Part shown: positions 1 to 64,000 of the stretch, piece by piece
Position numbering within the stretch: position 1 is the first letter of the stretch
Layout: the number at the start of each line of letters is the position of its first letter
From: Mytilus trossulus
Lineage: Eukaryota
Direction of reading: 5' to 3'
Assembly: GCF_036588685.1 (NCBI RefSeq)
Contig: NC_086375.1
Location: 71,734,001 to 71,798,000, forward strand
Length of the DNA stretch: 64,000 nt
The notes under the pieces: model-generated
What the model was told of the DNA's origin: nothing
The model's input: only the letters and a program-made list of their open reading frames with translations
The model's database searches: none
Program-made: the position numbers and the translations under genes

Positions 1-275
1 GACAATCGACAGAAATGTTGAAAACAACTTTGTCCTCTCTTCTTGCAAAATTGTTCATTTAATCATTTGCGGAAACTTCATACATGATTCTCATGAAGAA
101 TGGGGAGAATAAAGTACTAGTATATCGTCTAACTTTTGATTTTTTAAATACTAAGGCTTTTCTACCTCAGGCATAGATTACCTTAGCTGTATTTGGCAAG
201 ACTTTTATGAATTTTGGTCCTCAATGCTCTTCCACTTCTTACTTTATTTGGCCTTTTTAACTCTTTTGGATTCGA

Positions 276-319
276 GCGTCACTGATGAGTCTTTTGTTGA
301 CGAAACGCGCGTCTGGCGT
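276..319 (+). ncRNA. Minimal type I hammerhead ribozyme in a retrozyme-like repeat (repeat about 135-345)
   Basis: GCGTCA-CTGATGA-GTC-ttttgtt-GAC-GAAA-CGCGCG-TC-TGGCGT: intact core, stems I and II, palindromic stem III. Predicted cleavage after C313. Confidence 0.8.
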
Positions 320-2187
320 ATATCATAATTTAATCCTGGTTTATTCACATTTCCCTGATAGATAGTATCCTCTTGTTGATTAGTTCTCATTCATGTTACT
401 ATGTGGATTCGATATATTCCATAGAACAAGATATAAAGGATACCAGTTAATTTATATAGTAAATTGACTTCAAATCGGGACAAAGGATTACGTGTAGAAA
501 TTGACAATGAGTCGACTGAGACGAGAACTTTACAACAAATGAGATAATTTTGGATAAGAATGTATAAATTGGAGATGAATAGTCAGATCAGAGACATAAA
601 TCTATCAGCTAATGTTTCAAGCGTAATCACTTAGGTATATATATAGTAACTCGTAAATGTCTTCTAACAGGAGCAACTTAGCGGGTGTCATCATTCAAGC
701 AGGAACTTAAGACCCTTCCAGTGCACCTAGGTTTGTTTTAGATTTTTTGAAGGTTCTGTTTACTCAAACTCTTGTGTTTTGTGTAGGCATTGGTGAATAA
801 TACTTTTTTTTATTCTTGTTGTGTTTTTTTTTTTTTCCTTTTTGTAAAAATGAATTCTTTCCTCTCTTTTATTATAGATGTTTCCCTATAATGGTTTCCT
901 ACGGGGATGTTAATTAAGTTATTCAGCATCGTAAACTTGTCTGGAAGTATTTTATTAAATAACATTAAAAATGCAAATTAATTTACCTTTTTAAAAATAT
1001 TTCATAATTAAAACTACATATATACATAATCCTTAAATGTTACTGAAGAATTTGCTTTTTAACATTACTGTGTACAATTGGTTATGACCATATTAGGGCT
1101 ATTCGAGTCGCATTTCTTAGATGCTGTCACAAATATATAAAACATTCAGTCTGACCCGCACTATCCACTTTAACAAACGATGTCCATCAATTACTTTATT
1201 TGTTGACTTTTCCCTTTAAAGGGGCTCAAGCTGTGAAATTCTTGTTCACCGATTTGCCTAAAGTTCTAGTATTTGATTTATAACATACTAAAATGTACAT
1301 TTGTATCCAAATTACAAAAAAGTCTAAAATAAACAATTAGCAATGCATGAACTCTATAATATGTATCCTCATTTAGTATGGTTTGTTTTTGGTTTAGACG
1401 ATTTCTAATTCAAACAGATAAATATAAACAGATAGCGACTACGTGCAATTTAATTTTTCTAGATCCTATCTGTTTGAATTTTTACTGTATGTTAAAAAGT
1501 GTGATTATCATCGTTTTTATCTGTATAAGACTAATATTTTGGTTTATGCATCGAATCAAATAACTAAAAAGTAAAATCACAAAAATACTGAACTCAGGAA
1601 AATCAAATCGGAAAGTGCCTAATTACATGGCAAAATCAAATTACAAAAAACACATCAGAAACGATGGACAAGAACTGTCATATCCCTAACTTGGTACAGG
1701 CATTTTCAAATGTGGCTTAAACCTGGTTTTATAGCGCTTAACTTCTAACTTTGTTGACAGTCTTATTAAATTCCGTTATGTTTACAATGATGCGTGAACT
1801 AAACAGACTTAATAAATAAAATAGTCAAAATATGGGTTTTACTTTAAATGTTTACATTCTGTTCTTTACTTTAAATAGCTGAATACATGTCGTGCGTAAT
1901 TCAACAAAGGTGCACAATTTGAGGTCACATGATTGAATACGTCTTCAAAGAGGTCAAATTATTCACTTGCAAGTGAAATATTCAACAGCGAGGTTTCTTA
2001 GTTTATTTTGACAAAATTAAACCAAATTGGCTGCTAAAATCGAATTATAATTATTATTTCATTCTACCACTTTCATTAATGATTGAACAAAAAGAATCAC
2101 ATAAAGGCATAGCTGATATATAAAAAGGTCCATTAGTTGTTTGCTATCCTACTCTTGTAATTAGGGTTTCGCTAAAAATAATATTAC

Positions 2188-2298
2188 CTCACTTGGACAG
2201 CATGTTTTCGTTGGTCCTCTCTTCTGAACTAGAGCCAATATACCAGCTTTTATTTCTTCAATCGAAGAAATCCTGTTTTCTAGTTTCGCCATGTTCAT
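2188..2298 (-). CDS. First coding exon of a DUF3253-like small winged-helix protein; remainder not found, probably beyond the window start
   Basis: MNMAKLENRISSIEEIKAGILALVQKRGPTKTCCPSE matches the DUF3253 pattern (I..IL.L...R...KT.CPSE). It ends at a GAG|GTAATA donor (2187) and has a TTTACAG acceptor at 2309-2308. Confidence 0.6.
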
Positions 2299-2980
2299 AT
2301 GATGAATCTGTAAAATTATTAATTCAATTTCGTTTGAAATAATTTGTAACTTTTCAGACTCTTGCAATATAAGACTGACAATTCACGTGTATCGTTCATT
2401 GTTAATTTGTGTTATTTCATGTACTCAGAAGTAATGTAATTACATTGAATGTATTTTACACTTATAAATTATATCTTATCTAAACTTTTACATCTTAACA
2501 ACGCATATTATGTTTAAAGTTGCACATTTTGTTTTCAAATCTAAGACTGATTACGGGTTGTCTAGCCTTCCTTCATTGGCGAAAAAAGACAGTTTCAGTA
2601 AAAATAAATCGGTGATTTCTTTATACATGTAAGCTACATACTTATAGTCAGTCGGCTTTTGTGGACGAATTAACCCCTGTCACGTAATACGACTATGCAT
2701 GTCCAAGTCAGGATCTCGTATGTTCTCTTCTCATAGGTTAAACGTTAAAAAAAAAACTGCTTCAGATTAGATCGTCAATTTTGGGTGAATAATAAAGTGG
2801 AGAGAGACTTTCTGATGATTAATAAGACTACATGCTATTGCTATGCGATGATTGACAAATAAAAAAAAAACGAATTAAAACTACAATGTACGCTCTTTAA
2901 ATGCTTACAAGAGCTTGCACAGCGTGAGTACTTTAGGGGACCTGCAATGTCAGCATATTGTCTCTATTTAGTAGAGTTAA

Positions 2981-5830
2981 CACGGGTGTCATTCGGTTTA
3001 TCGAGAGAAATGAGCGTGAAAGAATATCTAACGGCGGTCAAGTATTGTGCGACGATCGTGAAAGTTCTGGTAACGGATCGTGAAAGACATTTAATCGAGA
3101 AGACATATGAAAGGTCAATACATATTCTAATTAAATTAATTACACAGACAAATTTACGACAAAATAAAACTGTCTGTCAAAATGGTTCAACATTATGATC
3201 AGTATGTCAGAATATCCAGTTTTAAAAGTTCATAGTTATTACAAAACAACAAAAGGCAGATTACTTCTCGACATTTCAATGACATAAAAAATGTAAACAA
3301 ACATGATTTTTTCACAAATTCGACTAGAAAACCTACTTTAATACGAATAAGGGCATTCTATTTGAATTAATCAAATGATTTTTATAGTTATTTTGTATAA
3401 ACAAATATGAAACTTGGAAGATAAAGAACTATTTACACCAAAATGGATCTTTTGGATCGTGAAAGATCATGTACCGTTTTTTTGAAGATCGTGAAAAGGA
3501 TCGTGAAAGATCTGATGCTACGAAGACGTTCAAAGTTTTCTTCAATTATATCGTAGTTAATATTTGTTATTGGTATTGAGAAAAGCTATATAGGTCAACA
3601 ATCTCAATAGGTTTAAGCTTTTCAAAGTATAAATATTTTCAGAAAATGAAATGTAAAATAGTTGGATGATTGTAGGATGAAGCTTTTTATTGTCATGTGA
3701 AGTACTCACTTATCACGAGTTATAGGATATCCACATTTGGTATATTGGATCTTATAAACTACATGTCCGTCAGACAGGATTCACCTGAACCCGAATTTGC
3801 CTTATTTCATGGATGAAGATTCATTTTTGTGGTCAAGTCCGTATCGCGGATTCGTTAAGCTTTAGGATAAGTGTCTGTTGTTATGATTGTGAGGTGTATA
3901 TTTTGACATCTGCAAGGTTTCAACTGACATTGAACCCATTGTCATGCATCATTCGGCAATGCTCGTTTTATGTTGTCTAGCCTTTGGATATATACCTGTA
4001 TGATATAGCGCCATGGTATTTCGTGTATGGTGTACATGTCTGTTTGCATGTTTCATTAATGACCATAATGCCGTCAATTGTACTTGATATATTGAATGAT
4101 AGAAAGATGTCTATGTCTGGCTGTCGGTCAGGGTTCAAATACTTTTGACCTTATGTTTCGAATTAATTGTCCAGCATAACTTTTATATTTGTCAGTTTCT
4201 AAGGCACTGTAAGGATCGGAACACATTTATTTGGTCTACGGCCTACGGGATATTTGTAGAGATCGGTATGTCATGGTTCATCTGACCTTGCACTTTTTTT
4301 ATTAACCATTGACAATCATAATTTTAAAAAAAATGTGGTATGATTGCAAAAGAGACAATTATCCACAAGAGACCAAAGTGACACATACATTAACAACTAT
4401 AGGTCACCGTACGGCCTTCAACAATGAGAAAAGCCCATACCGCATAGTCAGCTATAACAGGCCCCCATAGTGACAATGTAAAACAATTAAAACGAGAAAA
4501 CTAGCGGCCTTATTTGTATAAAAAAAAATGAACGAATACCAAATATGTAACACATAAACAAACAACAACCACTGAATAACAGGCTCCTGGCTTTGGACAG
4601 GCACATACATTAATAATGTGGTGGGGTTAGACACGTTATTGGGATCCTAACCCTCCCCTTACCTGGGACAGTGGTATAACAGTACAATATAAGAACGAAC
4701 TATAAAAATCAATTGAAAAGGCTTAATTCATCAGATGGACAAAAATACATTAAGCGCATTAAGCGCATTTGACACTTCTAGTAAAACCCCTTATATTATA
4801 GACGTTCCATAACATTAACTATCATAAGTAAAGCAGACAAGACATTACAGCATTTTCGATTAGGTACTTTTAGTCTGCAGTATATAGTTAAATCAATCCA
4901 CATCTGCGTTGTACATACAGAACTTAAGAAAGTACTGTTGCACAAAATGTTGGTTACAATGTATCGTTCATTCTCAAATTACTCATGAAAGATGTTGTTT
5001 TGTTGTAATTTTTTTGTTTGATGGATATCATTTTGGTTTAAACGTTGCATATCCATATTATTGGCTATTAGTAAATAGTGTCAGTCTGCATGAATTGCAC
5101 TTGACCGATTCTCAAAGCTGAATCTTTCAAACTTATCTAGAGATGTTTTAGTTGTTGTTTTTTAACTTTCGAGATAAAGCGTTGAATAAAAAAAAAAGCT
5201 TTAATGTTCATCCTTATCAAAATAGTTAAGAGGCTTCAACCAGTTTCAGGTTTATCAAATGGTAAAAGAAATACTGATTTCTGATTACTAGTAATAAGTC
5301 TAGTCACGCATTATCTTTCACGATCAAAATAATGCGTTGCCTGATCTTTCACGATCAAGTTTGATGGATATTCAACAAATTCAAGGTTTTCATATACAAA
5401 TTAATGCTTTTAAGAGGAGAACATACCTTAATGTTACTGTACTAACAGATACACCAAAGATTACATTTCAAATATATCACGATGAACTGAAACATGACCA
5501 TGATGGTAACAAAGACCGTGTTATTGGTAATTAATTGCATATACATGCATTGCGCCTTTTGTGTTTTTTCATAAAGTGCTGCATATTTTCTCTTTCTTAT
5601 TTCACAGTTATGTTGGGGAAGTTAAACCATTTTGACAGACATATTTTTTTATTCGGATTTGTTCCGCGTTTTGAAAATTAAGCAATATTTTTAAAGATTC
5701 TGACCTAGAATTTCCATTAAATGTCTTTCACGATCCGTTACCAGAGATTTCACGATCGTCGCTCAATACTTGACCGCCTTTAGATATTCTTTCACGCTCA
5801 TTTCTCTCGATAAACCGAATGACACCCGTG
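2981..5830. mobile_element. Non-autonomous DNA transposon with 115-bp TIRs and CAC...GTG termini (Transib/Chapaev-like)
   Basis: 2981-3095 is the near-perfect reverse complement of 5716-5830. Flanks are GTTAA/GTTTA. GATCGTGAAAG recurs as a subterminal motif. A Penelope-terminus fragment is nested at about 4330-4750. Confidence 0.8.
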
Positions 5831-6412
5831 GTTTACGTATAACAATGATTTTAAATCGCTGTTACTATTGTAAAACAGACAACAACGGTCATGAAATAGT
5901 TTACACATAATTGATTTTCCCTTAGTGAACGTATCAATCATTGAAATATTCAAGTGTTTAAAACTTTTAACTATTGATTTAATCAGCTGTGATCGGGTTT
6001 GGCGATATCAAACGGAATCTTTTATTTACCTTTTAGGTATTTAAATGATACGTGTGGTCACGATAATCGTAAACATTATACTGTTTATTGAAATAACACT
6101 AAACATGCATATATATACTTGATTTAACTGATTGACTTGTCAAATATTCATGGATGTAAGGTTAGCTGGGTTCATACTTCATGTGTATTAGACGTATAAC
6201 AGTAGCGGCGATATGACTTTAACAATTTAACTGTCATTGCATGAGAGCGAGCCTTGCCTTTTGAAACAGTTCAATTCAAAAACCCTAGCAATCGAGTATT
6301 ATTATTGTTTGGCAAAAGTTGTTCGCGGAGATTTGGATATCCTTTGAGGATAAGTTTTCTGCAGGTGACATTTTTCTGTGTGATTAACAAAGTTTGAACA
6401 CTGAAGATTAAT

Positions 6413-6889
6413 ATGGAAATGTCGGATGATAACAAAAGACAGTCTGGACAGTGTACATGTACTGATATTACTATGGATATGTTGTGCTCTGTTGTTGGCA
6501 TTTCAACAGATGATCATCGAATGGACGGGGTATTTTTAACTCGGATCTTTATTGGATTATTAACAGATATTTTTTATGTATTGCTAGTATCCCGGATGTT
6601 TCGCTTTGATATTGCTATTGCATTTCCATTACTGGTTTATCTGAGTATTTTACTTGTCTCGACAATTTTTGTATTTCAGAAATTTTATTTGTTTTTCTTC
6701 ACTGTCTTTATGTTTGTATTTTTTAAACTAATTTCAACTTTCCATGCTATTTTCTTGTACATTTTAATCCGATGTGAACATAAGGCAGACACGTTCAGAT
6801 ACGTAAATATTGCTTACTTTTGTATATCTATGCATGTTTTATTTAACATAGGCGAGTTATTTGGATGTATATTTTCTACTGACAAATAA
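6413..6889 (+). CDS. Possible orphan small multi-pass membrane protein (158 aa), unverified
   Basis: 477-nt ATG-initiated ORF with hydrophilic N-terminus and several hydrophobic runs. TTTTCTGCAG acceptor at 6355-6364; AATAAA at 6925. No family recognised, and T-rich DNA can mimic this pattern. Confidence 0.3.
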   Translation: MEMSDDNKRQSGQCTCTDITMDMLCSVVGISTDDHRMDGVFLTRIFIGLLTDIFYVLLVSRMFRFDIAIAFPLLVYLSILLVSTIFVFQKFYLFFFTVFMFVFFKLISTFHAIFLYILIRCEHKADTFRYVNIAYFCISMHVLFNIGELFGCIFSTDK

Positions 6890-7269
6890 AATTGATTAAA
6901 GCGATTTTTAAGTTAGAGTTTTTGAATAAAATAAACATTAATGCTTATATATTAACTAGACAATTACTGCTACAAATTCATTATCATAGTCGGAACAGGA
7001 ATATGTCTAGTCAAAACAAATGCCACAGATAAACCATTACAACTGTCTGCAGACAATAAAGGATTCGTTTCAAACTACAAGTTGTAATGTTTGGTCTACA
7101 TAAATGAGATAGTAACATAGATACATTAAAACCAAAAGAACAAACAGCTTTCCATAAAAGACATATACAAAACAGACATATACAATATGCCCATGTATGT
7201 CAAGTTTTGAATTGATTGCTCAAATGTTAACATGAAAAGCATTTATTTCAAAAAGTATTCACGAAGATT

Positions 7270-8052
7270 TCACAAAAGAGGGACAAAAGATACCAAAAGG
7301 ACAGTCAAACTTATAAATCTAAAATAAACTGACAACGCCATGGCTAAATATGAAAAAGACAAACAGACAAACAATAGTACACATGACACAACATAGAAAA
7401 ATAAAGAATAAACAACACGAACCCCACCGAAAACTAGGGGTGATCTCAGGTAAGCAGATCCTGCTCTACATGTGGCACCCGTCGTGTTGCTCATATGATA
7501 ATAAATCCGGTAAATAGTCTAATTCGGTAAGTCACACTCATGAAAGGGAAGGGGATTGTAGTTACGATGTAAGGAACATATCCGATATCATTTGTGAAAC
7601 GGTTATTCCATAACGGTCAACCAACTCGTGATGGCGTCCGTAAAATTTACGAAGGCTGATTTCAACTTCACCATTTGGAACTCTTGGTTAAAAAGCTTCC
7701 TTGTGAGCAGCAACCCTCTATCAAGAAAATCATGATAGGAAATGCAAGCACGGGAATATCGTATCAATTAGAAGATATATACCCGGTATGCAGATGCTGC
7801 TGGAATGTTGCTACTCAGAAACAGAAAGTTCACAATTGGAAAGCTGAAATCACCTCTTTTGTCGTAAAGTTTTGTTTTCAACCGACCTTCATTGTCAATT
7901 TCTAGATGTGAGTCAAGATATGAGGCCGACTTAACTGTATCTGTAGTATCCTTTATCTCTAGTTTGATGGGATAGATGCGTTCCACATAGTCACCAAATT
8001 TTGAATTATTTAGTGAAAGAACATCATCTTTATAACGGAAAGTAATTGACAC
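7270..8052 (-). mobile_element. Penelope-like retroelement remnant, second family
   Basis: FRYKDDVLSLNN (degenerate Y.DD), ASYLD.HL, KTKLYDKRGDFSFPIVNF...SNIPAA.AY. The terminal segment recurs near 26270-26630 and 34292-34445. Confidence 0.8.
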
Positions 8053-8736
8053 TATAATGACAGATAATCAAATAGAGAAAGGAAATGGGGAATGTGTCAA
8101 GCGACAACAACCTGACCATAGAAAAGACAACGCCGAAGGCCACCAATTGATCTTCAATGTAGCGAGAAACTCCCGCACTCGCGTCCCCAATAATGAGGTT
8201 TCTGACTAACGGCCAACAATATAGTTAATAAAAAAAGGTTCATAAGGACCCGAATGCCAAAATTCAGGAAATTGAGGCGTTCGGTCGAATAAATTATAAA
8301 GAAAGACATCAACAAAAAAAAAAAAATATGTACTGCATGAAGAGCTACGTTATTAAAAAATATTGCTTAAACTGAGATTTTATTTTATACTTGTATGAAG
8401 AAATAAAATTGCGTTTTATATATTGAGTGAGAAAAATTCTTTATGAGACCGCTTTGGTACTTTTTTTTCTGTAGCAGCATTAAACTATATAATCATTTAT
8501 CTTCTGCAGTCTTATCTAATATAAATTGAGCTTATTTTCACGATAGAGACTCAGAATATAAAAAAAGATGTGGTATGATTGTCAATGAGGCAACTCTCCA
8601 AAAGGGACCAAAATGACATCGAAATTTTTAACAACTATAGGCCACCGTACGGCCTTCAACAATGAGCAAACTAACGGCCTGATTTATGTACAAAAAATTA
8701 ACGAAAAACAAATATGTAACACATAAATAAATGACA

Positions 8737-8844
8737 ACCCCTGAATTACAGGCTCCTGACTTGGGACAGTCACAAACATAGAGAACTAGGCGGGGTTACA
8801 CATGTTAGCGAGATCCCAACCCTCCCCCTAACTTGGACAGTGGT
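8737..8844 (-). ncRNA. Twister ribozyme-like motif, type-P5 permutation (best-preserved core in the window)
   Basis: ACCACTG.CAAGTT-A-GGGG-GA-GGGT...TAA-CCCC-GC...ACT-G-TCCC-AA-GT-C-AGG-AGCCTG..CAGGGGT reproduces twister core blocks. Other copies: 4568-4675(-), 10920-11029(+), 56061-56169(+). Confidence 0.65.
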
Positions 8845-9699
8845 GTAACAGTAAAATATATTGTGACAGTGCTCAGTAAGGAACACAACTTAAAATTGAC
8901 ACTTATAGATTTGATTTCCAAAGTTATAATGGTGAAATATAATCTCTTTTAGGTGTAACCATGGCAACAATCTGCATTCATTGATACAAAATATTGGAAA
9001 AGGGGGGTGAACATGACACAAAAGTCTAATAAAAATTGGGCAAAAGGAACATTTTAATCAATTAGAGCGATACTTTTCTGAAACCATAGACATATATCTA
9101 TCAAGAGGTCATTTAAAATCATATCCATTTCTGCTCGTTTTTCTATGAAATTGAATTGAAAAAGTGAGCGTATAATCTATGTTGAAAAACACTACAACAC
9201 TTTCTAGACCTATGGGCGGTAGGCCTACGGATAGGAAAATACGGACTGTCCAACAAAATGGCCTATAAAATATGCTAAAAGCAATCTAAATGTTAAATAT
9301 AAACCCAATAAGAAGGCGATATTATTCTTCAACTATCGAAAAATCTATTTTATTGTACAAAAAATTTCATATTAAAAAAAATTCCCATGGCCATAATGCG
9401 AAACTAAACTACTATAACTGTGGTATTGCTACCCAGGAACGTTAAAACACCGACAATCAATCAATAGAATTAAAATATTGTTTTTGTGTTGCTTAACATT
9501 TAGTTTGGAGTTAAATTTGTTCGTTTTTCTCTTGGCTGGACTGTTAAAATATATTAGGGATCAGCTGAAGGACGCCTCCGGGTGCGGGAATTTCTCGCTA
9601 CATTGAAGAGCTGTTGGTGACCTTCTGCTGTTGTTTTTTTCTATGGTCGGGTTGTTGTCTCTTTGAAATATTCCCCATTTCCGGCTAAATTTTAGTAGA

Positions 9700-10016
9700 T
9701 AAGGAGCGAGATATTCCTTCCTGCTTTCTTACTCATCATTGAGTATAATGAAAGTTGTTCTAGATAAGGATTCGAAAAAACAATCTCTCCGCAAACTGTT
9801 TGATTGGAATAGGAACTCTTAAAACACTTGTGCGATATTGTTGCAACTCACAATCCTGCTCCCGTTCAGAATTTCTAATTTTACAGTGTCTAAGTATCTC
9901 ATTCTGTCCCGATCAAACAATTTTGCATCGTATTGGACGTCGATCTGAGTTCGGCACATATATAGCCGAATAACTTTCAATGATGAGATAGAACAGAAGG
10001 AATCTCTCGCTCCTTA
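9700..10016. mobile_element. MITE with ~40-bp TIRs
   Basis: TAAGGAGCGAGATATTCCTTCC...CTCATCATTGA is inverted at 9977-10016. Confidence 0.6.
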
Positions 10017-10067
10017 CCTGATATATATTTTAACAGTCCAGTCAAGAAAAAAAAAATGATTGATTGA

Positions 10068-11288
10068 TACGACAAAATGGACGATTTTTCGTTCCCTATA
10101 GCTAATTTTCCATTTTTTAAATGGTGATGATCCTTTGGCACCATCTTACGGTGTTTATATTTCACAGCTCGTTCGCTATGCCCGTGTCTGTTGTGACTTT
10201 TTTTTTATTTTAACGAACGCAATCTATGTATTTCTGGGAAATTATTAAACCAGGAATATTGGTTACCGTGAATTACTTAAAACCTTTACTAAATTTTTCC
10301 ATAGATATAAAGATTTTGTTTTGAAGTTTGGTTGTAGCTGTAGAAAACTTATTTCAAATGGGATAACACATCCTCATTTTTACGGAAATGTTGTTAACCG
10401 TGCCCGGAAATTTAGAAATGATCCTTGTCAACTTATCTCTCCTTTAAATAAACTTATTCTAAAAGGTTACCAATTCAACACTGTAATAAGATCATTGAAT
10501 ATTGTGTTTATTGGTATAAATATTGATTTTGTTATCAGTAAATTAAAAGCAAACTAAATATTACTGGTATGTTATATTCATAATGGATCGACAGTCTGTC
10601 GATAACTGTAAATTGGCATTGACATTTGCACATGGTCATGTTTATCTCTGACTGTTTATGACGTCTGTACACTAAATCCATTGGATGTTGGGTGTGTACG
10701 GGTTGATAGTTTAGTCTTAGATGCATGATTTTTTTATTAGTTGTTAGTGTCTTTGAACTAGCTGTCAGATAACAGCGAGTACTCTCAGATCTGTTCCTAG
10801 TATCTTTTGTTGTCGGGATGTACAAGTACCCGGCCACGTCCACTTGTATTTTTGTCCATCTGAAGAGTTAAGCCTTATTCAACTATTTTTTATAGTTTGT
10901 TCTTATTTTGTACTGTTATAGCAATGTCGTAGGTTAGGAATAGGGTTGGGATCCCGCTAACATGTTTAACCCCGCCACATTATTTTATGTAAGTGACTTT
11001 CCCAAGTCGGGAGCCTGTAATTCAGTGGTTGTCGTTTGTTTTTGTGTCACATTTTTGTTTTCCGTTAATTTTTTATACAAATCAGGCCGTTAGTTTTTCG
11101 CGTTTGAATTGTTTTACATTGTCATATCGCCTTCTATAGCGGTGCCTTTTATAGCTGACAATGTGGTATGGGCTTTGGTCATTTTTGAAGGCCGTACGGT
11201 GACCTATAGTTGTAAATGTCTGTGTCATTTTTGTCTCTTTTGGATAGTTGTCTCGTTGGCAATCATACCGGGCACATCTTTTTTTTAT
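10068..11288 (+). mobile_element. 5'-truncated Penelope-like retroelement (Naiad-type): RT C-terminus, SECIS, twister-like motif, terminal repeat
   Basis: Degraded YDK.DDFSFPI.NFPFL.GD.PLAPSYGVYISQLVRYARVC reading. The ORF ends at 10557 with no C-terminal GIY-YIG domain. Colinear copy at 55130-56420. Confidence 0.8.
10650..10716 (+). promoter_or_regulatory. Form-2 SECIS element in the 3'UTR of the Penelope-like element
   Basis: GACTG-ttt-ATGA-c-GTCTGTACAC-t-AAA-TCCA-loop-TGGG-t-GTGTACGGGT-t-GA-t...TAGTC gives the quartet, a 10-bp helix II, unpaired AAA and an apical mini-stem. Homologues at 55786-55849 and, decayed, 57721-57785. Confidence 0.7.
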
Positions 11289-11289
11289 A

Positions 11290-12516
11290 TTTTCAAAGGC
11301 ATTTGACAAAGTTAGTCATAGCCTTCTCATCCACAAACTAAATCATTATGGGATAACAGGTAAAACAAATGAGTTGATAAAGAACTTCCTCAATGATAGA
11401 ACACAATCAGTTACTGTAGTGGTGGAGGGAGAAGATCAACCTGAATAACTGTGAAGTCCGGCGTACCCCCAGTATCTGTCCTGGGACCAAGTCTTTTCCT
11501 GTTCTATCTATATAAATGACATGCCTCAGGGGATCCAATCAACTGTACGACTGTTTGCTGATGACACAATTGCGTATGTCACAATTTCATCCGATACAGA
11601 TTCAGCAAACTTTCTAAGGACCTTGACAAACTAGCTGAATGGGACACGAAATGACTCATGAAGTTCCATCCTGATAAATGTAACGTACTTACCATCTCCA
11701 AAAAGCGAACACCAGCTAAATACAGTTACACACTACATATGGCTATACTGTGCCTTGAACATGTCACAGCAGCAAAATACATGAGATGTACCATTGCATC
11801 AGATCTAAAATGGGTTCAACACATTAGCAACATCTGCTCCAAAGCAAACAATACCACCAGTTTCTTTAAAAGGAACTTAAACATCTCCAACAAGTCTATA
11901 AAAGAAAAAGCATATTATGTGTCCCTCGTCAGACCAACATTGGAATATGCTAGTTCAGTATAGGACCCGTAGCAACTAAATGATATTTTATAGGTTGGAA
12001 ATGGTCCAAAGAAGGGCAGCAAGGTATGTTAATTACTATAACAGATACCACAACACTTCATCTGTAAGTGACATGATTGAACATCTAGAATGGACTACAC
12101 TACAAGAACGAAGAAAACAGAGCAGACTGATAATAATACATATAAGCTTAATAACAACTATGATACATCAAATAAAATGATACCAAAATGAACGTCCTTC
12201 CAGGAATAACAACGAAAAAGCATTCAGAATTCCATCATCATGATCATGCAAAACAACAGTTCGGAAGGAGTTTTTCTTTCCTAGAACAATAATTAGAGAG
12301 TGGAACACCTTGCCCAACTGTAAGGTCTCTGTCCCGATTCCTGATTCTTTCAACATGTTTAAAATTAAATTGACGTGTTTTTATTTGCACCTCTATATAC
12401 ATTCCACCTTGTTTTTTTTTGTTTTTTTTAAATTAAAAAATGTATGCATGCGCGCACTCCATAAATGTGACAGGATAGTCAACCAGTTGACGGTCGTCGC
12501 TTACTGGAAGAAGAAG
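11290..12516 (+). mobile_element. 5'-truncated non-LTR retrotransposon (CR1/L2-group) RT pseudogene
   Basis: FSKAFDKVSH, SGVP..SVLGPSLFL..INDMP, LFADDT, KFHPDKC, LVRPTLEYAS and LEMVQRRAAR with stops and frameshifts. Ends in a GAAGAAGAAG tail followed by (TA)n. Confidence 0.85.
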
Positions 12517-13469
12517 CTAGTTATATATATATATATATATATATATGTTGTGTTAGGCTCTGATCCTGTCCATAACGTTATAGTATAATATTAGTTTTCT
12601 GTTTTACTTTTTCCAATCATATTGTGTTTTAAAATGATACCCTTTATGAGTTCCTGGTTAGATCAGGGACGTATATAATTAGATTAATAAAAATTCTTCT
12701 TATATAATTCAATGTTGTTCAATAGAACAATAAATATTTTTTTAATGAGGTTATCTCTAACATATTTATGGGATGAACATTTTAACATTGTTGCAGCAAA
12801 GACATACATATATATCCTCTGCTTTTGGTATTTTCATATATCTCCAGCAAGTGAATTTAATTTAATACCTTATATGTATTTGGCCAAAACTTTTAGGAAT
12901 TTTGGTCCTCAATGCTCTTCAACAACGTACTTTATTTGGGCTTTGGCCTTTTTAATTTTTTTCGATTCGAGCGTCATTGATGAGTCTTTTGAAGGCGAAA
13001 CGCGCGTCAGGCGTATACTAAATTGAGTCCTGGTATCTATGATGAGTGTATTTACATATTAAATGTTGAACTATCCGGCACTTTGGGATTTGCATTGATC
13101 ATAGATTCTACCACTGCATTGAGTGTGGTAAGGCATTTCTCCACTGAATGATTAAATATTTAAATTGAAAATACAAGGCTCTTTTAAAACGTTCTGGTAA
13201 AAAAAATAACCGGAATGATGACTGAAAATCACCGCGGGATCATTCCTGTGTTGTTTGAATTTTAGTCATGCTTTGGGTATTTAGATGGATTAAGCGACAG
13301 GGGACATAACTTTTTGCATTTTCGTTATGACCTATATTTTTCTGATTTGACAATAAAAAAAACAATGCAATAGGCCTAAAACATATAAATTTCAAGAGAA
13401 CTAAGCATGCTTTACCGTGGATGCACACTTCTTCAGTGAGCTGAGTTCTGTTTTCGTTTCAAGTGTGAA

Positions 13470-13512
13470 GGAAGTGACGTCACTGCAACATACATACACG
13501 AGTCCGCCATTG
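13470..13512 (+). promoter_or_regulatory. ARGLU1 proximal promoter: overlapping ETS-CRE element plus YY1-like site
   Basis: GGAAGTGACGTCACT at 13470-13484 and CCGCCATTG at 13504-13512, 50-95 nt upstream of the ATG. Confidence 0.6.
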
Positions 13513-13562
13513 TGGCTACAAAGACGATGATTACCATAAGTTAAAATAAATTATATATCGAC

Positions 13563-13928
13563 ATGCCTAGATCAAGAAGCCGAAGTAGAAGTCGTGCAGA
13601 AAGCATAACTAGACAAAAGCACAGAAGCAAGCACAAGAAGAAGCGTTCAAGGTCTAGTTCAAGATCTCGAGCATACAGAAATCATCGCTCTAGATCACGA
13701 GATAGAAAACGAAGACACGAACGGTAAATGTGGGGTTTTAAAACAAATATGACAGACTTGCATAGCACAAATTCGTCGAAAATAGCATCCGAGTATGTCT
13801 GCACATAAATAGCCATGGTATGCTAGCCTAAGGGCTGTTCCAAAAGTAAATAAATGGTGGGGGGGGGACTGATAGTCCAAATAATGATGACGTTTTGAAA
13901 GGCTAAGGGGACGACCATTTGATATTCT

Positions 13929-13959
<31 letters not shown>

Positions 13960-16900
13960 GAGGATTTTGAAAATAAATAACTCAGCCTTGATAATCACAA
14001 AAATAAATGGTTTGTTCTTTGGTAGTTTGAAAATAAATTACCTGACTTGCAATGTATTGAAAATAAATAACTTAGCAGGTCTTTAGCTTCTTGGGCATTC
14101 AGCGGTTCAAAAACCCTTCAAAAAAATTTTTGCCTCGCTCCGCTTGGCAACTTATCTTTTACAATATACTTTTGAAAGAGGCTAGGTAAAATCAAACTTT
14201 GATACTATGTATGTATATAATACATGTATATTCATATTGGTTGGGAATATAAATTATTCATTTCGTGAAGAAAAGTATAAAATACTTAATCTAATTATAC
14301 CAATTGTCTTTTATATATCGTCGCTGTTATGCAAAAACCTCGTATCTCAATTTTTTGCGGAAATCTTTTTATCGATTATTAAGAATTAAATATGTATGTT
14401 CCACTGAATGCGAAAATATCTGATCTTCTAACCAAACATTAACCCGAATTCTGACAAGTGACGAAAAAAGTGTAGTCGGATTGGTGAGACATTTTGTTGT
14501 GCGAAAATATCATATCTCAAAAGAAAAAAAAGATGGCACTAGCAGCTGAGATTATAACAGGTACAGTTTTGTCAATTTTTTGTCTAATATAATATGTATA
14601 GCTTAGAAATAATGAAAAGCTTTGAAAATACAATATAGGTGCAGAAATTTTTGCTCGCCTTGGTAATTGATTGGTTAGAAGATACGATATTTTTGCATAC
14701 ATTGGAACATAAATATTTAATTCTAAATAATCGATAAAAAAAAATCAGTTTTTATTGCCTGGTGTAAAATTATGAAAAGCTTAGATACGAGGTTTTTGCA
14801 TAACAGCGACGATATACTATGTATTTGTGTTTCGTTTGTCCTGTTGCGCTATGTATTATCTTAATATGTTTGTATATATTGTCCTCTTGTACACAAGTAT
14901 GTGTCTGAGGTTATGAATAAAATCTTAAATCTTAAAATTTCTGCAAGGGATAATGATTAATTTTGATTAAATGGTACACAATAACTTGACTATACATGTA
15001 TTATTCATAATTAACAAATATTTTAAAATTTGTATGTTTTCGAAAATCATAAATAAAGTTGTGAAAATGAATAATCAGTCCCTTGCTTTAATGAAAATGA
15101 AAAATCTTGCTTCAATAGTGCAGAAAATGAATAATCTGTCCTCCCAGTTCACAAAAATAAATAACCGATCAAAAACCAATCCTCCTGGCCCCCCCCAGAA
15201 AATCAAATGGTCGTCCCCTAAGAAAAATAAATAAAATATAACAGTGTTTCAAGACATCAAAACTATTTGGACTAGGCCTAGGGGGGGAGGCAACTTTTAT
15301 TGTCAGTGTCTGCAAGGGTAACACATATGACCGAATAACACTTTGTCTTTGAAATTTTAATATTACTTATTAGCACATATTGGTGACTAAACATTAATTT
15401 AAGGCAGGCATTGCTTGTGAATGGGAACAAAGTTTGTATGAATATTTTTTTTTAACTTACAAATACATATGAATGTATAAAAAAGAAATGGAAATTAAAT
15501 ACTGTAACGATTTTGGTTCTGTTGTAACAGAAGGGATTTTACTTGTGACATTATTTAAGTTATGACGTCATGTTCAATGTAAACAAAGAAATGCAATGCA
15601 TCAGGTAATGTTAAACCATATCAAAGACAAAGAATTATTAAAAATAAAATATTGGTATTGTCATGATTGTGTTCCTTGAGTTCCTACATTTTACTAGACT
15701 ATTCAAAGTCTCACAAGAAAGAGACCGGAGGAAGGAAGTAGATTTCTGTGTTCTGCGCAAACCCAAATTAAAAAAAGCAACAACAAAATTTGAACAATTT
15801 TTGGTTTATTAGTACAATGAAAATTTTCCCAGGATTATTTTTTTTATTTTCCTACTGTAATCCGGGACTTCTTCCTCATACATGTCATATTATTAAAAAA
15901 TATTGTATTATCAATGTATTTTGTAATAACTTAAAAATGATTTAATACAGCAAGCAGATAAGTTTATAAAGATCATTTTTTATGGTTTTAAATTAAGTGT
16001 GTACCATTTCGATTTCTGTGGTCACCACACTAAATTTTAAATGCTTTTTTATGAACTTATCTGCTTTCTGTTTATCATGTTTATTATTTCCAAGTTTTAA
16101 AATACATCGATATTATTTAATAAACTATAAATTAATAATCAATGTTTAAAAGTCACCTGACACCAATATGTGTTTATATTAAAATTTCAAGAGTTATTCA
16201 GTCATTACAAGTGTTACTTGGATATTAACAGTGTTATTCAGTCATTCAGAGTATTGATGTCTGCACATACTCACATGCTGTACATGTATGTGCATGATGT
16301 GTAGCCAAATTGACCTTCGTAGGCTACACATACCCGGGCATAACCTATTTTAAAATAAACTGTCACATAATTGGGAATGTAACGGAAAGATACATAAAAA
16401 TTATTATTGCACATTAAAAGAATATAATTATATGAAAAAATAAATATGTGTTAATAAAAACTTCAGTGTACCTTTCACGTTTCATTCCTGATCATATGAC
16501 AATTTATTATAAAATTGGTTGTGGGTAGCTGTGCAAAACCAATTTTTAGAACCATAATCAGCCTTCAAAAATGTAACATACAGACAGACTAAAAAGAAAA
16601 AAAGATTTCACACCTTTTTGTTGCAGTACCTTCATCATGTAGGTCATTGTAATAACTACCAAACACAAAAACTTTTCAATTCCTTCCATATCATCAAATG
16701 CATGCAGACTTCTCCTGGCATCTAAATACAATACAATACAATATTTTTAAGTCAATCAAGGACTCGCTAAGAGAGCAGTATAAATTAATTACAAACAATT
16801 TATTACAATTCTTATTACATCATGTACATTGTATTATTAATTCTGAATGATATATACATTTAATGACAAAATAAAGAATAAAGAAAATAAACACAAATGA

Positions 16901-19900
16901 AAAATGAAAACCCCAGATATTTATATATATTCAACATATAAAAACTGCTACACATTTCGAAGTTCCTGTTGCTATAGTAACACACCATGAAACTTTCTTA
17001 AAATGACATAAAGCTTTATTTCTTCCCTAACACCCTGTATATTTTTCGAAGAACAATTGACACCTACTGTTCTCTACCAAATAAAACAATATATTTTAGT
17101 TGAAAATTGTTTTATATTTTAGAACCAAACGTTCTTTGTCATCAAGTAGTTCTAGCAGTGATGATGAGCTGATATTAAGGGCCAAGAGACGGGAAGAGGA
17201 AGAGAAGAAATTGGAATTAGAAAGACAAAGATTACAGTTAGTTTCACCATTTTTTTTTATTATAAAATCTTTATTTAAAAAAAACATTTAACAGATTAAT
17301 GTGTAATTATCATTAGGATTCATGTTTATGTTTTTACCTAAAATCCTAAATAATTTTATGAATAGGTTACACCTTTAAGTATATATGCAATTTTTTTTCT
17401 GGTTTTCTATCTTAATTATCAGGCTTATATTACTGTTTTATTGTCATGATTGTTCTAGATATCTACTTGAAATGTCATATTTTCTTGTTATCATTTTTAT
17501 CATATGTATGCACCAGTTTTAATGTCAAGTTAAAAGAAATATATATCTGTTCTAGTTGGACCTGTCTCGATGTCTGAGTACATGCAGGTGTTAGTGTGTC
17601 AACCCCTTATTTTCAAGTTTTACTGTATTCTTAATTGTCTAATTAATATATGATGTACATATCTGTTAATTGTTATAGGAAACAAAAAGAACTTGAAGAA
17701 AAACTGATTGAGGAAGAAGTAGCTCGTAGAGTTGAAGAATTGGTCTCTAAAAGGGTAGAAGAAGAGTTAGAAAAACGTAAAGATGAAATCGAGGCTGAGG
17801 TTAAGAGGAGGGTCGAAGAGGCAAAAAGGATCATGGAGGCTCAAATGTTGGAGGAATTGGAACGACAAAGAGAAACAGAAATAGAAAACCAACGAAAGTT
17901 GGAGGTATGGGTAAACCTGATTGGATATATATTTCAGCTGCCATATACCCTGGTTGTGGGGGGAGGGCAGCATTACCTTTAAAACCGCTTAAAACATACA
18001 AAATTTTCTCTAAACTATTTTAAAACAAAAGTTAGAATTATCTTTGGTTAAGTTTGATTAATTTGTAAAGGATATGCTGCAAGCCTTGGTCCTTAAATAT
18101 TTAAAGAAAGAAATGCAGATTTGTTGATTATACGTTTTTCCCTGAAAAATTTTCTAGTGTTTTTTATTTAATATTTGTAAAGTATTAAAGTATGTTAAAT
18201 TTAAGTAACCAGTTCTAACTTTAAAGCTATTCCATTTGAATAATATTTAGAAAAACCTGTATTAGAAGCTTTCTATGCCCATTTCCTCACCAATAGTTGC
18301 ATTTAACAGCTATTGAATATTGCTGCTTTATAGTGCATGACATGGTCTTTCTTCTAAATGTATATGTAATAAGCGTTAAAAGTTATATAACTTGGATAAA
18401 CAATCAATTACATTAAAAACAGGGATAAAATAAGACATACCATTTAGTTAAATGTAACCCTAAAATTTAAGTCAAGATGTTTTTTAATGAACAATTTTAT
18501 TGAAGTTATGTGGTATCCCAACTAATTGACAACCTGTAGAATTTTCATGTTTTGTTATCAAAAAGTAAATATTTTGGGAAATTATTTTCTTCTATTTACA
18601 ACATTTGTAATGCATGACATTTATTTATCAAGATATTTATATTTAGACATCAAATATTTTGTTTATGCCTACTTCATGCCCATACCTTCGATACACATAT
18701 AGGAACCCAAGAGCAATTAATTCTGCACTTTCATGATATATATGAACAAATCTGCATTAAAGTCCATGAACAAATGTTAAGATCTGTGATAATTCTGATG
18801 CCAAGTTTATTGTTTTTATGCAGTTTTAAAAAAAAAAATATATATAAAGTCTGTTTGATAAAACAATTTGTATAAACATCTTTAGAAATAACTCCTGAGT
18901 TGATTTTTTTTAAAGAAATGATAGATATTTTGAACTGCAATATAATTGTTAACTTCCACAATTTCAGTAATTATTTTTATTGATTTATCAGAAATTATTG
19001 CAAAAGAAAGTAAAAAACCTTGTTTTGTGCATTTTTCAGAAGTATTTTTGATTTGCACCTCTGACTTTAGATTTTGTCAGTGGATATGAAATGCACAAAA
19101 CAAGGTATGAGTGGAATAGAGAGATAACAATACAAGTATTTGACATTTCTTGGCATCTGAACACTATAAATAAATCCAAAACAAAACTGCATGAAGATAG
19201 ACATTTGTGTACATGTATCATTTATTTCAGGAAGTTTGTAAAATTATATTACATGAATATGGAACAAAATATTTATATGGAAATCCCATTTTGGAAGTTT
19301 GTTTTAGGTCAAAGCTGTTTGTTTTTACAGAATTCAGGAAAATATTGGATAAAACTATATGCAAGTATTGAAATGTTTTCTTCCATCTTTCACTGTGATG
19401 TGGTTTTTGCTGTACATGTATATCCCTAGGTCCTTTAAATTAAAAACATTTAAACAATACTTATAAACAGACCATAAAATTGAGAAAGGAAATGGTGAAT
19501 ATGTCAATGTATGATTGATAAGTAAATTAAAAGGTCAAAATCTGTTGGCATCAAATTCTGTGAATTACTGCCGTTTTTTCAACAACAAAAATCTGCCAAT
19601 AGTGTTTATAATAAATTTATTTTACTGAATACTTCAAGTTCTTTTATAATTTTGTTTCATAAACACTCTGAGTAGTGTCTGAAATAACTTTTTATTTTAT
19701 TCTGCAATTCCTATATTTATTCAGGCTTCATTTTTTGTAGGATAGAAAAGCATTCTGATCCCCATACATGTACATTTAGTTCTTGGATATCCTTAATGAT
19801 ATACACCCTTTTTAGAGAATCGTGCATTAAACAGTAAAAACCACATGTTACTCCTGTGCAATTAAAATATATAGTATAAATACATATGTTCTTACCAAAG

Positions 19901-22003
19901 TCTAATAGATAGTTGATTAAACCAATGTTTGTTTTATGGGAAGCCCATTGAAGGTAGGGAATGCAGACTTTTGATGTAGGTTGGAAAGAAAACTTTCAAC
20001 TTTCAAATATGGTATTGGCTATGCCATGATTTTCTGTGATTAAAATTCTGCTAGTGAAAATGAAAGATGACATTTTTATCAAAAAGTGCTTCTTATAATG
20101 ATATTTTTGATCTACGAGAGACTTTTTTTTGGTGTAAGAAAAAGAATATGTACTTTTTATGTAAAAACATTTAAAAAAAAATGTACATATGATTGTTGTT
20201 TGGATAAACTTGGAAGTCACACGGTAAGGGACCATGTTTGGTAAAGTGAAGAGCAAAAAGAAACGGAAGAATGTGAATAAATCCCACGGAGAACGTAAGT
20301 GTGTGGAAGGCAATATCAAACATTGTCCAACAATATCAATGTTTGATGCTGCTTCAACTAACATAATGTATTACGTTTTATTTCAGTTTTACCATCAAAT
20401 GATCCAAACAACATAAACAAGGGAAAATATGGTGAAATATTTGTATAACATTATGAATTGTTGTCTGATGGGCATCAATAAAGTTTGGTTCTTTGTATTA
20501 AATGTTTGTTTAGAATTTCATCAAATATATGCTTTATATACACTAAATAGTAAGACATTTGCTTTTCAAAAGAAAAAAAATCTATTTAAATGATAATCTG
20601 AATATTGATTACATGATAGAAAAATCGAATTTTATTTTAAGTTGATCATCTACTTCATACATGTATATTTTTCTGTAGGGTTTTTCATCTGCTAATAATG
20701 TTATTTTTTTATTATAGAGAGTTAATCCATAAAAACTACAGCTCTGCAAGTGTTTAACACAAAAATTCATATTGATTTATATTTTTGTAGGAAGAAGAAA
20801 GGCTGAAACGAAAAGAACTTGAAAAAATTATGGTAGACAATAATAAAAAGATAGAAGAAGCACAAAAGAAACTTGTAAGTTGTGCATGTAGTATAAACTA
20901 ATAGTCTTTTCTGGTAGGTCATCTGTTTACTTTGAAATAAAAACTCTTAAAGTGTTTTGACAGTTCTCATATATCATATTTATTGGAAGGATGTTTTGAT
21001 TTGTTGTACAATGATGCTGCCATATTGTTTCAATGATGTTTTACACCTTATGAAGGACTTTCCAAAATACATGAATATGGGTTATTGTGCTTCTAAAAAC
21101 AGATCACATAGCAAATCATGTTTATATGAAGCCTGATAACAAATTGCAAAAGCTCTTATTTGTATATGTAGTTTCATAGACAAATGCAATGAAAATTTTG
21201 CAGAGCTGAGGATCAATAAATCTAAAACCTCGTCACACAAAGCAATTTAGGTTCTTAGAAAAATGACATGGAATTTCATGGGTTTTACCATGAGTAGACT
21301 TTATACTTTAAAATATTAAATTGATATAATCTCAAAATGCAACACTAAATAGCAAATTCATTTATTTTGCAAAGCTCAACAATTAAATTTTCAATTGTAT
21401 TGTTAAATCTTTTTATATGAATGCTTTATTCAAGGGTATAAGACATGGTGTAATTTGTTATTTTCAGATAACAGTAACTTTTTTTATACTATGGTTATTA
21501 CTCGATTTATTTCACTTGACTGGGCAGAGTTTAACCGGTTCGCTCATAATAAACCAGTCCATCTATAGATAGGTGTATTAGGATAAACTCATCAATGAAG
21601 TGTCCAGTAATTCTTTTGTAAATTCCTTTGATGACACTGATAGGTGATTAGAAATCAGTAATAATTATAACGGCAATCATCCTCATCACACACATCTTCA
21701 AATAGACTGTCCTTATGCAAATTAAAACCTAGCTCTGCCCGATCAGTTGAAATAACATTGGTAATAGTGATTACCAAATGATTAAAGTGTCTATATATGA
21801 CTGATCTTATACATATATACTTTGAATATTTTTATAAATAGGCTGAAGAACAATTGAAACTTGTTGAAGAACAGAGGAAAATGTTAGAACAAAAACAACG
21901 AATGGAAGACGAAGACCAGAAGAGAAAAAGATCTGAACAAGAAGTGATTCTCAACAAGAAAAATGCTAGACCAAAATTGTCATTTAGTCTAGGCGGGAAA
22001 TAA
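13563..22003 (+). CDS. ARGLU1: Arginine- and glutamate-rich protein 1, 248 aa. Coding exons: 13563-13723, 17123-17236, 17679-17904, 20791-20874, 21842-22003
   Basis: RS-rich N-terminus ([11 protein letters not shown]...), Glu/Arg coiled coil ([48 protein letters not shown]) and C-terminal RPKLSFSL, all characteristic of ARGLU1. GT-AG introns join in frame (747 nt). Confidence 0.95.
13907..15218. mobile_element. PIF/Harbinger-like MITE in ARGLU1 intron 1, with a nested TIR element (about 14314-14816)
   Basis: TIR GGGGACGACCATTTGAT / ATCAAATGGTCGTCCCC with TAA on both flanks. Inner inverted pair TATCGTCGCTGTTATGCAAAAACCTCGTATCT. Confidence 0.8.
21490..21770. mobile_element. Small inverted-repeat element in ARGLU1 intron 4
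   Basis: TTATTTCACTTGACTGGGCAGAG is inverted as CTCTGCCCGATCAGTTGAAATAA. Confidence 0.45.
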
Positions 22004-24229
22004 TATATAATTTAATTTAGCATTGAAATCCTGTGTGCTGTTACTGCCATGTGATAAATGATTGACCCGATGGAGGATGTGAAGAAGTTCTGTGTGCAGA
22101 TTGTTTATAGAAAATGGTGTTCAAGAATTGGGAAGATAGAGAGAGAGTGTGAGAAAATAGGAAGGATGTGAAAGAATTTTTATCATTTAATTTATAAATT
22201 TTCATAAAAAAATTATTCTTCATTTGACTTTTGATTTTTTTTTTTATGTTTCATTGTATGTGAGTGATGAAAGGAATGTCTGTCAAAGATCATCATGAGA
22301 AGGACAAGAATTGTTAATATGTAATTTTTTTAATGGATTTTAAACATTTAGAATGTATCAAGAGCCAAGAATGTTCATTCCCTCATAATCGCCAGTTCAG
22401 ACTGATTTTATTAATGAATCATGAATACTCTTTATGTCTGTTTTGGAGTGACTTATAACATGTTATATATTATGAATTATATTGTTGTACAGTATAAACA
22501 ATTCAAAAATTAGGATACCTTAAAGACAGCAGTAACTTTTGTAAAGACTGAAATGAATTTCTTAATGACTCATTTATAACACATAAAGCAGTCAGAATTA
22601 CTGCTCAAGAACACCCAGTAATAGTAATTTTAAGATATTTAACACATTTGACAATGACAAGACTATTGAATACCTTAGCTGACTTAGACTGAATAAGGAT
22701 GAAGTATGGTTTTACAGGTAAGCGGCATGACTTGAGAAAATTAACATAAAACAGGTAAGTACCAGGTAGATATTCTCTTGTACACAGGATCAACAGTGGT
22801 GAGGTCTTAAGTATTCAGTACGTACCTTTGTCCACATGTTTGTTGTAAGATTTATTTCACTCTTTTGAATTTTTAATTTCCTCTTGCACATCCCATATTT
22901 AAATTTCTTCTTATTGAGATTGAAGTAGGAAAACCATTTTAGTATTTGTTAGAATTCTACAATCAAATTCACTGCTGGATGGAATCAGTTAAATTTATAA
23001 ATCTGTCATGCATTTAAGTCAGAATTAAGGAAGTCATCAGATGAGGTTTCCCCAACTGCTTGTAAAAATCCAATCCAAGAAATGTCAAATTGTCCAGTAT
23101 ATAGTTTAGTAACACACATTTCAAATTTAATTAGGACTCTGCTCTACTGTTCAGTTCTAAAAAATAATAGCTTAGGCCACATGGACATGATGGACTACTT
23201 TATATATTAATATAGTAAGATTGCTTTCGTATGCTGAAAGCTAAAATTACATTCATATCAATTGCGTTGAAAGTAAAATAAATAAAGTTGTAGTATCTGG
23301 ATAGTTGAAAGGGTTTTGACCACATCTTACAAAATTGAAGGCAGGGATATCTGAAAGCTTAAGTGTCACCTGGATCTGTATTGTTTGTGGTTATTGTAGG
23401 TCCAAGGTAAAACCAAATTACAAGTTCTTTTTAGCAGTTTATACACTCATTTCAGATGCCAACAGTTAGGTAAATAACCTAGTAATAAGAATATGAATTA
23501 TTTGATAGACATAGCAGTTGACTATATTTGTATTATTAACTTAATTTTGGAATTGGTGCATCAATAATTAGCAATTAGCCTAATGAGTATTTCATCAAAT
23601 AGAGGGCTATCTAGGTAAACCTTATTTTGTCACAACCTGGTAATTTTCTATATAGTTTACAGTGTCAGAACACAACCATTTATCACAATATATAAAGTTC
23701 TTTACATAGAAATTTTATGGCAAAACCTTACTGATAGGTTGTGTAGAAACATAAATTTTTGCTCAGTTTTGCTGATGAATTTCATTTTTTAATCGTGTTC
23801 AACAATTTGAATATAAAATTTGAAACTTATTATTGCCATGACTAAAGTCAAGTTGGAATTTTTAAATTAAACTACCAGGGATTTTTTTACAAGACTTGTT
23901 CCATGAACAAAGTTATATATATATTGTTATATTTATACCTAATGTATGTTTACAAGAATGAATGTATTGGTTGGTACATTAAAGAGTGTAACAACGTGAA
24001 AACAGTTGTTTTCTGTGCCCTAAAAGCTAAATAATATAATGCCGTTCTTCTGATGTGTCATAAACTTTTTCAATATCAGTATTAGGTGCCCAAAACAAGC
24101 ATACATTTCTTATGAATATGGTACTTCACAATTCAAATATGTTGACTATGTTTTATATACTTCAATGGCTGATTTTATCTATACATCAACGCAAGTGGAC
24201 TTCCCTGTAAAGGGATACGGCTAACTTCT

Positions 24230-24720
24230 TTTCTATCTACATAGGAAGCTCCTTTATGAATCCAATGAAAAGAAGAATAAGTCGACAATAAGAGGAGCAC
24301 AGTTGGTGTCCTTGCAGAGCCCAATATTGTTAAAAATGTCCTCTAAGAGTGACATACATGTTGTGAATCAAAAAATCAAGCAACTTGATACTATCAATGT
24401 CAGGTTTTTTTTGTTTGAATCAGAGTAAATTTTTTACACAAAGTACAATTTATCCCGACCTAAGACAAGAAAGTTGTTTACTCAGGCCATTCTTTTTATG
24501 AAGGAAAGCAGGACCAACTCATTCAATTTTACTTTGTGTTTGGTTTAAACTTGTGACAATAAAGTGTAGAAAAGTCCAAGGTTTTAATTCTATTGAAAGA
24601 CGAAAGGGTCTTAGAATTTATTTACTCTAAAAGTTCTTTTGATTTTTTTTTAATATCCAAATCTGATTCAAACTCCCTCTGGAACAGGTATAACAACTGT
24701 AAGTTTGAAGCACGACTGGT
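24230..24720 (-). mobile_element. Highly decayed Penelope-like RT fragment
   Basis: The minus strand reads TNCAPLIVDLFFF (PLE RT motif MGTNCAP.LADLFL). Confidence 0.55.
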
Positions 24721-25599
24721 TTCAGGGGAGACCTAGGCCAAACTAGCAAATATAACGCTATCTGTTAGGACACTTGGGTAGTTATGTTATTCAAAAAATG
24801 GATGAAAATCCAGCTCTCATCTTTGGTTGAAATTCAAAAGGATCATAGGACAGAGCTATGATTATATAGAATTTCCTACTTAGTGTCATTGGAGTATATG
24901 TTGAGTTTACAAGTGAATCGTCAATACCCAATACATAGTTATCAAAGGTACCAGGATTATAAATTAGTACGCCAGACGCGGGTTTTGCCTACAATAGACT
25001 CATCAGTGACGCTCATATCAAAATATTTATAAAGCCAAACAAGTACAAAGATGAAGAGCATTGAGGATCCAAAATTCCAAAAAGTTGTGTTTATATAATG
25101 TGATTTACAAAAAGATGTTGTTAGGACCTTAATCTGCAGGTATAACGACTTATGTGTCATGGAGGAAAGCCAATAAGTTGCAACATTTGGGTCTTTTAAA
25201 GAATGATATAATAGGTTTTCATATACCAATTCAGTTTGTTTATGACTGCCAACATTTGTTAAGTTCGTGTGATACTATGGTGTCGTCATCTAAAGGCACA
25301 TTTGGTTTCAAGACAATAATTAAGTATAAGTGCATGGATCTCTATGAAATTAACTATATGGTTCAATACAACAAAAGGAAGGTCGGTATTTTTTTTGGGG
25401 TGATTGTCCCAACTCTTTTGGAATTAAGTGCCCAAAACAAGCATATTTCTATTCTAGTTTCGGTACAATAACTTTTGTAAGAATATTTTGATTGCTCTGA
25501 AATTGTACCAAAGGGTCAATACCACGAGTAGAAGGTTTTGGAGGAATTACGCAAACCCTCTCCAAAGCTTTTCATGGGTTGGAGTCATGATGAGTAAAA

Positions 25600-26085
25600 A
25601 TAAACTTCTTATAGTTACCAGGATTAAATTTAATATTTACGCCAGACGTGCGTTTCATCTACAAAAGAATCATCAGTGACGCTCGAATCCCTAAAATATT
25701 TAAAAGGCCAAATAAAGTACGAAATTGAAGAGCATTGAGAACCAAAATTCCTAAAAGATTGGCCAAAACACAGCTAAGGTAATCTATTCCTCCGGTAGAA
25801 AAACCTTTTGAAAGCCTTAGTATTTCAAAAGTTTTGTAAGAGTTTATTCTTTTTTTTATAAATATGACCATATCAATGATAGTTCATGTCGGAAGTGCTG
25901 ACCACTTGGCTGGTGATTCCCTCCGGGAATAAAAACTCCCCCAGCATTGTCATCGACCTAGTGGTTGTAAATAAGCTCACCATGATTACATTTAGTATTT
26001 ACGCCAGACGCGCCAAGACTCATCAGTGACGCTCGAATCCTCAAAAAGTTAAAAAAAATAAAGTGCGAATTTGAAGAGCATTCAT
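25600..26085 (-). mobile_element. Retrozyme-like tandem unit (362-nt period) with two degenerate hammerheads
   Basis: TTTACGCCAGACG recurs near 25640 and 26002. Additional partial copies at 24935-25090(-) and 12870-13055(+). Confidence 0.7.
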
Positions 26086-27597
26086 TTCAGATGACATCGT
26101 GTTCATGATAACGTCTGTTTTATTTTTTCATACTTTGCCACGTCCAATCCAGTATTCTATTTAATCTGTGTGTGGTGATCTTGCATATTTTGCTACTGGG
26201 CGGATGCTGTCCTCTAGGACACAATGTCGACCAGCAGATACATTGATCAAGTGGTAGTTACAGAAAAGAGAAAGATGCCAAAGGGACAATCAAACTGTTA
26301 GGTCGAAAATAAACTGACAAAGTCGAAGCTAAAAAAGAAAACACAAAAATAACGATTCCATAAATCAACAGAAAACAAAAGACTGCAAAACGAAACCCTA
26401 CCAAAAAAATGTTTGTGTTCCACATGTGACACCCGTCGTGTTGCTAATGTAAATACTCGCCCGGTGATGAGTGTAATTCGGTAGGTATCATTCGGGGGGA
26501 AAGGAGGACGGGATATTAGTTACAACTTGAACATATTCGTTGTATTCTGTGAAACAGAGATTTCGTTATGGATCAACTCACACATGATGGTGTCCGTAAA
26601 ACATACGAAGGGACGATTTCAACTTCGTCCTTATCCATCTCTGTCTTTGAATTTAATTCATGCTATTAATCCATAGCCGCGGAATTATCACAAAGACTTC
26701 GAAAGGTATTCTAGTTACTTGCAGGACATTACCTAGAGCTAGCAAAAAAATATAGCATTGTGATAGGTGAATTTCGCTTGAGCAATAACACACTGTACAT
26801 TATCTGCTGTTGCATGACTTCAGCTCATGGAAACGGGAAAACAACACAACTAATGATATGCCGAAGTGAATTTACAAATATCTAGATGCATATATTTTGG
26901 AAGTAAACTGATTGATTTGTAGAAAAATATTTTCCAAACATAGGTACAACACCAAGTTATAGTTTCTATTTAGTTCTGATCTTTAAGAGGCATTAGCTGT
27001 ACGATTTGATCCAAATTCTCATATTTCATTTATGGCATACTAAAACGTATATTCAAATTTCAAATAGTCACAAAAAAACACATTCAGCCATTCATTGACT
27101 CGTACATGTCTTAATATAATACTATCCTCGTTTAATGTAGATACGATGCATTCTATTTATAATCGAGATGATGTCGACGGATAAATGACCATATAAACAC
27201 GAATACAAATTCGTTGAATCGTCGGATTGAGATTTTTATATAGGCAACGGTCAGTTTTTTTTCTGGCATAGATTCAAAAATATGTAAACCAACGTTTCAC
27301 CTGTATATTAAAAATGATTTATGTGGGCTTTACCAGTCATTCTAATAGTTTTTCTGGTGGTGAATGTCCTAACAAAAGAGAACAATTAAAGATCACACTG
27401 ATACGAATCCAACTGAGGAGGAAAAATTTAAAGTTTCTAATTATAGTAAATAAAATTCATCTGTAGTTTGAAAAAAAAATGTTTTAGTTTTCAATGCTTT
27501 CAAAATTTGATATAAATCCGTCTTTCAACTTTTTTTAATTCTTATGCCACTGTGATGTGGACCAGGTCGTCCAAATCTTCAGCCGGGTATATTTAAT

Positions 27598-27945
27598 AAA
27601 TAAAGGCAACAGTAGTATACCGCAGTTCAAAACTCAAATATCCATGGACAAAAAACTAACTCGGGGTTTACAAAAACTCAGGGAAACGCATTAAATATAA
27701 GAGAAGAACAACGACACAACATTAAAATGTAACACACACAGAAACGGACTAAGCATTAGACAAAATCCGATGAGAATAACAAATATAACATCAAAACCAA
27801 ATGCACGAAATTGGGATAGAAAAGTACCGTGACACGTCTTATAGTAATGTGAATTCACACTCAAACACAAGAGAAAACAAACGACACAACGGAAACACGA
27901 ATATGAGAATAACAAATATAACATCAAAACCAAATACATGATAAG
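27598..27945 (-). repeat. Interspersed repeat with internal direct duplication; same family as 63850-64000
   Basis: ATGAGAATAACAAATATAACATCAAAACCAAAT occurs twice, and the reverse complement matches the window's right end. Confidence 0.6.
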
Positions 27946-28798
27946 TGTTCCGAATCGTCGTTGTTGGAATAATTATATAACAGGGAAGAACAAGAGCTGC
28001 AAATGTTTGCACCTGTCCTAAGTCAGGATTCTGATGTACAGTAGTTGTCGTTTGTTTATGTAATATATACGTGTTGTGTCTCGTTTTGTTTACATATATT
28101 AGACCGCTGTTTTTCCCGTTTGAATGGTTTTACACTAGTAATTTTTGGGGCCCTTTATAGCTTGTTGTTTGGTGTGAGCCAAGGCTCCGTGTTGAAGGCC
28201 GTACTTTAACCTATAATGGTTTACTTTTTAAATTCTTATTTGGATGGAGAGTTGTCTCATTGGCACTCACACCACATCTTCCTATATCTATCATTTACAA
28301 TACAGTTGATATATGGTTATTAAACTTATATTAGTATATAGAGAAAAGATAACAAGACTTATATCTTGTTAAATCAGACAGAATTAATTTAGCTTTTTTT
28401 TCTAATCTGTTGTAAGCAATGCTTAAATAGGTTTTGGTTCATAAAAAATATGCTAAAAATAACCCAACAAACAAACCAAACAACAAACTATTAATAAAAC
28501 CTATTCGTCACGAACGTATTGAAATTCTACTTTCTATTAATTCTATTTTCATGCTTTTTAGATATATTTTTAAAGATATGTTAGGTTGTCTGTAATAAGG
28601 GTAATTGTAGTATTCCCCTATTCAATAGTCCTAAATCGATTAAACAAACGAATCCGGGACACAAACCATCAACAACACAAGGAAAAATCCGAACAAACAG
28701 AAACACTAAACCGCTACACAAACAAACGCTAACATGCATAGAAACGGTCTATTTGATAACGACTTCCATATTCCTTACTTCTATATGTGTTGGTTTAA

Positions 28799-29065
28799 GG
28801 TGGTACCTACAAGGAGATAACTCTGTAAAATCAGCTTAACGTTTTAATTACGTTGTGTTGTAAAGGGAATAATAAGCTTATCAATGATCAAAATGGGTGT
28901 TTGTCAAACTACTATATAACCAGTGTAATTATTCTGACAAAACGGTTGGTTCAAAATTTTTGAAATTTTTATATTTTTGTTAAAGGCTCAAAGTTAATAC
29001 TTTGTTAAAATTTTATGAATATTAAAGGAGCCAAATTTATTTCAGTGAAAGTGTTGGGTACCACC
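28799..29065. mobile_element. Short MITE
   Basis: TTAA-GGTGGTACC...GGTACCACC-TTCA termini. Confidence 0.55.
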
Positions 29066-29945
29066 TTCATGTTATCTAATGGTTTTGGTGATCTTTTTTT
29101 TTAATGTTGTCTATATCTTTTTTTAAGGTTGTCTAAGTCTTTTTGTTGAAGGTTGTCTACATATCATTTTGTTGAAGGTTGTCTATACCTTTTTTGCTTG
29201 TTTCAATATTTTCAATTAATTGTCCAATTGTCCGTTTTTTTAATTTTCCAAATCCTAAAAAAATATCCAGTGTTTTTTTGCATAATTTTTGCAGAAAATT
29301 GTTAAAAAATAATCAGGTAAAAAAATCATTCTTATGAAAATATAACACCATTGCTAGATAATTCATTTATTTTATGAAAACATTCAAGTATACAAATAAA
29401 AATGTACCAATCCGAAATAACAATTAAGAAAAGAAAGAAAGAAACAGGAAAATGGTGGTTCTCAAATAATATTACATTACATGTTTCATATATTCAATAT
29501 AAGATGCATTCAAATAAGAGAGTAGTTCATAGAAACATGATACATGTTAAATAAAAGGAAATGCATAAATATAGAAATCAACAAATATGACAAATACACC
29601 TAGTGCGTATAAGGGCACTGTCAATCCGACATTCTTAAAATATGTCCAACAAGATTGAAATATACATTTTTATGATATTCGAATGAACTAGTATCCAGTT
29701 AATAACGATTACTGTTGTTAACTGTATCATATAGAGTTATCCTTCTAGAAATGATTTTCCTTAAAAAATGAAACACTATAAAATTATAATTACGCAAATT
29801 TTGTAACAGTGATGTTTCAACATTCATTACTGTTGATGCACTTTAATATGTTATCAACAATAGGCAAACATGTGCATTGGCATATGCACAAAGTGTTTAT
29901 CTGTAGCCTGTATTAACCAGGATTCATATATTAACATTCAGTCTG

Positions 29946-32900
29946 TTACTTTTCTTCGTCCTTGCTCAGATATCTCAGTAAAGCGTCGTGTTCTGCTTTA
30001 TGACCAGTTTCCTTCTTAATGGTATTGATGATAACTGATGATAAGGGTTCGTCAGATGAATCTACAAATATAAGACATTTCAGAAATAGTTTCTAACTTC
30101 TACGTCAAATGTTCCTTGTTGGAGAATTTTCTCATTAGCAATCAAACCACATCTTCTTATATTTATATTCTTAGACACTTGTTTCTAAATGTATCCCTCC
30201 GTTAGATCACAACAAAAGTTGGATAAAAGATACGTAAACCCTTTTTATCTCTCCTGATACAGAAGACCGACCAAAGTAAACTATATTTATCACTTGGTGT
30301 TCATCGTCCGCAGTCATATGCAACAATCTCCTTTTGGGTCGATCAGAACCCAACACTGCTGTCAACATCAGTAGAGTGTTCAGTTTAAAATGACATCTTT
30401 TTTTTTTTTTTTTTTTACATATTTGTGAATCCTATTCTTGATTACATATTTATAAGTCAAATGGTCAAAATCATCATTCTATTTCGCCCAGTAATAATTG
30501 CACCTTATACCACAAATTTCACCTAATTTCATGTTTTGCAGATAACAAAGTAGAAACACAGAAACCTTGAATAGTAAACAAATAATCGGTAAAATAATGA
30601 AAAATGAAAAAAAAACACTGTACATTAGTTGTGTAATACGAATGAGCCAGAAACTCCGAAATAGCTAGTCAACTTTTTATAGTAGTTTTTTTTCCTTTGA
30701 TCATTGAAGTGTCACCAAATATGTATAATGTTTATAATATTTGTACAATGCAACTAACACGCTTCACAAATGTATGGTAATTTAAAAAATTAAGCCCCCT
30801 TGTTTCATTTGCAATTTAAAACACTAGGAGGAAGCGTAGCGTCATTGTTGTAGCGCTAAAGGACATTGCTCACAACTTTGGGTGCAACAAAATATTCGAA
30901 GCTGGGTAAAAAAAAAGTATTTCTTGACCTTAAATGACGATATTGACCCATTTTTATTGTTTTTTGCAAACTGTGTAGATAATTAGTGCAACACAAGAAG
31001 AAATATAATCAGTAAAATAAGATAAACCAATAAGTCAAAAAGCTATGGTCCGTTGAACTTGAACTATGCTACTTTGAAACGCGGATCTGGCGTAGATAGA
31101 AAATTTGAGTCTATGATGCGTTTATTAAGATAGTTAAGCTCAAATCTAAAACTCTTTAAGCATAAAAAGGTATTTGAAGCAAACCAAAACTAAATTAAAG
31201 CGTGAAGATTTTGAATTTCATTTCTACAAACTACTGGTGTATATGAACGAACACACACTTTATTATATATACTGTGGATTCATGTATTTTTGTGGATATT
31301 TAGTTTCGTTGTTTTGCCAATCTCTGTTAACAAAGCATATAGACTATTTTTAAACATTAGAACTCGTGGTTCACCTGCACCCATTAAAAGTGTTATCCAA
31401 CAAAAAATAATAAATCCACAGTATAGAATTAATATAACTAACAATGGTATATAAATAAAATCAACAGTAGTATACCACTGTACGAAATTTATAAATCTTT
31501 AACTTATTAAAGGGACACTAGCTGTCAAATTCATGTTCACTGATTTTAATCAAATTCTCATATTTTATTTATAATATAGTAAAACATTTATCCAAACTAT
31601 TAAAAGTCTAAATTAAATAATAAACAGGGCACGAACATGAAAATACACAGCTTCGTCTCGTGTTTATTTTAGGCCAGACGCCATCTAATTTATTACCGAC
31701 ACGACCTCTAAAGTCATGCGATGACCATATAAACGATGTAAACATAAATATAGATATTAATAGATTAAGAAAACTCGTGCTGTTGTATTATTCTAGGTCT
31801 ATGTAATTTCATATTATAGATGAAAAATAAATAATTATCATCGATTTTACTTATACATAAAAATGATTTTTTCTGGATCGATTCAACCAATCAAATGATT
31901 TATCTTTGTTTCACTTTCAATGTTGACATTCTTTTCCTTGAGATAACTTTACACATACAACTCACGTGTTTTGAAGTTCACGTGAATACGGATTCAATGA
32001 GGTCGAATTATTTAATTGCGATTGAATAATTCATAATCAATGTTGTTGTTTTTTTATCTTATTTTCACAAAATTGGACCATGCTGGATGCCAAAAAAACT
32101 GGATGCTAAAAAACTAATTATTATTTCAATTTTTGCAATTCCTTATTGATTGAGCAAAATAAAAAGGTATTAGATTTTTTATCCATCTCGTAGCTAGTGC
32201 CTCTTAAAAACTGACCATCATAAACAATGATTCCACATTTTTCTTGATACTCCTCCCTTTTTGAAGCTGTGGTCAGAATACCCCTTAGTTGTTCTGTCAA
32301 GTCCTCTCTCTGGTGCATCATCTGCTCATAACTAAGTCCAGCAATCATTGAGATGTGCATATTGTACAATGTCTTCACAGGTGTTAGATATTCAGCCGCA
32401 AAGTAATAATCTGTATCTCTTGTCTGATAAAATCAAAACAAAATGGTTAAAATTTAACATACAGCATGTTCATCCAATGTTTGCAAATGCAATTAACTTA
32501 GCATTTACTATACCATTATTAAAACATAAAAAACTAAGGTTTATACATCAAGATAATGGTTTTGAAATATATAGTCAATATTTCATGATAATTTTTACAT
32601 TCATAGAAAAATTAAATATATTAGTTCACTGTGTGTATATTTGCATGCAAACAGACCATTTAAACATTTAGAATCAGGAAGTCTCCTCTGAATAACATTC
32701 ATCTTTGCCTCAATCACACTTTCGATTATGTTTGCTATAAATTTCAATATATATCAACAATGATCCTTCCTATATAATGTATATAGAGCCATTTCAGTGA
32801 TCAACCAACGCTCTTTGAAACCTAACCTTTAATATGACCAAATGGCGAAATCATAAAAAGTAAAAAAGAGCTTTTTTTAACAATATATACTAATAATAAC

Positions 32901-35900
32901 TTTATAAAGCACAAATTACACCAATAAGAACGTCAAATAAGGAAACGGGGTATGTATGTAAATGAAACAACTATCCACCAGAATTCAAATGACGAAGATA
33001 AAAACTTATATTTTTTGTGCATGCCATCATATAAGTTCGCTGTCTTTAAAATGGTATAGTTATTAAACTTACACAAATGTGCCAAAGATTACATGGGAAT
33101 ATCCTCTTTGCACCATGCAGATGTTTCTCTACCTTTTCGACTCTCCATGGACCTTTTATTTCTGTATCTACCTCGCTCAAGGTCGGTCTAAACTTGCAAC
33201 TCTTTGGTATGATCTCCCACATCTGTTGTGAGACAACTACATTGCGCCTACTTTTTTCTCTATATTTACGTATTGGATCTTTTGACATGCATTGCATTAC
33301 ACGTTCTCTAAAATCTTGAAATAAAATACCTAGTTTTATATGCAACATCATTTTGAAAGTATGTGTGACCAGACAGATAATAATGCTAACATTTTGATTT
33401 AAAACTGAACCCTTTAATACTTTTGTTTAAAATATTATTTTCTTTCTTTTTTTTTCATATTTAGTACATTGTATTAGTAATTTTGTTGGTATACGTTCAT
33501 CGAGTGAAATAAGTAGACAACTATAAAGGTTTGGTAATTTTACCTGGTAGTACGTGCTTTAAATAATTCACAAAGAATCCCCACGCTAATCCATATGCAA
33601 CATTTCCGACTGGAATTTGGGATTTCATTGACACATCTTTCCCTACAGAAAATAAATAAATAATGTTATAAACGATTAAATAATATGTAATGATGAAAAT
33701 GATCAATTAACCAACTCAATTGCACTGAGATAATTGTTTTCAAGTCGTATATAGTATGTGACATTTGTATCCAAAACCATGCAGAAATGATTTAAAATCA
33801 TAGAAGGTGAATGCAGTGACCTATATATTGGAGGCAACATTATTCAATTAAAACATTGAGTGTATTCACCCTTAAATTGTCAGTCACTGCATTCCGAGAC
33901 TTCTGCTACAATTTACAAATACTAAAATGAAGTTTAGATCATGTGACTTGATTTATGTTTTTTTTAATGAAATGTTGGGATTTTTAATACACCTTCTTAG
34001 GAATGTAGACATTTTGGTTTCAATAACAAAATACCACTGAACTGTTCATAAAAGAAATTTCAAAATTCCACACTAAAAGCATAAAAATCAGTTTATTCGA
34101 GCGAAGGGTGTGTAAAAGAGTTTCCTAAACATTTTTTACTGAAAACCCACCAACGAGAGGTAAATAGTGAGGAAAATCAATTATGATGTTTGGAAACTTT
34201 CATTGACAAAAATTAATTACTTTCGATACAACGTAAACATTTATGAATATTTTGTTTTAATTTTTTTTAACATAACTCACAATACTGCCTATAAAAGAGG
34301 GACAAAAGATACCAAAGGGACAGTCAAACTCATAAATCTAAAACAAACTGACGACGCCATGGCTAAAAATGAAAAAGACAAACAGAAAAACAATAGTAAA
34401 CATGACACAACATAGAAAACTAAAGAATAAACAACACGAACCCCATATAACCTTGGTAGATTTTTGAAAATATTATATGCATGTATTTAAACACAGAAGC
34501 ATGTTAATTTGTGGATTTATGATGTTTATCTTTGTTCTGTAGTTTCATTCTTGGGAGGGTTTGTAGTCTGATATAAAGATCAAACATAAACAACATAAAC
34601 TTTTGAGAAAAAATAAGAAAATATCATATATGGTAGAAACAATTACTTTAGTCAGAAGTATTTTCTTTATCTTTAAACATTTACAAAAACGTTTTATAAA
34701 GATGTGTAACTTGTTAACCTATATAATTTAACACAAGTGACTATGTTGGTGATACTGAAAACAAGCTGTATAAACTGCACAGTAAATTTATTATAGGTGT
34801 GTGCCTTTACTTTTGTTCTTGGTTTTTTTTCCATACAAGTTTTGGTGTTTGCACAAAATAGAAACAAAAGAGCACAATAACAGATCAATGTATCTAAAGT
34901 AAATGAGGTTACATCATACCTTTAGATACTAGTATGTCATACTTGTTTAATACTTACTAAGTATTTACCATTGTTCCCTACATATTTGTACAGTTTAACA
35001 TGTGTATACTAATGGAAACTTACAGCTTAACGCCTATAAACCCATTTAAGGTGCCAAACTTTTACTTTTAAATGAAAATTTAGAAAACCAAATGGTAATT
35101 TATTACACTTTAAATTGTTAAATACAGACTTCAAATGCTACAACTGTTTTATCATATCCCTCTTTTGTAGGTAGCAGATATTACGTTCAAACCGTATTCA
35201 TTGATATATACCTCTCACAGCATCAACAATCATATCCAAGTAATCTTCGTCACGGTCTATACTTATATGCCTAGCCCATCTGATGAATGAGGGAATAGCT
35301 GTGGGTGTGATACCATTCAATACTGGAATTACGTTCAACGAGTTCGTCTCTATGCCAATGCTTAAAATCTCTGCCAAAAACATGCTGATCATATCTCTAT
35401 TTGATGACTCCGTGATGAACAAAATGACCCATCTTGCATCTCGTACACGTCTTTCGATTTCAGACAAAGAATCACCATCTCTCTCGTCTGATGATGCAGG
35501 TCGGGCCTGGGAATACCGGATTTTGTTTTTGTCGAGGTGGTCTTTCACTTTAAAAACTAATTTTGTGTCCTTGGCGTGATATAATAAACACACTTCGTCT
35601 CTGTAATGTTCTGTTTCTTCTGCTTTTTTCACTCCTTCCTGTTTAGAAAAAAAGTAAAGCTTGGATCAACAAAATTTTTGTGGTTTTCTTTTTTCCTCAT
35701 TGCACGGACTTTTTTTCAAAAGTACATACATGTATATTTAAAAAGGTGTTGTTTAATCTTCTATCACAATTATCTCCAATCACTGCCCTTAAGTTCATTG
35801 ACAAGTAATATAATAAGGATAACAATTATATGACAAAACTCCGGAAAAAATTCAGAACAGAATCAAATGGCAAAATTAAGAGTTCAAACACATCAAACGA

Positions 35901-38900
35901 ATGAAAAACAACTGTCATAGTGTAATTTCATGACTTAGTATCGGTATTTGTCTTATGTAACAAATAATGGAATAAACCTAATCTTATAACTAGCTAAACC
36001 TCGCACTAGTATGCAGTTCGCATAGAACTCCATCATATTGACATCAATGTAAAAGCAAAACAAACAGATATATAACGTAAAAATGTCAAATATTGGGAAA
36101 CAAGAGTCAGCATTGTATTTGAATCTTAATAACTATAAAAACAAACAACTATGTCAACAAAGAAAAACATAATGAATGGTATGCAGGCACTTTATCAGTA
36201 AAGCAAATAAGCAAGAATGAAAGACAATGATAAAAAAAACATGGCACGGTTCCTCATCTTTCTGTTTAAAATCATGCTGATCATATATATCTATATTTTG
36301 CACATGTTGTTTCTTTTTTGAAGGAAACTATTTAGGCATATTAATATATTTAACAAATTGAATACAAACTAGATGTTGCCCTCGTTATCGTGTCATCTTA
36401 TTAATCAAAGTATCGACAAACCCTTAGGAAACACATATCTGATAGAAACTAAATGTGCACACACGTTTCATGTACAACTAGTAAATGTAAATATGGAGTC
36501 CTTTTGGTTAAGTAGCTCCTGATTTGAGAAAGTGTGATGTACATATTTGTAGGAAGGTCGGACGAACGAAAAAATTATATAAATATCTGTATAACATACC
36601 GCTGCCTTTTCGAGTTGATTTTTAATAACGTCATGAACGCCCTGTCTTAGTTGGTATGAAATAGTAGCAGATTCTCCTTTTTCTTCGTCTAAAATGGAAA
36701 CAAAACTCTACATGCCGAGAAATTGCCTCCGTTGAATGTTTGCAAACATCCCATAGAGAAAACTGCTCGGATGAACAATGTTGATCATGTGGTACATGAC
36801 AGTGTATTAAGCAACACGTACATCAATTTGTTGAATGCATTCAAGTCTTTAATCTTCCAATAGGAGGTCCACTGGAGTTTTGAAAGAGCATTTCTTTTTA
36901 TCTCTTGACCTAGAACTCATAGACAAGCGTGTTCTTAACAAGTTTACTTTTTTACAAAATTATTATATTTCTTAATCTTTGAATGAATACAGACAATCCT
37001 GAGAACAGCATGCAAAGGTTACTACACTAGGGTGTTTTGACTTTGGAATATCGCATCAACATTATAGTATACACATATTTATAGTAGCAAAGAGTGGAAA
37101 CAAGCTTAAAATAATCGCCCTAGAAACCAAATAGTTCTCAAGGCAAACTTGCTATTGTCTGAAAAAACACTGACTATTTACTAGTTAATAATTTCAGAAT
37201 CTTTTTTCTAGAACAAACATTTCCCGTATTTTTATAAAACACAATCGTTATGTATGTCCAAGAAAATGTTTGCTTCCAGTAAACAGTTTTTAAAAGATTT
37301 TTGAAATATTGAAAGTATTCATCATTTATAAGAAAATAAATAAATACACAGTCAGGTATGATAATCATTTGAAATGTTTCATTGCAGTTGTAATCAACAT
37401 ACAGTTACTTACCATCGTACATCAACATTTTAGTCAATACACCATACTGTTTGTACTTCTCATGATTAAGGATTTCATTTAGGTAATGGTAAAACCTTTG
37501 AACCTCCACATCTCTCTGTGTTTTTGTGAAACTACATAAAATTTCTTCTTTGATTGTCCCAAGTGCACAAAATGCTCCTGGGTATTGGGCAACACAGAAG
37601 TATTCCTAAATAATTCAAAATGAATAATGTTTATTGTAACATAATACGGCATTTTTCCCTTTTTACCCGATAATCTGCTTAATAGTTTGGTTTCTGAAAA
37701 ACCATGGTTTATTATAAAGATTTATATATATGAATCCATTAAAGAGAATCATGACATACTTTGAAATTGCAACTTCATATAGATGGGCGGAGCTTGGACT
37801 ATGATTTATATTTTAATCTGATATTTTTTTTTATGTTAAACCCTGATTTAAACTCCGCCTTTCTTTTACCCCTCCGTGTGATTGATAGTCTAGTGAATGC
37901 ACGAGGACAAGGATTTCGTTTGATTTACAAATAGGATTTCTACTTTCTGGGAATTCCGTCTCCAAACAAACCATTAATTTTCGGAAAGGAAGTGGGTATT
38001 ATTTACACCTGACTGACCTGAGCCAGATTATTTTTGCCAGTGCATTTAATAAATGTAATAAATTGTGTTAGGGAAAATCTTATTTTTATAAGAATTTTTT
38101 TATGACATATCCTATCAGGAATATTTTGTTCTAAAACAATCCTAGGCCCCTACGGATTCGTCGTTTAAATGTTTCACTCGTAAATAGCATGGTATATATA
38201 TAATACATAAAATTCGGAATGAAAATGAGGAATGTGTGAAAGAGACAACAAACCGACCAAAGAGCATAAAACACCCGATGGCAACGAATGGGTCTTCAAT
38301 ACAGCAAATTTGAAAATCTAGCTATATACAACGTGAATGAAATTATATACAAATCACGTTTAACAAATTTACCGCCACAAAAAAAAATGACATTATTACT
38401 CTATCAACATTTTCAAAACCCAAAGTTTAAGTCTTTCGGAATTTTCTCTTGCATATAAATTGTTTCATTTATTTGTTTGTAAAATTTATCAAACCGAGTT
38501 TTTTTTAAAACATAACGACGATTTGATAAAGGAGAATGTTGATTTAATGATTGATATTTACAAAGCGTCCAGCGGTAATTTTTTCAAACATATAACTATA
38601 TAAGCAATCGAAAAATTTCCACAGATTTGGCCATGGTGACGTCCGGGCGATAATTTGAGAAGAAAGGTGATTATGCTCATAGTGATATGAACCTTGTCTT
38701 TTCCGTTGGTTCTACAGAATGTATTAACAGATTTAGACTAGTACACGGTAAAATAAAACTTATCAGGATAAAATATAAAAAAGAATGTGATGACCAAGGA
38801 GACAAATGTCCAAAAGAGACCAAAATGACACAAAAATTAACAACTATAGGTAATCGTAAGGCCTTCAACAATGAGCAAAGCCATAGTCGGCTATAAAAGG

Positions 38901-41587
38901 CCCTGAAATGACAATGTAAAACAATTCAAACGCGAAAACTAACGGGCTTATTTGTGTAAAAAGTTCGTTTGGGTATTCTGTACCACTAGGTTGCTGTCTC
39001 ATTCCCATTTACTACACAACTTCTACTTTTCGTATCGAAAACCATTTTGTGGCATACTAACGTAAAAGCTATGTAGAACATAACATGATACTTACGCTTT
39101 TAATGTGCCCGTTCTTATCCCTTTCTGTAACTTTACACACTTTTGGGCTGTATGGTCTGTGATTTATTATTATTTCAATTTGTCCTACCTCCTCAACGTC
39201 TCGATCATCATCACCAAGTTTACCTGTACTTCTTCCACTATGTGGTAATAACATGAAGAGACAGAGAGGCATATGCCCAGGGTTGTCATTAAACCAGTCA
39301 GACTTTTTTATTCCTTGTGCAAGCTCTAGAAGTACAAGTATTAATGACAATGTACAATATATATACAAAGATCAGCAAACGTTCGTCACGCTGTGTTATT
39401 GTCCCTAGTGGAACGCATTGCGGGGAACACGGATAAACTGTTTGTCCGTCCGTCTTGTCTTGTAAGCTCTCTCATGTGCCTGATGTTCATGAAACTTAAA
39501 ACATAGGTTTTAATCAATGATGTATCTGGCAAACTCGAAAATCAGTACTGACTCACTATTTTTAAAAGAGTTATAATACCCCTTGTAAACATTTACTATA
39601 TACTGTAAACATTTCATTGTTTATAGCGCTCTCATGTCATGAATCGAATTCTTTTCATAGATTTATGAAACTTGTTTCATAAGTCTCGTTTGTACAATTC
39701 TTTTCGAATTTTTATGAAACGTATAACATAGGTTTGTGTCAGCAATGTTTCGGACAAATTCGAAAATCAGTGCTGATCAATACAAGAGTTTACCCTACGC
39801 CATCTTGAAATGTCAAGTATATGGAAAATTGCATTATTAGCGCCATTGTTTAAAGATAGGTATATAGACACACTTTTTTTTTTAATTTCCATTCGTAAGA
39901 TGAATTACAAAAACAGAAAGTGCTGCTTCTATTTAACCTAGTAGAACATTTCTCCGTATGTCAAAAGTTGACTCTCTGGGGTATTTATAGATAACGTGAG
40001 CGGCATAACTAGTCAAATCATGATAAAAATACGTCTCCCTAAAATTGCAAAACGTAGCAGCTAGTCAAAGTTGCTTTAAATAAATATAAGACAGTCAGTA
40101 ATAACTGTTCTTTCCTATATAAAGATATTTAAGTGTTTCTATCAAAAGATTTACGACAAAGGGGATGCTGGTTTGTCCCTTAATATCAATTTATCTTTCT
40201 TGGACGGTGATGTTCGTCTTGGATTCATAGCACCATTAGTTTAATACAATGCATCACCGTCAGTAAGTCAGGGATGTCATTAACATAAGTATTTAAAACA
40301 TAGTTCACTCAATTCTTTTATACATACAATTTGGTTTGGAAGCTGACTGTTACTGTAAACACCTGCCTATCGTTACGGTAATGTTGTTTATAGATCAATT
40401 TAACTCCGAGTCTGTACCCATACGATTAAAGTTGAAACAAAATCTTTAAATGTCGGAGTCTTGTATGATCTTGTATATTGAAGATACGGGGAAAAAATTG
40501 TGCACTAAAATTCTATTTGGTTATACATGCTATGGAAACTCAAACGTGATGAACATTTATTTCTAATAATGATACCTTAAGCTATATATTTATACCTGGG
40601 AGAACAAGCTCAAGGTACCCTGTGAAATGTGACCATGCCATTCCAGCGGCTAAATTACCAGCAGGCAACACAGAGTCAATGGTGACATCAGCTACAAAGG
40701 TTAAAGAGATTCACATATAAAATACGGAAATTAAAATTAATAAAACGAGTACTCCGATTTAATCAATATGGTTTATTGAGAATAAAGATATATATAAGGT
40801 TGTACACTTTAGAAACTATTTTCATTTGGTTTTTCTTTCTTAAAGGTACAAATACTTACAAACAACATCCTTATGAAATCAGGATTAGTTAACTGTACTA
40901 TAAATTGTCTTTGAAAAAAAAGTAATAAGTGACTGGGTTGAAGGAAGTTCAGAGCGCAATCCAATTAACATGTATCTGTTTCCAGTTCATTTCAAATGGC
41001 AGCCTACACTAATTGAACATAATTTTAATATGCGCACGTATACACTTTTGACAAAGTTAAAAAAAATAAAATGTCTTTCATTTGGACATTATTGGGTTGT
41101 TAAATCTAAAGTACTAACCACGAATCATTTCAATAACATTCATGATACATTTCTCATGTAAATTTCTTTCGAGGATCACATGACTGGCCAACTGTAGCAT
41201 GGGTAACTTTGGAATATTCTCTTCACCAAGGCCGTCTTTCAAAAGAATGATTAGTCGGAGCTTATTGGTCTGCAAACTTTTCTCCAATGCTAATAGTGTT
41301 TCCAGCGAAAAAGAGAAATTTTCTATGCTCTCTTTAGAAAGAATTAATAACATTTTCTTACTCGCTGAAATAGCTTGATCAATTGCCTGGTACGTTCTAA
41401 ATCCGGGCATGATGTGTTCCTCTGGAGAAACATAGGCCACTTTATTGTTTTGAAAAATGGTAAAAATGTATTTAGATATTTCGTACTCATCGTCATTGTT
41501 ATACATTACAAAGACATCAGCATTTTCTACGGCTTTCAACCACGGATCTTCATCGTCCTTTACATTAGGGTCTCTACCGGTCGCCAT
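29946..41587 (-). CDS. STING: Tandem TIR-STING-TIR-STING protein (soluble STING/TMEM173 homologue), 722 aa. Coding exons: 41587-41119, 40691-40596, 39325-39096, 37605-37413, 36688-36600, 35638-35212, 33642-33544, 33314-33073, 32423-32216, 30061-29946
   Basis: All nine introns are GT-AG and join in frame (2169 nt, ATG to TAA). Exons 1 and 6 encode TIR folds (DVFVMY...SKKMLLILSKES; EVCLLY...RWVILFITES). Exons 2 and 7 encode the STING dimerisation helix (GNLAAGMAWSHFTGYLELVLP; GNVAYGLAWGFFVNYLKHVLP; cf. human [20 protein letters not shown]). Exons 4 and 9 carry the EYATP-region equivalents (AQYPGAFCAL; AEYLTPVKTL). An acceptor just upstream of the ATG (exon starts 41596) implies a 5'UTR exon. 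Confidence 0.93.
31511..32204. mobile_element. Kolobok-like MITE in TIR-STING intron 9
   Basis: TTAA-AGGGACACTAGCT...AGCTAGTGCCTCT-TAA. Related copies at about 1217-2160 and 26983-27490. Confidence 0.7.
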
Positions 41588-41987
41588 TTTAGGAAACTAA
41601 AACATATAATTAAAAATTATGTTTCTCACATTTTATCATCAAAATATTTTTATTAATCTTCAATTCAAAAACCATACTTTCAAAAAAAACTTTATTTTGT
41701 TAAGCAGTGTGCATACCATACAGTGAAAAAATGTGTAAAGAAAAGGAAAATTACACTTATTTTGTTTATTTAAGAAACAGACAATGTTTCCATTTAGTGT
41801 TTCTTTGTAGATGTATTCTTATTTACTATGGTGTTCAACAAACTTAATTTTAATCAAAGTAAATGTGTTTGAACCGACTTCCAAACAATTGAAGATTCTG
41901 TAAGAAGGAGTGCCTCAATTTTACTCATGAATGCTGAACAACAAATCCGTAAACATGAAATAACACGTTTTGTTTTATTTCTCTGAA

Positions 41988-42569
41988 AGGAGTAGGTCCG
42001 GTAAGGACTCATTTTGGCCTCAAATTTCAGTTTCATCTGAAGAAAGATTTTGACCACTTTTTAAACACTAAAGTGTCTATTTATCTTGATTCAATTAGTT
42101 TTTGTGAAAGTTTTTAAACTAATTTAGTCATTAAAAACGATCCGATTCAAGCTCAAATATGAAAAATCTCTCAAATATGCCAAAAAACGTCACTTTTCGG
42201 GATGGTTTTTGTCAAAAATGAAAGTGGCCGCATCCGTGTTCATCCACAATCTTTATATATGTTATGTATTATCATAAAATACAACTTACATTTCAATATT
42301 AAAGATGAACACGAATGCGGCCACTTTCGTTTTACACGGAAACCGTCTAAAATTCAACTAAAATGATATAATTTTGAAGATTTCGGCAATTTCGCACGAC
42401 TTTATGGTGCTACAACCCGATATATGTGCATTGTATTGTTAAAAAACGACCATATTTATGTAGCAGAAGCATTTAACTGTCCAATAAATAACTAAAAGTT
42501 TATATTTTAACAATTTTGTAAAACTGTTATATTTTGGGGCCAAAAAGGGGTCTTACCGGACCTACTCCT
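41988..42569. mobile_element. MITE upstream of the TIR-STING start codon
   Basis: TIR AGGAGTAGGTCCGGTAAG / CTTACCGGACCTACTCCT with internal inverted AAAGTGGCCGCAT.CGTGTTCATC repeats. Confidence 0.75.
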
Positions 42570-43257
42570 TTGACAATAGCTTATGCTTCTTATGCACTCG
42601 TTTGGTATGAAATGGATGGCAATGACATATATTAAGTTGATATTTTTAAAGGAGCCTTTTTGTAGACGTTTCCGTTACTTTTCCCCTGTTCATAAAGTAT
42701 CATCGATCGGTATTGTGACAGTTTCCAACCCTTGCTAATGTTACATGCTTTAAATGTTTTCAGGATGGTTTTTGATTAGATCGTTGTGTATATAGCCAGT
42801 TGGAATCCTTGACCTCTAGTTAACTTTAAGATCCTCTTTAATGAACATTCTGAATATTATACTTAGAGATGTGTTGCTTCAACAGACTGTTAAATCGTCA
42901 TATATATCTTCCGTCATACTGGTCATTATTCAGCAGTCTCACTACCATGAAACAATTGTTACTTTAAACAAATGACGTTCAATTCATATTTGAAATCATA
43001 ATGGATTTATATAAGAATATTCCAAGATACAATGTCATGAACGTATAATTCTTCAAATATACTACGGCTACAAGTTTTAAACTCAGTCTGAAAAGTTGTT
43101 GGCCTTTTTTTTTAAACACAATGAAAACCTGAACGTATTGTACAGGACACCTTGTATGGACACACTATAAACCAACATACTATACGTCAAAAGACTAAAC
43201 ACTAACATACGCTGAATGATTGTTTAACATACTCATTTTCAATGATTGAGTCTACAA

Positions 43258-43460
43258 ACTTACCCTCAAATAATGGCACATTTTTCATAGAAAATGTCAA
43301 TACAATTATAAGTAACGCAAAGAAGGAAAAGGTTCTTGATAAAACCTAAGTTTTACAGGACATATTTCTATGTTATTTCAAAATTGGTTTAAGTACAAAT
43401 GTATTAGTAGTTTGTAGGGAAATACATTTACAATCAAATAATGAAACAGAAACAGGAAAC
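43258..43460 (-). promoter_or_regulatory. Putative 5'UTR exon donor and ISRE/IRF-like promoter element of the TIR-STING gene
   Basis: GAGG|GTAAGT donor at 43264/43263. GAAACAGAAACAGGAAAC at 43443-43460 fits GAAANNGAAA. Partial kB-like GGGAAATACA at 43417-43426. Confidence 0.45.
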
Positions 43461-43944
43461 ATTTTTAGCGAGAAGACTTGAATTTTTAATATCAAATGAC
43501 ATTATGAATAACTATTGATAAAAAATCAATCTGAGATATATAATTATATATACAGAATTGTTACAGGCACTGAAGTGTATCAGTTAATTAGGCAGCAGCT
43601 CGGCAAGAAAATAAACGACCAAACCCGTTAATTAATCATCTACTTATGGGTTTAAAATCGCCCTAATGACGTGGTGTGGCAAAATAATGTGATTGCTGAC
43701 CAGAATAAAGACCTTCAGTGTTTTGTTCATAAAAAGTTCTTTTTCTCGTTTTTATTGTTCATTTTTGAAGGCCTTAAATTACGGTGCCCTAGAGCTGCAA
43801 CTTCTAGGTCAATTAGTCTGTGGTAGAGAGTCGCATTGTTATTTTCTGATTTTTATCTTATACAATTTACATTTTTGATCATGCACCTGATATTGACTAA
43901 GAATAATAACTTGTAATGGTGTGGATTGAAATATAGAGAATTTT

Positions 43945-44095
43945 GTTTAGGGGCGGATTCCGACATTTTAAAAAGGGGTTTTGTGTGTGTGGGGAGGGGG
44001 GAGGGGTTGGTTCCAACCTATGTCCCCATTAAAATGCATTAATCGTCCCAAAAAGGGTCTTAACCCCGGACCCCCACCTGTGTCCGCCACTGTTG
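43945..44095. mobile_element. Short GGCGGAT...TCCGCC MITE; second copy about 58728-58863
   Basis: Shared internal CTATGTCCCCATT.AAATGCATT and CCCCGGACCCCC; inverted termini. Confidence 0.55.
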
Positions 44096-45768
44096 TTTAC
44101 ACACTTATCAATCAATTGTTATAAATCAATTCATAGTCGGTGATGTAACATAACCTAAGTAAGAATTGAGTAATAACGAAAATACTCTTCTATAAATTTC
44201 TTCATATATTTTACATGATATATACCACGTTGGACTATACATGTTGGTGGTAATTGAAAAGATGTAAATATAACAGAAATAATTATTTATTCATTTGCGA
44301 AAACATAATCTCATAACTTACTAGATATAATTGCATGTAAACAAATTACTTACTGCGAAATAAAATGGTTTCGTTTCTTCCTGCTATCTATTCAATCTGG
44401 GAAAATCACCAATCAACAAAGTGAAAATAAGGCTTTCTGTGCACCTACTTTCTACTTCGTATTAACACTGTATGTACATTTCATACTAAATATGAAATAG
44501 TAAATAATATAAAAGATATAGTTTTATCAGTTATAATAACAATTAGACAGCAATATAAATAAATTCAAATATAGCTTGTGGAATTTACTGAACTATTTTT
44601 ATCACATATCCTGTGATTTATAAAAATCTATATATAGATAAAGTTTCAAATTATATTAATAAGTTTTAGCACTAAACACGACCACAAAGCTATTATAAAC
44701 AAAAGCAGCTAAATAAAGATTGTAAACAAGTGTTTACTCAATGTTACATTATGTGAAACAATTAAAAACTTATTTGCATTATAGGTACTTTAAAATCTAA
44801 TCCGTTATTTGTTGTTTTATTCTGAATAAATTCAATTATTTCGCTTTTTATCTGTGCAAGTGATTTTAAATAAGTCCCTGATTTTGGATAGGTATTTTAT
44901 AAAATCCAGGAAAAGCACATTTACTTATCTATAATTGATAACCTTCAAAAAAGGTGAAAACAAACGCAAAAAGTATATGATTGAAACAAATACCTACATA
45001 ACCAACCAGGCATGCTGAAAATCCCTAATTTGAAAAATAGATACATTGTAACATATACATGACTACAAAATATACAAACAACTGACAAGTTAAAAATGTA
45101 TATGACATTATAGATTTAAGAAGATGTGGTATGGGTGCCAATGAGAAAACTCTCTCATCCAAGTCACAATTTGTAAAAGTAATTTACCATTATAGATCAT
45201 TATAGATCAAAGTATGTAGTCCTCAACACGGAGTCTTGACTCTGACACACAAAACAACAAGCTATAATTTGCCTCAAAAATTACATGCGTACTGTGAAAC
45301 TATTCAAACGGGAAAACCAACGGTCCAATCTATATAAAAACCGAGACACGAGATACACTTATAAACCACTTCAACAAACGACAATTACTGAACATCAGAT
45401 TCAAGTTACTGATTACGAAAAAGTTCAATTTGGGGTCCTCATCCTAATCCGTGTTTTTAATAGTTTTGTGGATTCAAAAACAAATTACAAGATTTGGAAG
45501 AGATTAAACAAAGCTTTTATGTTCAGTGTTAATTTGCAGGATAAAACAATATTCATACAGTGTAGAAAAATCATTCATGCAACAATTATTGTGAAGAAGG
45601 TGAAAAATTAATTAATTCTTTTTTTTTTCTTTAATAAGTAGTGTTCATTTTCTATCCAATATCATTTTAGTGCGATATGTTAGGGAAAGATGAAGGACTA
45701 AGAAAGGGAACCAATGAAAGCTTGCAAGATACAGCGCTTGTTGTCTCATAAATGGTTTCGATATCACC

Positions 45769-46181
45769 TGTAAATAGTTATCAAAGGTACCAGGATTATA
45801 ATTTAGTACGCAAGACGCGCGTTTCGTCTCCATAAGACTCATCAGTGACGCTCATATCAAAATACTTATAAAGCCAAACAATTACAAAGTTGAAGAGCAT
45901 TAATTGAGTATCCAAAATTCCAAAACGTTGTGCCAAATTCGGCTTAGGTAATCTATGCCTGGGATAAGAAAATCCTTAGTTTTTAGAAAAAATCATAGTT
46001 TTGTAAACAGGAAATTTATAAAAATGATCACAATATTGATATTCATGTTACCAAACACCGAAGTGTTGACTACTGGGCTGGTGATACCCTCGGGGACGAA
46101 ATGTCCACCAGCAGTGGCATCGACCCAGTGGTGTTAATATTTATCAAAGGTACCAGGATTACAATTTAGTACGCCAGGCGC
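45769..46181 (-). mobile_element. Retrozyme-like unit (363-nt period) with hammerhead ribozyme at 45808-45851
   Basis: TCAAAGGTACCAGGATTA recurs at 45781 and 46144. The minus strand reads GCGTCA-CTGATGA-GTC-ttatgga-GAC-GAAA-CGCGCGTC-TTGCGT. Confidence 0.75.
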
Positions 46182-47580
46182 TGTAAATGTTGATTTGGTC
46201 ATGTTGACATTGCTATTCATAATTAAAATTTCGATATTCGTAAAAAGTGTTTAAAATACGACAATGTTTAATTCTAATTGCTGTAATTCCTTTAAAAGTG
46301 GTGAAGATGAGAGTGCCCCTACCAGTTGGACATTTGATAAATTGGACACATAGCATATATGTTTAGAATATTTGCAATTTAACATGGTTGTGATGCTTTC
46401 AAGAGTAATTATGAATAAAATGTGTGTTTTCAGCAGCTTATCACCTTCACTGATGCTCCTATGGATGCAAAGATTTAAATCGGTATGTAAAAATGACATT
46501 AATTGTTGTTAGGCATATGCATATATAGTGCAGTAATATTGATACTGTTAGTGTTACAAGACCTGTTAATCATTAACTTTATAAGTATCTTAACCTCGAT
46601 CAATTTTATAAACTTATCGATCATACTCTAGAAACAAGTTTGTATAAACTACTTTGAGACTATTAGTAATGAACTTAAGCTCCAATGGCTTCTATAAAAG
46701 AGAAATAATTGTGATTGGAATTTATAGTTGGATGCCATATCCCGTTACGCGATAAACGGCTTCTAAATGGAATTTATAATGAATAACAAGAACTGTTTCA
46801 ATGCCTTAATTTTAGAAATATAAAATAAAGTGATAGATTGAAGAATTTGTAAATGGAGAATTGCAATTTAGATTTGTCTTTATTTTAATTAATTCCTAGT
46901 CATTATTTGATTTAAATACGAAGCATTCAGATAAAAGTAACAATTTAAATTTGAGTTTATGCAACAATGTATAAACTTCATACAGTATGCATACTGCATT
47001 AGCTTTTACAGGATAGAATTACAAATCTGGAAAAGCCCACTGATGATCCTATACTGTTATACCATGTGTTATTGGGGTTAGTTCGTCATTAAGAATTAGT
47101 CAAAACTTTAATTGAGTTAAGTAAGTAGTATTGACTATTTTTTTTGTAGTATTTCACATCTTTAAAGTAGTCCTACTGGCTGAGGCTCCCTTAAGATATG
47201 GAGTCTTGTTAACCACATAATATATTGTTCACTATGAGTATAGCACTGTTAAGTTCGATTTTTTTCTGTATTTATCGTCTTGTTTCCTTTTCTTTAATAT
47301 GAATATTGCAGAAAAAGACAAAAATTGATGTTCATAAGATGCACACCTTATTTAACTATAAGCATATAGAATAGATTATAACGAATATGAAAACTATCTA
47401 ACTGTCTATCAATATAGATAAACCATCCTCATCCTAAAGTGATGCTTTATTTGATGAAATCATAATCAATAAATGTTTGACTACCTTTGAACTGAAAGAC
47501 CAATAAAATGTTGGCATCATTTAGTGATAGGAGGCCGAAGTCGATACTATATTAATATATTTTTTCTTGGACTTTAAATA

Positions 47581-50500
47581 ATGACGGATCGACACGTTCT
47601 CCCTGGTCAACACTGGTACGAAGGTGTTTTATTTTTTGGATACAGTCCACCAGACATTCTTGATGCTGTAAAACATTTTGAAGTTCGTGACGACGATGTT
47701 TTTATTGTAACTTATCCAAAAGCAGGTAAGACATTGATTTACAACTTATTTTTATTGCCTTGCATACACACAGTCAATAGTTAAAATACATCTTTTCTAC
47801 TACAAACTATCCTGATATTTCCAGGGTTGTTAACTAATTCTGCCTGAAAATCTTTGTAAGACAAAAACTGCACTCAACTGACGTTGAACATTAAAGCAAC
47901 CACAAGAAAGTTTGAAATTGCCGCTAAATATTATTAAATATAGCATATAAACGCATTTAATAAGACAACATGAATATGAAGTTAGAGCGTTGCTGTTTAC
48001 GAGTGAACCTTAAACCAAGGGTATTAATGTGACACTGGCTATATTGAAAATTAGGTTGAAAATATGGTTTATTAATAACTTTTAATTGACTTTCAACTCA
48101 TGTAAAAGGTTTGGTTGTGGGTACTCTTTATGAGGAAAACAGTTAATCGGAAAGTGTATGAGGCACCGATGACTGCGCATACTCTCATATCGATATCTTT
48201 TGTTTCTGTCTTTGTGTTAGGATTTTGTGTGTGCTTGTTTCGCATCTGATGATTCAAACATTTAATAACTGATTTTTAAATTTATTTTATCATGTTTATG
48301 TTGTGCTGTTGTTACACCATTTTTCATAACATATTTTTGTGTAAACGTCACAAGCTATGAGCCTTTAATTCCGTGATGGTCGTTGGTTGCCGTCTGCATT
48401 AATTCATTACGGGGTCTTTTATCATACGGAGTGGGTCTTACTCATTGCTGAAGGCCGAATGGTGCACTTTGATTGTTTATTTTTTTATCTAATGGATAAT
48501 TGTATCATTGGCAATCACAACACTCTCCTTATTCTTATTTTCCGTTCCCTTAAAGCTTACTGGATAACATCATGATTTAAAATAATTGGCAGCTATGGAA
48601 TATGTCAGAATATACGGCCACTAATAATTCAAATTGGCACAGTCACAATCATATCATGCATTCATCAACTACTGCGTCTTATCACTTACCGGCTGATGTT
48701 TACTTGTCACGAATTGCATATCTTTTAGAAGCACTTGAGATAAACCAAATTTTTGGTGGATTTTCGTAGGTTAGTTTAAGAGTTTTTTTGACTAGTGCCT
48801 ATCTATTTGTGTTTTTTTTTACCGTTAGTGTTATTCCTTGTCCTTTTGCTTATGGTTTTATAAGTTGGTATATTCTTAGCTTGTGTAACGTCTTTCTATA
48901 GCAGTTGTGAAATAGATCCCTTCCGACTTTGGTGAGGTTCGTGTATTCTACTTGTTGTTACTCAGTCTATTGTCTTTTGGTATTTTTTGTTTTGTTTTGC
49001 CATATGAGTTTGAATGTCATTTTGGAATCGTTTTGCTCTCTTTTAAACTGTTTTGATTATTATCGTATTTCAATATTTATTGTTCGTCTGAAAGGTACAA
49101 CATGGATGCAAGAAATAGTATGGTTAATTCTCAGTGATGGGGACTTTGAAAGAGCGTCGAAACAACAGGTTTACTTCCGGTCTCCTTTCTTAGAATTCAA
49201 AGATGATATTTTGAATGAAGTTGGACTAGATTTGGCGAATCCCATGCCATCGCCAAGAGTTATTAAAACGCATCTTCCAGTAAAACTTGCACCTACCCAA
49301 CTATGTCAAAAAGAATGTAAGGTGAGAATATATTAAAATACTCTTTGATAATGAACATTTGCAGAATTAAAAGGACAAATACTATAGCTAACAGTTATCT
49401 ATACTATCTATTGGTTTTCTACACATAGATGTACTAACTTGTTAACACTAAACAGCAAAGTATAACTTAGTGAACCAAAATCATGTTACAAGAGCGTTCG
49501 CATTTGTCGACATAAAATGTGTTTTATGTTTTGTTATTTCTATTTTTTGTCCCATCAGTTATTTGATAAGGACAAATTGAAAGTGTTAACGTTTGTTTAT
49601 TATGATTATTTTTTGTGTATTGTAGCTTTAAAAAATCACAACGAGAAATTTTGGTTATTCAATTCAAAGTATGTAAAGAAAAATTTAGGAATAATAAGAA
49701 CTTAAAAATTTATTGACCCATGCGAATTTCATATAATAGATATTTGCTTGGATTCTAGTAAAAAAGTATGAAAATTTTCATAACAAGTTATATATGTTTT
49801 TCAGGTGGTAGTTATGTTTCGGAATCCAAAAGATCTCTGTGTCTCATACTATCATTTCTACAGATCAAGCTCTTCTTTCGGAAATTTTAAGGGCACATGG
49901 ACCGAATTCGTAGACATGTTTAAAGATGGGCATGGTAAGAGGTTTTCTTTCAATAACTATGTTTTGATGTATCATTGCCAGTATGTTTTTTTAAACAATC
50001 TTAGATGTATACTTTGATGAACCAATCCAAGAGACAAGGTAAGCTGTTTTCAATGCTTTGGTCAAGTATGACAACTCGTGCGATATATAAAAAAAACGCC
50101 TTGCAAAAACCGTTTTAACTAATTCGCAGTATTCATTTGATTATTTGTTGTGTCAACATACTTACTAGATATCATTTTTTTCATACACAACATTTTGTCA
50201 AGATTCAGTTCAAATCCAAAAAATTAAGTGTGAAACATCCTTTTGATTGAGAGTTATGGATTTTTTGTGTATCCATATGCTTATTCATTGTAATCAGTTA
50301 GATGGAGTACAGTGTATTATTTATACATATGCATAAGAAAAAAATGTGAAGACAACACTTTGCAACGTTCATGCGTCTGAAGCGTCTTCATCTGGAACGC
50401 CCAAGCAGCCATATATTTGAAAGCAAAGCCCATATAAGAACTTGAACCGTTGAGGAGCTATATGCTATTACAGGACCTACAATAATTAAAAAGTTGTGAT

Positions 50501-53500
50501 TTAAATAAATCTTTGCTGCAGTCCCAAACACTAACATAATTAAATACGGAACTTGAAATTTGACGGACACTTGAAAATCAATGCTTATATATTTTTTTGT
50601 AGATTTATTGCGGGTAAAAGCGTTAATTATTTTGTATACGAAGCGGTAACTCCTATAAAACGTAAAAGAAGAATCGTGCAGATCATTAAACCAGTCATTT
50701 ACAACTAACTTGTTAAATCGTCGATTCTTCAGTCTGTATGATATTTATAGATGAATTATATTTCTGAAATATGTGCTTTGTCCCTATTATTAATAGATCT
50801 TAATAGCGGTAACGTTTAGCAAGACTTTGAAACCAGAATATCAATTGCAGTAACATTGATTTTCGTTAAGGATAAAGGCTTACTAAGTTCGATCACAGAA
50901 TGTATAGGTTGGTGATATTTGCGAGCTTTTCCCGTAGAAATCAATTTACTTATTTCTAAAATAAACATTAAATAGTAACACAGATTAGAAATTGTCTTTC
51001 ATATTGCCTTCGTAATATTTTCCGTTTAAAACACTGGCTTCAATTGATGAAAAGATGAAATCGAATTAAGTGGACTAAAATCAGAGGAAAATGTTAAGAC
51101 CTGAGTAATGATAAAACTTTAAAGTTAACCAAAGTTAAATGTCTACGTAGAGAAAATGAATAAAGCCAAACAAAAAAACAAGAGTAGTGAAGTGAAAAAT
51201 ATTTGACCAAATCTGAAGAAACAAAACAACGGTCATCACAATTCATTGCATATAGTGTAATATCAAAACTTATTTTTCCCCAATGTGCCAACAGTTACAG
51301 TTTGTAAAACAGCACAAACAATGCAACTCTTCAAACAAACAAACGAATATCAATAACTAGAAGGAATCAGAAACCAACGTGGGTTGAGCCTCAGTCACAT
51401 TAGACTACGCTCACCGAGATCTAAAATCATGAAATTCAGATCATCGTCAGGTCGCGGTATGAGCGTTATACAAATGTAGAATTTCGTTGTTTTCACGATG
51501 CTACTACGTCCTCAAAACGCTGCTACAACGATCCCGCTACGATTGTATCACGTTCTCACCACACTTATTCTGCGACCTCACTACGATTATCACGATCGTA
51601 CTACGATCATTACGTTCTCACTACGACCATACTACGATTTATCCAATTGCAATATTATCTTACCACGCTTCTACTGCGTCTATGGCACGCTCTTACCACA
51701 GCATACTACGATCGTACCACGTTCATACAGCGATCTTACTTCGCTCTCAGCAGTAAAGTCAGATTCGTGTTCCATATAAATACTCCTTCGAATTTCTCAT
51801 TTATTCGTAGATCTCTAAGAAACAGCCATGACACCAAATTTAAATCTACCAGAACTCGTGGGCGCGGTAGGAGGGGGTATAGGTAGGGACAGAGGCAGAG
51901 GGGTCTCTGAAACTAACCCTGATCCAGTAGAAATGTCATATTGAACAATCCAAACTTAATCACAACATATTGCGGGTGCATCAAGATCATTGTAGTAAAA
52001 GGATCCAGTTTAAGGTGGGCATCTAATAGCAAATTGTTTGCCATATAATGCACTATATGCATGTGGAACGTTCCATGTCTTCTGAATTTCGTCTGCAATC
52101 GCCCTCCAATCATTTCAATCATGAACTCACTCCATCTCTATGACCTCGTCTTTGAGATTTTTTTTATCTGTGTTAATGATTGTAGAATCATTTCTATATG
52201 TACATGGGCTTGTGTTTCTTTGTTTCATTTTAAATTTGATGTTTCAAACAAAACCTGGAGAACTTTTATATATTTATGTGACAATTCCAGTGAGTATGAC
52301 TAGAACTCGAAAAAGTCGTAGTATTTACGTAGTCCTGTCGAAAGAAGAGCGTGATGAGAACGGCATGAGCATGCAAGAATTGTTTCATGGTCTTCAACAA
52401 CATGGTACAAAATGTATAAACGTGGTATAGAGGTTATATATAGAAGCATGGTTGGGTCGCGGTGAGAACGTCATGGTCGTATAGTGAGGTCGTTGTTACG
52501 TCGCTGTCAGATCGTAGCGCAGTCTCTCTGACTAGAATCCCGCTTTCGCTACGATCTCGCTACTACAGTATGGTATAGCGACCTTTGTGCTCTAACAACG
52601 ACTTTACTGCGCTCTCTCTATGCTCCTTCTACGACCTGATTTGTCCACGACCACACCACATGTTCAAAGTTTGTCACGCTCATCAAGATCATGATTACCT
52701 TTCACATAAAATATCGTGACGGATCAGCAATACGTTGTGATTCAGATTGGATTGGTTGAGTCGACACCTCTACTGGGTCGGGATTCGTATCAGAGGCCCT
52801 CTGATCCATCTTCTACACCTCCCACCACGCCTACCAGTTCTGGTAGATGTTGGTGGCATGACCGTGTTGTTTTCAAGAATTCTACGTATGAATGACAATT
52901 AGAAGGAATGGAACAGTATTTATATGGAACATGATGTTGACGTATTTGCTGAGCGTGTAGTAACATCGCGGTATGAACGTGGTAAGAGCGTGCTATTATT
53001 ACAGAAGAAGCGTCGGATGTTCGTGTTGCAATCGGAAAAATCGTGGTATGGTCGTAGTGAGGACGTGATGAGCGTAGTAAGATCGTAATAATCGTAGTGA
53101 ATTCACAGAACGTGGTATAATCGTAGCGGCTTCGTTGTAGCAGCGTATTGAGGACGTAGTAGCAACGTGAAAATATGCGGGTATGCTCAAGTATTAGGTG
53201 AGGAACAGATCGAATTGATAGAACTGCATAAAAGTAATGAAGGTGCAAGCACGCTTTAAATGAAGCAGCCATTGCTTTATCTAAATGTGCACTATATGTT
53301 TTTGGTAAATATATGTTAAAAATAATAATTGCTTTGATCTTGGATATTAACTCTATAGAAGTGAATTTCCTCAAGCATGGACAACAGTTTTCTGAGAAAC
53401 TCAAACAGTTAAAATAGGTTCTTGTATAAAACAACAAGAAACAAATACAACAAAGTAAAAAACGATAAATATTCGAGCACATATGAACAATGTTTGGTTG

Positions 53501-56500
53501 CCTTAATCGAATCCTAGAGAACGTTGTTCAAGGGTAAGACATAAACATTGATCTAGATGGGCGGCTCATATATTTCATATATGAAATTAAAAAACAAAAT
53601 AAAACTATTGAGCTTATTCTTAATGAAAACAGAACTTCAAACATGTTATTCTTATTTCAGATTACAGGGTAGACATTAACTATTCAAAATTAAAGACATG
53701 AATTTATTGGTTATTCAACTTTAATTCAAGATTTCATATCTCTTCTTATTTATTTGCATGTAATAACATGTGTGCTTTTGTATTTCAGTTGATCATGGAT
53801 CATGGTTTGATTTTACACGTAGCTGGTGGAACATGCGACACCATGATAATGTGTATATTGTATTCTATGAGGATATGAAAAGGGTAAGTTTAAAAAACGA
53901 ATGCTTGTGCATGGGTGATGAAATCCTTTTCGGCTCAATTTGAAATTAGAAAGAAGTGCAAAGACACTACAACAAGGTTTGACTCATTCGACTCGATCAA
54001 TCAAACCAGCGCATCGGCATCAAGAAAACTAAGAGACTTGCATCCGCTTTAATTTTTGTTTTTATAAACTAAGGCGGCGTATCTGAAAAAATAACATTAA
54101 AACGAAGGCAAAAATAAAGACAAGCAAACAGAATATATGTTGTGCAAGTCTGCTCAATGATTATTTAGAAACAGTCGATTTAAATAATTAAATGATCACA
54201 ATTTGTGAAACTTACATCATTGGAATATGTTTAAAACTAAATACTACTTATAATATGTAAAGCATTTCGCCATATTAAAATCAGATTTAAAACTTTCTAG
54301 AGAGTTATTATTTAGATTCTCAAAAATGTCGATAAACATCAATATCACAACAAGAGTTTAGTTTAAGGGTGACATTCAGTCGCTATTGGTATATCAGAGC
54401 TATAAAGAAATTTGTTGTAATTACATTAACTTCAAAAAAAATCTTGTTGAAAGTTGAAAGCTGAAATAGACTTTTCGACTTCCCAACCAACTTATGGTGG
54501 GAAAGTGATCCAACATTCAAGTTATATCATCTGATAAGATATAGGAAGACGTGGTGTGAGTGCCAATGAGACTAATCTCCATCCAAGTCACAATTTATAA
54601 ATTTAACTTAACCATTAAAGGTCAATGAACGGCCTTCAACACGGAGCCTTGGCTCACACCGAACAAAAAGCTATAAAGGGCCCCAACATTACTAGTGTAA
54701 AACCATTCAAACTTGAAAAACCAACGGTCTAAATGTTAGTATGGTGCCCATATCGCAACTAAAAATGAGTGTCAAGAAAATAGAAAATATTTATAAACTT
54801 GTATCTCAATCATAAATGTGGATGTGTGTTTCTTTTTCAGAACCTAAAAAAAGAAATAGTGAAAATTTGCGATTTTCTTGGAAAACAACTCGACGACAAA
54901 ACTTTAGAACGCATCAGTGATAATTGCTCCTTTGAGAGCATGCGTAATAATCCAATGACCAATCATTTAGATGTTTACTCGATTGATAGCAAAATATCGC
55001 CATTACTACGGAAAGGTATGTGTACGAATGAAATCTTAAATCTGTAATTTCATCATTACTACCTAACAGCACAACCAACTTTACGGCTCAAATTTACACA
55101 AAGGAACTTACTTTAAAATAAATCAAATTTAAACGGCAATAACTGTTATTTCCTAGATTTAGATAATACGGTCTTTAATGTGAAACTTAACTCTAAAATT
55201 TACGACAAAAGGGACGATTTTTCGTTCCCTATTGTTAATTTCCCATTTTTAGATGGTGATGTTCCTTTGGCACCATCTTACGGTGTTATAATTTCACAGC
55301 TCGTTCGCTATGCCCGTGTCTGCATGTTATGACGTTTTTGATTTTTTATTAACGAACGTAATCTATGCATCACTGGTAAATTATTAAATTGTGTCTCCGT
55401 AAATTACTTAAAACCTTTAACATTTTTTTCCATAGATATAAATATTTGATTTTGAAGTTTAGTTATACCTGTAGAAAACTTATTTCTAACTGGATAGCAC
55501 ACCCTCACTTTTAAGGAAATGCTGTTAACCAAGCCCGATAATTTAGAAAAGGTCCTTGTAAACTTGTCAATCCTTTAAATTAACTTATTCTAAAAGGTTA
55601 CCAATTCAACACTGTAATAAGATCATTTAATATTGTTTTTATTGGTATAAATATTGACTTTCTTATCAGTATATTTAAAGCAAACTTATAAAATGTTACT
55701 TGTATGTTACATACATGTTTACATTCATGGATCTACAATCTGTCGATACCTGTGTCTCGGCATTGCAGAAGATGATGTTTTCTTTGACTGTTTATGACGT
55801 CTTTGCATGAAATCAATTGGATGTTGGTGTACGGATTGATAATTTAGTCTTTGATGCAATGCATGGTTTGTTCTTAGTTGTCAGAGGCTTTGAACTAGCT
55901 ATCAGCTAACTGCGAGTACTCTCATATATGTATCTAGTGTCTTTTTGTTTTTGAGATGTAAAAGTACCCGTCAACGTCCACTTGACGTATTTTTATCCAT
56001 CTGATGAGTTAAGCCTTTTTCAACGGATTTTTATAGTTCGTTCTTATTTTGTACTGTTATACCACTGTGCCAGGTTAGGGGGAGGGTTGGGATCCCGCTA
56101 ACATGTTTAAACCCACCAAACTATGTATGTATGTGCCTTTCTCAAGTCAGGAGCCTGTAATTCAGTGGTTGTCGTTTGTTTATGTGTTACATATTTGTTT
56201 TTCATTCATTTATTGTACATAAATTAGGCCGTTAGTTTTCTTGTTTGAATTGTTATACATTGTCGATGAGGGGCCTTTTATAGCTGACTATACGATATCG
56301 CTTTGTTCATTGTTGAAGGCCGTACGGTGACCTATAGTTGTTAATTTCTGTGTCATTTAGTGGTCTCTTGTGGAGAGTTGTCTCATTGGCAATCATACCA
56401 CATTTTCTTTTTTTTTTATATTTGTTAAGGCTTGAAGAATTGCTTAACCACCTTTCGATTCAGTATCTCAGAGATACAGGTTTAAATGATGCTGTAAGTA

Positions 56501-57104
56501 AATACTAAAAGGAACAAAGCTTGGGTGCGTACATGGTTATATGAGTGAATTTGGCTTTAATAAATAGTCCGTCACGTTTTTCTGATATAACTTTAGTGAC
56601 GATATGTAATAACGGCGCTGTAACCCCACTGTAACTCAACTCAGAGATCTATACTAAGGAATTAAAATTATTGTTTAGTGTTTAATTTACATTATAGTTG
56701 ACAAATATGATTTATCTAAATTTTTGAAAAAGAAAACATTGAAAAAAAATAGTTGCTGGATAAAATGGTATACAATGCAATCTAGTAATTAAACATGATA
56801 AGACTGAGTGCGTACAAACATTCGCCATTTGTTGGTCAGAACCTGTAGATTCTTGTAGTAAGATTGATCTGCTAATATTTATATATTGCGACAATGAGGT
56901 TCGTTTAACGCATTGAATATAAATACAGTGGTATAAAAACACAAAACCTTCAATTCTGAGGAAGATTGTGATTTGTTGATTTTCTTTTCAGGTACTGTTG
57001 GCGACTGGAAGAACCATTTTACAGTACAACAAAATGAAGACTTTGATAAATTTTATCAATCGCGCATGGACGAGTTCAATATCCCATTCCAGTATGAGCT
57101 TTGA
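47581..57104 (+). CDS. Cytosolic PAPS-dependent sulfotransferase (SULT1-like), 294 aa. Coding exons: 47581-47725, 49095-49321, 49805-49934, 53789-53883, 54841-55015, 56992-57104
   Basis: 5'-PSB loop TYPKAGTTW, catalytic His in KTHL, 3'-PB motif RNPKDLCVSYYHF, YEDMK, RKGTVGDWKNHFT and the dimerisation motif KNHFTVQQNE (KxxxTVxxxE). GT-AG introns join in frame (885 nt). Confidence 0.95.
51388..53180. mobile_element. CG-rich fold-back/MITE-derived element in sulfotransferase intron 3
   Basis: About 51488-51860 is an imperfect inverted copy of about 52800-53175, rich in CTACGA/TCGTAG subrepeats. Confidence 0.65.
55130..56420 (+). mobile_element. 5'-truncated Penelope-like retroelement (same family as 10068-11288) in sulfotransferase intron 5
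   Basis: FLDLD...KIYDKRDDFSFPIVNFPFLDGDVPLAPSYGV.ISQLVRYARVC remnant followed by the same 3' non-coding modules. Confidence 0.8.
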
Positions 57105-60100
57105 AATGCATCGCACAATGCATGGTGTTCTTTCCAAATAATAGGATTATTAGAAGTTAAAATAAACCAAGAGTTTTAGAGCATCTTTTTTTAATTGTTT
57201 TTTTTTAACAAGCGTTGTCAGTTTTGGTAACTGCTTTATTTCGTCCGTCTGAAACAAATAGAGGCATCAAATTATACATCATCCTTAGTTTAAACGATTT
57301 ACTGCAACATTATTTGAACTATGCAAACATTTTGAAGGAGTTCGCCTCCGTTTAAGTAATATTTGAATGATTTATTCTCAAGTTCTCATGCTTGAAATCA
57401 AATGATCCAGACAATGCTATTGATAATGTAAAATATATTGATAATGTAAAATATCAACTGCTTGACAAAATATGAAGGCTTTTTGATCTCGTTCGCTACG
57501 CTCACTCGACAAAAAGCTTCATATTATGTCTCGCAGCTGATATTTTACGATATCAACATGCAGATAACCTGATAATCGGTACTTATTTTGTTATTTCTAC
57601 GAAGATATTTGACCTCAGTGTATAATAAATGAAATAAATGAAACTAGAAGTCGTTTTCAATATCATGTACGCTTTACATTTTTAAAAGGCAAACTATTAA
57701 AAAATAAAACGACTTTTTTAACTGTTAATGACGTCTTTACACAAAATCCATTTGATGTTTAAGTGAACTGGTTTCTATTTAAGTCTTAGATGACTTTTTT
57801 TGCATTAGTTGTTACATTGATTTGGCTAAGAACAATAACGGTCAGTAAATGCATGTACTCTCTGATCTGTACCTAACGTCTTTTTAAAGGGGATGTATAA
57901 GTACCCTGCCACGTCTACTCTGTGTTTGTTGGATGCATTCCTGCTTTATATTCATCTGATTTCTTATATTTTACTGCTATACCACTGTCCTATGTTATAG
58001 TAAGGCTGTCGACTTCAAATTAGATTAACCCAGTCACACTCTGTATGTGACTATCAGGAATCTTTTCATCTGACTATGCGGTATGGGTTTTACTTATTGT
58101 AGAAAGCCATACGATGACGTATAGTTATCAATTTCTACTTTATTTGGTCTAATGTGGAAAGTTGTCTCAAAAGCAATCATTCTACATTTGCTTATAACTA
58201 TATAATAAATATGTCTGATTAGTAGTGTTCGATATGAAATCAGAAGCTTTGGTATGATTGCCAATGAGACAGCTATCCACCAAGTTTCAAATAAAGTGGA
58301 TGTTACACTAGCAGATATAGACAACTGTACGGTCTTCAACAATAAAAAAACCAAAACCAATACTTGTTTGATTCCTCTTTATTCATTTTCGGGATTTTTT
58401 TATGAATAAATGAAAATTATACACTAAGTCTTACATTGTGCATTGTATTCAGTACCTTGATGTCACACTATTATGTTGTCGGAAAAGCACTTTTAGTAAA
58501 TATTAGTAAATATCTATTCGGGTTGACAGGCCCTTTTTTACATTATTATTCATAAAAATGTATTCAACAACCATTAGTATGTATCAATCATCTTCATGCT
58601 AAATCGACGTCAGATGTCGACTAGTAAGTTCTGTTGAAATATGCATGGTGCTGTACATCCAGATGCAAATATATCATGTACATGTGTATTTTAATAGAGA
58701 ACTGTTTTTATAATGTAATATGATTATACAGAAGCGGATCCATACATTTTTAAAAGGGGGGGGTGTCCAACTATATGTCCCCATTCAAATGCATTCATTG
58801 GCCAAAAAAGGGGGATTCCAACCCCCGGACCCCCCCCCCCCCCCCCCTTTGGGATCCGCCAATGTTATACATCAGTAGATAACACAAAAATTACGATTTT
58901 TTACATAATACATGTAGTAAATCTGGAAATATTCCACATGAAGACAACTCACGATTCAAACCTTTATTTATTCAGAGTCGTCAAAAGCCGACAAGTTTTA
59001 TGCTGTGTGGACATGATGAAGAAGAGGAAAGCATAGATTTCAAAGCTTATTGAGGTTGATTTTTTTTGTACTCACGTTCAAACTTAAAATAACTTCCCTT
59101 TCAGTATTTTAACAAGCGCGTGACGACTCAATTTTACACAGAAAACAATTTACGAATGTTGAGGCACATGTAAGTTTGTGAATGATTATAATGATACTGA
59201 CGCGTGGTAGATAGTATGATTAGATGATAGACATGTCGAAAGAGAGAGAAACTGATAAAGAGCTTCAATGACTCAGAAATACTGTGGCGGACTATAGTGG
59301 AATGTTGTAGGAGATGAGTCTGCAGTGCGACTGATAAAACAGAAAATAGTTTGGAATACAAATTTGAAAAAAAGGTAAACAGGTAAGCTATATATGTTTG
59401 CATTTTTAACGTTCATCTTCTGAGATTTAATTGATATTAGTACGACATTCGTTCTTTAGATACTGCATGATGTCAGCTGGTTTGTTTCATTATTTTTTCG
59501 AATGAGATCTAAATATATTTTATAAATTACTGTTAATTGGTTTACATTATTTATTCATCATTTTATATATATATATCGTATACTTAAGTTTTAAGTAGGT
59601 TTCCATTTGTTTATTTGTTTGCTTTGAATTTGATTGTATTTCTTTGTCATGTTTGCTGCATTCCATCGTCACTTCTAATCACTCATACTTTATCGTCAAG
59701 TTCTTAAGTGCAGTCTTGCAAATTAAATGATTAAGATATAAATAACATTTTGCTGCACACTTCTGCCTATAAAACAGTAAACAGCAGGGTTCTTGAAAAT
59801 TTCCGTATATCAAAATAAACCTGATTGTCTGTCCATCAATGTTATTTAAACCATCTGTCTGCATACACCTGACAGGAACCACGTGCCGAAGGGTTATCTA
59901 TATTCCTAACACAAGTAATTATCAGAATTAGAGTTGGCTTTGATATAGATGTTGTATAGATAATTATCCAGGTAAATTGTAAATAGTTCTTCTGTTATAA
60001 TTACTTATATGTAATTAAACTCTGCAATGGTATATGTCAAACTGAATGGTATACGTATCTTCCTATCATTTATATACAGCATCTTCTAGTTGTGGGAGAG

Positions 60101-63100
60101 GGGTCCGTTATACTTATTACTATCTTCTTTTTTTTATAGAAAATTTACATTTTTTACAAATAGTAAATCAATTGCTTGCTATCTAGACTTGAAACTAAGG
60201 CATTAAATGAATCATCTATGGGTTCTATGATGCTTGGTCAAGTGAATATTGGACTAAAAATTCAAGACACCAAGTATGACAAATAGAAATTCTTTTAAAT
60301 CCACCTTTATAAAGAGTAGTTTATAAATTACTCCAAATATAACAGACCTTAGTAACAGACAAACGATGTAACTACTAACGAGCAAATGCCAATGTACTAT
60401 TTTAAAAAATAAGTAATACATATTGTCGACCATAGTGTGAAACATCCCTAATAAAAATATTTACCCGATAACTCAAGTATAATAAATATGATAATTATAA
60501 AACAGCTTCTAGGTTTGTTTTCTTCATCAATAATATCAAATAATGTAAGAAAAAGGTATGTTAATATGTTACCTGGAAAACGACATCTAATTGTCGAAAC
60601 CACAATTCGTCCTCTTTTCGTCAATTGTGACATCAACAAAGAGACTCTTCATCGAACTTGTAATTTACCTGAGTTTCACGACTGTGCTACTAATAAAGCA
60701 GGATCTGCTTAATAAACCTTTCAGAAGCACCTGGTATCCATAGGTTTGGTGTTGGTTTTTTTTTTGTTACTTAGTCCTTATATTGATATATAATGACTTG
60801 TTAACTTGCACGTCTTTTTGTCGTCTGTCGGGTTTTTGGCATGCCGTGGTCAGTTTTTCTTGACTTAATAGTTTTGTGTGGCTCAGGGTATCGTCCTACT
60901 TTTTTTAAGCAGGCAAATAAAAGACTGACATGGTCAAATCCAATCTTTACCTTCATACCCCGCTTCATACACATTTCGGATAAAATTAGTGAAAGCAGCC
61001 TTCTCCCCTGCGAAAGAGTTAAACCGTCATAGCGGGCGAGACAAACAATTCATCAAGATAGTGTATACGGGGAAAAATATACGATATTTGAGAGCTAGAA
61101 AAAAATACCAACTGAAATGAAAATCTGAAATAAGCTGTCAAAATACACGCTCTTCGATGTGATCAATCTAGTGCAAATGATGACATGAAATAGTACTCAA
61201 AAGAAGCAAATAAGAAAATACATATCGGAATTCTGAATACGTCATGGATTTTACTTGCCTTTGAGATAGAAATTTTTTAGTGTTTTTTATAATTTATCTT
61301 ATATTCGTGTAATCTACACACAATAGTAATGTGGTTAAATGTGAATTCATCTGGTACACGGAAGGTGCGTTATATAATCAGTTGATGCCTATCACAATTT
61401 GCATGTTGTGTATAAATGATATGCCTCACATCCAAGCAGAAAACAAGGGTTGAGCAAAACCAGCACGATAACTGTGAAATTTCCACTCCATCTGTGGCTA
61501 CAGAACGGACATTTGATGTTCTGAGAGTGGTTTGGTACAGGAGGATTTTAAAAATGAATACAAATTGGTTTGATGCTTAAAACAGGATGAAAAATGAAGA
61601 ATCTGCCACAAAAAGTGTACAGAGGAGTAATTGTGTACAAAAGTGAAAAATATTTTTTTCGTACTGCAAAACTTAATACTTAATCTGTCAAGGAATCTTA
61701 CTGTTCTAGTTTATGCACAATTCGAACTAACCCTAGTAAATTACAAAAACATGTGAAAAATATATGGCTAGAATGGGACAAACTGAATGGTAGCATAACG
61801 GCTCATAGAAACAAAATCCTTGTAAAAAAAAATAACACAAAAACGTGGTTGAATAATGAATCGTTTATTGGTTCTATCAGCTATCCTATGCTTAGCATTA
61901 CTGTGTTAGTTTTTGCGTTTGTAACCAGATCAATATTTTTTTTTAAATTATTCTGAGAATTTGTGTTAAAACTGCTCCGTTAAGTCGTATTGACTTTGCA
62001 TTTTCAGAAACAATAGGCTTTATCTTTAACCTCATTGATATTGCAATGTTTACAAACCCTATGATTCTATATTTAATTCTTTGATATTTATGTTGATATC
62101 TGAGAAAACTGTCAAAACTCGCATTTTTACTATTGAGAGAATTTGAGAAAAAAATTGTCCATTTTTTTGTTCCATTTTTCATGTTTTCATCGTGTGATTT
62201 TTATTTTTTTTCTACAAATTTTGGTAGCTATATTCAAGTTCTTTTATAATTAATGTTTATTAAGATCTTCCATCGTTTACATTTGTTCTCCAGCACTTTA
62301 ATTCTGTCTGTATACTAGTACTTAAATATGACCATGCTACAATTCAGAGCGTAGGTTTTACATACAGGAAAGTCTTTTTAAAAATCAAATGTTATTTTAA
62401 ATATCTATCTTATCCTTTACTGTTGTAGCCTATGCAGTTTTCCTTTTCGGTTTATGAAATTAAACGTAGGTAAATTGTCTGCCATACGATTCTACGATGC
62501 TGTAACTAAACAAGCCAGTTGTGCAACTTGAATCAACCCGTCGATCCCCCAATGTTGCCATCTTATGACAAATGTAAACTGTTAAGAATCTCTGTGTAAA
62601 TCCATCAATAAGTAATTGATAACGAAGGTCTATGTTCTCTCGGCATTCAACCTACATTGTGTTTACAACAGATGTAGGAAAATAAGCCAAAACACTTCAT
62701 TCGATTATGTAATACTGTAACATAAAGAAAGAATTTAAAGATAATGGTATCTTTGTTTCAATTGATCACCTCTCAATACCGTGTGTGCTAGTTACCTCAA
62801 AAAGTTATTCTTAGCGAAAAGTTTACATTCAGTGTGCGACTGTATTTTTGTATAGAAATATATACAGAACTCGACATAGTCACACATCTTATAAAGTAGT
62901 CAGTAATTACTTTCACATAGTGAGAGTGTCATCTAAGATTTAGTGCAGATGATAATTTGGAAATCCGCAAACCAATTAATTTTTATAGATAGAAAGAAAA
63001 ATAGTATCTAAAATTTTGGAGACAATTTATTGCGTTTTTTTTAGTGGATACATTTTAACGACAAACAAATATTTTGAAGAAAGTTAATCTTATTCCATGC

Positions 63101-63741
63101 TCCAACTAGTTAAAAAAAAATAGACTAATAAATGGAGAACATATTTAAGCGGTTAGTAAATTAGATGTTTATTTCTTCGTAGCAAATCCTAGCTGATTTA
63201 GGATTTACTTTCTTGTTTATCAAAAAGTAATTGACATTTAGCCCTTAAAACACAAACACATTGCATTGTTGCTAAGTATACATAATTGCGAAAGGACATA
63301 AACTTACTGACACATTAGTGTTCAAAAGGGAATATATATGATGGATTCAAGTCTATGTATACAAATGAAAAAAGTTTTTACTTTGTTATGTTGTTCCTGT
63401 GTACAGCCCTCTTTGATAACTATTATATAGTTTATAACGTATGAGAACTATACCTCAGTCAAAATACTATGTTATGCTCTTTTTCAATAATGAAAAATAC
63501 AAATCGAAATAATTTAAGAAAAATAACATTTTTCTGAACTTTTGCATGATACGTGTCTTCTTTTTTTTGTTGATTAGCCGGTGTATTCTATTTATTTTTT
63601 TATGTTGGATTATTGTCTTATTGACTTACATCTCACATTCCCTTCAGTATTCTTATATCAGCACGTGCATTTTCCGTTTATAAAATTTTCAAACATTTAT
63701 GCTGCTTTATGTTGTGCTGACATTTTAATGTTATATTTCAC

Positions 63742-63841
63742 ATGGCCATAAAATAGGGAGGTTTGTCATGCCACAAAATCAGGTTCAACCCACTATTTTT
63801 TTCTTTAAACATGTTCTGTACCAAGTCAGGAATATGGCCAT
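63742..63841 (+). ncRNA. Twister-like motif in a second repeat family
   Basis: ATGGCCATA/TATGGCCAT closing stem, GA-GGT with T-ACC pseudoknot partner, AA-GT-C-AGG. Relatives at 1674-1761(-) and about 35911-36020(-). Confidence 0.5.
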
Positions 63842-64000
63842 TATTATACTATATTTTGTTTCTGTGTGTGTTACATTTTAACGTTGTATTTCCGTTGTGT
63901 CGTTTGTTTTCTCTTATTTTTGAGTGTGAATTCACATTACTATAAGACGTGTCACGGTACTTATCTATCCCAAATTCATGTTTTTCGTTTTTATGTTATA

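Follow-up and report, generated by a model that had tools for sequence, protein, structure and literature searches.

A SECIS element in the 3' end of a truncated Naiad retrotransposon of Mytilus trossulus, and related copies with five in-frame UGA codons at cysteine positions

In eukaryotes, selenocysteine (Sec) is inserted at UGA codons through an RNA hairpin, the SECIS element, which is bound by SBP2, with the UGA being recoded with the help of eEFSec. We analysed a stretch of 64,000 nucleotides of the Mytilus trossulus genome (hereafter the window) and conclude, with a probability that we would put at about 0.88, that the hairpin at positions 10650 to 10716 is the SECIS of a Naiad retrotransposon whose intact copies carry five UGA codons at cysteine positions, very likely read as Sec. 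The window copy itself is dead, with zero UGA sites and a broken twister ribozyme. Naiads of this kind, belonging to the Penelope-like elements (PLEs), have been described from two clams and two spiders; these have 3-4 UGA codons, and their SECIS follows the stop codon at a distance of 1-21 nt (Craig et al. 2021, PMC8557442). The same paper describes the Mytilus Naiads Naiad_Mgal and Naiad_Mcor as a separate Cys-only lineage, which its accessible text does not mark as selenoproteins. Both selenoprotein Naiads and the idea that they might donate SECIS elements to host genes are already known from that text. To judge from the sequences, what appears to be new here is the set of five Sec positions, including one in the CxC motif, the recently active families that bear them, and a covarying permuted twister with palindromes in place of helix P1.

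The copies of the element in the window, their parts and the neighbouring features are as follows.
10068 to 11290, + strand: Naiad (Penelope-like) copy 1, 5'-truncated and intergenic; identity to the family majority 89%
10068 to 10557, + strand: frameshifted C-terminal remnant of the RT ORF, with the stop codon TAA at 10555-10557
10650 to 10716, + strand: form-2 SECIS element, with AUGA at 10658-10661, helix II, AAA at 10674-10676, an apical mini-helix and GA at 10705-10706
10737 to 10888, + strand: third conserved structured element, between SECIS and twister
10929 to 11017, + strand: putative circularly permuted twister-like ribozyme, open at P5, mutated in copy 1
11018 to 11290, + strand: rest of the 3' end, which in tandem insertions is the pseudo-LTR preceding the next unit
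55082 to 56413, + strand: Naiad copy 2, 86% identical to the majority, in sense orientation in an intron of the sulfotransferase gene, with its SECIS at 55786-55849
56071 to 56157, + strand: damaged twister of copy 2
57722 to 58005, + strand: copy 3, older and decayed (70%); its SECIS remnant, at about 57720-57790, now folds poorly
4326 to 4749, - strand: short 3'-end copy of the same family, with twister and 3' end and without SECIS
8556 to 8860, - strand: a second short 3'-end copy of the same kind, also without SECIS
9554 to 9694, 8066 to 8181 and 38201 to 38300: 3'-end fragments of Sec-Naiads of the type of locus L107, the first abutting copy 1 across a small element
27996 to 28291, 45109 to 45402 and 54537 to 54732: 3'-end fragments of Sec-Naiads of the type of locus L100
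276 to 319, + strand: type I hammerhead match, 32 bits
45808 to 45851, - strand: type I hammerhead match, 28 bits
13563 and 17647 to 17907, + strand: ARGLU1-like gene
48911 to 57050, + strand: sulfotransferase gene

The hairpin at 10650-10716 has the AAA 12 nt after the AUGA, a helix II of 10 bp (10663-10672 with 10694-10703) and a short apical helix, and folds at -20 kcal/mol (z -2.3). When the whole window was compared with 4227 Rfam families, the SECIS_1 model (RF00031) gave a match with precisely these ends, scoring 33.4 bits (E 0.0088), short of its gathering score of 35 bits. The height of this score is due to the complete pairing of helix II: among 56 family copies the window copy is the sole one with 10/10 pairs, 42 of the 56 having 9 and the family state being a U-C mismatch, and six other family copies score 23-27 bits with the same model. 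Three changes are private to the window hairpin and all of them preserve or add pairs; its full pairing is most simply ascribed to chance. From the RT stop codon, the start of the hairpin is 92 nt and the AUGA 100 nt downstream. The preliminary description of this DNA had proposed a form-2 ATGA...AAA...GA geometry about 100 nt past the RT stop, pairing largely maintained in the copy at 55786-55849, and an ORF without a C-terminal endonuclease, and our analysis bears it out on each of these points. Thus, the SECIS of copy 2 retains AUGA/AAA/GA and most of the pairs despite a 3-nt deletion and 7 substitutions relative to the family majority, with Rfam giving no match to it at E<=1, and no endonuclease is encoded downstream of the RT remnant's stop in the window copy. 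The further statement that the hairpin stands just upstream of the twister is right as to the order and wrong as to adjacency, the twister remnant at 10929-11017 lying 212 nt downstream of the SECIS with a third conserved element in between.

The hairpin is conserved well beyond the window. We aligned 15 hairpins with MAFFT, three from the window family and 12 from related loci spanning 50-100% RT identity, with the ends set by eye. The AUGA, AA and GA are nearly invariant in this alignment, and helix II is paired in 81% of the cells as against 58+-3% after shuffling (0/500 shuffles). Covariation in helix II reaches 0.757, compared with 0.30 for shuffled alignments and at most 0.31 for slid registers, in a control that ignores the relatedness of the sequences. 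Double changes are seen in 9 of the 11 helix II pairs, a count equalled by 160/500 shuffles and hence by itself not above chance. Within the window family the polymorphisms that distinguish lineages fall in loops or preserve pairs, and RUGA, AA and GA are all retained in 48/56 copies; the near-majority copy L093 folds weakly (z -1.0). Among 20 related loci, seven have an Rfam SECIS_1 match downstream of the stop, the scores of relatives being 22.7-32.3 bits and all below 35. The distance of the SECIS from the stop in these families is 55-140 nt. Altered cores were observed in the 3' UTRs of L099, L104 and L119 (AUGC; UUGA/GUGA).

The copies that extend further upstream contain the UGA codons that such a hairpin would serve. 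For the window family, a 5' probe had 43 matches, of which 38 were fetched, and codons were scored wherever the flanking sequence resembled the majority to at least 75%. TGA occupies the second Cys of the zinc finger in 21/22 scored copies, the Cys before GIY-YIG in 21/23, the first Cys of the CCHH motif in 23/25 and the first Cys of the CxC motif in 29/32. At a fifth Cys column, 8 aa after the DKA motif, 14/28 copies have TGA and 12/28 have TGC or TGT. The background over the other 868 codons, leaving out ~45 codons around a T run, is 35 TGA in 22,941 cells. The codon at the fifth site is linked to the one three positions before it, 12 of the 14 TGA copies having GTT there and 9 of the 12 TGC/TGT copies GTG, which implies that the source lineages differed in, or exchanged, Sec and Cys. 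An intact ORF was found in none of these 38 old copies. In the genome searched (1.3 Gb; C1-C14, 60-113 Mb each), the window family has ~6,900 first-look candidates, and most copies are 5'-truncated. Copy 1 has no UGA to recode because truncation removed all the UGA sites, its RT remnant beginning far downstream of the last of them. The idea of a selenoprotein-coding parent, with in-frame TGA aligned to Cys in longer copies and an RT-SECIS-twister order at the 3' end, is likewise upheld: five such columns are conserved, the N-terminal GIY-YIG region together with the five TGA codons indicates a selenoprotein-type Naiad as the probable parent, and the 3' order holds in the window family and its relatives.

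A young sister family (L124-L143), whose copies are ~99.5% identical to each other, preserves the complete reading frame. Among 20 of the 40 copies listed, seven preserve an ORF of 1001 codons in which TGA occurs just five times (aa 52, 83, 94, 381 and 519), one has a sixth TGA and 12 are broken or short; the longest frame without read-through is 482 codons. Site by site, TGA is present in 20/21, 21/21, 21/21, 21/21 and 21/21 copies. In 10/20 copies an upstream 3' piece is directly joined, as in the PLE pseudo-LTR. The unit is 4,445 bp long, compared with 3.4-4.4 kb for Naiads, and the family is probably still active. The same family is represented by a metagenome contig, L100 (79% RT identity), whose frame of 1003 codons has TGA at precisely these five sites, and it was detected in the window's genome at 97-100% identity. 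Other relatives use different subsets of the same five sites, namely four in L107/L108, four in L114 and two in L115, with pieces of the L107/L108 type occurring in the window's genome at 91-98% identity. No relatives were found in the sets of genome contigs and viral contigs that were searched. In the protein P0121 Trp occupies four of the five columns, and it is probably a Sec-Naiad in which the gene caller read TGA as Trp.

The encoded protein has the zinc finger, the CCHH motif, the KR-rich block and the CxC and DKA motifs of a Naiad: C-x4-U-x2-C, U-x4-C..H..H, the RNNRSHGKR block, U-x-C and DKA. The GIY-YIG region reads IY-VT-U...GIQYVGQT at aa 89-108 of the 1001-aa ORF. Pfam GIY-YIG gave no direct match in L131 of the young family or in L107, and matched the relative L115 at E 5e-4; the 1001-aa ORF aligns unbroken (35% over 929 aa) to the protein P0133, which passes the Pfam GIY-YIG cut-off. 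In the young family as in the window family the ORF terminates after the RT, and the endonuclease region is N-terminal only. The 15 best PDB matches of an AlphaFold model (mean pLDDT 86.9) are all TERT structures, as expected for a PLE.

In 54 uninterrupted homologues Cys stands at the five columns in 37/38, 39/42, 39/42, 53/54 and 52/54 of the rows that have a residue there. Cys is hence tolerated at all five positions in relatives, as would suit a leaky or context-driven read-through in which UGA is read as Cys or Trp and the SECIS is a relic. However, five serial leaky read-throughs would be expected to leave almost no RT, and the SECIS-specific AUGA/AA/GA along with helix II is maintained by compensatory change across the UGA-bearing families. 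The loci L116, L117 and L121, which have no UGA in the available part, also have no Rfam SECIS match, a weak argument as five motif-bearing loci of the UGA lineages are equally unmatched. Taken together, these observations make leaky read-through very improbable as compared with recoding of UGA as Sec.

Selection also bears on the status of the UGA codons. The dN/dS ratio between the window-family majority and L100 is 0.126, and 0.137 for the part upstream of the last UGA, and it is 0.11 between L107 and L108; these sequence comparisons show purifying selection that evidently acts through the UGA sites. RNA was sought in four short-read runs, the species label of which is that of the best-matching records and may not be the window's species. 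An old copy of the window family has thin cover on both strands in the four runs, as from passive transcription of many copies. In contrast, on an intact young copy (97% likeness) one of the runs, X21, gives 2-16-fold cover in one mate direction versus mostly 0-3 in the other, across the whole unit, which would fit a sense transcript, provided that the library is strand-specific in the usual way. Five reads of this run span the junction of the 3' end with the 5' part of the young unit. No sense transcript of the young family was seen in the other three runs.

Alternatively, the UGA codons might be real stops, the families being non-autonomous and copied in trans by Cys-only Naiads, with the hairpin a SECIS-like structure recognised by the RT. 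Such helpers have their counterparts in Naiad_Mgal and Naiad_Mcor, known from Mytilus; moreover, most copies are broken, 13/20 young copies are without a clean ORF, and the RNA evidence is thin. A non-coding passenger, however, would not retain a 1001-codon frame with a dN/dS of ~0.13 on both sides of the stops. Nor would it show TGA alone, at Cys columns alone, at five sites in several families, or exchange TGA with TGC/TGT between lineages. We consider real stops about as improbable as leaky read-through, and Sec remains by far the preferred reading of the five codons.

The closest known systems are the clam elements Naiad_Scon and Naiad_Mmer, which share the N-terminal GIY-YIG, CxC, DKA and RT and have a SECIS behind the stop (PMC8557442). 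UGA likewise stands in them in place of the Cys preceding GIY-YIG, of the first Cys of CCHH and of the residue 8 aa after DKA, and by eye their N-terminal protein sequences are visibly similar to that of the window family. Going by the accessible text of that paper, several differences stand out. The families studied here have five UGA in place of 3-4. One lies in CxC, a site that the text does not list and which is Cys in Naiad_Scon and Naiad_Mmer, and another in the zinc finger, where the text lists UGA for the spiders alone. Further, the SECIS is 55-140 nt behind the stop versus 1-21 nt, the SECIS of the window family is of form 2 whereas the text describes type I, and the Sec-Naiads here are from a mussel, while the mussel Naiads described there (Mgal and Mcor) are of the Cys-only lineage. 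The spider elements Naiad_Sdum and Naiad_Smim share Sec at the second Cys of CX2-5CxxC, at the Cys before GIY-YIG and at DKA+8; they differ in belonging to another lineage and in that no Sec is reported in CxC or CCHH in that text. No later paper on Sec-Naiads was found in the literature searched.

Downstream of the SECIS, two more structures recur. The nearer one, of the type at 10737-10888, is also found behind the SECIS in L100, L104-L108, L111, L114 and L115. It has a long closing helix, with double changes in 8/17 predicted pairs, and a conserved core of UGC...CAG-(N)UAA-CUG-C-N-AGUA, and is a candidate binding site for the RT. A CUGAUGA at its end was considered as half of a hammerhead core and rejected, since it takes part in pairing in the fold and lacks a GAAA partner. 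Rfam detected no hammerhead inside any copy of the element; the two hammerheads elsewhere in the window (276-319 and 45808-45851) are probably retrozyme copies.

The second structure is the permuted twister fold, recognised by alignment and not by an Rfam model. The same fold is seen in the window family and in L100, L102, L104-L109 and L115. Over 10 aligned sequences, including the two damaged window copies, 88% of the cells are paired versus 80% after shuffling, and double changes affect 14/32 pairs as against 6.7 (0/500), distributed over P2, P3, P4, P5, T1, T2 and both palindromes. In the same 10 sequences P2, P4, T1 and T2 are paired in 85, 92, 97 and 100% of cells, and P5 in 77%. The Rfam model twister-P1 (RF03160) gives only partial matches of 13-24 bits against a cut-off of 67, and twister-P5 gives no match at E<=10 in stretches of 461 nt. 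A canonical P1 is absent, since no direct helix forms between the strands on either side of L1; its place is taken by a weak hairpin of 3-4 bp with a linker of 5-7 nt, or by two palindromes without loops, each 8-10 nt long, with centres that vary yet remain self-complementary. Two segments of this kind are predicted to pair at -15 to -17 kcal/mol, with 0-4/300 shuffles in each case being as good. In copy 1 the palindromes are at 10947-10956 and 10959-10966, the cut is predicted by analogy at 10967^10968, and mutations affect P2, P4 and the G preceding AGGG. Read ends in the four short-read runs, from libraries ill suited to this purpose, do not pile up at the predicted cut; the nearest accumulation is of 5 fragment ends 12 nt upstream of it, with equal ones elsewhere.

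As P1 is dispensable in vitro for twister (PMC5408937), and PLE hammerheads with a palindromic helix III cleave as dimers (PMC6765202, PMC7761336), it is a reasonable hypothesis that the twister copies may act as a dimer via their palindromes. The fold resembles the type-P5 twister (PMC5408937) in P2, P4, T1, T2, optional P3 and P5, the U^AA, and GAGGG followed by UUG(G/A). In its role at a retrotransposon boundary it is comparable to the twister variants at the 5' end of Perere-3 (PMC8501958). To judge from its sequence, it would differ from known twisters in residing in a PLE pseudo-LTR, in having two loop-less palindromes as P1 and in having no Rfam twister-P5 match. With the minimal hammerheads of PLE pseudo-LTRs (PMC6765202, PMC7761336) it shares the position in the pseudo-LTR, a palindrome replacing a closed helix and the occurrence in tandem copies. 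These are, however, of another ribozyme class, and Naiads are reported to be without canonical hammerheads in the accessible literature. Read by eye, the published consensuses of Naiad_Scon and Naiad_Mmer also contain the twister fold, with other palindromes; the word 'twister' does not occur in the text and supplement text of PMC8557442. We found no twister in PLEs and no palindrome-dimer twister in the literature searched, though the alignments of Roth et al. (2014) or the 2060 T-variants of PMC8501958 may include them.

These observations suggest a scheme for the propagation of the elements. By analogy with the eukaryotic Sec pathway, host SBP2 and eEFSec would bind the Naiad SECIS and recode all five UGA. 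Since the RT core lies downstream of all five, its synthesis would require five Sec insertions, and transposition would hence depend on the selenium supply of the host. The Sec residues might serve as metal ligands, in C-x4-U-x2-C plus U83, in U-x4-C..H..H, and in U-x-C..H with U519. With less certainty, and by analogy, the twisters before and after the unit in partial tandems could release unit-length RNA, taking the place of the PLE hammerheads, and the flanking twister copies might pair through their two palindromes. In its full form the scheme has a large clade of bivalve-type Naiads in which an obligately dimeric permuted twister, formed by the two copies on either side of a tandem unit, frees an uncapped, perhaps circularised, unit RNA encoding an EN-RT with five Sec. 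Selenium from the diet would then control some of the most abundant transposons of the genome, and their truncated copies, numbering thousands, would be a lasting supply of SECIS for new selenoproteins of the host; as a whole we hold this to be possible though rather unlikely.

Sec-coding transposons, formerly represented by four consensus sequences, are here seen as several abundant families of one genome, one of which was recently active and has intact copies, so that the dependence of transposition on Sec is open to direct test. Five Sec in a protein other than SelP, all at probable metal-ligand cysteines, exceed the number in any Naiad in the accessible text of PMC8557442. Such elements are liable to be mis-annotated as dead, because gene callers blind to UGA recoding cut the ORF at 482 codons or read Trp. 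The twister may explain the absence of the typical PLE hammerhead from Naiads, a puzzle raised in the literature, and a natural palindrome-dimer twister, if true, would be a new ribozyme architecture.

The preliminary description had further suggested that 5'-truncated copies scatter SECIS modules through the genome. As to numbers this holds: a 26-nt word from the SECIS core has 587 exact occurrences (control 0), which is a lower bound on the number of modules, as the window's own copies do not match the 26-mer exactly. Use by the host, a possibility already proposed and left open by Craig et al. (2021, PMC8557442), was not found: in 11 loci of 5.4-8 kb (BLAST E<=1e-6), which hold 5 matches to deiodinase and 7 to UGA-bearing GPx, no Naiad SECIS lies in sense orientation behind these matches. 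The test is a narrow one, as in the 9 of these loci scanned with Rfam no SECIS at all is detected, the hosts' own elements included. Two SECIS-bearing Naiad pieces lie antisense at host selenoprotein loci (L148 and L153). Co-option of the window copy's SECIS by a host transcript might be suggested by the three private changes that keep or add pairs and by the sole 10/10 helix II among 56 copies, but we consider it very improbable. Three changes are too few, and the copy was chosen for looking best; moreover, copy 1 is situated 2.3 kb before the ARGLU1-like start codon (13563), copy 2 is intronic, and the host selenoprotein genes examined have no sense Naiad SECIS behind them.

Some minor observations may be added. 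The host deiodinases include five single-stretch genes with one TGA each, at C8:12569674-12730282 and C2:48048458-48049051, four of which form two duplicated pairs. In the window, a 320-bp MITE-like element with terminal inverted repeats (9697-10019) separates the L107-type fragment from copy 1, and two ORFs, at 35198-35665 and 41114-41596 (-), resemble TIR-domain exons by eye.

Follow-up and report, generated by a model that had tools for sequence, protein, structure and literature searches.

A doubled TIR-STING gene in Mytilus trossulus points to one ancient duplication shared by bivalves, with two halves diverged in opposite ways

The Mytilus trossulus gene LOC134712311 (RefSeq), on the minus strand of the window analyzed here (a stretch of 64,000 nucleotides of contig NC_086375.1), encodes one protein of 722 amino acids in ten coding exons, with the domain order TIR-STING-TIR-STING. 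On balance, we favor the interpretation that this chain goes back to an animal TIR-STING gene duplicated in tandem once, in an early bivalve, and that its two STING domains, predicted to pair within the chain, form one asymmetric pocket for a cyclic dinucleotide, through which the single TIR with a retained catalytic Glu would be activated. What is new here is the single pan-bivalve origin of the doubling and the asymmetric divergence of the two halves; the animal origin and the architecture have already been published.

The open reading frame has a single stop codon, and all nine introns have GT-AG ends. Exons 1-5 measure 469, 96, 230, 193 and 89 nt and exons 6-10 427, 99, 242, 208 and 116 nt, with intron phases 1, 1, 0, 1, (0), 1, 1, 0 and 1. 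An earlier note on this DNA had listed the ten exon sizes and the intron phases within each half, all of which were borne out when re-measured (Table 1). The transcript evidence comes from four of 24 listed runs, which were guessed to be RNA, none being on record as such; transcription is inferred because the joints are spliced, not because of the run label. Seven of the nine joints, including that between exons 5 and 6, were spliced in contigs of transcript type from all four runs and the other two in those from three, and one contig of 2090 nt spans exon 1 through exon 6. The fused joint between exons 5 and 6 rules out that the gene is an artefact of annotation in which two genes were joined. 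When left unspliced, exon 5 reads through to a stop codon, and a short isoform produced in this way is possible. A longer form of the 5' exon, with a donor after 44322 and an ATG at 44336, both read in the sequence, would yield the 730-aa RefSeq isoform P0001 (phase 0).

Table 1. Exons of LOC134712311 and the parts of the protein assigned to them; positions are those of the window.
Feature	Position	Strand	Evidence and remarks
5' untranslated exon (part seen)	45188..45339	-	Contig of run X2, joint 44485/45188, CT..AC ends
5' untranslated exon	44354..44485	-	Joint to 41596 in X2; in X1, X3 and X7 with 9 unmatched letters
Exon 1: TIR1, catalytic-position Glu E96 kept	41119..41596, ATG at 41587	-	Pfam TIR_2 (2e-8) and TIR; alignment column; splice sites
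Exon 2: STING1 dimerization helix, S177/H178/G181/Y182 = human 162/163/166/167	40596..40691	-	Phase-1 intron after Pro; Pfam; alignment
Exon 3: STING1 core and lid, R245/Y247 = human R238/Y240	39096..39325	-	Joints, alignment; followed by phase-0 intron; no Pfam match by itself
Exon 4: STING1 pocket floor, Q272/G275/A276 replace human E260/T263/P264	37413..37605	-	Pfam, alignment
Exon 5: last STING1 helix and linker	36600..36688	-	Joint 35637/36599 in 4/4 runs; phase-0 donor where a single unit would end
Exon 6: TIR2, F446 in catalytic column, Glu three residues further (E449)	35212..35638	-	Pfam TIR_2 (5e-5); alignment
Exon 7: STING2 dimerization helix, G523/N527/Y528 = human 162/166/167	33544..33642	-	Pfam, alignment
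Exon 8: STING2 core and lid, R605/F607	33073..33314	-	Pfam, alignment
Exon 9: STING2 pocket floor, E626/T629/P630 retained	32216..32423	-	Pfam STING_LBD (1e-7); alignment
Exon 10, coding part: last helix and stop	29946..30061	-	Joints; 3' UTR reaches at least 29500

The two halves of the protein agree in 77 of 333 columns (23%), and their local alignment score of 145 compares with 55 for the best of 300 shuffles; the four internal introns of each half lie at corresponding places. Taken singly, only the exon pairs 1/6 and 2/7 were significant in the shuffle test; for the pairs 3/8, 4/9 and 5/10, respectively 29, 157 and 43 of the 300 shuffles scored as high. Exons 4 and 9 map to the same part of the Pfam profile STING_LBD. 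The similarity of the halves, the parallel introns and the spliced joint uphold the previous proposal that a whole five-exon TIR-STING unit was duplicated in tandem and fused. The fusion may have come about when the former last exon gained a donor that splices to the acceptor preceding the second TIR.

Every STING gene found in the M. trossulus genome is doubled, and the named carriers of the doubled protein belong to Mytilus, Saccostrea, Crassostrea, Pinctada, Ylistrum, Mya, Mactra and Dreissena. A tree of the halves placed 39 of 41 first halves in a single group (0.986) and did the same for 39 of 40 second halves (0.987). With bacteria added, the first halves were grouped at 98/95 and the second halves weakly, at 46/0, and a sister relation of first and second halves was neither recovered nor rejected (p-AU 0.11). 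The distances among the first halves of 34 proteins agree with those among their second halves (Spearman 0.55, 0 of 2000 permutations), and the likeness between the halves of one protein is 20%, versus 31% for first halves and 27% for second halves of different proteins. Judged from these comparisons, we regard the doubling as a single ancient event common to mussels, oysters, scallops and clams; a recent duplication specific to this locus was rejected because the doubling is pan-bivalve and old. A scallop protein (P0043) contains four units. The halves of P0064 (Lingula) and P0096 fall outside both half groups, and both proteins were left out of the residue counts given below. Two paralogous gene models each failed at one junction, one gene being omitted from the trees and one first half dropped, and a search for shorter homologs recovered just nine fragments.

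The STING_LBD profile (PF15009) matches two stretches of the protein with 156 bits, at a cut-off of 27. The ligand contacts that are universal in STING, which are the aromatic residues at positions 167 and 240 and Arg238 (PMC9980059), are present in both halves as Y182/R245/Y247 and Y528/R605/F607. Other positions differ between the 39 first and 39 second halves that were compared, in counts that tally related sequences and not independent events: S162 was seen in 35 first versus 4 second halves, H163 in 34 versus 0, N166 in 1 versus 38, T263 in 1 versus 18 and P264 in 0 versus 36. Kept in both are R238 (37 first and 32 second halves), G158 (32 and 37) and W161 (26 and 35). Positions 162 and 263 determine the linkage specificity in solved STINGs (PMC9980059), and most bacterial STINGs have the Gly162/Asn166 of the second halves as well. 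Across the bivalves, the two halves carry different pocket residues that are nearly fixed, and they have diverged in opposite directions; in STING1 of LOC134712311, the loss of E260, T263 and P264 could reflect decay rather than specialization.

In the TIR domains, TIR1 of LOC134712311 carries the helix-C Glu of NADase TIRs (E96), whereas TIR2 has a Phe there (F446). Across the alignment, 28 of 31 TIR1 domains retain a Glu in the catalytic column, at an overall identity of about 25%, as do 17 of 20 single TIR-STINGs; among 48 TIR2 domains it does not belong to the four commonest residues in this column, and no Glu is conserved. The BB-loop Pro-Gly of TIR domains is used in adaptor binding, and its Gly is found in 29 of the 31 TIR1 domains. 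Some TIRs that retain the catalytic Glu have tested inactive (10.64898/2026.04.20.719644).

Structure prediction with AlphaFold2 from a 59-row alignment gave a pLDDT of 85 and a pTM of 0.81 over all four domains, with low confidence for the linker 361-366; the single-sequence fold had a pLDDT of 35. STING2, aligned alone to human STING, has a Z of 23 and an rmsd of 1.9 over 178 residues. The confident single-chain model fits a STING1:STING2 pseudo-dimer, bearing in mind that pTM carries no contact information and that AlphaFold would pack two STING-like domains after solved dimers regardless. A complex prediction with two copies of STING1 and one of STING2, run without alignments and with an uncertain partner fold, scored 0.00 and favors neither pairing. 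STING binds its ligand solely as a dimer (PMC9980059), and in the mechanism that we propose STING1 and STING2 would pair within one chain to form a single asymmetric pocket. The ligand would come from a host cGAS-like enzyme and is probably asymmetric, such as 2'3'-cGAMP or 2'3'-cUA. Its binding would close the pocket and lead to lateral stacking of the receptors, whereupon TIR1 may cleave NAD+ or make cADPR, with TIR2 as a putative non-catalytic partner.

We also considered the possibility that like halves pair between molecules (STING1:STING1 and STING2:STING2), yielding a two-ligand receptor in which the covalent link pre-builds a STING filament. Such an arrangement would agree with the Gly and Trp of the dimer helix and the R238 retained in both halves, with the need for lateral stacking of dimers in STING signaling (PMC9402430), with the different ligands read by each STING in animals that have several (PMC9980059) and with the four-unit scallop protein. 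We nevertheless think it unlikely, since the first halves are nearly devoid of T263 and P264 and the second halves of S162 and G166, reciprocal losses that are expected of a fixed hetero-pair, and the model of the single chain has high overall confidence. It is also rather improbable that the ligand is read by an in-chain pair as proposed above, while both TIRs merely scaffold MyD88-like adaptors in signaling to NF-kB or IRF and have no enzyme output. In favor of this, the TIRs belong to the animal TIR_2/TIR type and cluster with those of hosts, the BB-loop Pro-Gly is kept in TIR1 and the role of the TIR in the oyster TIR-STING has been called unclear (PMC10732462), but the catalytic-column Glu is so widely kept in TIR1 and lost from TIR2, many animal non-TLR TIRs are active and NAD+ depletion has been suggested for the oyster protein.

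With regard to the origin of the gene, separate TIR and STING trees that included bacterial TIR-STINGs placed neither domain among the bacteria; 8 bacterial STING rows and 11 bacterial TIR rows (22 loci fetched) form a side of their own (99/98 and 100), the bacterial rows of the TIR tree being of the Cap12 type only, with no bacterial TIR_2. The earlier note had argued against recent horizontal transfer, and the trees sustain this: because neither domain lies among bacterial TIR-STINGs, such a transfer is very unlikely, and convergence on the bacterial architecture by domain shuffling appears to be the best reading. An animal origin of both domains and convergence have been published for the oyster TIR-STING, also from trees (PMC10732462). 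The LOC134712311 protein has no match to the CAP12-type TIR (PF10137) or prok_STING (PF20300) at E<=0.01 and none in PADLOC. Among 59 relatives, the CAP12-type TIR matched 9 weakly (best 2e-4) versus 54 for TIR_2, and prok_STING 6 weakly versus 59 for STING_LBD. A transfer of recent date is refuted by these matches together with the trees and the introns shared with a vertebrate-type gene, and its domain order, that of the bacterial CBASS effector, lends it hardly any credence, any more than the stop downstream of exon 5 does to two genes joined by annotation. An ancient bacterial transfer, with TIR-STING as the older animal form, TM-STING as derived and the likeness inherited rather than convergent, seems highly improbable to us, but finds some room in the trees. 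Their root was left unfixed, TM-STINGs stand opposite all TIR-STINGs plus bacteria (support 88), and AU tests, run after removal of four long rows from the STING set and one from the TIR set, did not reject a grouping of second halves with bacteria (p-AU 0.47) or of STING-fused TIRs with bacteria, apart from host TIRs (p-AU 0.42); to this may be added the Gly162/Asn166 of second halves. The published trees and the different TIR type speak against it, as does the identity of TIR1, which is 9% to bacterial versus 20% to host TIRs. The TIRs considered here group with the latter, many of which lie in long TLR-like frames. Furthermore, the named TIR-STINGs in the dataset are all lophotrochozoan, whereas TM-STING spans corals, oysters and vertebrates.

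As to how the domains were joined, the idea of a TIR exon shuffled onto an animal STING holds for the animal origin by domain shuffling and fails for the single-exon mode. Each TIR is a single exon in LOC134712311 and one paralog, but not generally: TIR1 carries an extra phase-0 intron in all three paralogs modeled at C3:45 Mb, and L075, the TIR-STING locus of another animal, has a multi-exon TIR. These loci rule out the TIR as universally a single exon, and a one-exon TIR shuffle is therefore not established.

Vertebrate STING1 had been said to have its introns at the same positions, and this was confirmed for two of them, after P173 and before the E260 equivalent, by way of the vertebrate-type locus L071 and arithmetic on human isoforms. 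The phase-1 intron after P173 is present in all 12 mussel halves modeled and in L071 (human isoforms: 231-25=206=379-173). The phase-0 intron before the E260 equivalent is likewise found in 12 of 12 mussel halves, six residues before it in 8 and 4-10 in the rest (six in repeat 1 of LOC134712311, as previously stated, and 10 in repeat 2), with a matching donor in L071 and 283-30=253 in human, which places it before A254. The third human STING1 intron we take to be in phase 1 at codon 316. Like LOC134712311, the invertebrate loci L069 and L072 have a phase-1 intron at the corresponding place, and L071 ends before it. A literature search gave no source for the third human intron, and no exon boundaries were found in PMC4117786 and PMC5215812. 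The intron at the TIR-STING junction, in phase 1 and 12-13 codons before N154, is distinct from its vertebrate counterpart, which is in phase 0 and 16 codons before. The STING introns are not pan-animal, because 19 coral-type TM-STING loci are without all three. Shared introns point to common ancestry and give no direction of change.

The best match in both sequence and fold is the TIR-STING of Crassostrea gigas (PDB 6WT6/6WT7; E 2e-26 and 1e-18), which also combines an N-terminal animal TIR with an animal STING ligand domain and has no membrane part. It consists of one unit and forms a symmetric homodimer (PMC9402430), whereas the two units of LOC134712311 show about 23% identity, have changed reciprocally in the pocket and include a single TIR that retains the catalytic Glu. 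The Mytilus "stimulator of interferon protein 2" (AJQ21543.1) is an orthologue (P0001 cluster). A two-TIR/two-STING class of oyster STING with the same architecture is already listed as a domain set in the accessible part of PMC11103948, and the portions of the literature on this class that were available offered neither an intron map nor any mention of a single origin, an asymmetry or a mechanism. Vertebrate TM-STING (STING1/TMEM173) shares the ligand-domain fold (Z 23), R238, the aromatic residues 167 and 240 and the introns after P173 and before A254, but is a homodimer with a TBK1-binding tail and a transmembrane N-terminus where LOC134712311 has a TIR, and its upstream intron has another place and phase. 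The bacterial CBASS TIR-STING (Cap12) resembles the mussel protein in the order of TIR and STING, in the Gly162/Asn166 of the second halves and, by analogy, probably in a logic that leads from ligand through stacking to NADase activity. It differs in its Pfam families, identity (9-18%), side of the trees, absence of introns and single unit.

The LOC134712311 protein has no STING_TM match, its TIR occupying the N-terminal place. The STING_TM profile gave no match in the M. trossulus genome, nor did it in the controls, and a query with oyster-type TM-STING matched the doubled genes only, plus one weak stray (E 0.43). As a joint reading, which we put forward tentatively, one ancient duplication may have given the bivalves a single-chain STING pseudo-dimer, in which one half resembles animal STINGs (Ser162/Gly166) and the other has come to match the bacterial pocket by convergence (Gly162/Asn166). 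Such a receptor would offer an asymmetric site to a second messenger that is itself asymmetric, and would couple it to a TIR pair of which one member is active and the other dead. The doubled form may have displaced membrane STING altogether in Mytilus, and tandem STING would have arisen independently in brachiopods, annelids and nemerteans.

The intron match independently backs the convergence of animal and bacterial TIR-STINGs that has already been published, and so adds weight rather than news. In the accessible literature, STING receptors described so far are symmetric homodimers that read an asymmetric ligand through two identical half-sites. Once fused, the halves of a pair are free to specialize, and the alignment suggests that specialization has happened and has been kept across the bivalves. 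If this is true, the protein would offer a natural system, soluble and made of one chain, in which to test how the linkage and base of a ligand are recognized and whether NAD+ cleavage is the means by which animal TIR-STING signals. It would also be relevant to the antiviral immunity of farmed shellfish, in which cGAS-like enzymes are greatly expanded.

All ten exons of the minus-strand TIR-STING-TIR-STING gene have exactly the sizes reported in the earlier note, and the intron phases 1,1,0,1,(0),1,1,0,1 were confirmed. Its nine introns all have GT-AG ends, and the joined exons form an open reading frame of 722 aa with Pfam matches to TIR_2 in exons 1 and 6 and to STING_LBD in exons 2, 4, 7, 8 and 9. 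The two five-exon halves are indeed parallel, with 23% identity between them and a whole-half likeness far above that of shuffled sequences, and when exons were taken singly only the pairs 1/6 and 2/7 were significant. Splice joints were read from four of the 24 runs listed (four studies), whose RNA nature was guessed: their contigs contain seven of the joints in all four runs and two in three of them. The exon 5-6 joint was present in all four, a single contig spans exon 1 through exon 6, and contig joints also place two 5' exons. The locus is RefSeq Mytilus trossulus LOC134712311 (exon 1 identity 100%), whose cluster includes a 722-aa isoform X3; the database entry for its M. galloprovincialis orthologue bears the name "stimulator of interferon protein 2". 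With the exon 5 donor left unused, the frame would continue for about 43 codons to a stop and yield a one-unit TIR-STING, a form not seen among the contigs listed.

Features in and around the gene (window coordinates)
Feature	Position	Strand	Basis or remark
ARGLU1 gene exon	17647-17916	+	Pfam ARGLU 2e-17
Intronic stretches	31236-31669, 34274-34707, 38614-39047, 41652-42500		matched by very many contigs, hence high-copy repeats
Exon 7	33544-33642	-	residues 162 and 166
Possible read-through past exon 5	36471-36599	-	frame to stop
5' exon	44354-44485	-	contig joints
5' exon	45188-45339	-	contig joints
Sulfotransferase gene exons	48911-55044	+	Pfam Sulfotransfer_1; head to head with the STING gene

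The earlier note had also suggested that the STING introns share positions and phases with human STING1, and two of the three are supported, with human residue numbering taken from PDB alignments. Of the 231 residues of STING-beta, intron 5 supplies 25 (PMC5934658), so human exon 6 starts at codon 174; the isoform that skips exon 7 is 283 residues long (PMC12213456), 30 of them unique, so exon 7 starts at 254, six residues before E260. Both donors are directly visible in a vertebrate-type genomic locus with mammalian best PDB matches (L071): one follows Pro in phase 1, and the other ends the following exon in phase 0. A rough simulation that ignores proto-splice bias gives about 2e-4 as the probability that both positions coincide by chance. 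The third human intron may lie at the corresponding position; our literature search found no source for it. Skipping of human exon 7 yields a new tail, and skipping of mussel exon 4 or 9 would likewise shift the frame.

The intron survey covered 38 loci, three of them incomplete because the sequence ends early. Half (19) are coral-type TM-STING loci, related paralogs rather than independent events, that are uninterrupted across the first two intron sites; in two that were read along their whole length the third is missing as well, and the best PDB match of L050, from Stylophora, agrees with the coral type. These nearly intronless genes (L044-L047, L049-L063) mostly carry a different, lone phase-0 intron late in the ligand domain, and possibly reflect a retrocopy-derived expansion or wholesale intron loss. 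Five further loci without any interruption may be transcripts, and L067 lacks the first two introns. Among other invertebrate loci, six of the TIR-STING type retain the first intron, L072 has the first three, and L068-L070 lack the first and retain the second, a distribution indicating a shared intron set that goes back at least to bilaterians and is labile in part. The intron at the TIR-STING junction lies 12-13 codons before N154 in phase 1 and is found again in other invertebrate TIR-STING loci, whereas vertebrate-type STING has a phase-0 intron there, 16 codons before N154. That each TIR is a single exon held for this gene and one paralog, but not for TIR1 of the three modelled 45-Mb paralogs (two exons each); the TIR of L075 has at least three exons.

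A homolog search over 50%-identity representatives gave 217 matches, and many full tandem proteins are among the 150 listed. Seven of ten relatives looked up carry names (Saccostrea, Ylistrum, Crassostrea, Pinctada, Mya, Mactra and Dreissena), the Ylistrum protein having 1422 aa and four units. A tree of 155 domains shows two groups that branch in matching fashion, one holding 39 of 41 first halves and the other 39 of 40 second halves, and the duplication is thus older than the pteriomorph/clam split, which dates to the early Palaeozoic. Judged from these proteins, the duplication is old and general, with a probable single pan-bivalve origin. In P0043 (Ylistrum balloti), units 1 and 3 belong with the first halves and units 2 and 4 with the second, which points either to a further doubling of the doubled gene or to an annotation that merged two neighbours. 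Tandem STINGs of Lingula (P0064), Capitella (P0125), Lineus (P0147) and Paramuricea (P0110, a partial entry that may be an artefact), as well as P0079, P0076 and P0183, fall outside both groups and are apparently independent duplications; the partner regions of about 150-250 residues in P0079, P0076 and P0147 gave no match to the TIR profile.

The M. trossulus genome contains at least seven STING genes (the window gene, C3:83.40, four at C3:45.10-45.28 and C14:38.49), which account for all 11 genome matches to exon 2. Each carries two STING units, six as modelled and the seventh from matches only, and the between-unit junction is phase 0 in all six models. Every STING gene found was doubled, and no transmembrane STING was found in these searches, whose counts are lower bounds; the oyster does have one (PDB 8YDN). 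Inside the TIR-STING cluster on C3, the opposite strand carries two long single-frame TIR reading frames (C3:45205921 and C3:45217302, +), whose lengths of 640 and 610 aa are TLR-like.

The two halves have, on the alignment, diverged in opposite directions. Among 39 first halves, S162 is retained in 35, G166 is retained in 35 and H163 was gained in 34, while T263 (present in 1) and P264 (in 0) were lost. Second halves have Gly or Ala in place of S162 in 31 cases, gained N166 in 38 and retain P264 in 36; both sets of halves retain R238 and, in the dimer helix, the Gly and Trp. Linkage preference in solved STINGs is set by positions 162 and 263 (PMC9980059). The catalytic-column Glu is retained in 28 of 31 TIR1 domains, and none is conserved among 48 TIR2 domains, that of the window gene having a Glu three residues further on.

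STING_LBD matched all 59 aligned relatives and prok_STING 6, and TIR_2 matched 54 and the TIR of bacterial Cap12 9. From 707 genome searches, 22 bacterial STING loci were fetched, and the 8 and 11 used in separate STING and TIR trees lay on their own side in both (99/98 and 100). Bacterial identity to the mussel protein is 9-18%, compared with means of 25-27% for animal TM-STING and 14-20% for host TIRs. Recent horizontal transfer from bacteria is excluded. These trees do not fix the root, and a topology joining the TIR-STINGs or the second halves to bacteria was not rejected. Bacterial STINGs share Gly162 (6 of 8) and Asn166 (7 of 8) with the second halves; this pair, encoded in exon 7, represents convergence or retention and may draw second halves toward bacteria in trees. 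The direction of evolution is instead taken from the distribution and from PMC10732462, the available part of which already concludes convergent domain shuffling for the oyster TIR-STING and does not contain the word intron. The interpretation in the earlier note is mostly right, and largely known already. A class with two TIR and two STING domains is listed in PMC11103948. In the literature outside subscription journals, where surveys of bivalve TIR and STING have appeared, no publication was found that describes the intron map, a single pan-bivalve origin or an asymmetric pseudo-dimer.

A structure model from 59 rows was confident as a whole (pLDDT 85, pTM 0.81), with a flexible linker at 361-366 and best matches to oyster TIR-STING and animal STINGs. 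It would fit a STING1:STING2 pocket within one chain; pairing of STING domains between molecules instead seems unlikely. A purely scaffolding role for the TIRs is more doubtful still. Many animal TIRs are active, some Glu-bearing ones are inactive, and the oyster TIR-STING is suggested to deplete NAD+ (10.64898/2026.04.20.719644). In bacterial TIR-STING a partner TIR completes the active site (PMC9402430). We consider it reasonably probable that the predicted intramolecular pocket would bind an asymmetric host-made cyclic dinucleotide, that closure would be followed by stacking, by analogy with bacterial TIR-STING, and that TIR1 would then cleave NAD+.

Follow-up and report, generated by a model that had tools for sequence, protein, structure and literature searches.

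The window analysed here is the whole 64-kb stretch of DNA (C3:71734001-71798000), taken from a genome of 1.30 Gb in 541 contigs. It has a high AT content and many dispersed repeats, which appear to resemble the mussel repeats described in PMC7229834. Among them lie copies of a twister-like RNA, assigned below to families A to E, at the following positions.

63742..63841, + strand: family B twister-like RNA in type-P5 order, a decayed copy (from comparison with the family consensus)
63742..63750 pairing with 63833..63841, + strand: P5 closing stem, ATGGCCATA / TATGGCCAT (read directly)
63754..63762, + strand: P2 3' strand (63754-57), conserved G-A (63758-59, the G being the predicted general base) and T1 3' strand GGT (63760-62), mapped onto the Rfam twister-P1 consensus
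63764..63773, + strand: palindrome X, broken here by one change; the family B form is TGGCATGCCA
63777..63785, + strand: palindrome Y, an odd palindrome, with one change here
63786..63793, + strand: predicted cut C63786/A63787 (the A being the predicted general acid), A63788, P2 5' strand CCC and T2 5' strand AC, as suggested by the Rfam alignment and PMC5408937
63794..63813, + strand: P3 hairpin, with two changes here
63815..63831, + strand: P4-L4-P4' core, with T1 5' strand ACC (63820-22), AA, T2 3' strand GT (63825-26) and then the conserved A
63709..64000, + strand: family B element copy, 5'-truncated, running about 190 bases past the window end
1674..1761, - strand: family C twister-like RNA, decayed, within an element copy at 1571-1837
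56061..56169, + strand: family A twister-like RNA within the 3' UTR of a Naiad element copy (RT tail at 55138-55727, element ending near 56413)
10920..11029, + strand: family A copy that has lost G-A, in a Naiad copy (RT tail 10068-10599; element end about 11288)
4568..4675, - strand: family A copy, decayed
8664..8860, - strand: family A copy, decayed, with the motif near 8737-8850
27996..28290, + strand: family D copy, 5'-truncated 6 nt past the predicted cut, keeping P3 and P4-L4 with CCT
35861..36007, - strand: old family C-like copy, 74% identity

A loose search of the window for the P4-loop core returned 63815 (+), 1685 (-), 4586 (-), 8755 (-), and 10996, 56136 and 28012 (+). The copy at 63742 differs from the family B consensus at 7 positions within the motif, one of them breaking palindrome X, and retains G-A, GGT:ACC, both A's past the predicted cut and T2. 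The initial annotation had described two diverged repeats sharing one twister fold, and their closing stems lie where it placed them (ATGGCCATA/TATGGCCAT, and ACTGTCA at 1674-1680 with TGACAGT at 1755-1761); the ACCACTG/CAGTGGT family with which it compared them is also present in the window (56061-56169, 4568-4675 and decayed copies). It had further read a change of the pseudoknot pair from GGG:CCC to GGT:ACC and the persistence of GA and of G-T.CC-AA-GT-C-AGG. Both statements hold for the 63742 copy and do not hold in full for the one at 1674-1761, which was correctly located, with no strand given, and whose motif reads on the minus strand: there AGT stands against ACC in T1, GGT:ACC being found only in the family consensus, and TAGG replaces CAGG. 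In the same copy the first P2 pair is mismatched, P3 has lost 10 nt and P4 carries one change. Neither individual copy folds better than its shuffles (z of -0.95 for 63742 and -0.64 for 1674), and Rfam scans of the window returned no twister even at an E-value of 10. The case therefore rests on the families and not on the window copies.

Copies were gathered by genome searches with the window copies, together with 1.2 Mb taken at round coordinates (2 of these 120 stretches adjoin the window). Of the 264 distinct copies, 51 stood alone and two formed a pair; the others fell into five families, with 69, 45, 38, 33 and 26 members. Family A has the ACCACTG stem, family B includes the 63742 copy, family C the 1674 copy, and family D has AGG:CCT as T1; the earlier inventory had recognised three families and missed D and E. 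All five share one order of elements: P5, P2', GA, T1', a junction holding the palindromes X and Y, the cut Y|AA, P2, T2, P3, P4, U-NNN-AA-GU, P4', A and P5'. Pairwise identity of the motif, compared for eight family motifs, is 51-90%. An exact 17-nt core has 39,965 genomic copies and the whole descriptor 20,353 matches, with none for the reversed-pattern control of either; such genome-wide counts demonstrate a repeat, not a function. In 464 kb of unselected DNA, a family-agnostic descriptor gave 7 full matches, against 0, 0, 0, 1 and 0 in five shuffles. At one locus (G000:C1:1156743-1156915), five copies of the core with a 39-nt period reflect local tandem amplification of the P4-L4 hairpin.

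The template for mapping was the Rfam twister-P1 alignment of canonical twisters from the same genome. Every core element maps onto the twister-P1 consensus in circularly permuted (type-P5) order, and the match is strand-specific. Base pairs were counted on parsed elements because a MAFFT alignment of 12 copies was out of register, by one column between families A/E/D and B/C; from it RNAalifold recovered P4 alone, with zero covariation. Ten masters could be parsed, eight from this genome and two from other host-derived contigs. The pair count covers nine masters, leaving out D3 and C2 (unparsed) and D2 (equal to D1 at these pairs), and takes the first two pairs of P2 only. In these masters, 133 of 135 cells are paired and two-sided changes affect 7 of 15 pairs, the structure having been read from the same sequences as those counted. 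Controls in which the partner strand was slid by one to three columns gave 33-55 paired cells of 135 and 0-1 two-sided pairs of 15. Since the families are related, the two-sided changes represent few independent events (two for T1).

T1 takes the forms GGG:CCC, GGT:ACC or AGG:CCT, so that two different positions covary, with 29 of 30 cells paired across the 10 parsed masters. Across masters, the first pair of P2 alternates between C-G and U-A, and the first four pairs of P3 all switch. T2 is complementary in the 10 parsed masters and changes on one side (G-U/A-U), plus C-G. P4, of 4 bp, is invariant, without two-sided change, and the P4/L4 hairpin as a whole is conserved in sequence and nearly invariant. 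P2 has 4 bp in A, D and E, and 3 bp plus a bulge in B and C. The P5 stems differ wholesale between families, with about 10-15 expected pairs in 11 of 12 masters. None of the 10 parsed masters departs from the conserved G, A+1, A+2 or trans A.A partners, the parser having required them; the G, A+1 and A+2 at catalytic positions, together with the L4 motif U-NNN-AA-GY, also occur in all five family consensuses, which were built without that filter. Mismatches are a G.A in T1 of subfamily C3 and a C.C in P2 of B2 (3 copies). Of 12 masters, A and D1-D3 form P2 under nested folding (probability 0.66-0.97), and the other 8 do not. As described in PMC11662667, twisters partly tolerate imperfect P1 and P2 and wobble pseudoknots, and do not tolerate loss of the catalytic A.

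T1 and T2 are present as pairing potential, from which we infer folding into the double pseudoknot. These comparisons support a conserved twister-like fold across diverged element families: consensuses derived from the genome do carry the paired changes in T1, P2 and P3, as had been anticipated. The accompanying view that structure, not sequence, was conserved applies to T1, P2 and P3, with their two-sided changes, and to the wholesale replacement of P5; it does not extend to the catalytic positions and P4-L4, nearly invariant in sequence. A reading without any RNA function, in which the pairings are by-products of shared descent and of inverted-repeat maintenance at the DNA level in a repeat tail, would account for single copies that fold like shuffles, for the RNAalifold result of P4 only without covariation on an alignment one column out of register, and for positional p-values of the palindromes of just 0.006-0.08 per family in this genome. 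It sits badly with the long-range two-sided changes in T1 and P2, the strand-specific match to the twister consensus and the failure of the slid controls, and we regard it as very improbable.

The closest known relative of this arrangement is the type-P5 twister (Rfam RF02684, clan CL00120; PMC5408937), which likewise has its termini in P5, contains the stems P2, P3 and P4 as well as two pseudoknots, and has G-A preceding T1, AA following the cut and the L4 motif U-NNN-AA-GY. It differs from the RNA studied here, which lacks a canonical P1, has two palindromes instead and shows a bulged 3-bp P2 in families B and C. Rfam models did not reach the gathering threshold on this RNA; the best Twister-P5 match genome-wide scored 24.9 bits, and control genomes match too. 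The same genome contains canonical type-P1 twisters, with 62 matches, 2 of them over the Rfam cut-off (L318-L327, e.g. C2:21326050-21326110). Among metagenome and viral matches to the exact 17-nt core, 24 of 145 are P1-order twisters. Rfam applied to 15 such P1-order core loci matched the twister model at 14, with 27.9-58.3 bits, all below the cut-off, and these 14 include T2 AC:GU and T1 GGC:GCC and GGA:UCC; none of five P5-order metagenome loci was matched by the Rfam twister models. P5-order relatives with new stems and palindromes are present in other host-derived contigs (L362, L368, L402 and L408). In metagenome and viral contigs, numerous P1-order twisters below the Rfam gathering score have the exact CCTG..CAGG core (L339, L341, L343, L351, L385, L410, L449, L453, L463 and others), and an abundant L343-like P1-order family has a long branched P3. 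The RNA is not filed as a type-P5 twister, because P1 and the Rfam threshold are lacking and cleavage is only predicted. Most likely it would nevertheless work like one.

The earlier statement that these repeats carry the same twister fold is right as to core order and fails at P1. Here the UU after T1' faces the UU before the cut, so the canonical P1 cannot form, and palindromes X and Y lie between. Palindrome X takes the forms GGGATCCC, TGAGATCTCA, TGGATCCA, TGGCATGCCA, TAGCGCTA and TAGCTAGCTA, and palindrome Y the forms AACATGTT, AAACGTTT and AACCAGGTT. Family D includes three subfamilies that differ at the two central bases of X, which in a hand count of the first 100 of 3,452 copies were AT in 42, GC in 47, TA in 9, GT in 1 and AC in 1, so that 98 of 100 copies are self-complementary there. 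In B/C2-type copies, the central four bases of X were CATG in 45, CTAG in 41 and 14 others, each at most twice (hand count, first 100 of 4,617), and the X centre of family C is CG. Each of the four self-complementary dinucleotides thus occurs as a centre, and among the matches listed no subfamily has any of the remaining twelve. The central bases of X cannot pair within a hairpin, so the pattern is most simply read as selection for intermolecular pairing, and the switching of the X centre points, at the level of sequence, to pairing between copies. Outside this genome, one palindrome in each of the two masters is weaker, with positional p-values of 0.21 and 0.45.

Whether such pairing bears on cleavage can be weighed against what is known of other ribozymes. 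Penelope hammerheads act as dimers through palindromes (PMC4209133), and their palindromic helix III (PMC4209133, PMC6765202) parallels X. A dimer-gated, domain-swapped twister would have the palindromes of two terminal repeats rebuild P1, so that only partial-tandem transcripts are cut to unit length; we put this forward tentatively and consider it rather unlikely. Twisters can cleave without P1 (PMC5408937); a dimer need not gate the cut, and the pairing may instead serve RNA dimerisation. A variant of our preferred reading, and not exclusive of it, is a monomeric twister without P1, in which X and Y form small local hairpins or are unrelated to cleavage. That twisters can do without P1 and accept insertions close to the cut (PMC5408937, PMC11662667) suits this variant, as does the odd-centred Y of families B and C, able to form a hairpin with a 3-nt loop. 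Dimer energies are also unremarkable, no single family being significant against shuffles (12-99 of 200 shuffles as good at 37 C). It has to contend with a junction that is nearly unstructured as a monomer (0 to -2.0 kcal/mol) and reaches -9 to -20 kcal/mol as an X:X duplex, and with an X centre that varies only among self-complementary dinucleotides across master subfamilies. On balance, its chances fall somewhat short of even. In every family, the end of T1' with the UU also matches, as a complement, the AAC(C) half of palindrome Y; this alternative pairing could keep the pseudoknot strand in an off state.

The RNA is carried by retrotransposons. In long family A copies, the RT ends about 390 nt before the core, the DKA, CxC and KGPKY motifs are present, and no domain follows the RT; in families A and E the ORF ends after the RT thumb. 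From the end of RT homology to the core the distance is about 725 nt in D (2 copies), 800 nt in C (3 copies) and 1130-1230 nt in B (3 copies), and the twister-like RNA sits 0.4-1.2 kb downstream of a C-terminal RT. Family D carries a Naiad RT. DKA is found in A, D and E and CxC in A, B and E, the DKA region being frameshifted in the family B copy read. By the RT, DKA and CxC diagnostics given in PMC8557442, the host is a Naiad-type Penelope-like element. In L480, a nearly complete element of family E, direct repeats of 407 nt and 99% identity lie 4,007 nt apart, each with the motif, and enclose an ORF with a GIY-YIG-like start, recognised by eye, and a C-terminal RT. Partial tandem structure with the pLTR is shown in this one family E copy. 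The GIY-YIG-like motif was seen in L480 only, the N-terminal region lying beyond the reach of the 14 long family A copies, and Pfam and PDB sequence searches returned no hit supporting a GIY-YIG endonuclease. The Naiads of Craig et al. 2021 (PMC8557442) share the C-terminal RT, DKA, CxC, partial tandems, a unit of about 4 kb, UGA-cysteine and SECIS-like elements. Here a SECIS-like element lies between the ORF end and the twister-like RNA at window positions 10650-10716 (+), scoring 33.4 bits against a gathering threshold of 35, and others, likewise directly behind the Naiad ORF, at L480 845-909 (-) and L474 4486-4550 (-) score about 32-33 bits against the same threshold; in-frame TGA codons occur at cysteine positions of the Naiad ORFs. 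In combining SECIS-like elements with TGA, these resemble the selenoprotein-type Naiads that Craig et al. describe for clams and spiders (PMC8557442).

Family B is less regular. In the three long copies read, RT homology stops short of the end of the thumb and the tail is composite with a retrozyme-like segment, for which reasons the family may be non-autonomous. This segment, 270 nt long, lies about 240-244 nt upstream of the family B core (L472, L473 and L474, all on the minus strand). It includes a hammerhead-derived piece with stem I intact and an altered catalytic core, the alteration being fixed in some 20 copies; B2-type pieces look less changed. Replacement of a hammerhead by a twister within family B was set aside: the segment has 73-77% similarity to tandem retrozyme repeats and none of 46 intact hammerheads has RT homology in the 1.5 kb upstream, so that capture of part of a retrozyme explains it equally well.

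Taken together, the 63742 stretch is probably a decayed twister-like RNA in a Naiad terminal repeat, whose active parents likely cut themselves at Y|AA in a role like that envisaged for the hammerheads of other Penelope-like elements. A partial-tandem transcript would carry the RNA twice, each copy would fold into the double pseudoknot, and cleavage would use the conserved G as base and A+1 as acid (roles from PMC5408937), so that cuts at both sites could free a unit-length RNA. X and Y may take the place of P1, each pairing with its counterpart in the second copy. The 5' ends of element copies show no pile-up at the predicted cut, with 4 of 324 ends within -4..+7 and 1 exactly there. As the ends do not mark it, the cut is not what ordinarily sets the end of the template. 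In vitro, a Poseidon element likewise inserted without hammerhead cleavage (PMC11167929); together with the unmarked copy ends, this makes what the cut does biologically less secure than the fold. Four contig sets presumed to derive from RNA cover the family B tail and reveal no position at which many molecules start or stop, although contigs cannot show the ends of molecules.

The unmarked copy ends also suit a twister-derived scaffold that does not cut and acts as a binding or packaging signal for a Naiad protein, with palindromes that pair two RNAs to allow template switching. The mismatches that have become fixed in C3 and B2 point the same way, as does the family B hammerhead remnant, whose changed core shows that dead ribozyme folds can persist in tails. 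Against such a scaffold, the G, A+1, A+2 and trans A.A are invariant in 10 masters (as the parser required) despite 51-90% identity, and the core is identical to that of P1-order twisters. We therefore judge the scaffold improbable and retain a self-cleaving parent RNA as the preferred reading.

Two retrotransposon-borne systems offer comparison. The minimal hammerheads in the pLTRs of Penelope-like elements (Cervera and de la Pena 2014, PMC4209133) occupy the same terminal-repeat site, occur at both ends in partial tandems, have a palindrome at the helix beside the cut and show high family variety per genome. They differ in belonging to another ribozyme class and in having one palindrome against two here, where the host is a Naiad. 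The T-variant twisters of Perere-3 in Schistosoma mansoni (Liu et al. 2021, PMC8501958) are likewise retrotransposon-borne with an altered P1; they lie at the 5' end of a non-LTR element and their cut marks the insertion end, whereas the Naiad RNA has a 3' UTR/pLTR location, is permuted, and its copy ends do not coincide with the cut.

A search of the published literature, the supplementary list of tested twisters in PMC11662667 lying outside its scope, turned up no twister in Penelope-like elements, Naiads included. PMC8557442 describes Naiads as without canonical hammerheads, and neither its main text nor its supplementary metadata file mentions twisters. Eckert et al. did not find new permutations of the twister (PMC10085705); the Naiad RNA follows the circular P5 order and has an altered P1. 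As far as sequence comparison goes, at least five Naiad families share a twister-like tail RNA maintained by paired changes; it likely cuts the RNA of the element and could pair with another copy through its two palindromes. Naiads dominate bivalve genomes, and their lack of hammerheads has been taken to mean that the ribozyme is dispensable or parasitic (PMC8557442). If our reading is true, that argument is reversed: self-cleavage would be general to Penelope-like elements and the ribozyme class interchangeable. It would also add tens of thousands of genomic twister-like copies missed by Rfam, and a natural permuted twister with P1 replaced by intermolecular palindromes. If the twister were in addition dimer-gated, an unrelated catalytic fold would have arrived by convergence at the dimeric mode of action of Penelope hammerheads.

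The window holds further elements of related kinds. Minimal type I hammerheads lie at 276-319 (+), 12971-13014 (+) and 45808-45851 (-), with Rfam scores of 20-32 bits against a cut-off of 34, and two more were recognised by motif only at 25652-25676 (-) and 24982-25006 (-); all are solo fragments of a retrozyme-like repeat. A fragment of another Penelope-like RT, 46% identical to that of family A, occupies 7642-8043 (-). At about 54840-55020 (+), an open stretch ends in an RKG motif and resembles a sulfotransferase exon; the family A Naiad copy at 55138-56413, past this stretch, probably lies in an intron. Finally, long inverted repeats at 42199-42351, 57451-57543 and 51490-53173, with miRNA-family matches far below the cut-off, are probably MITE-like.
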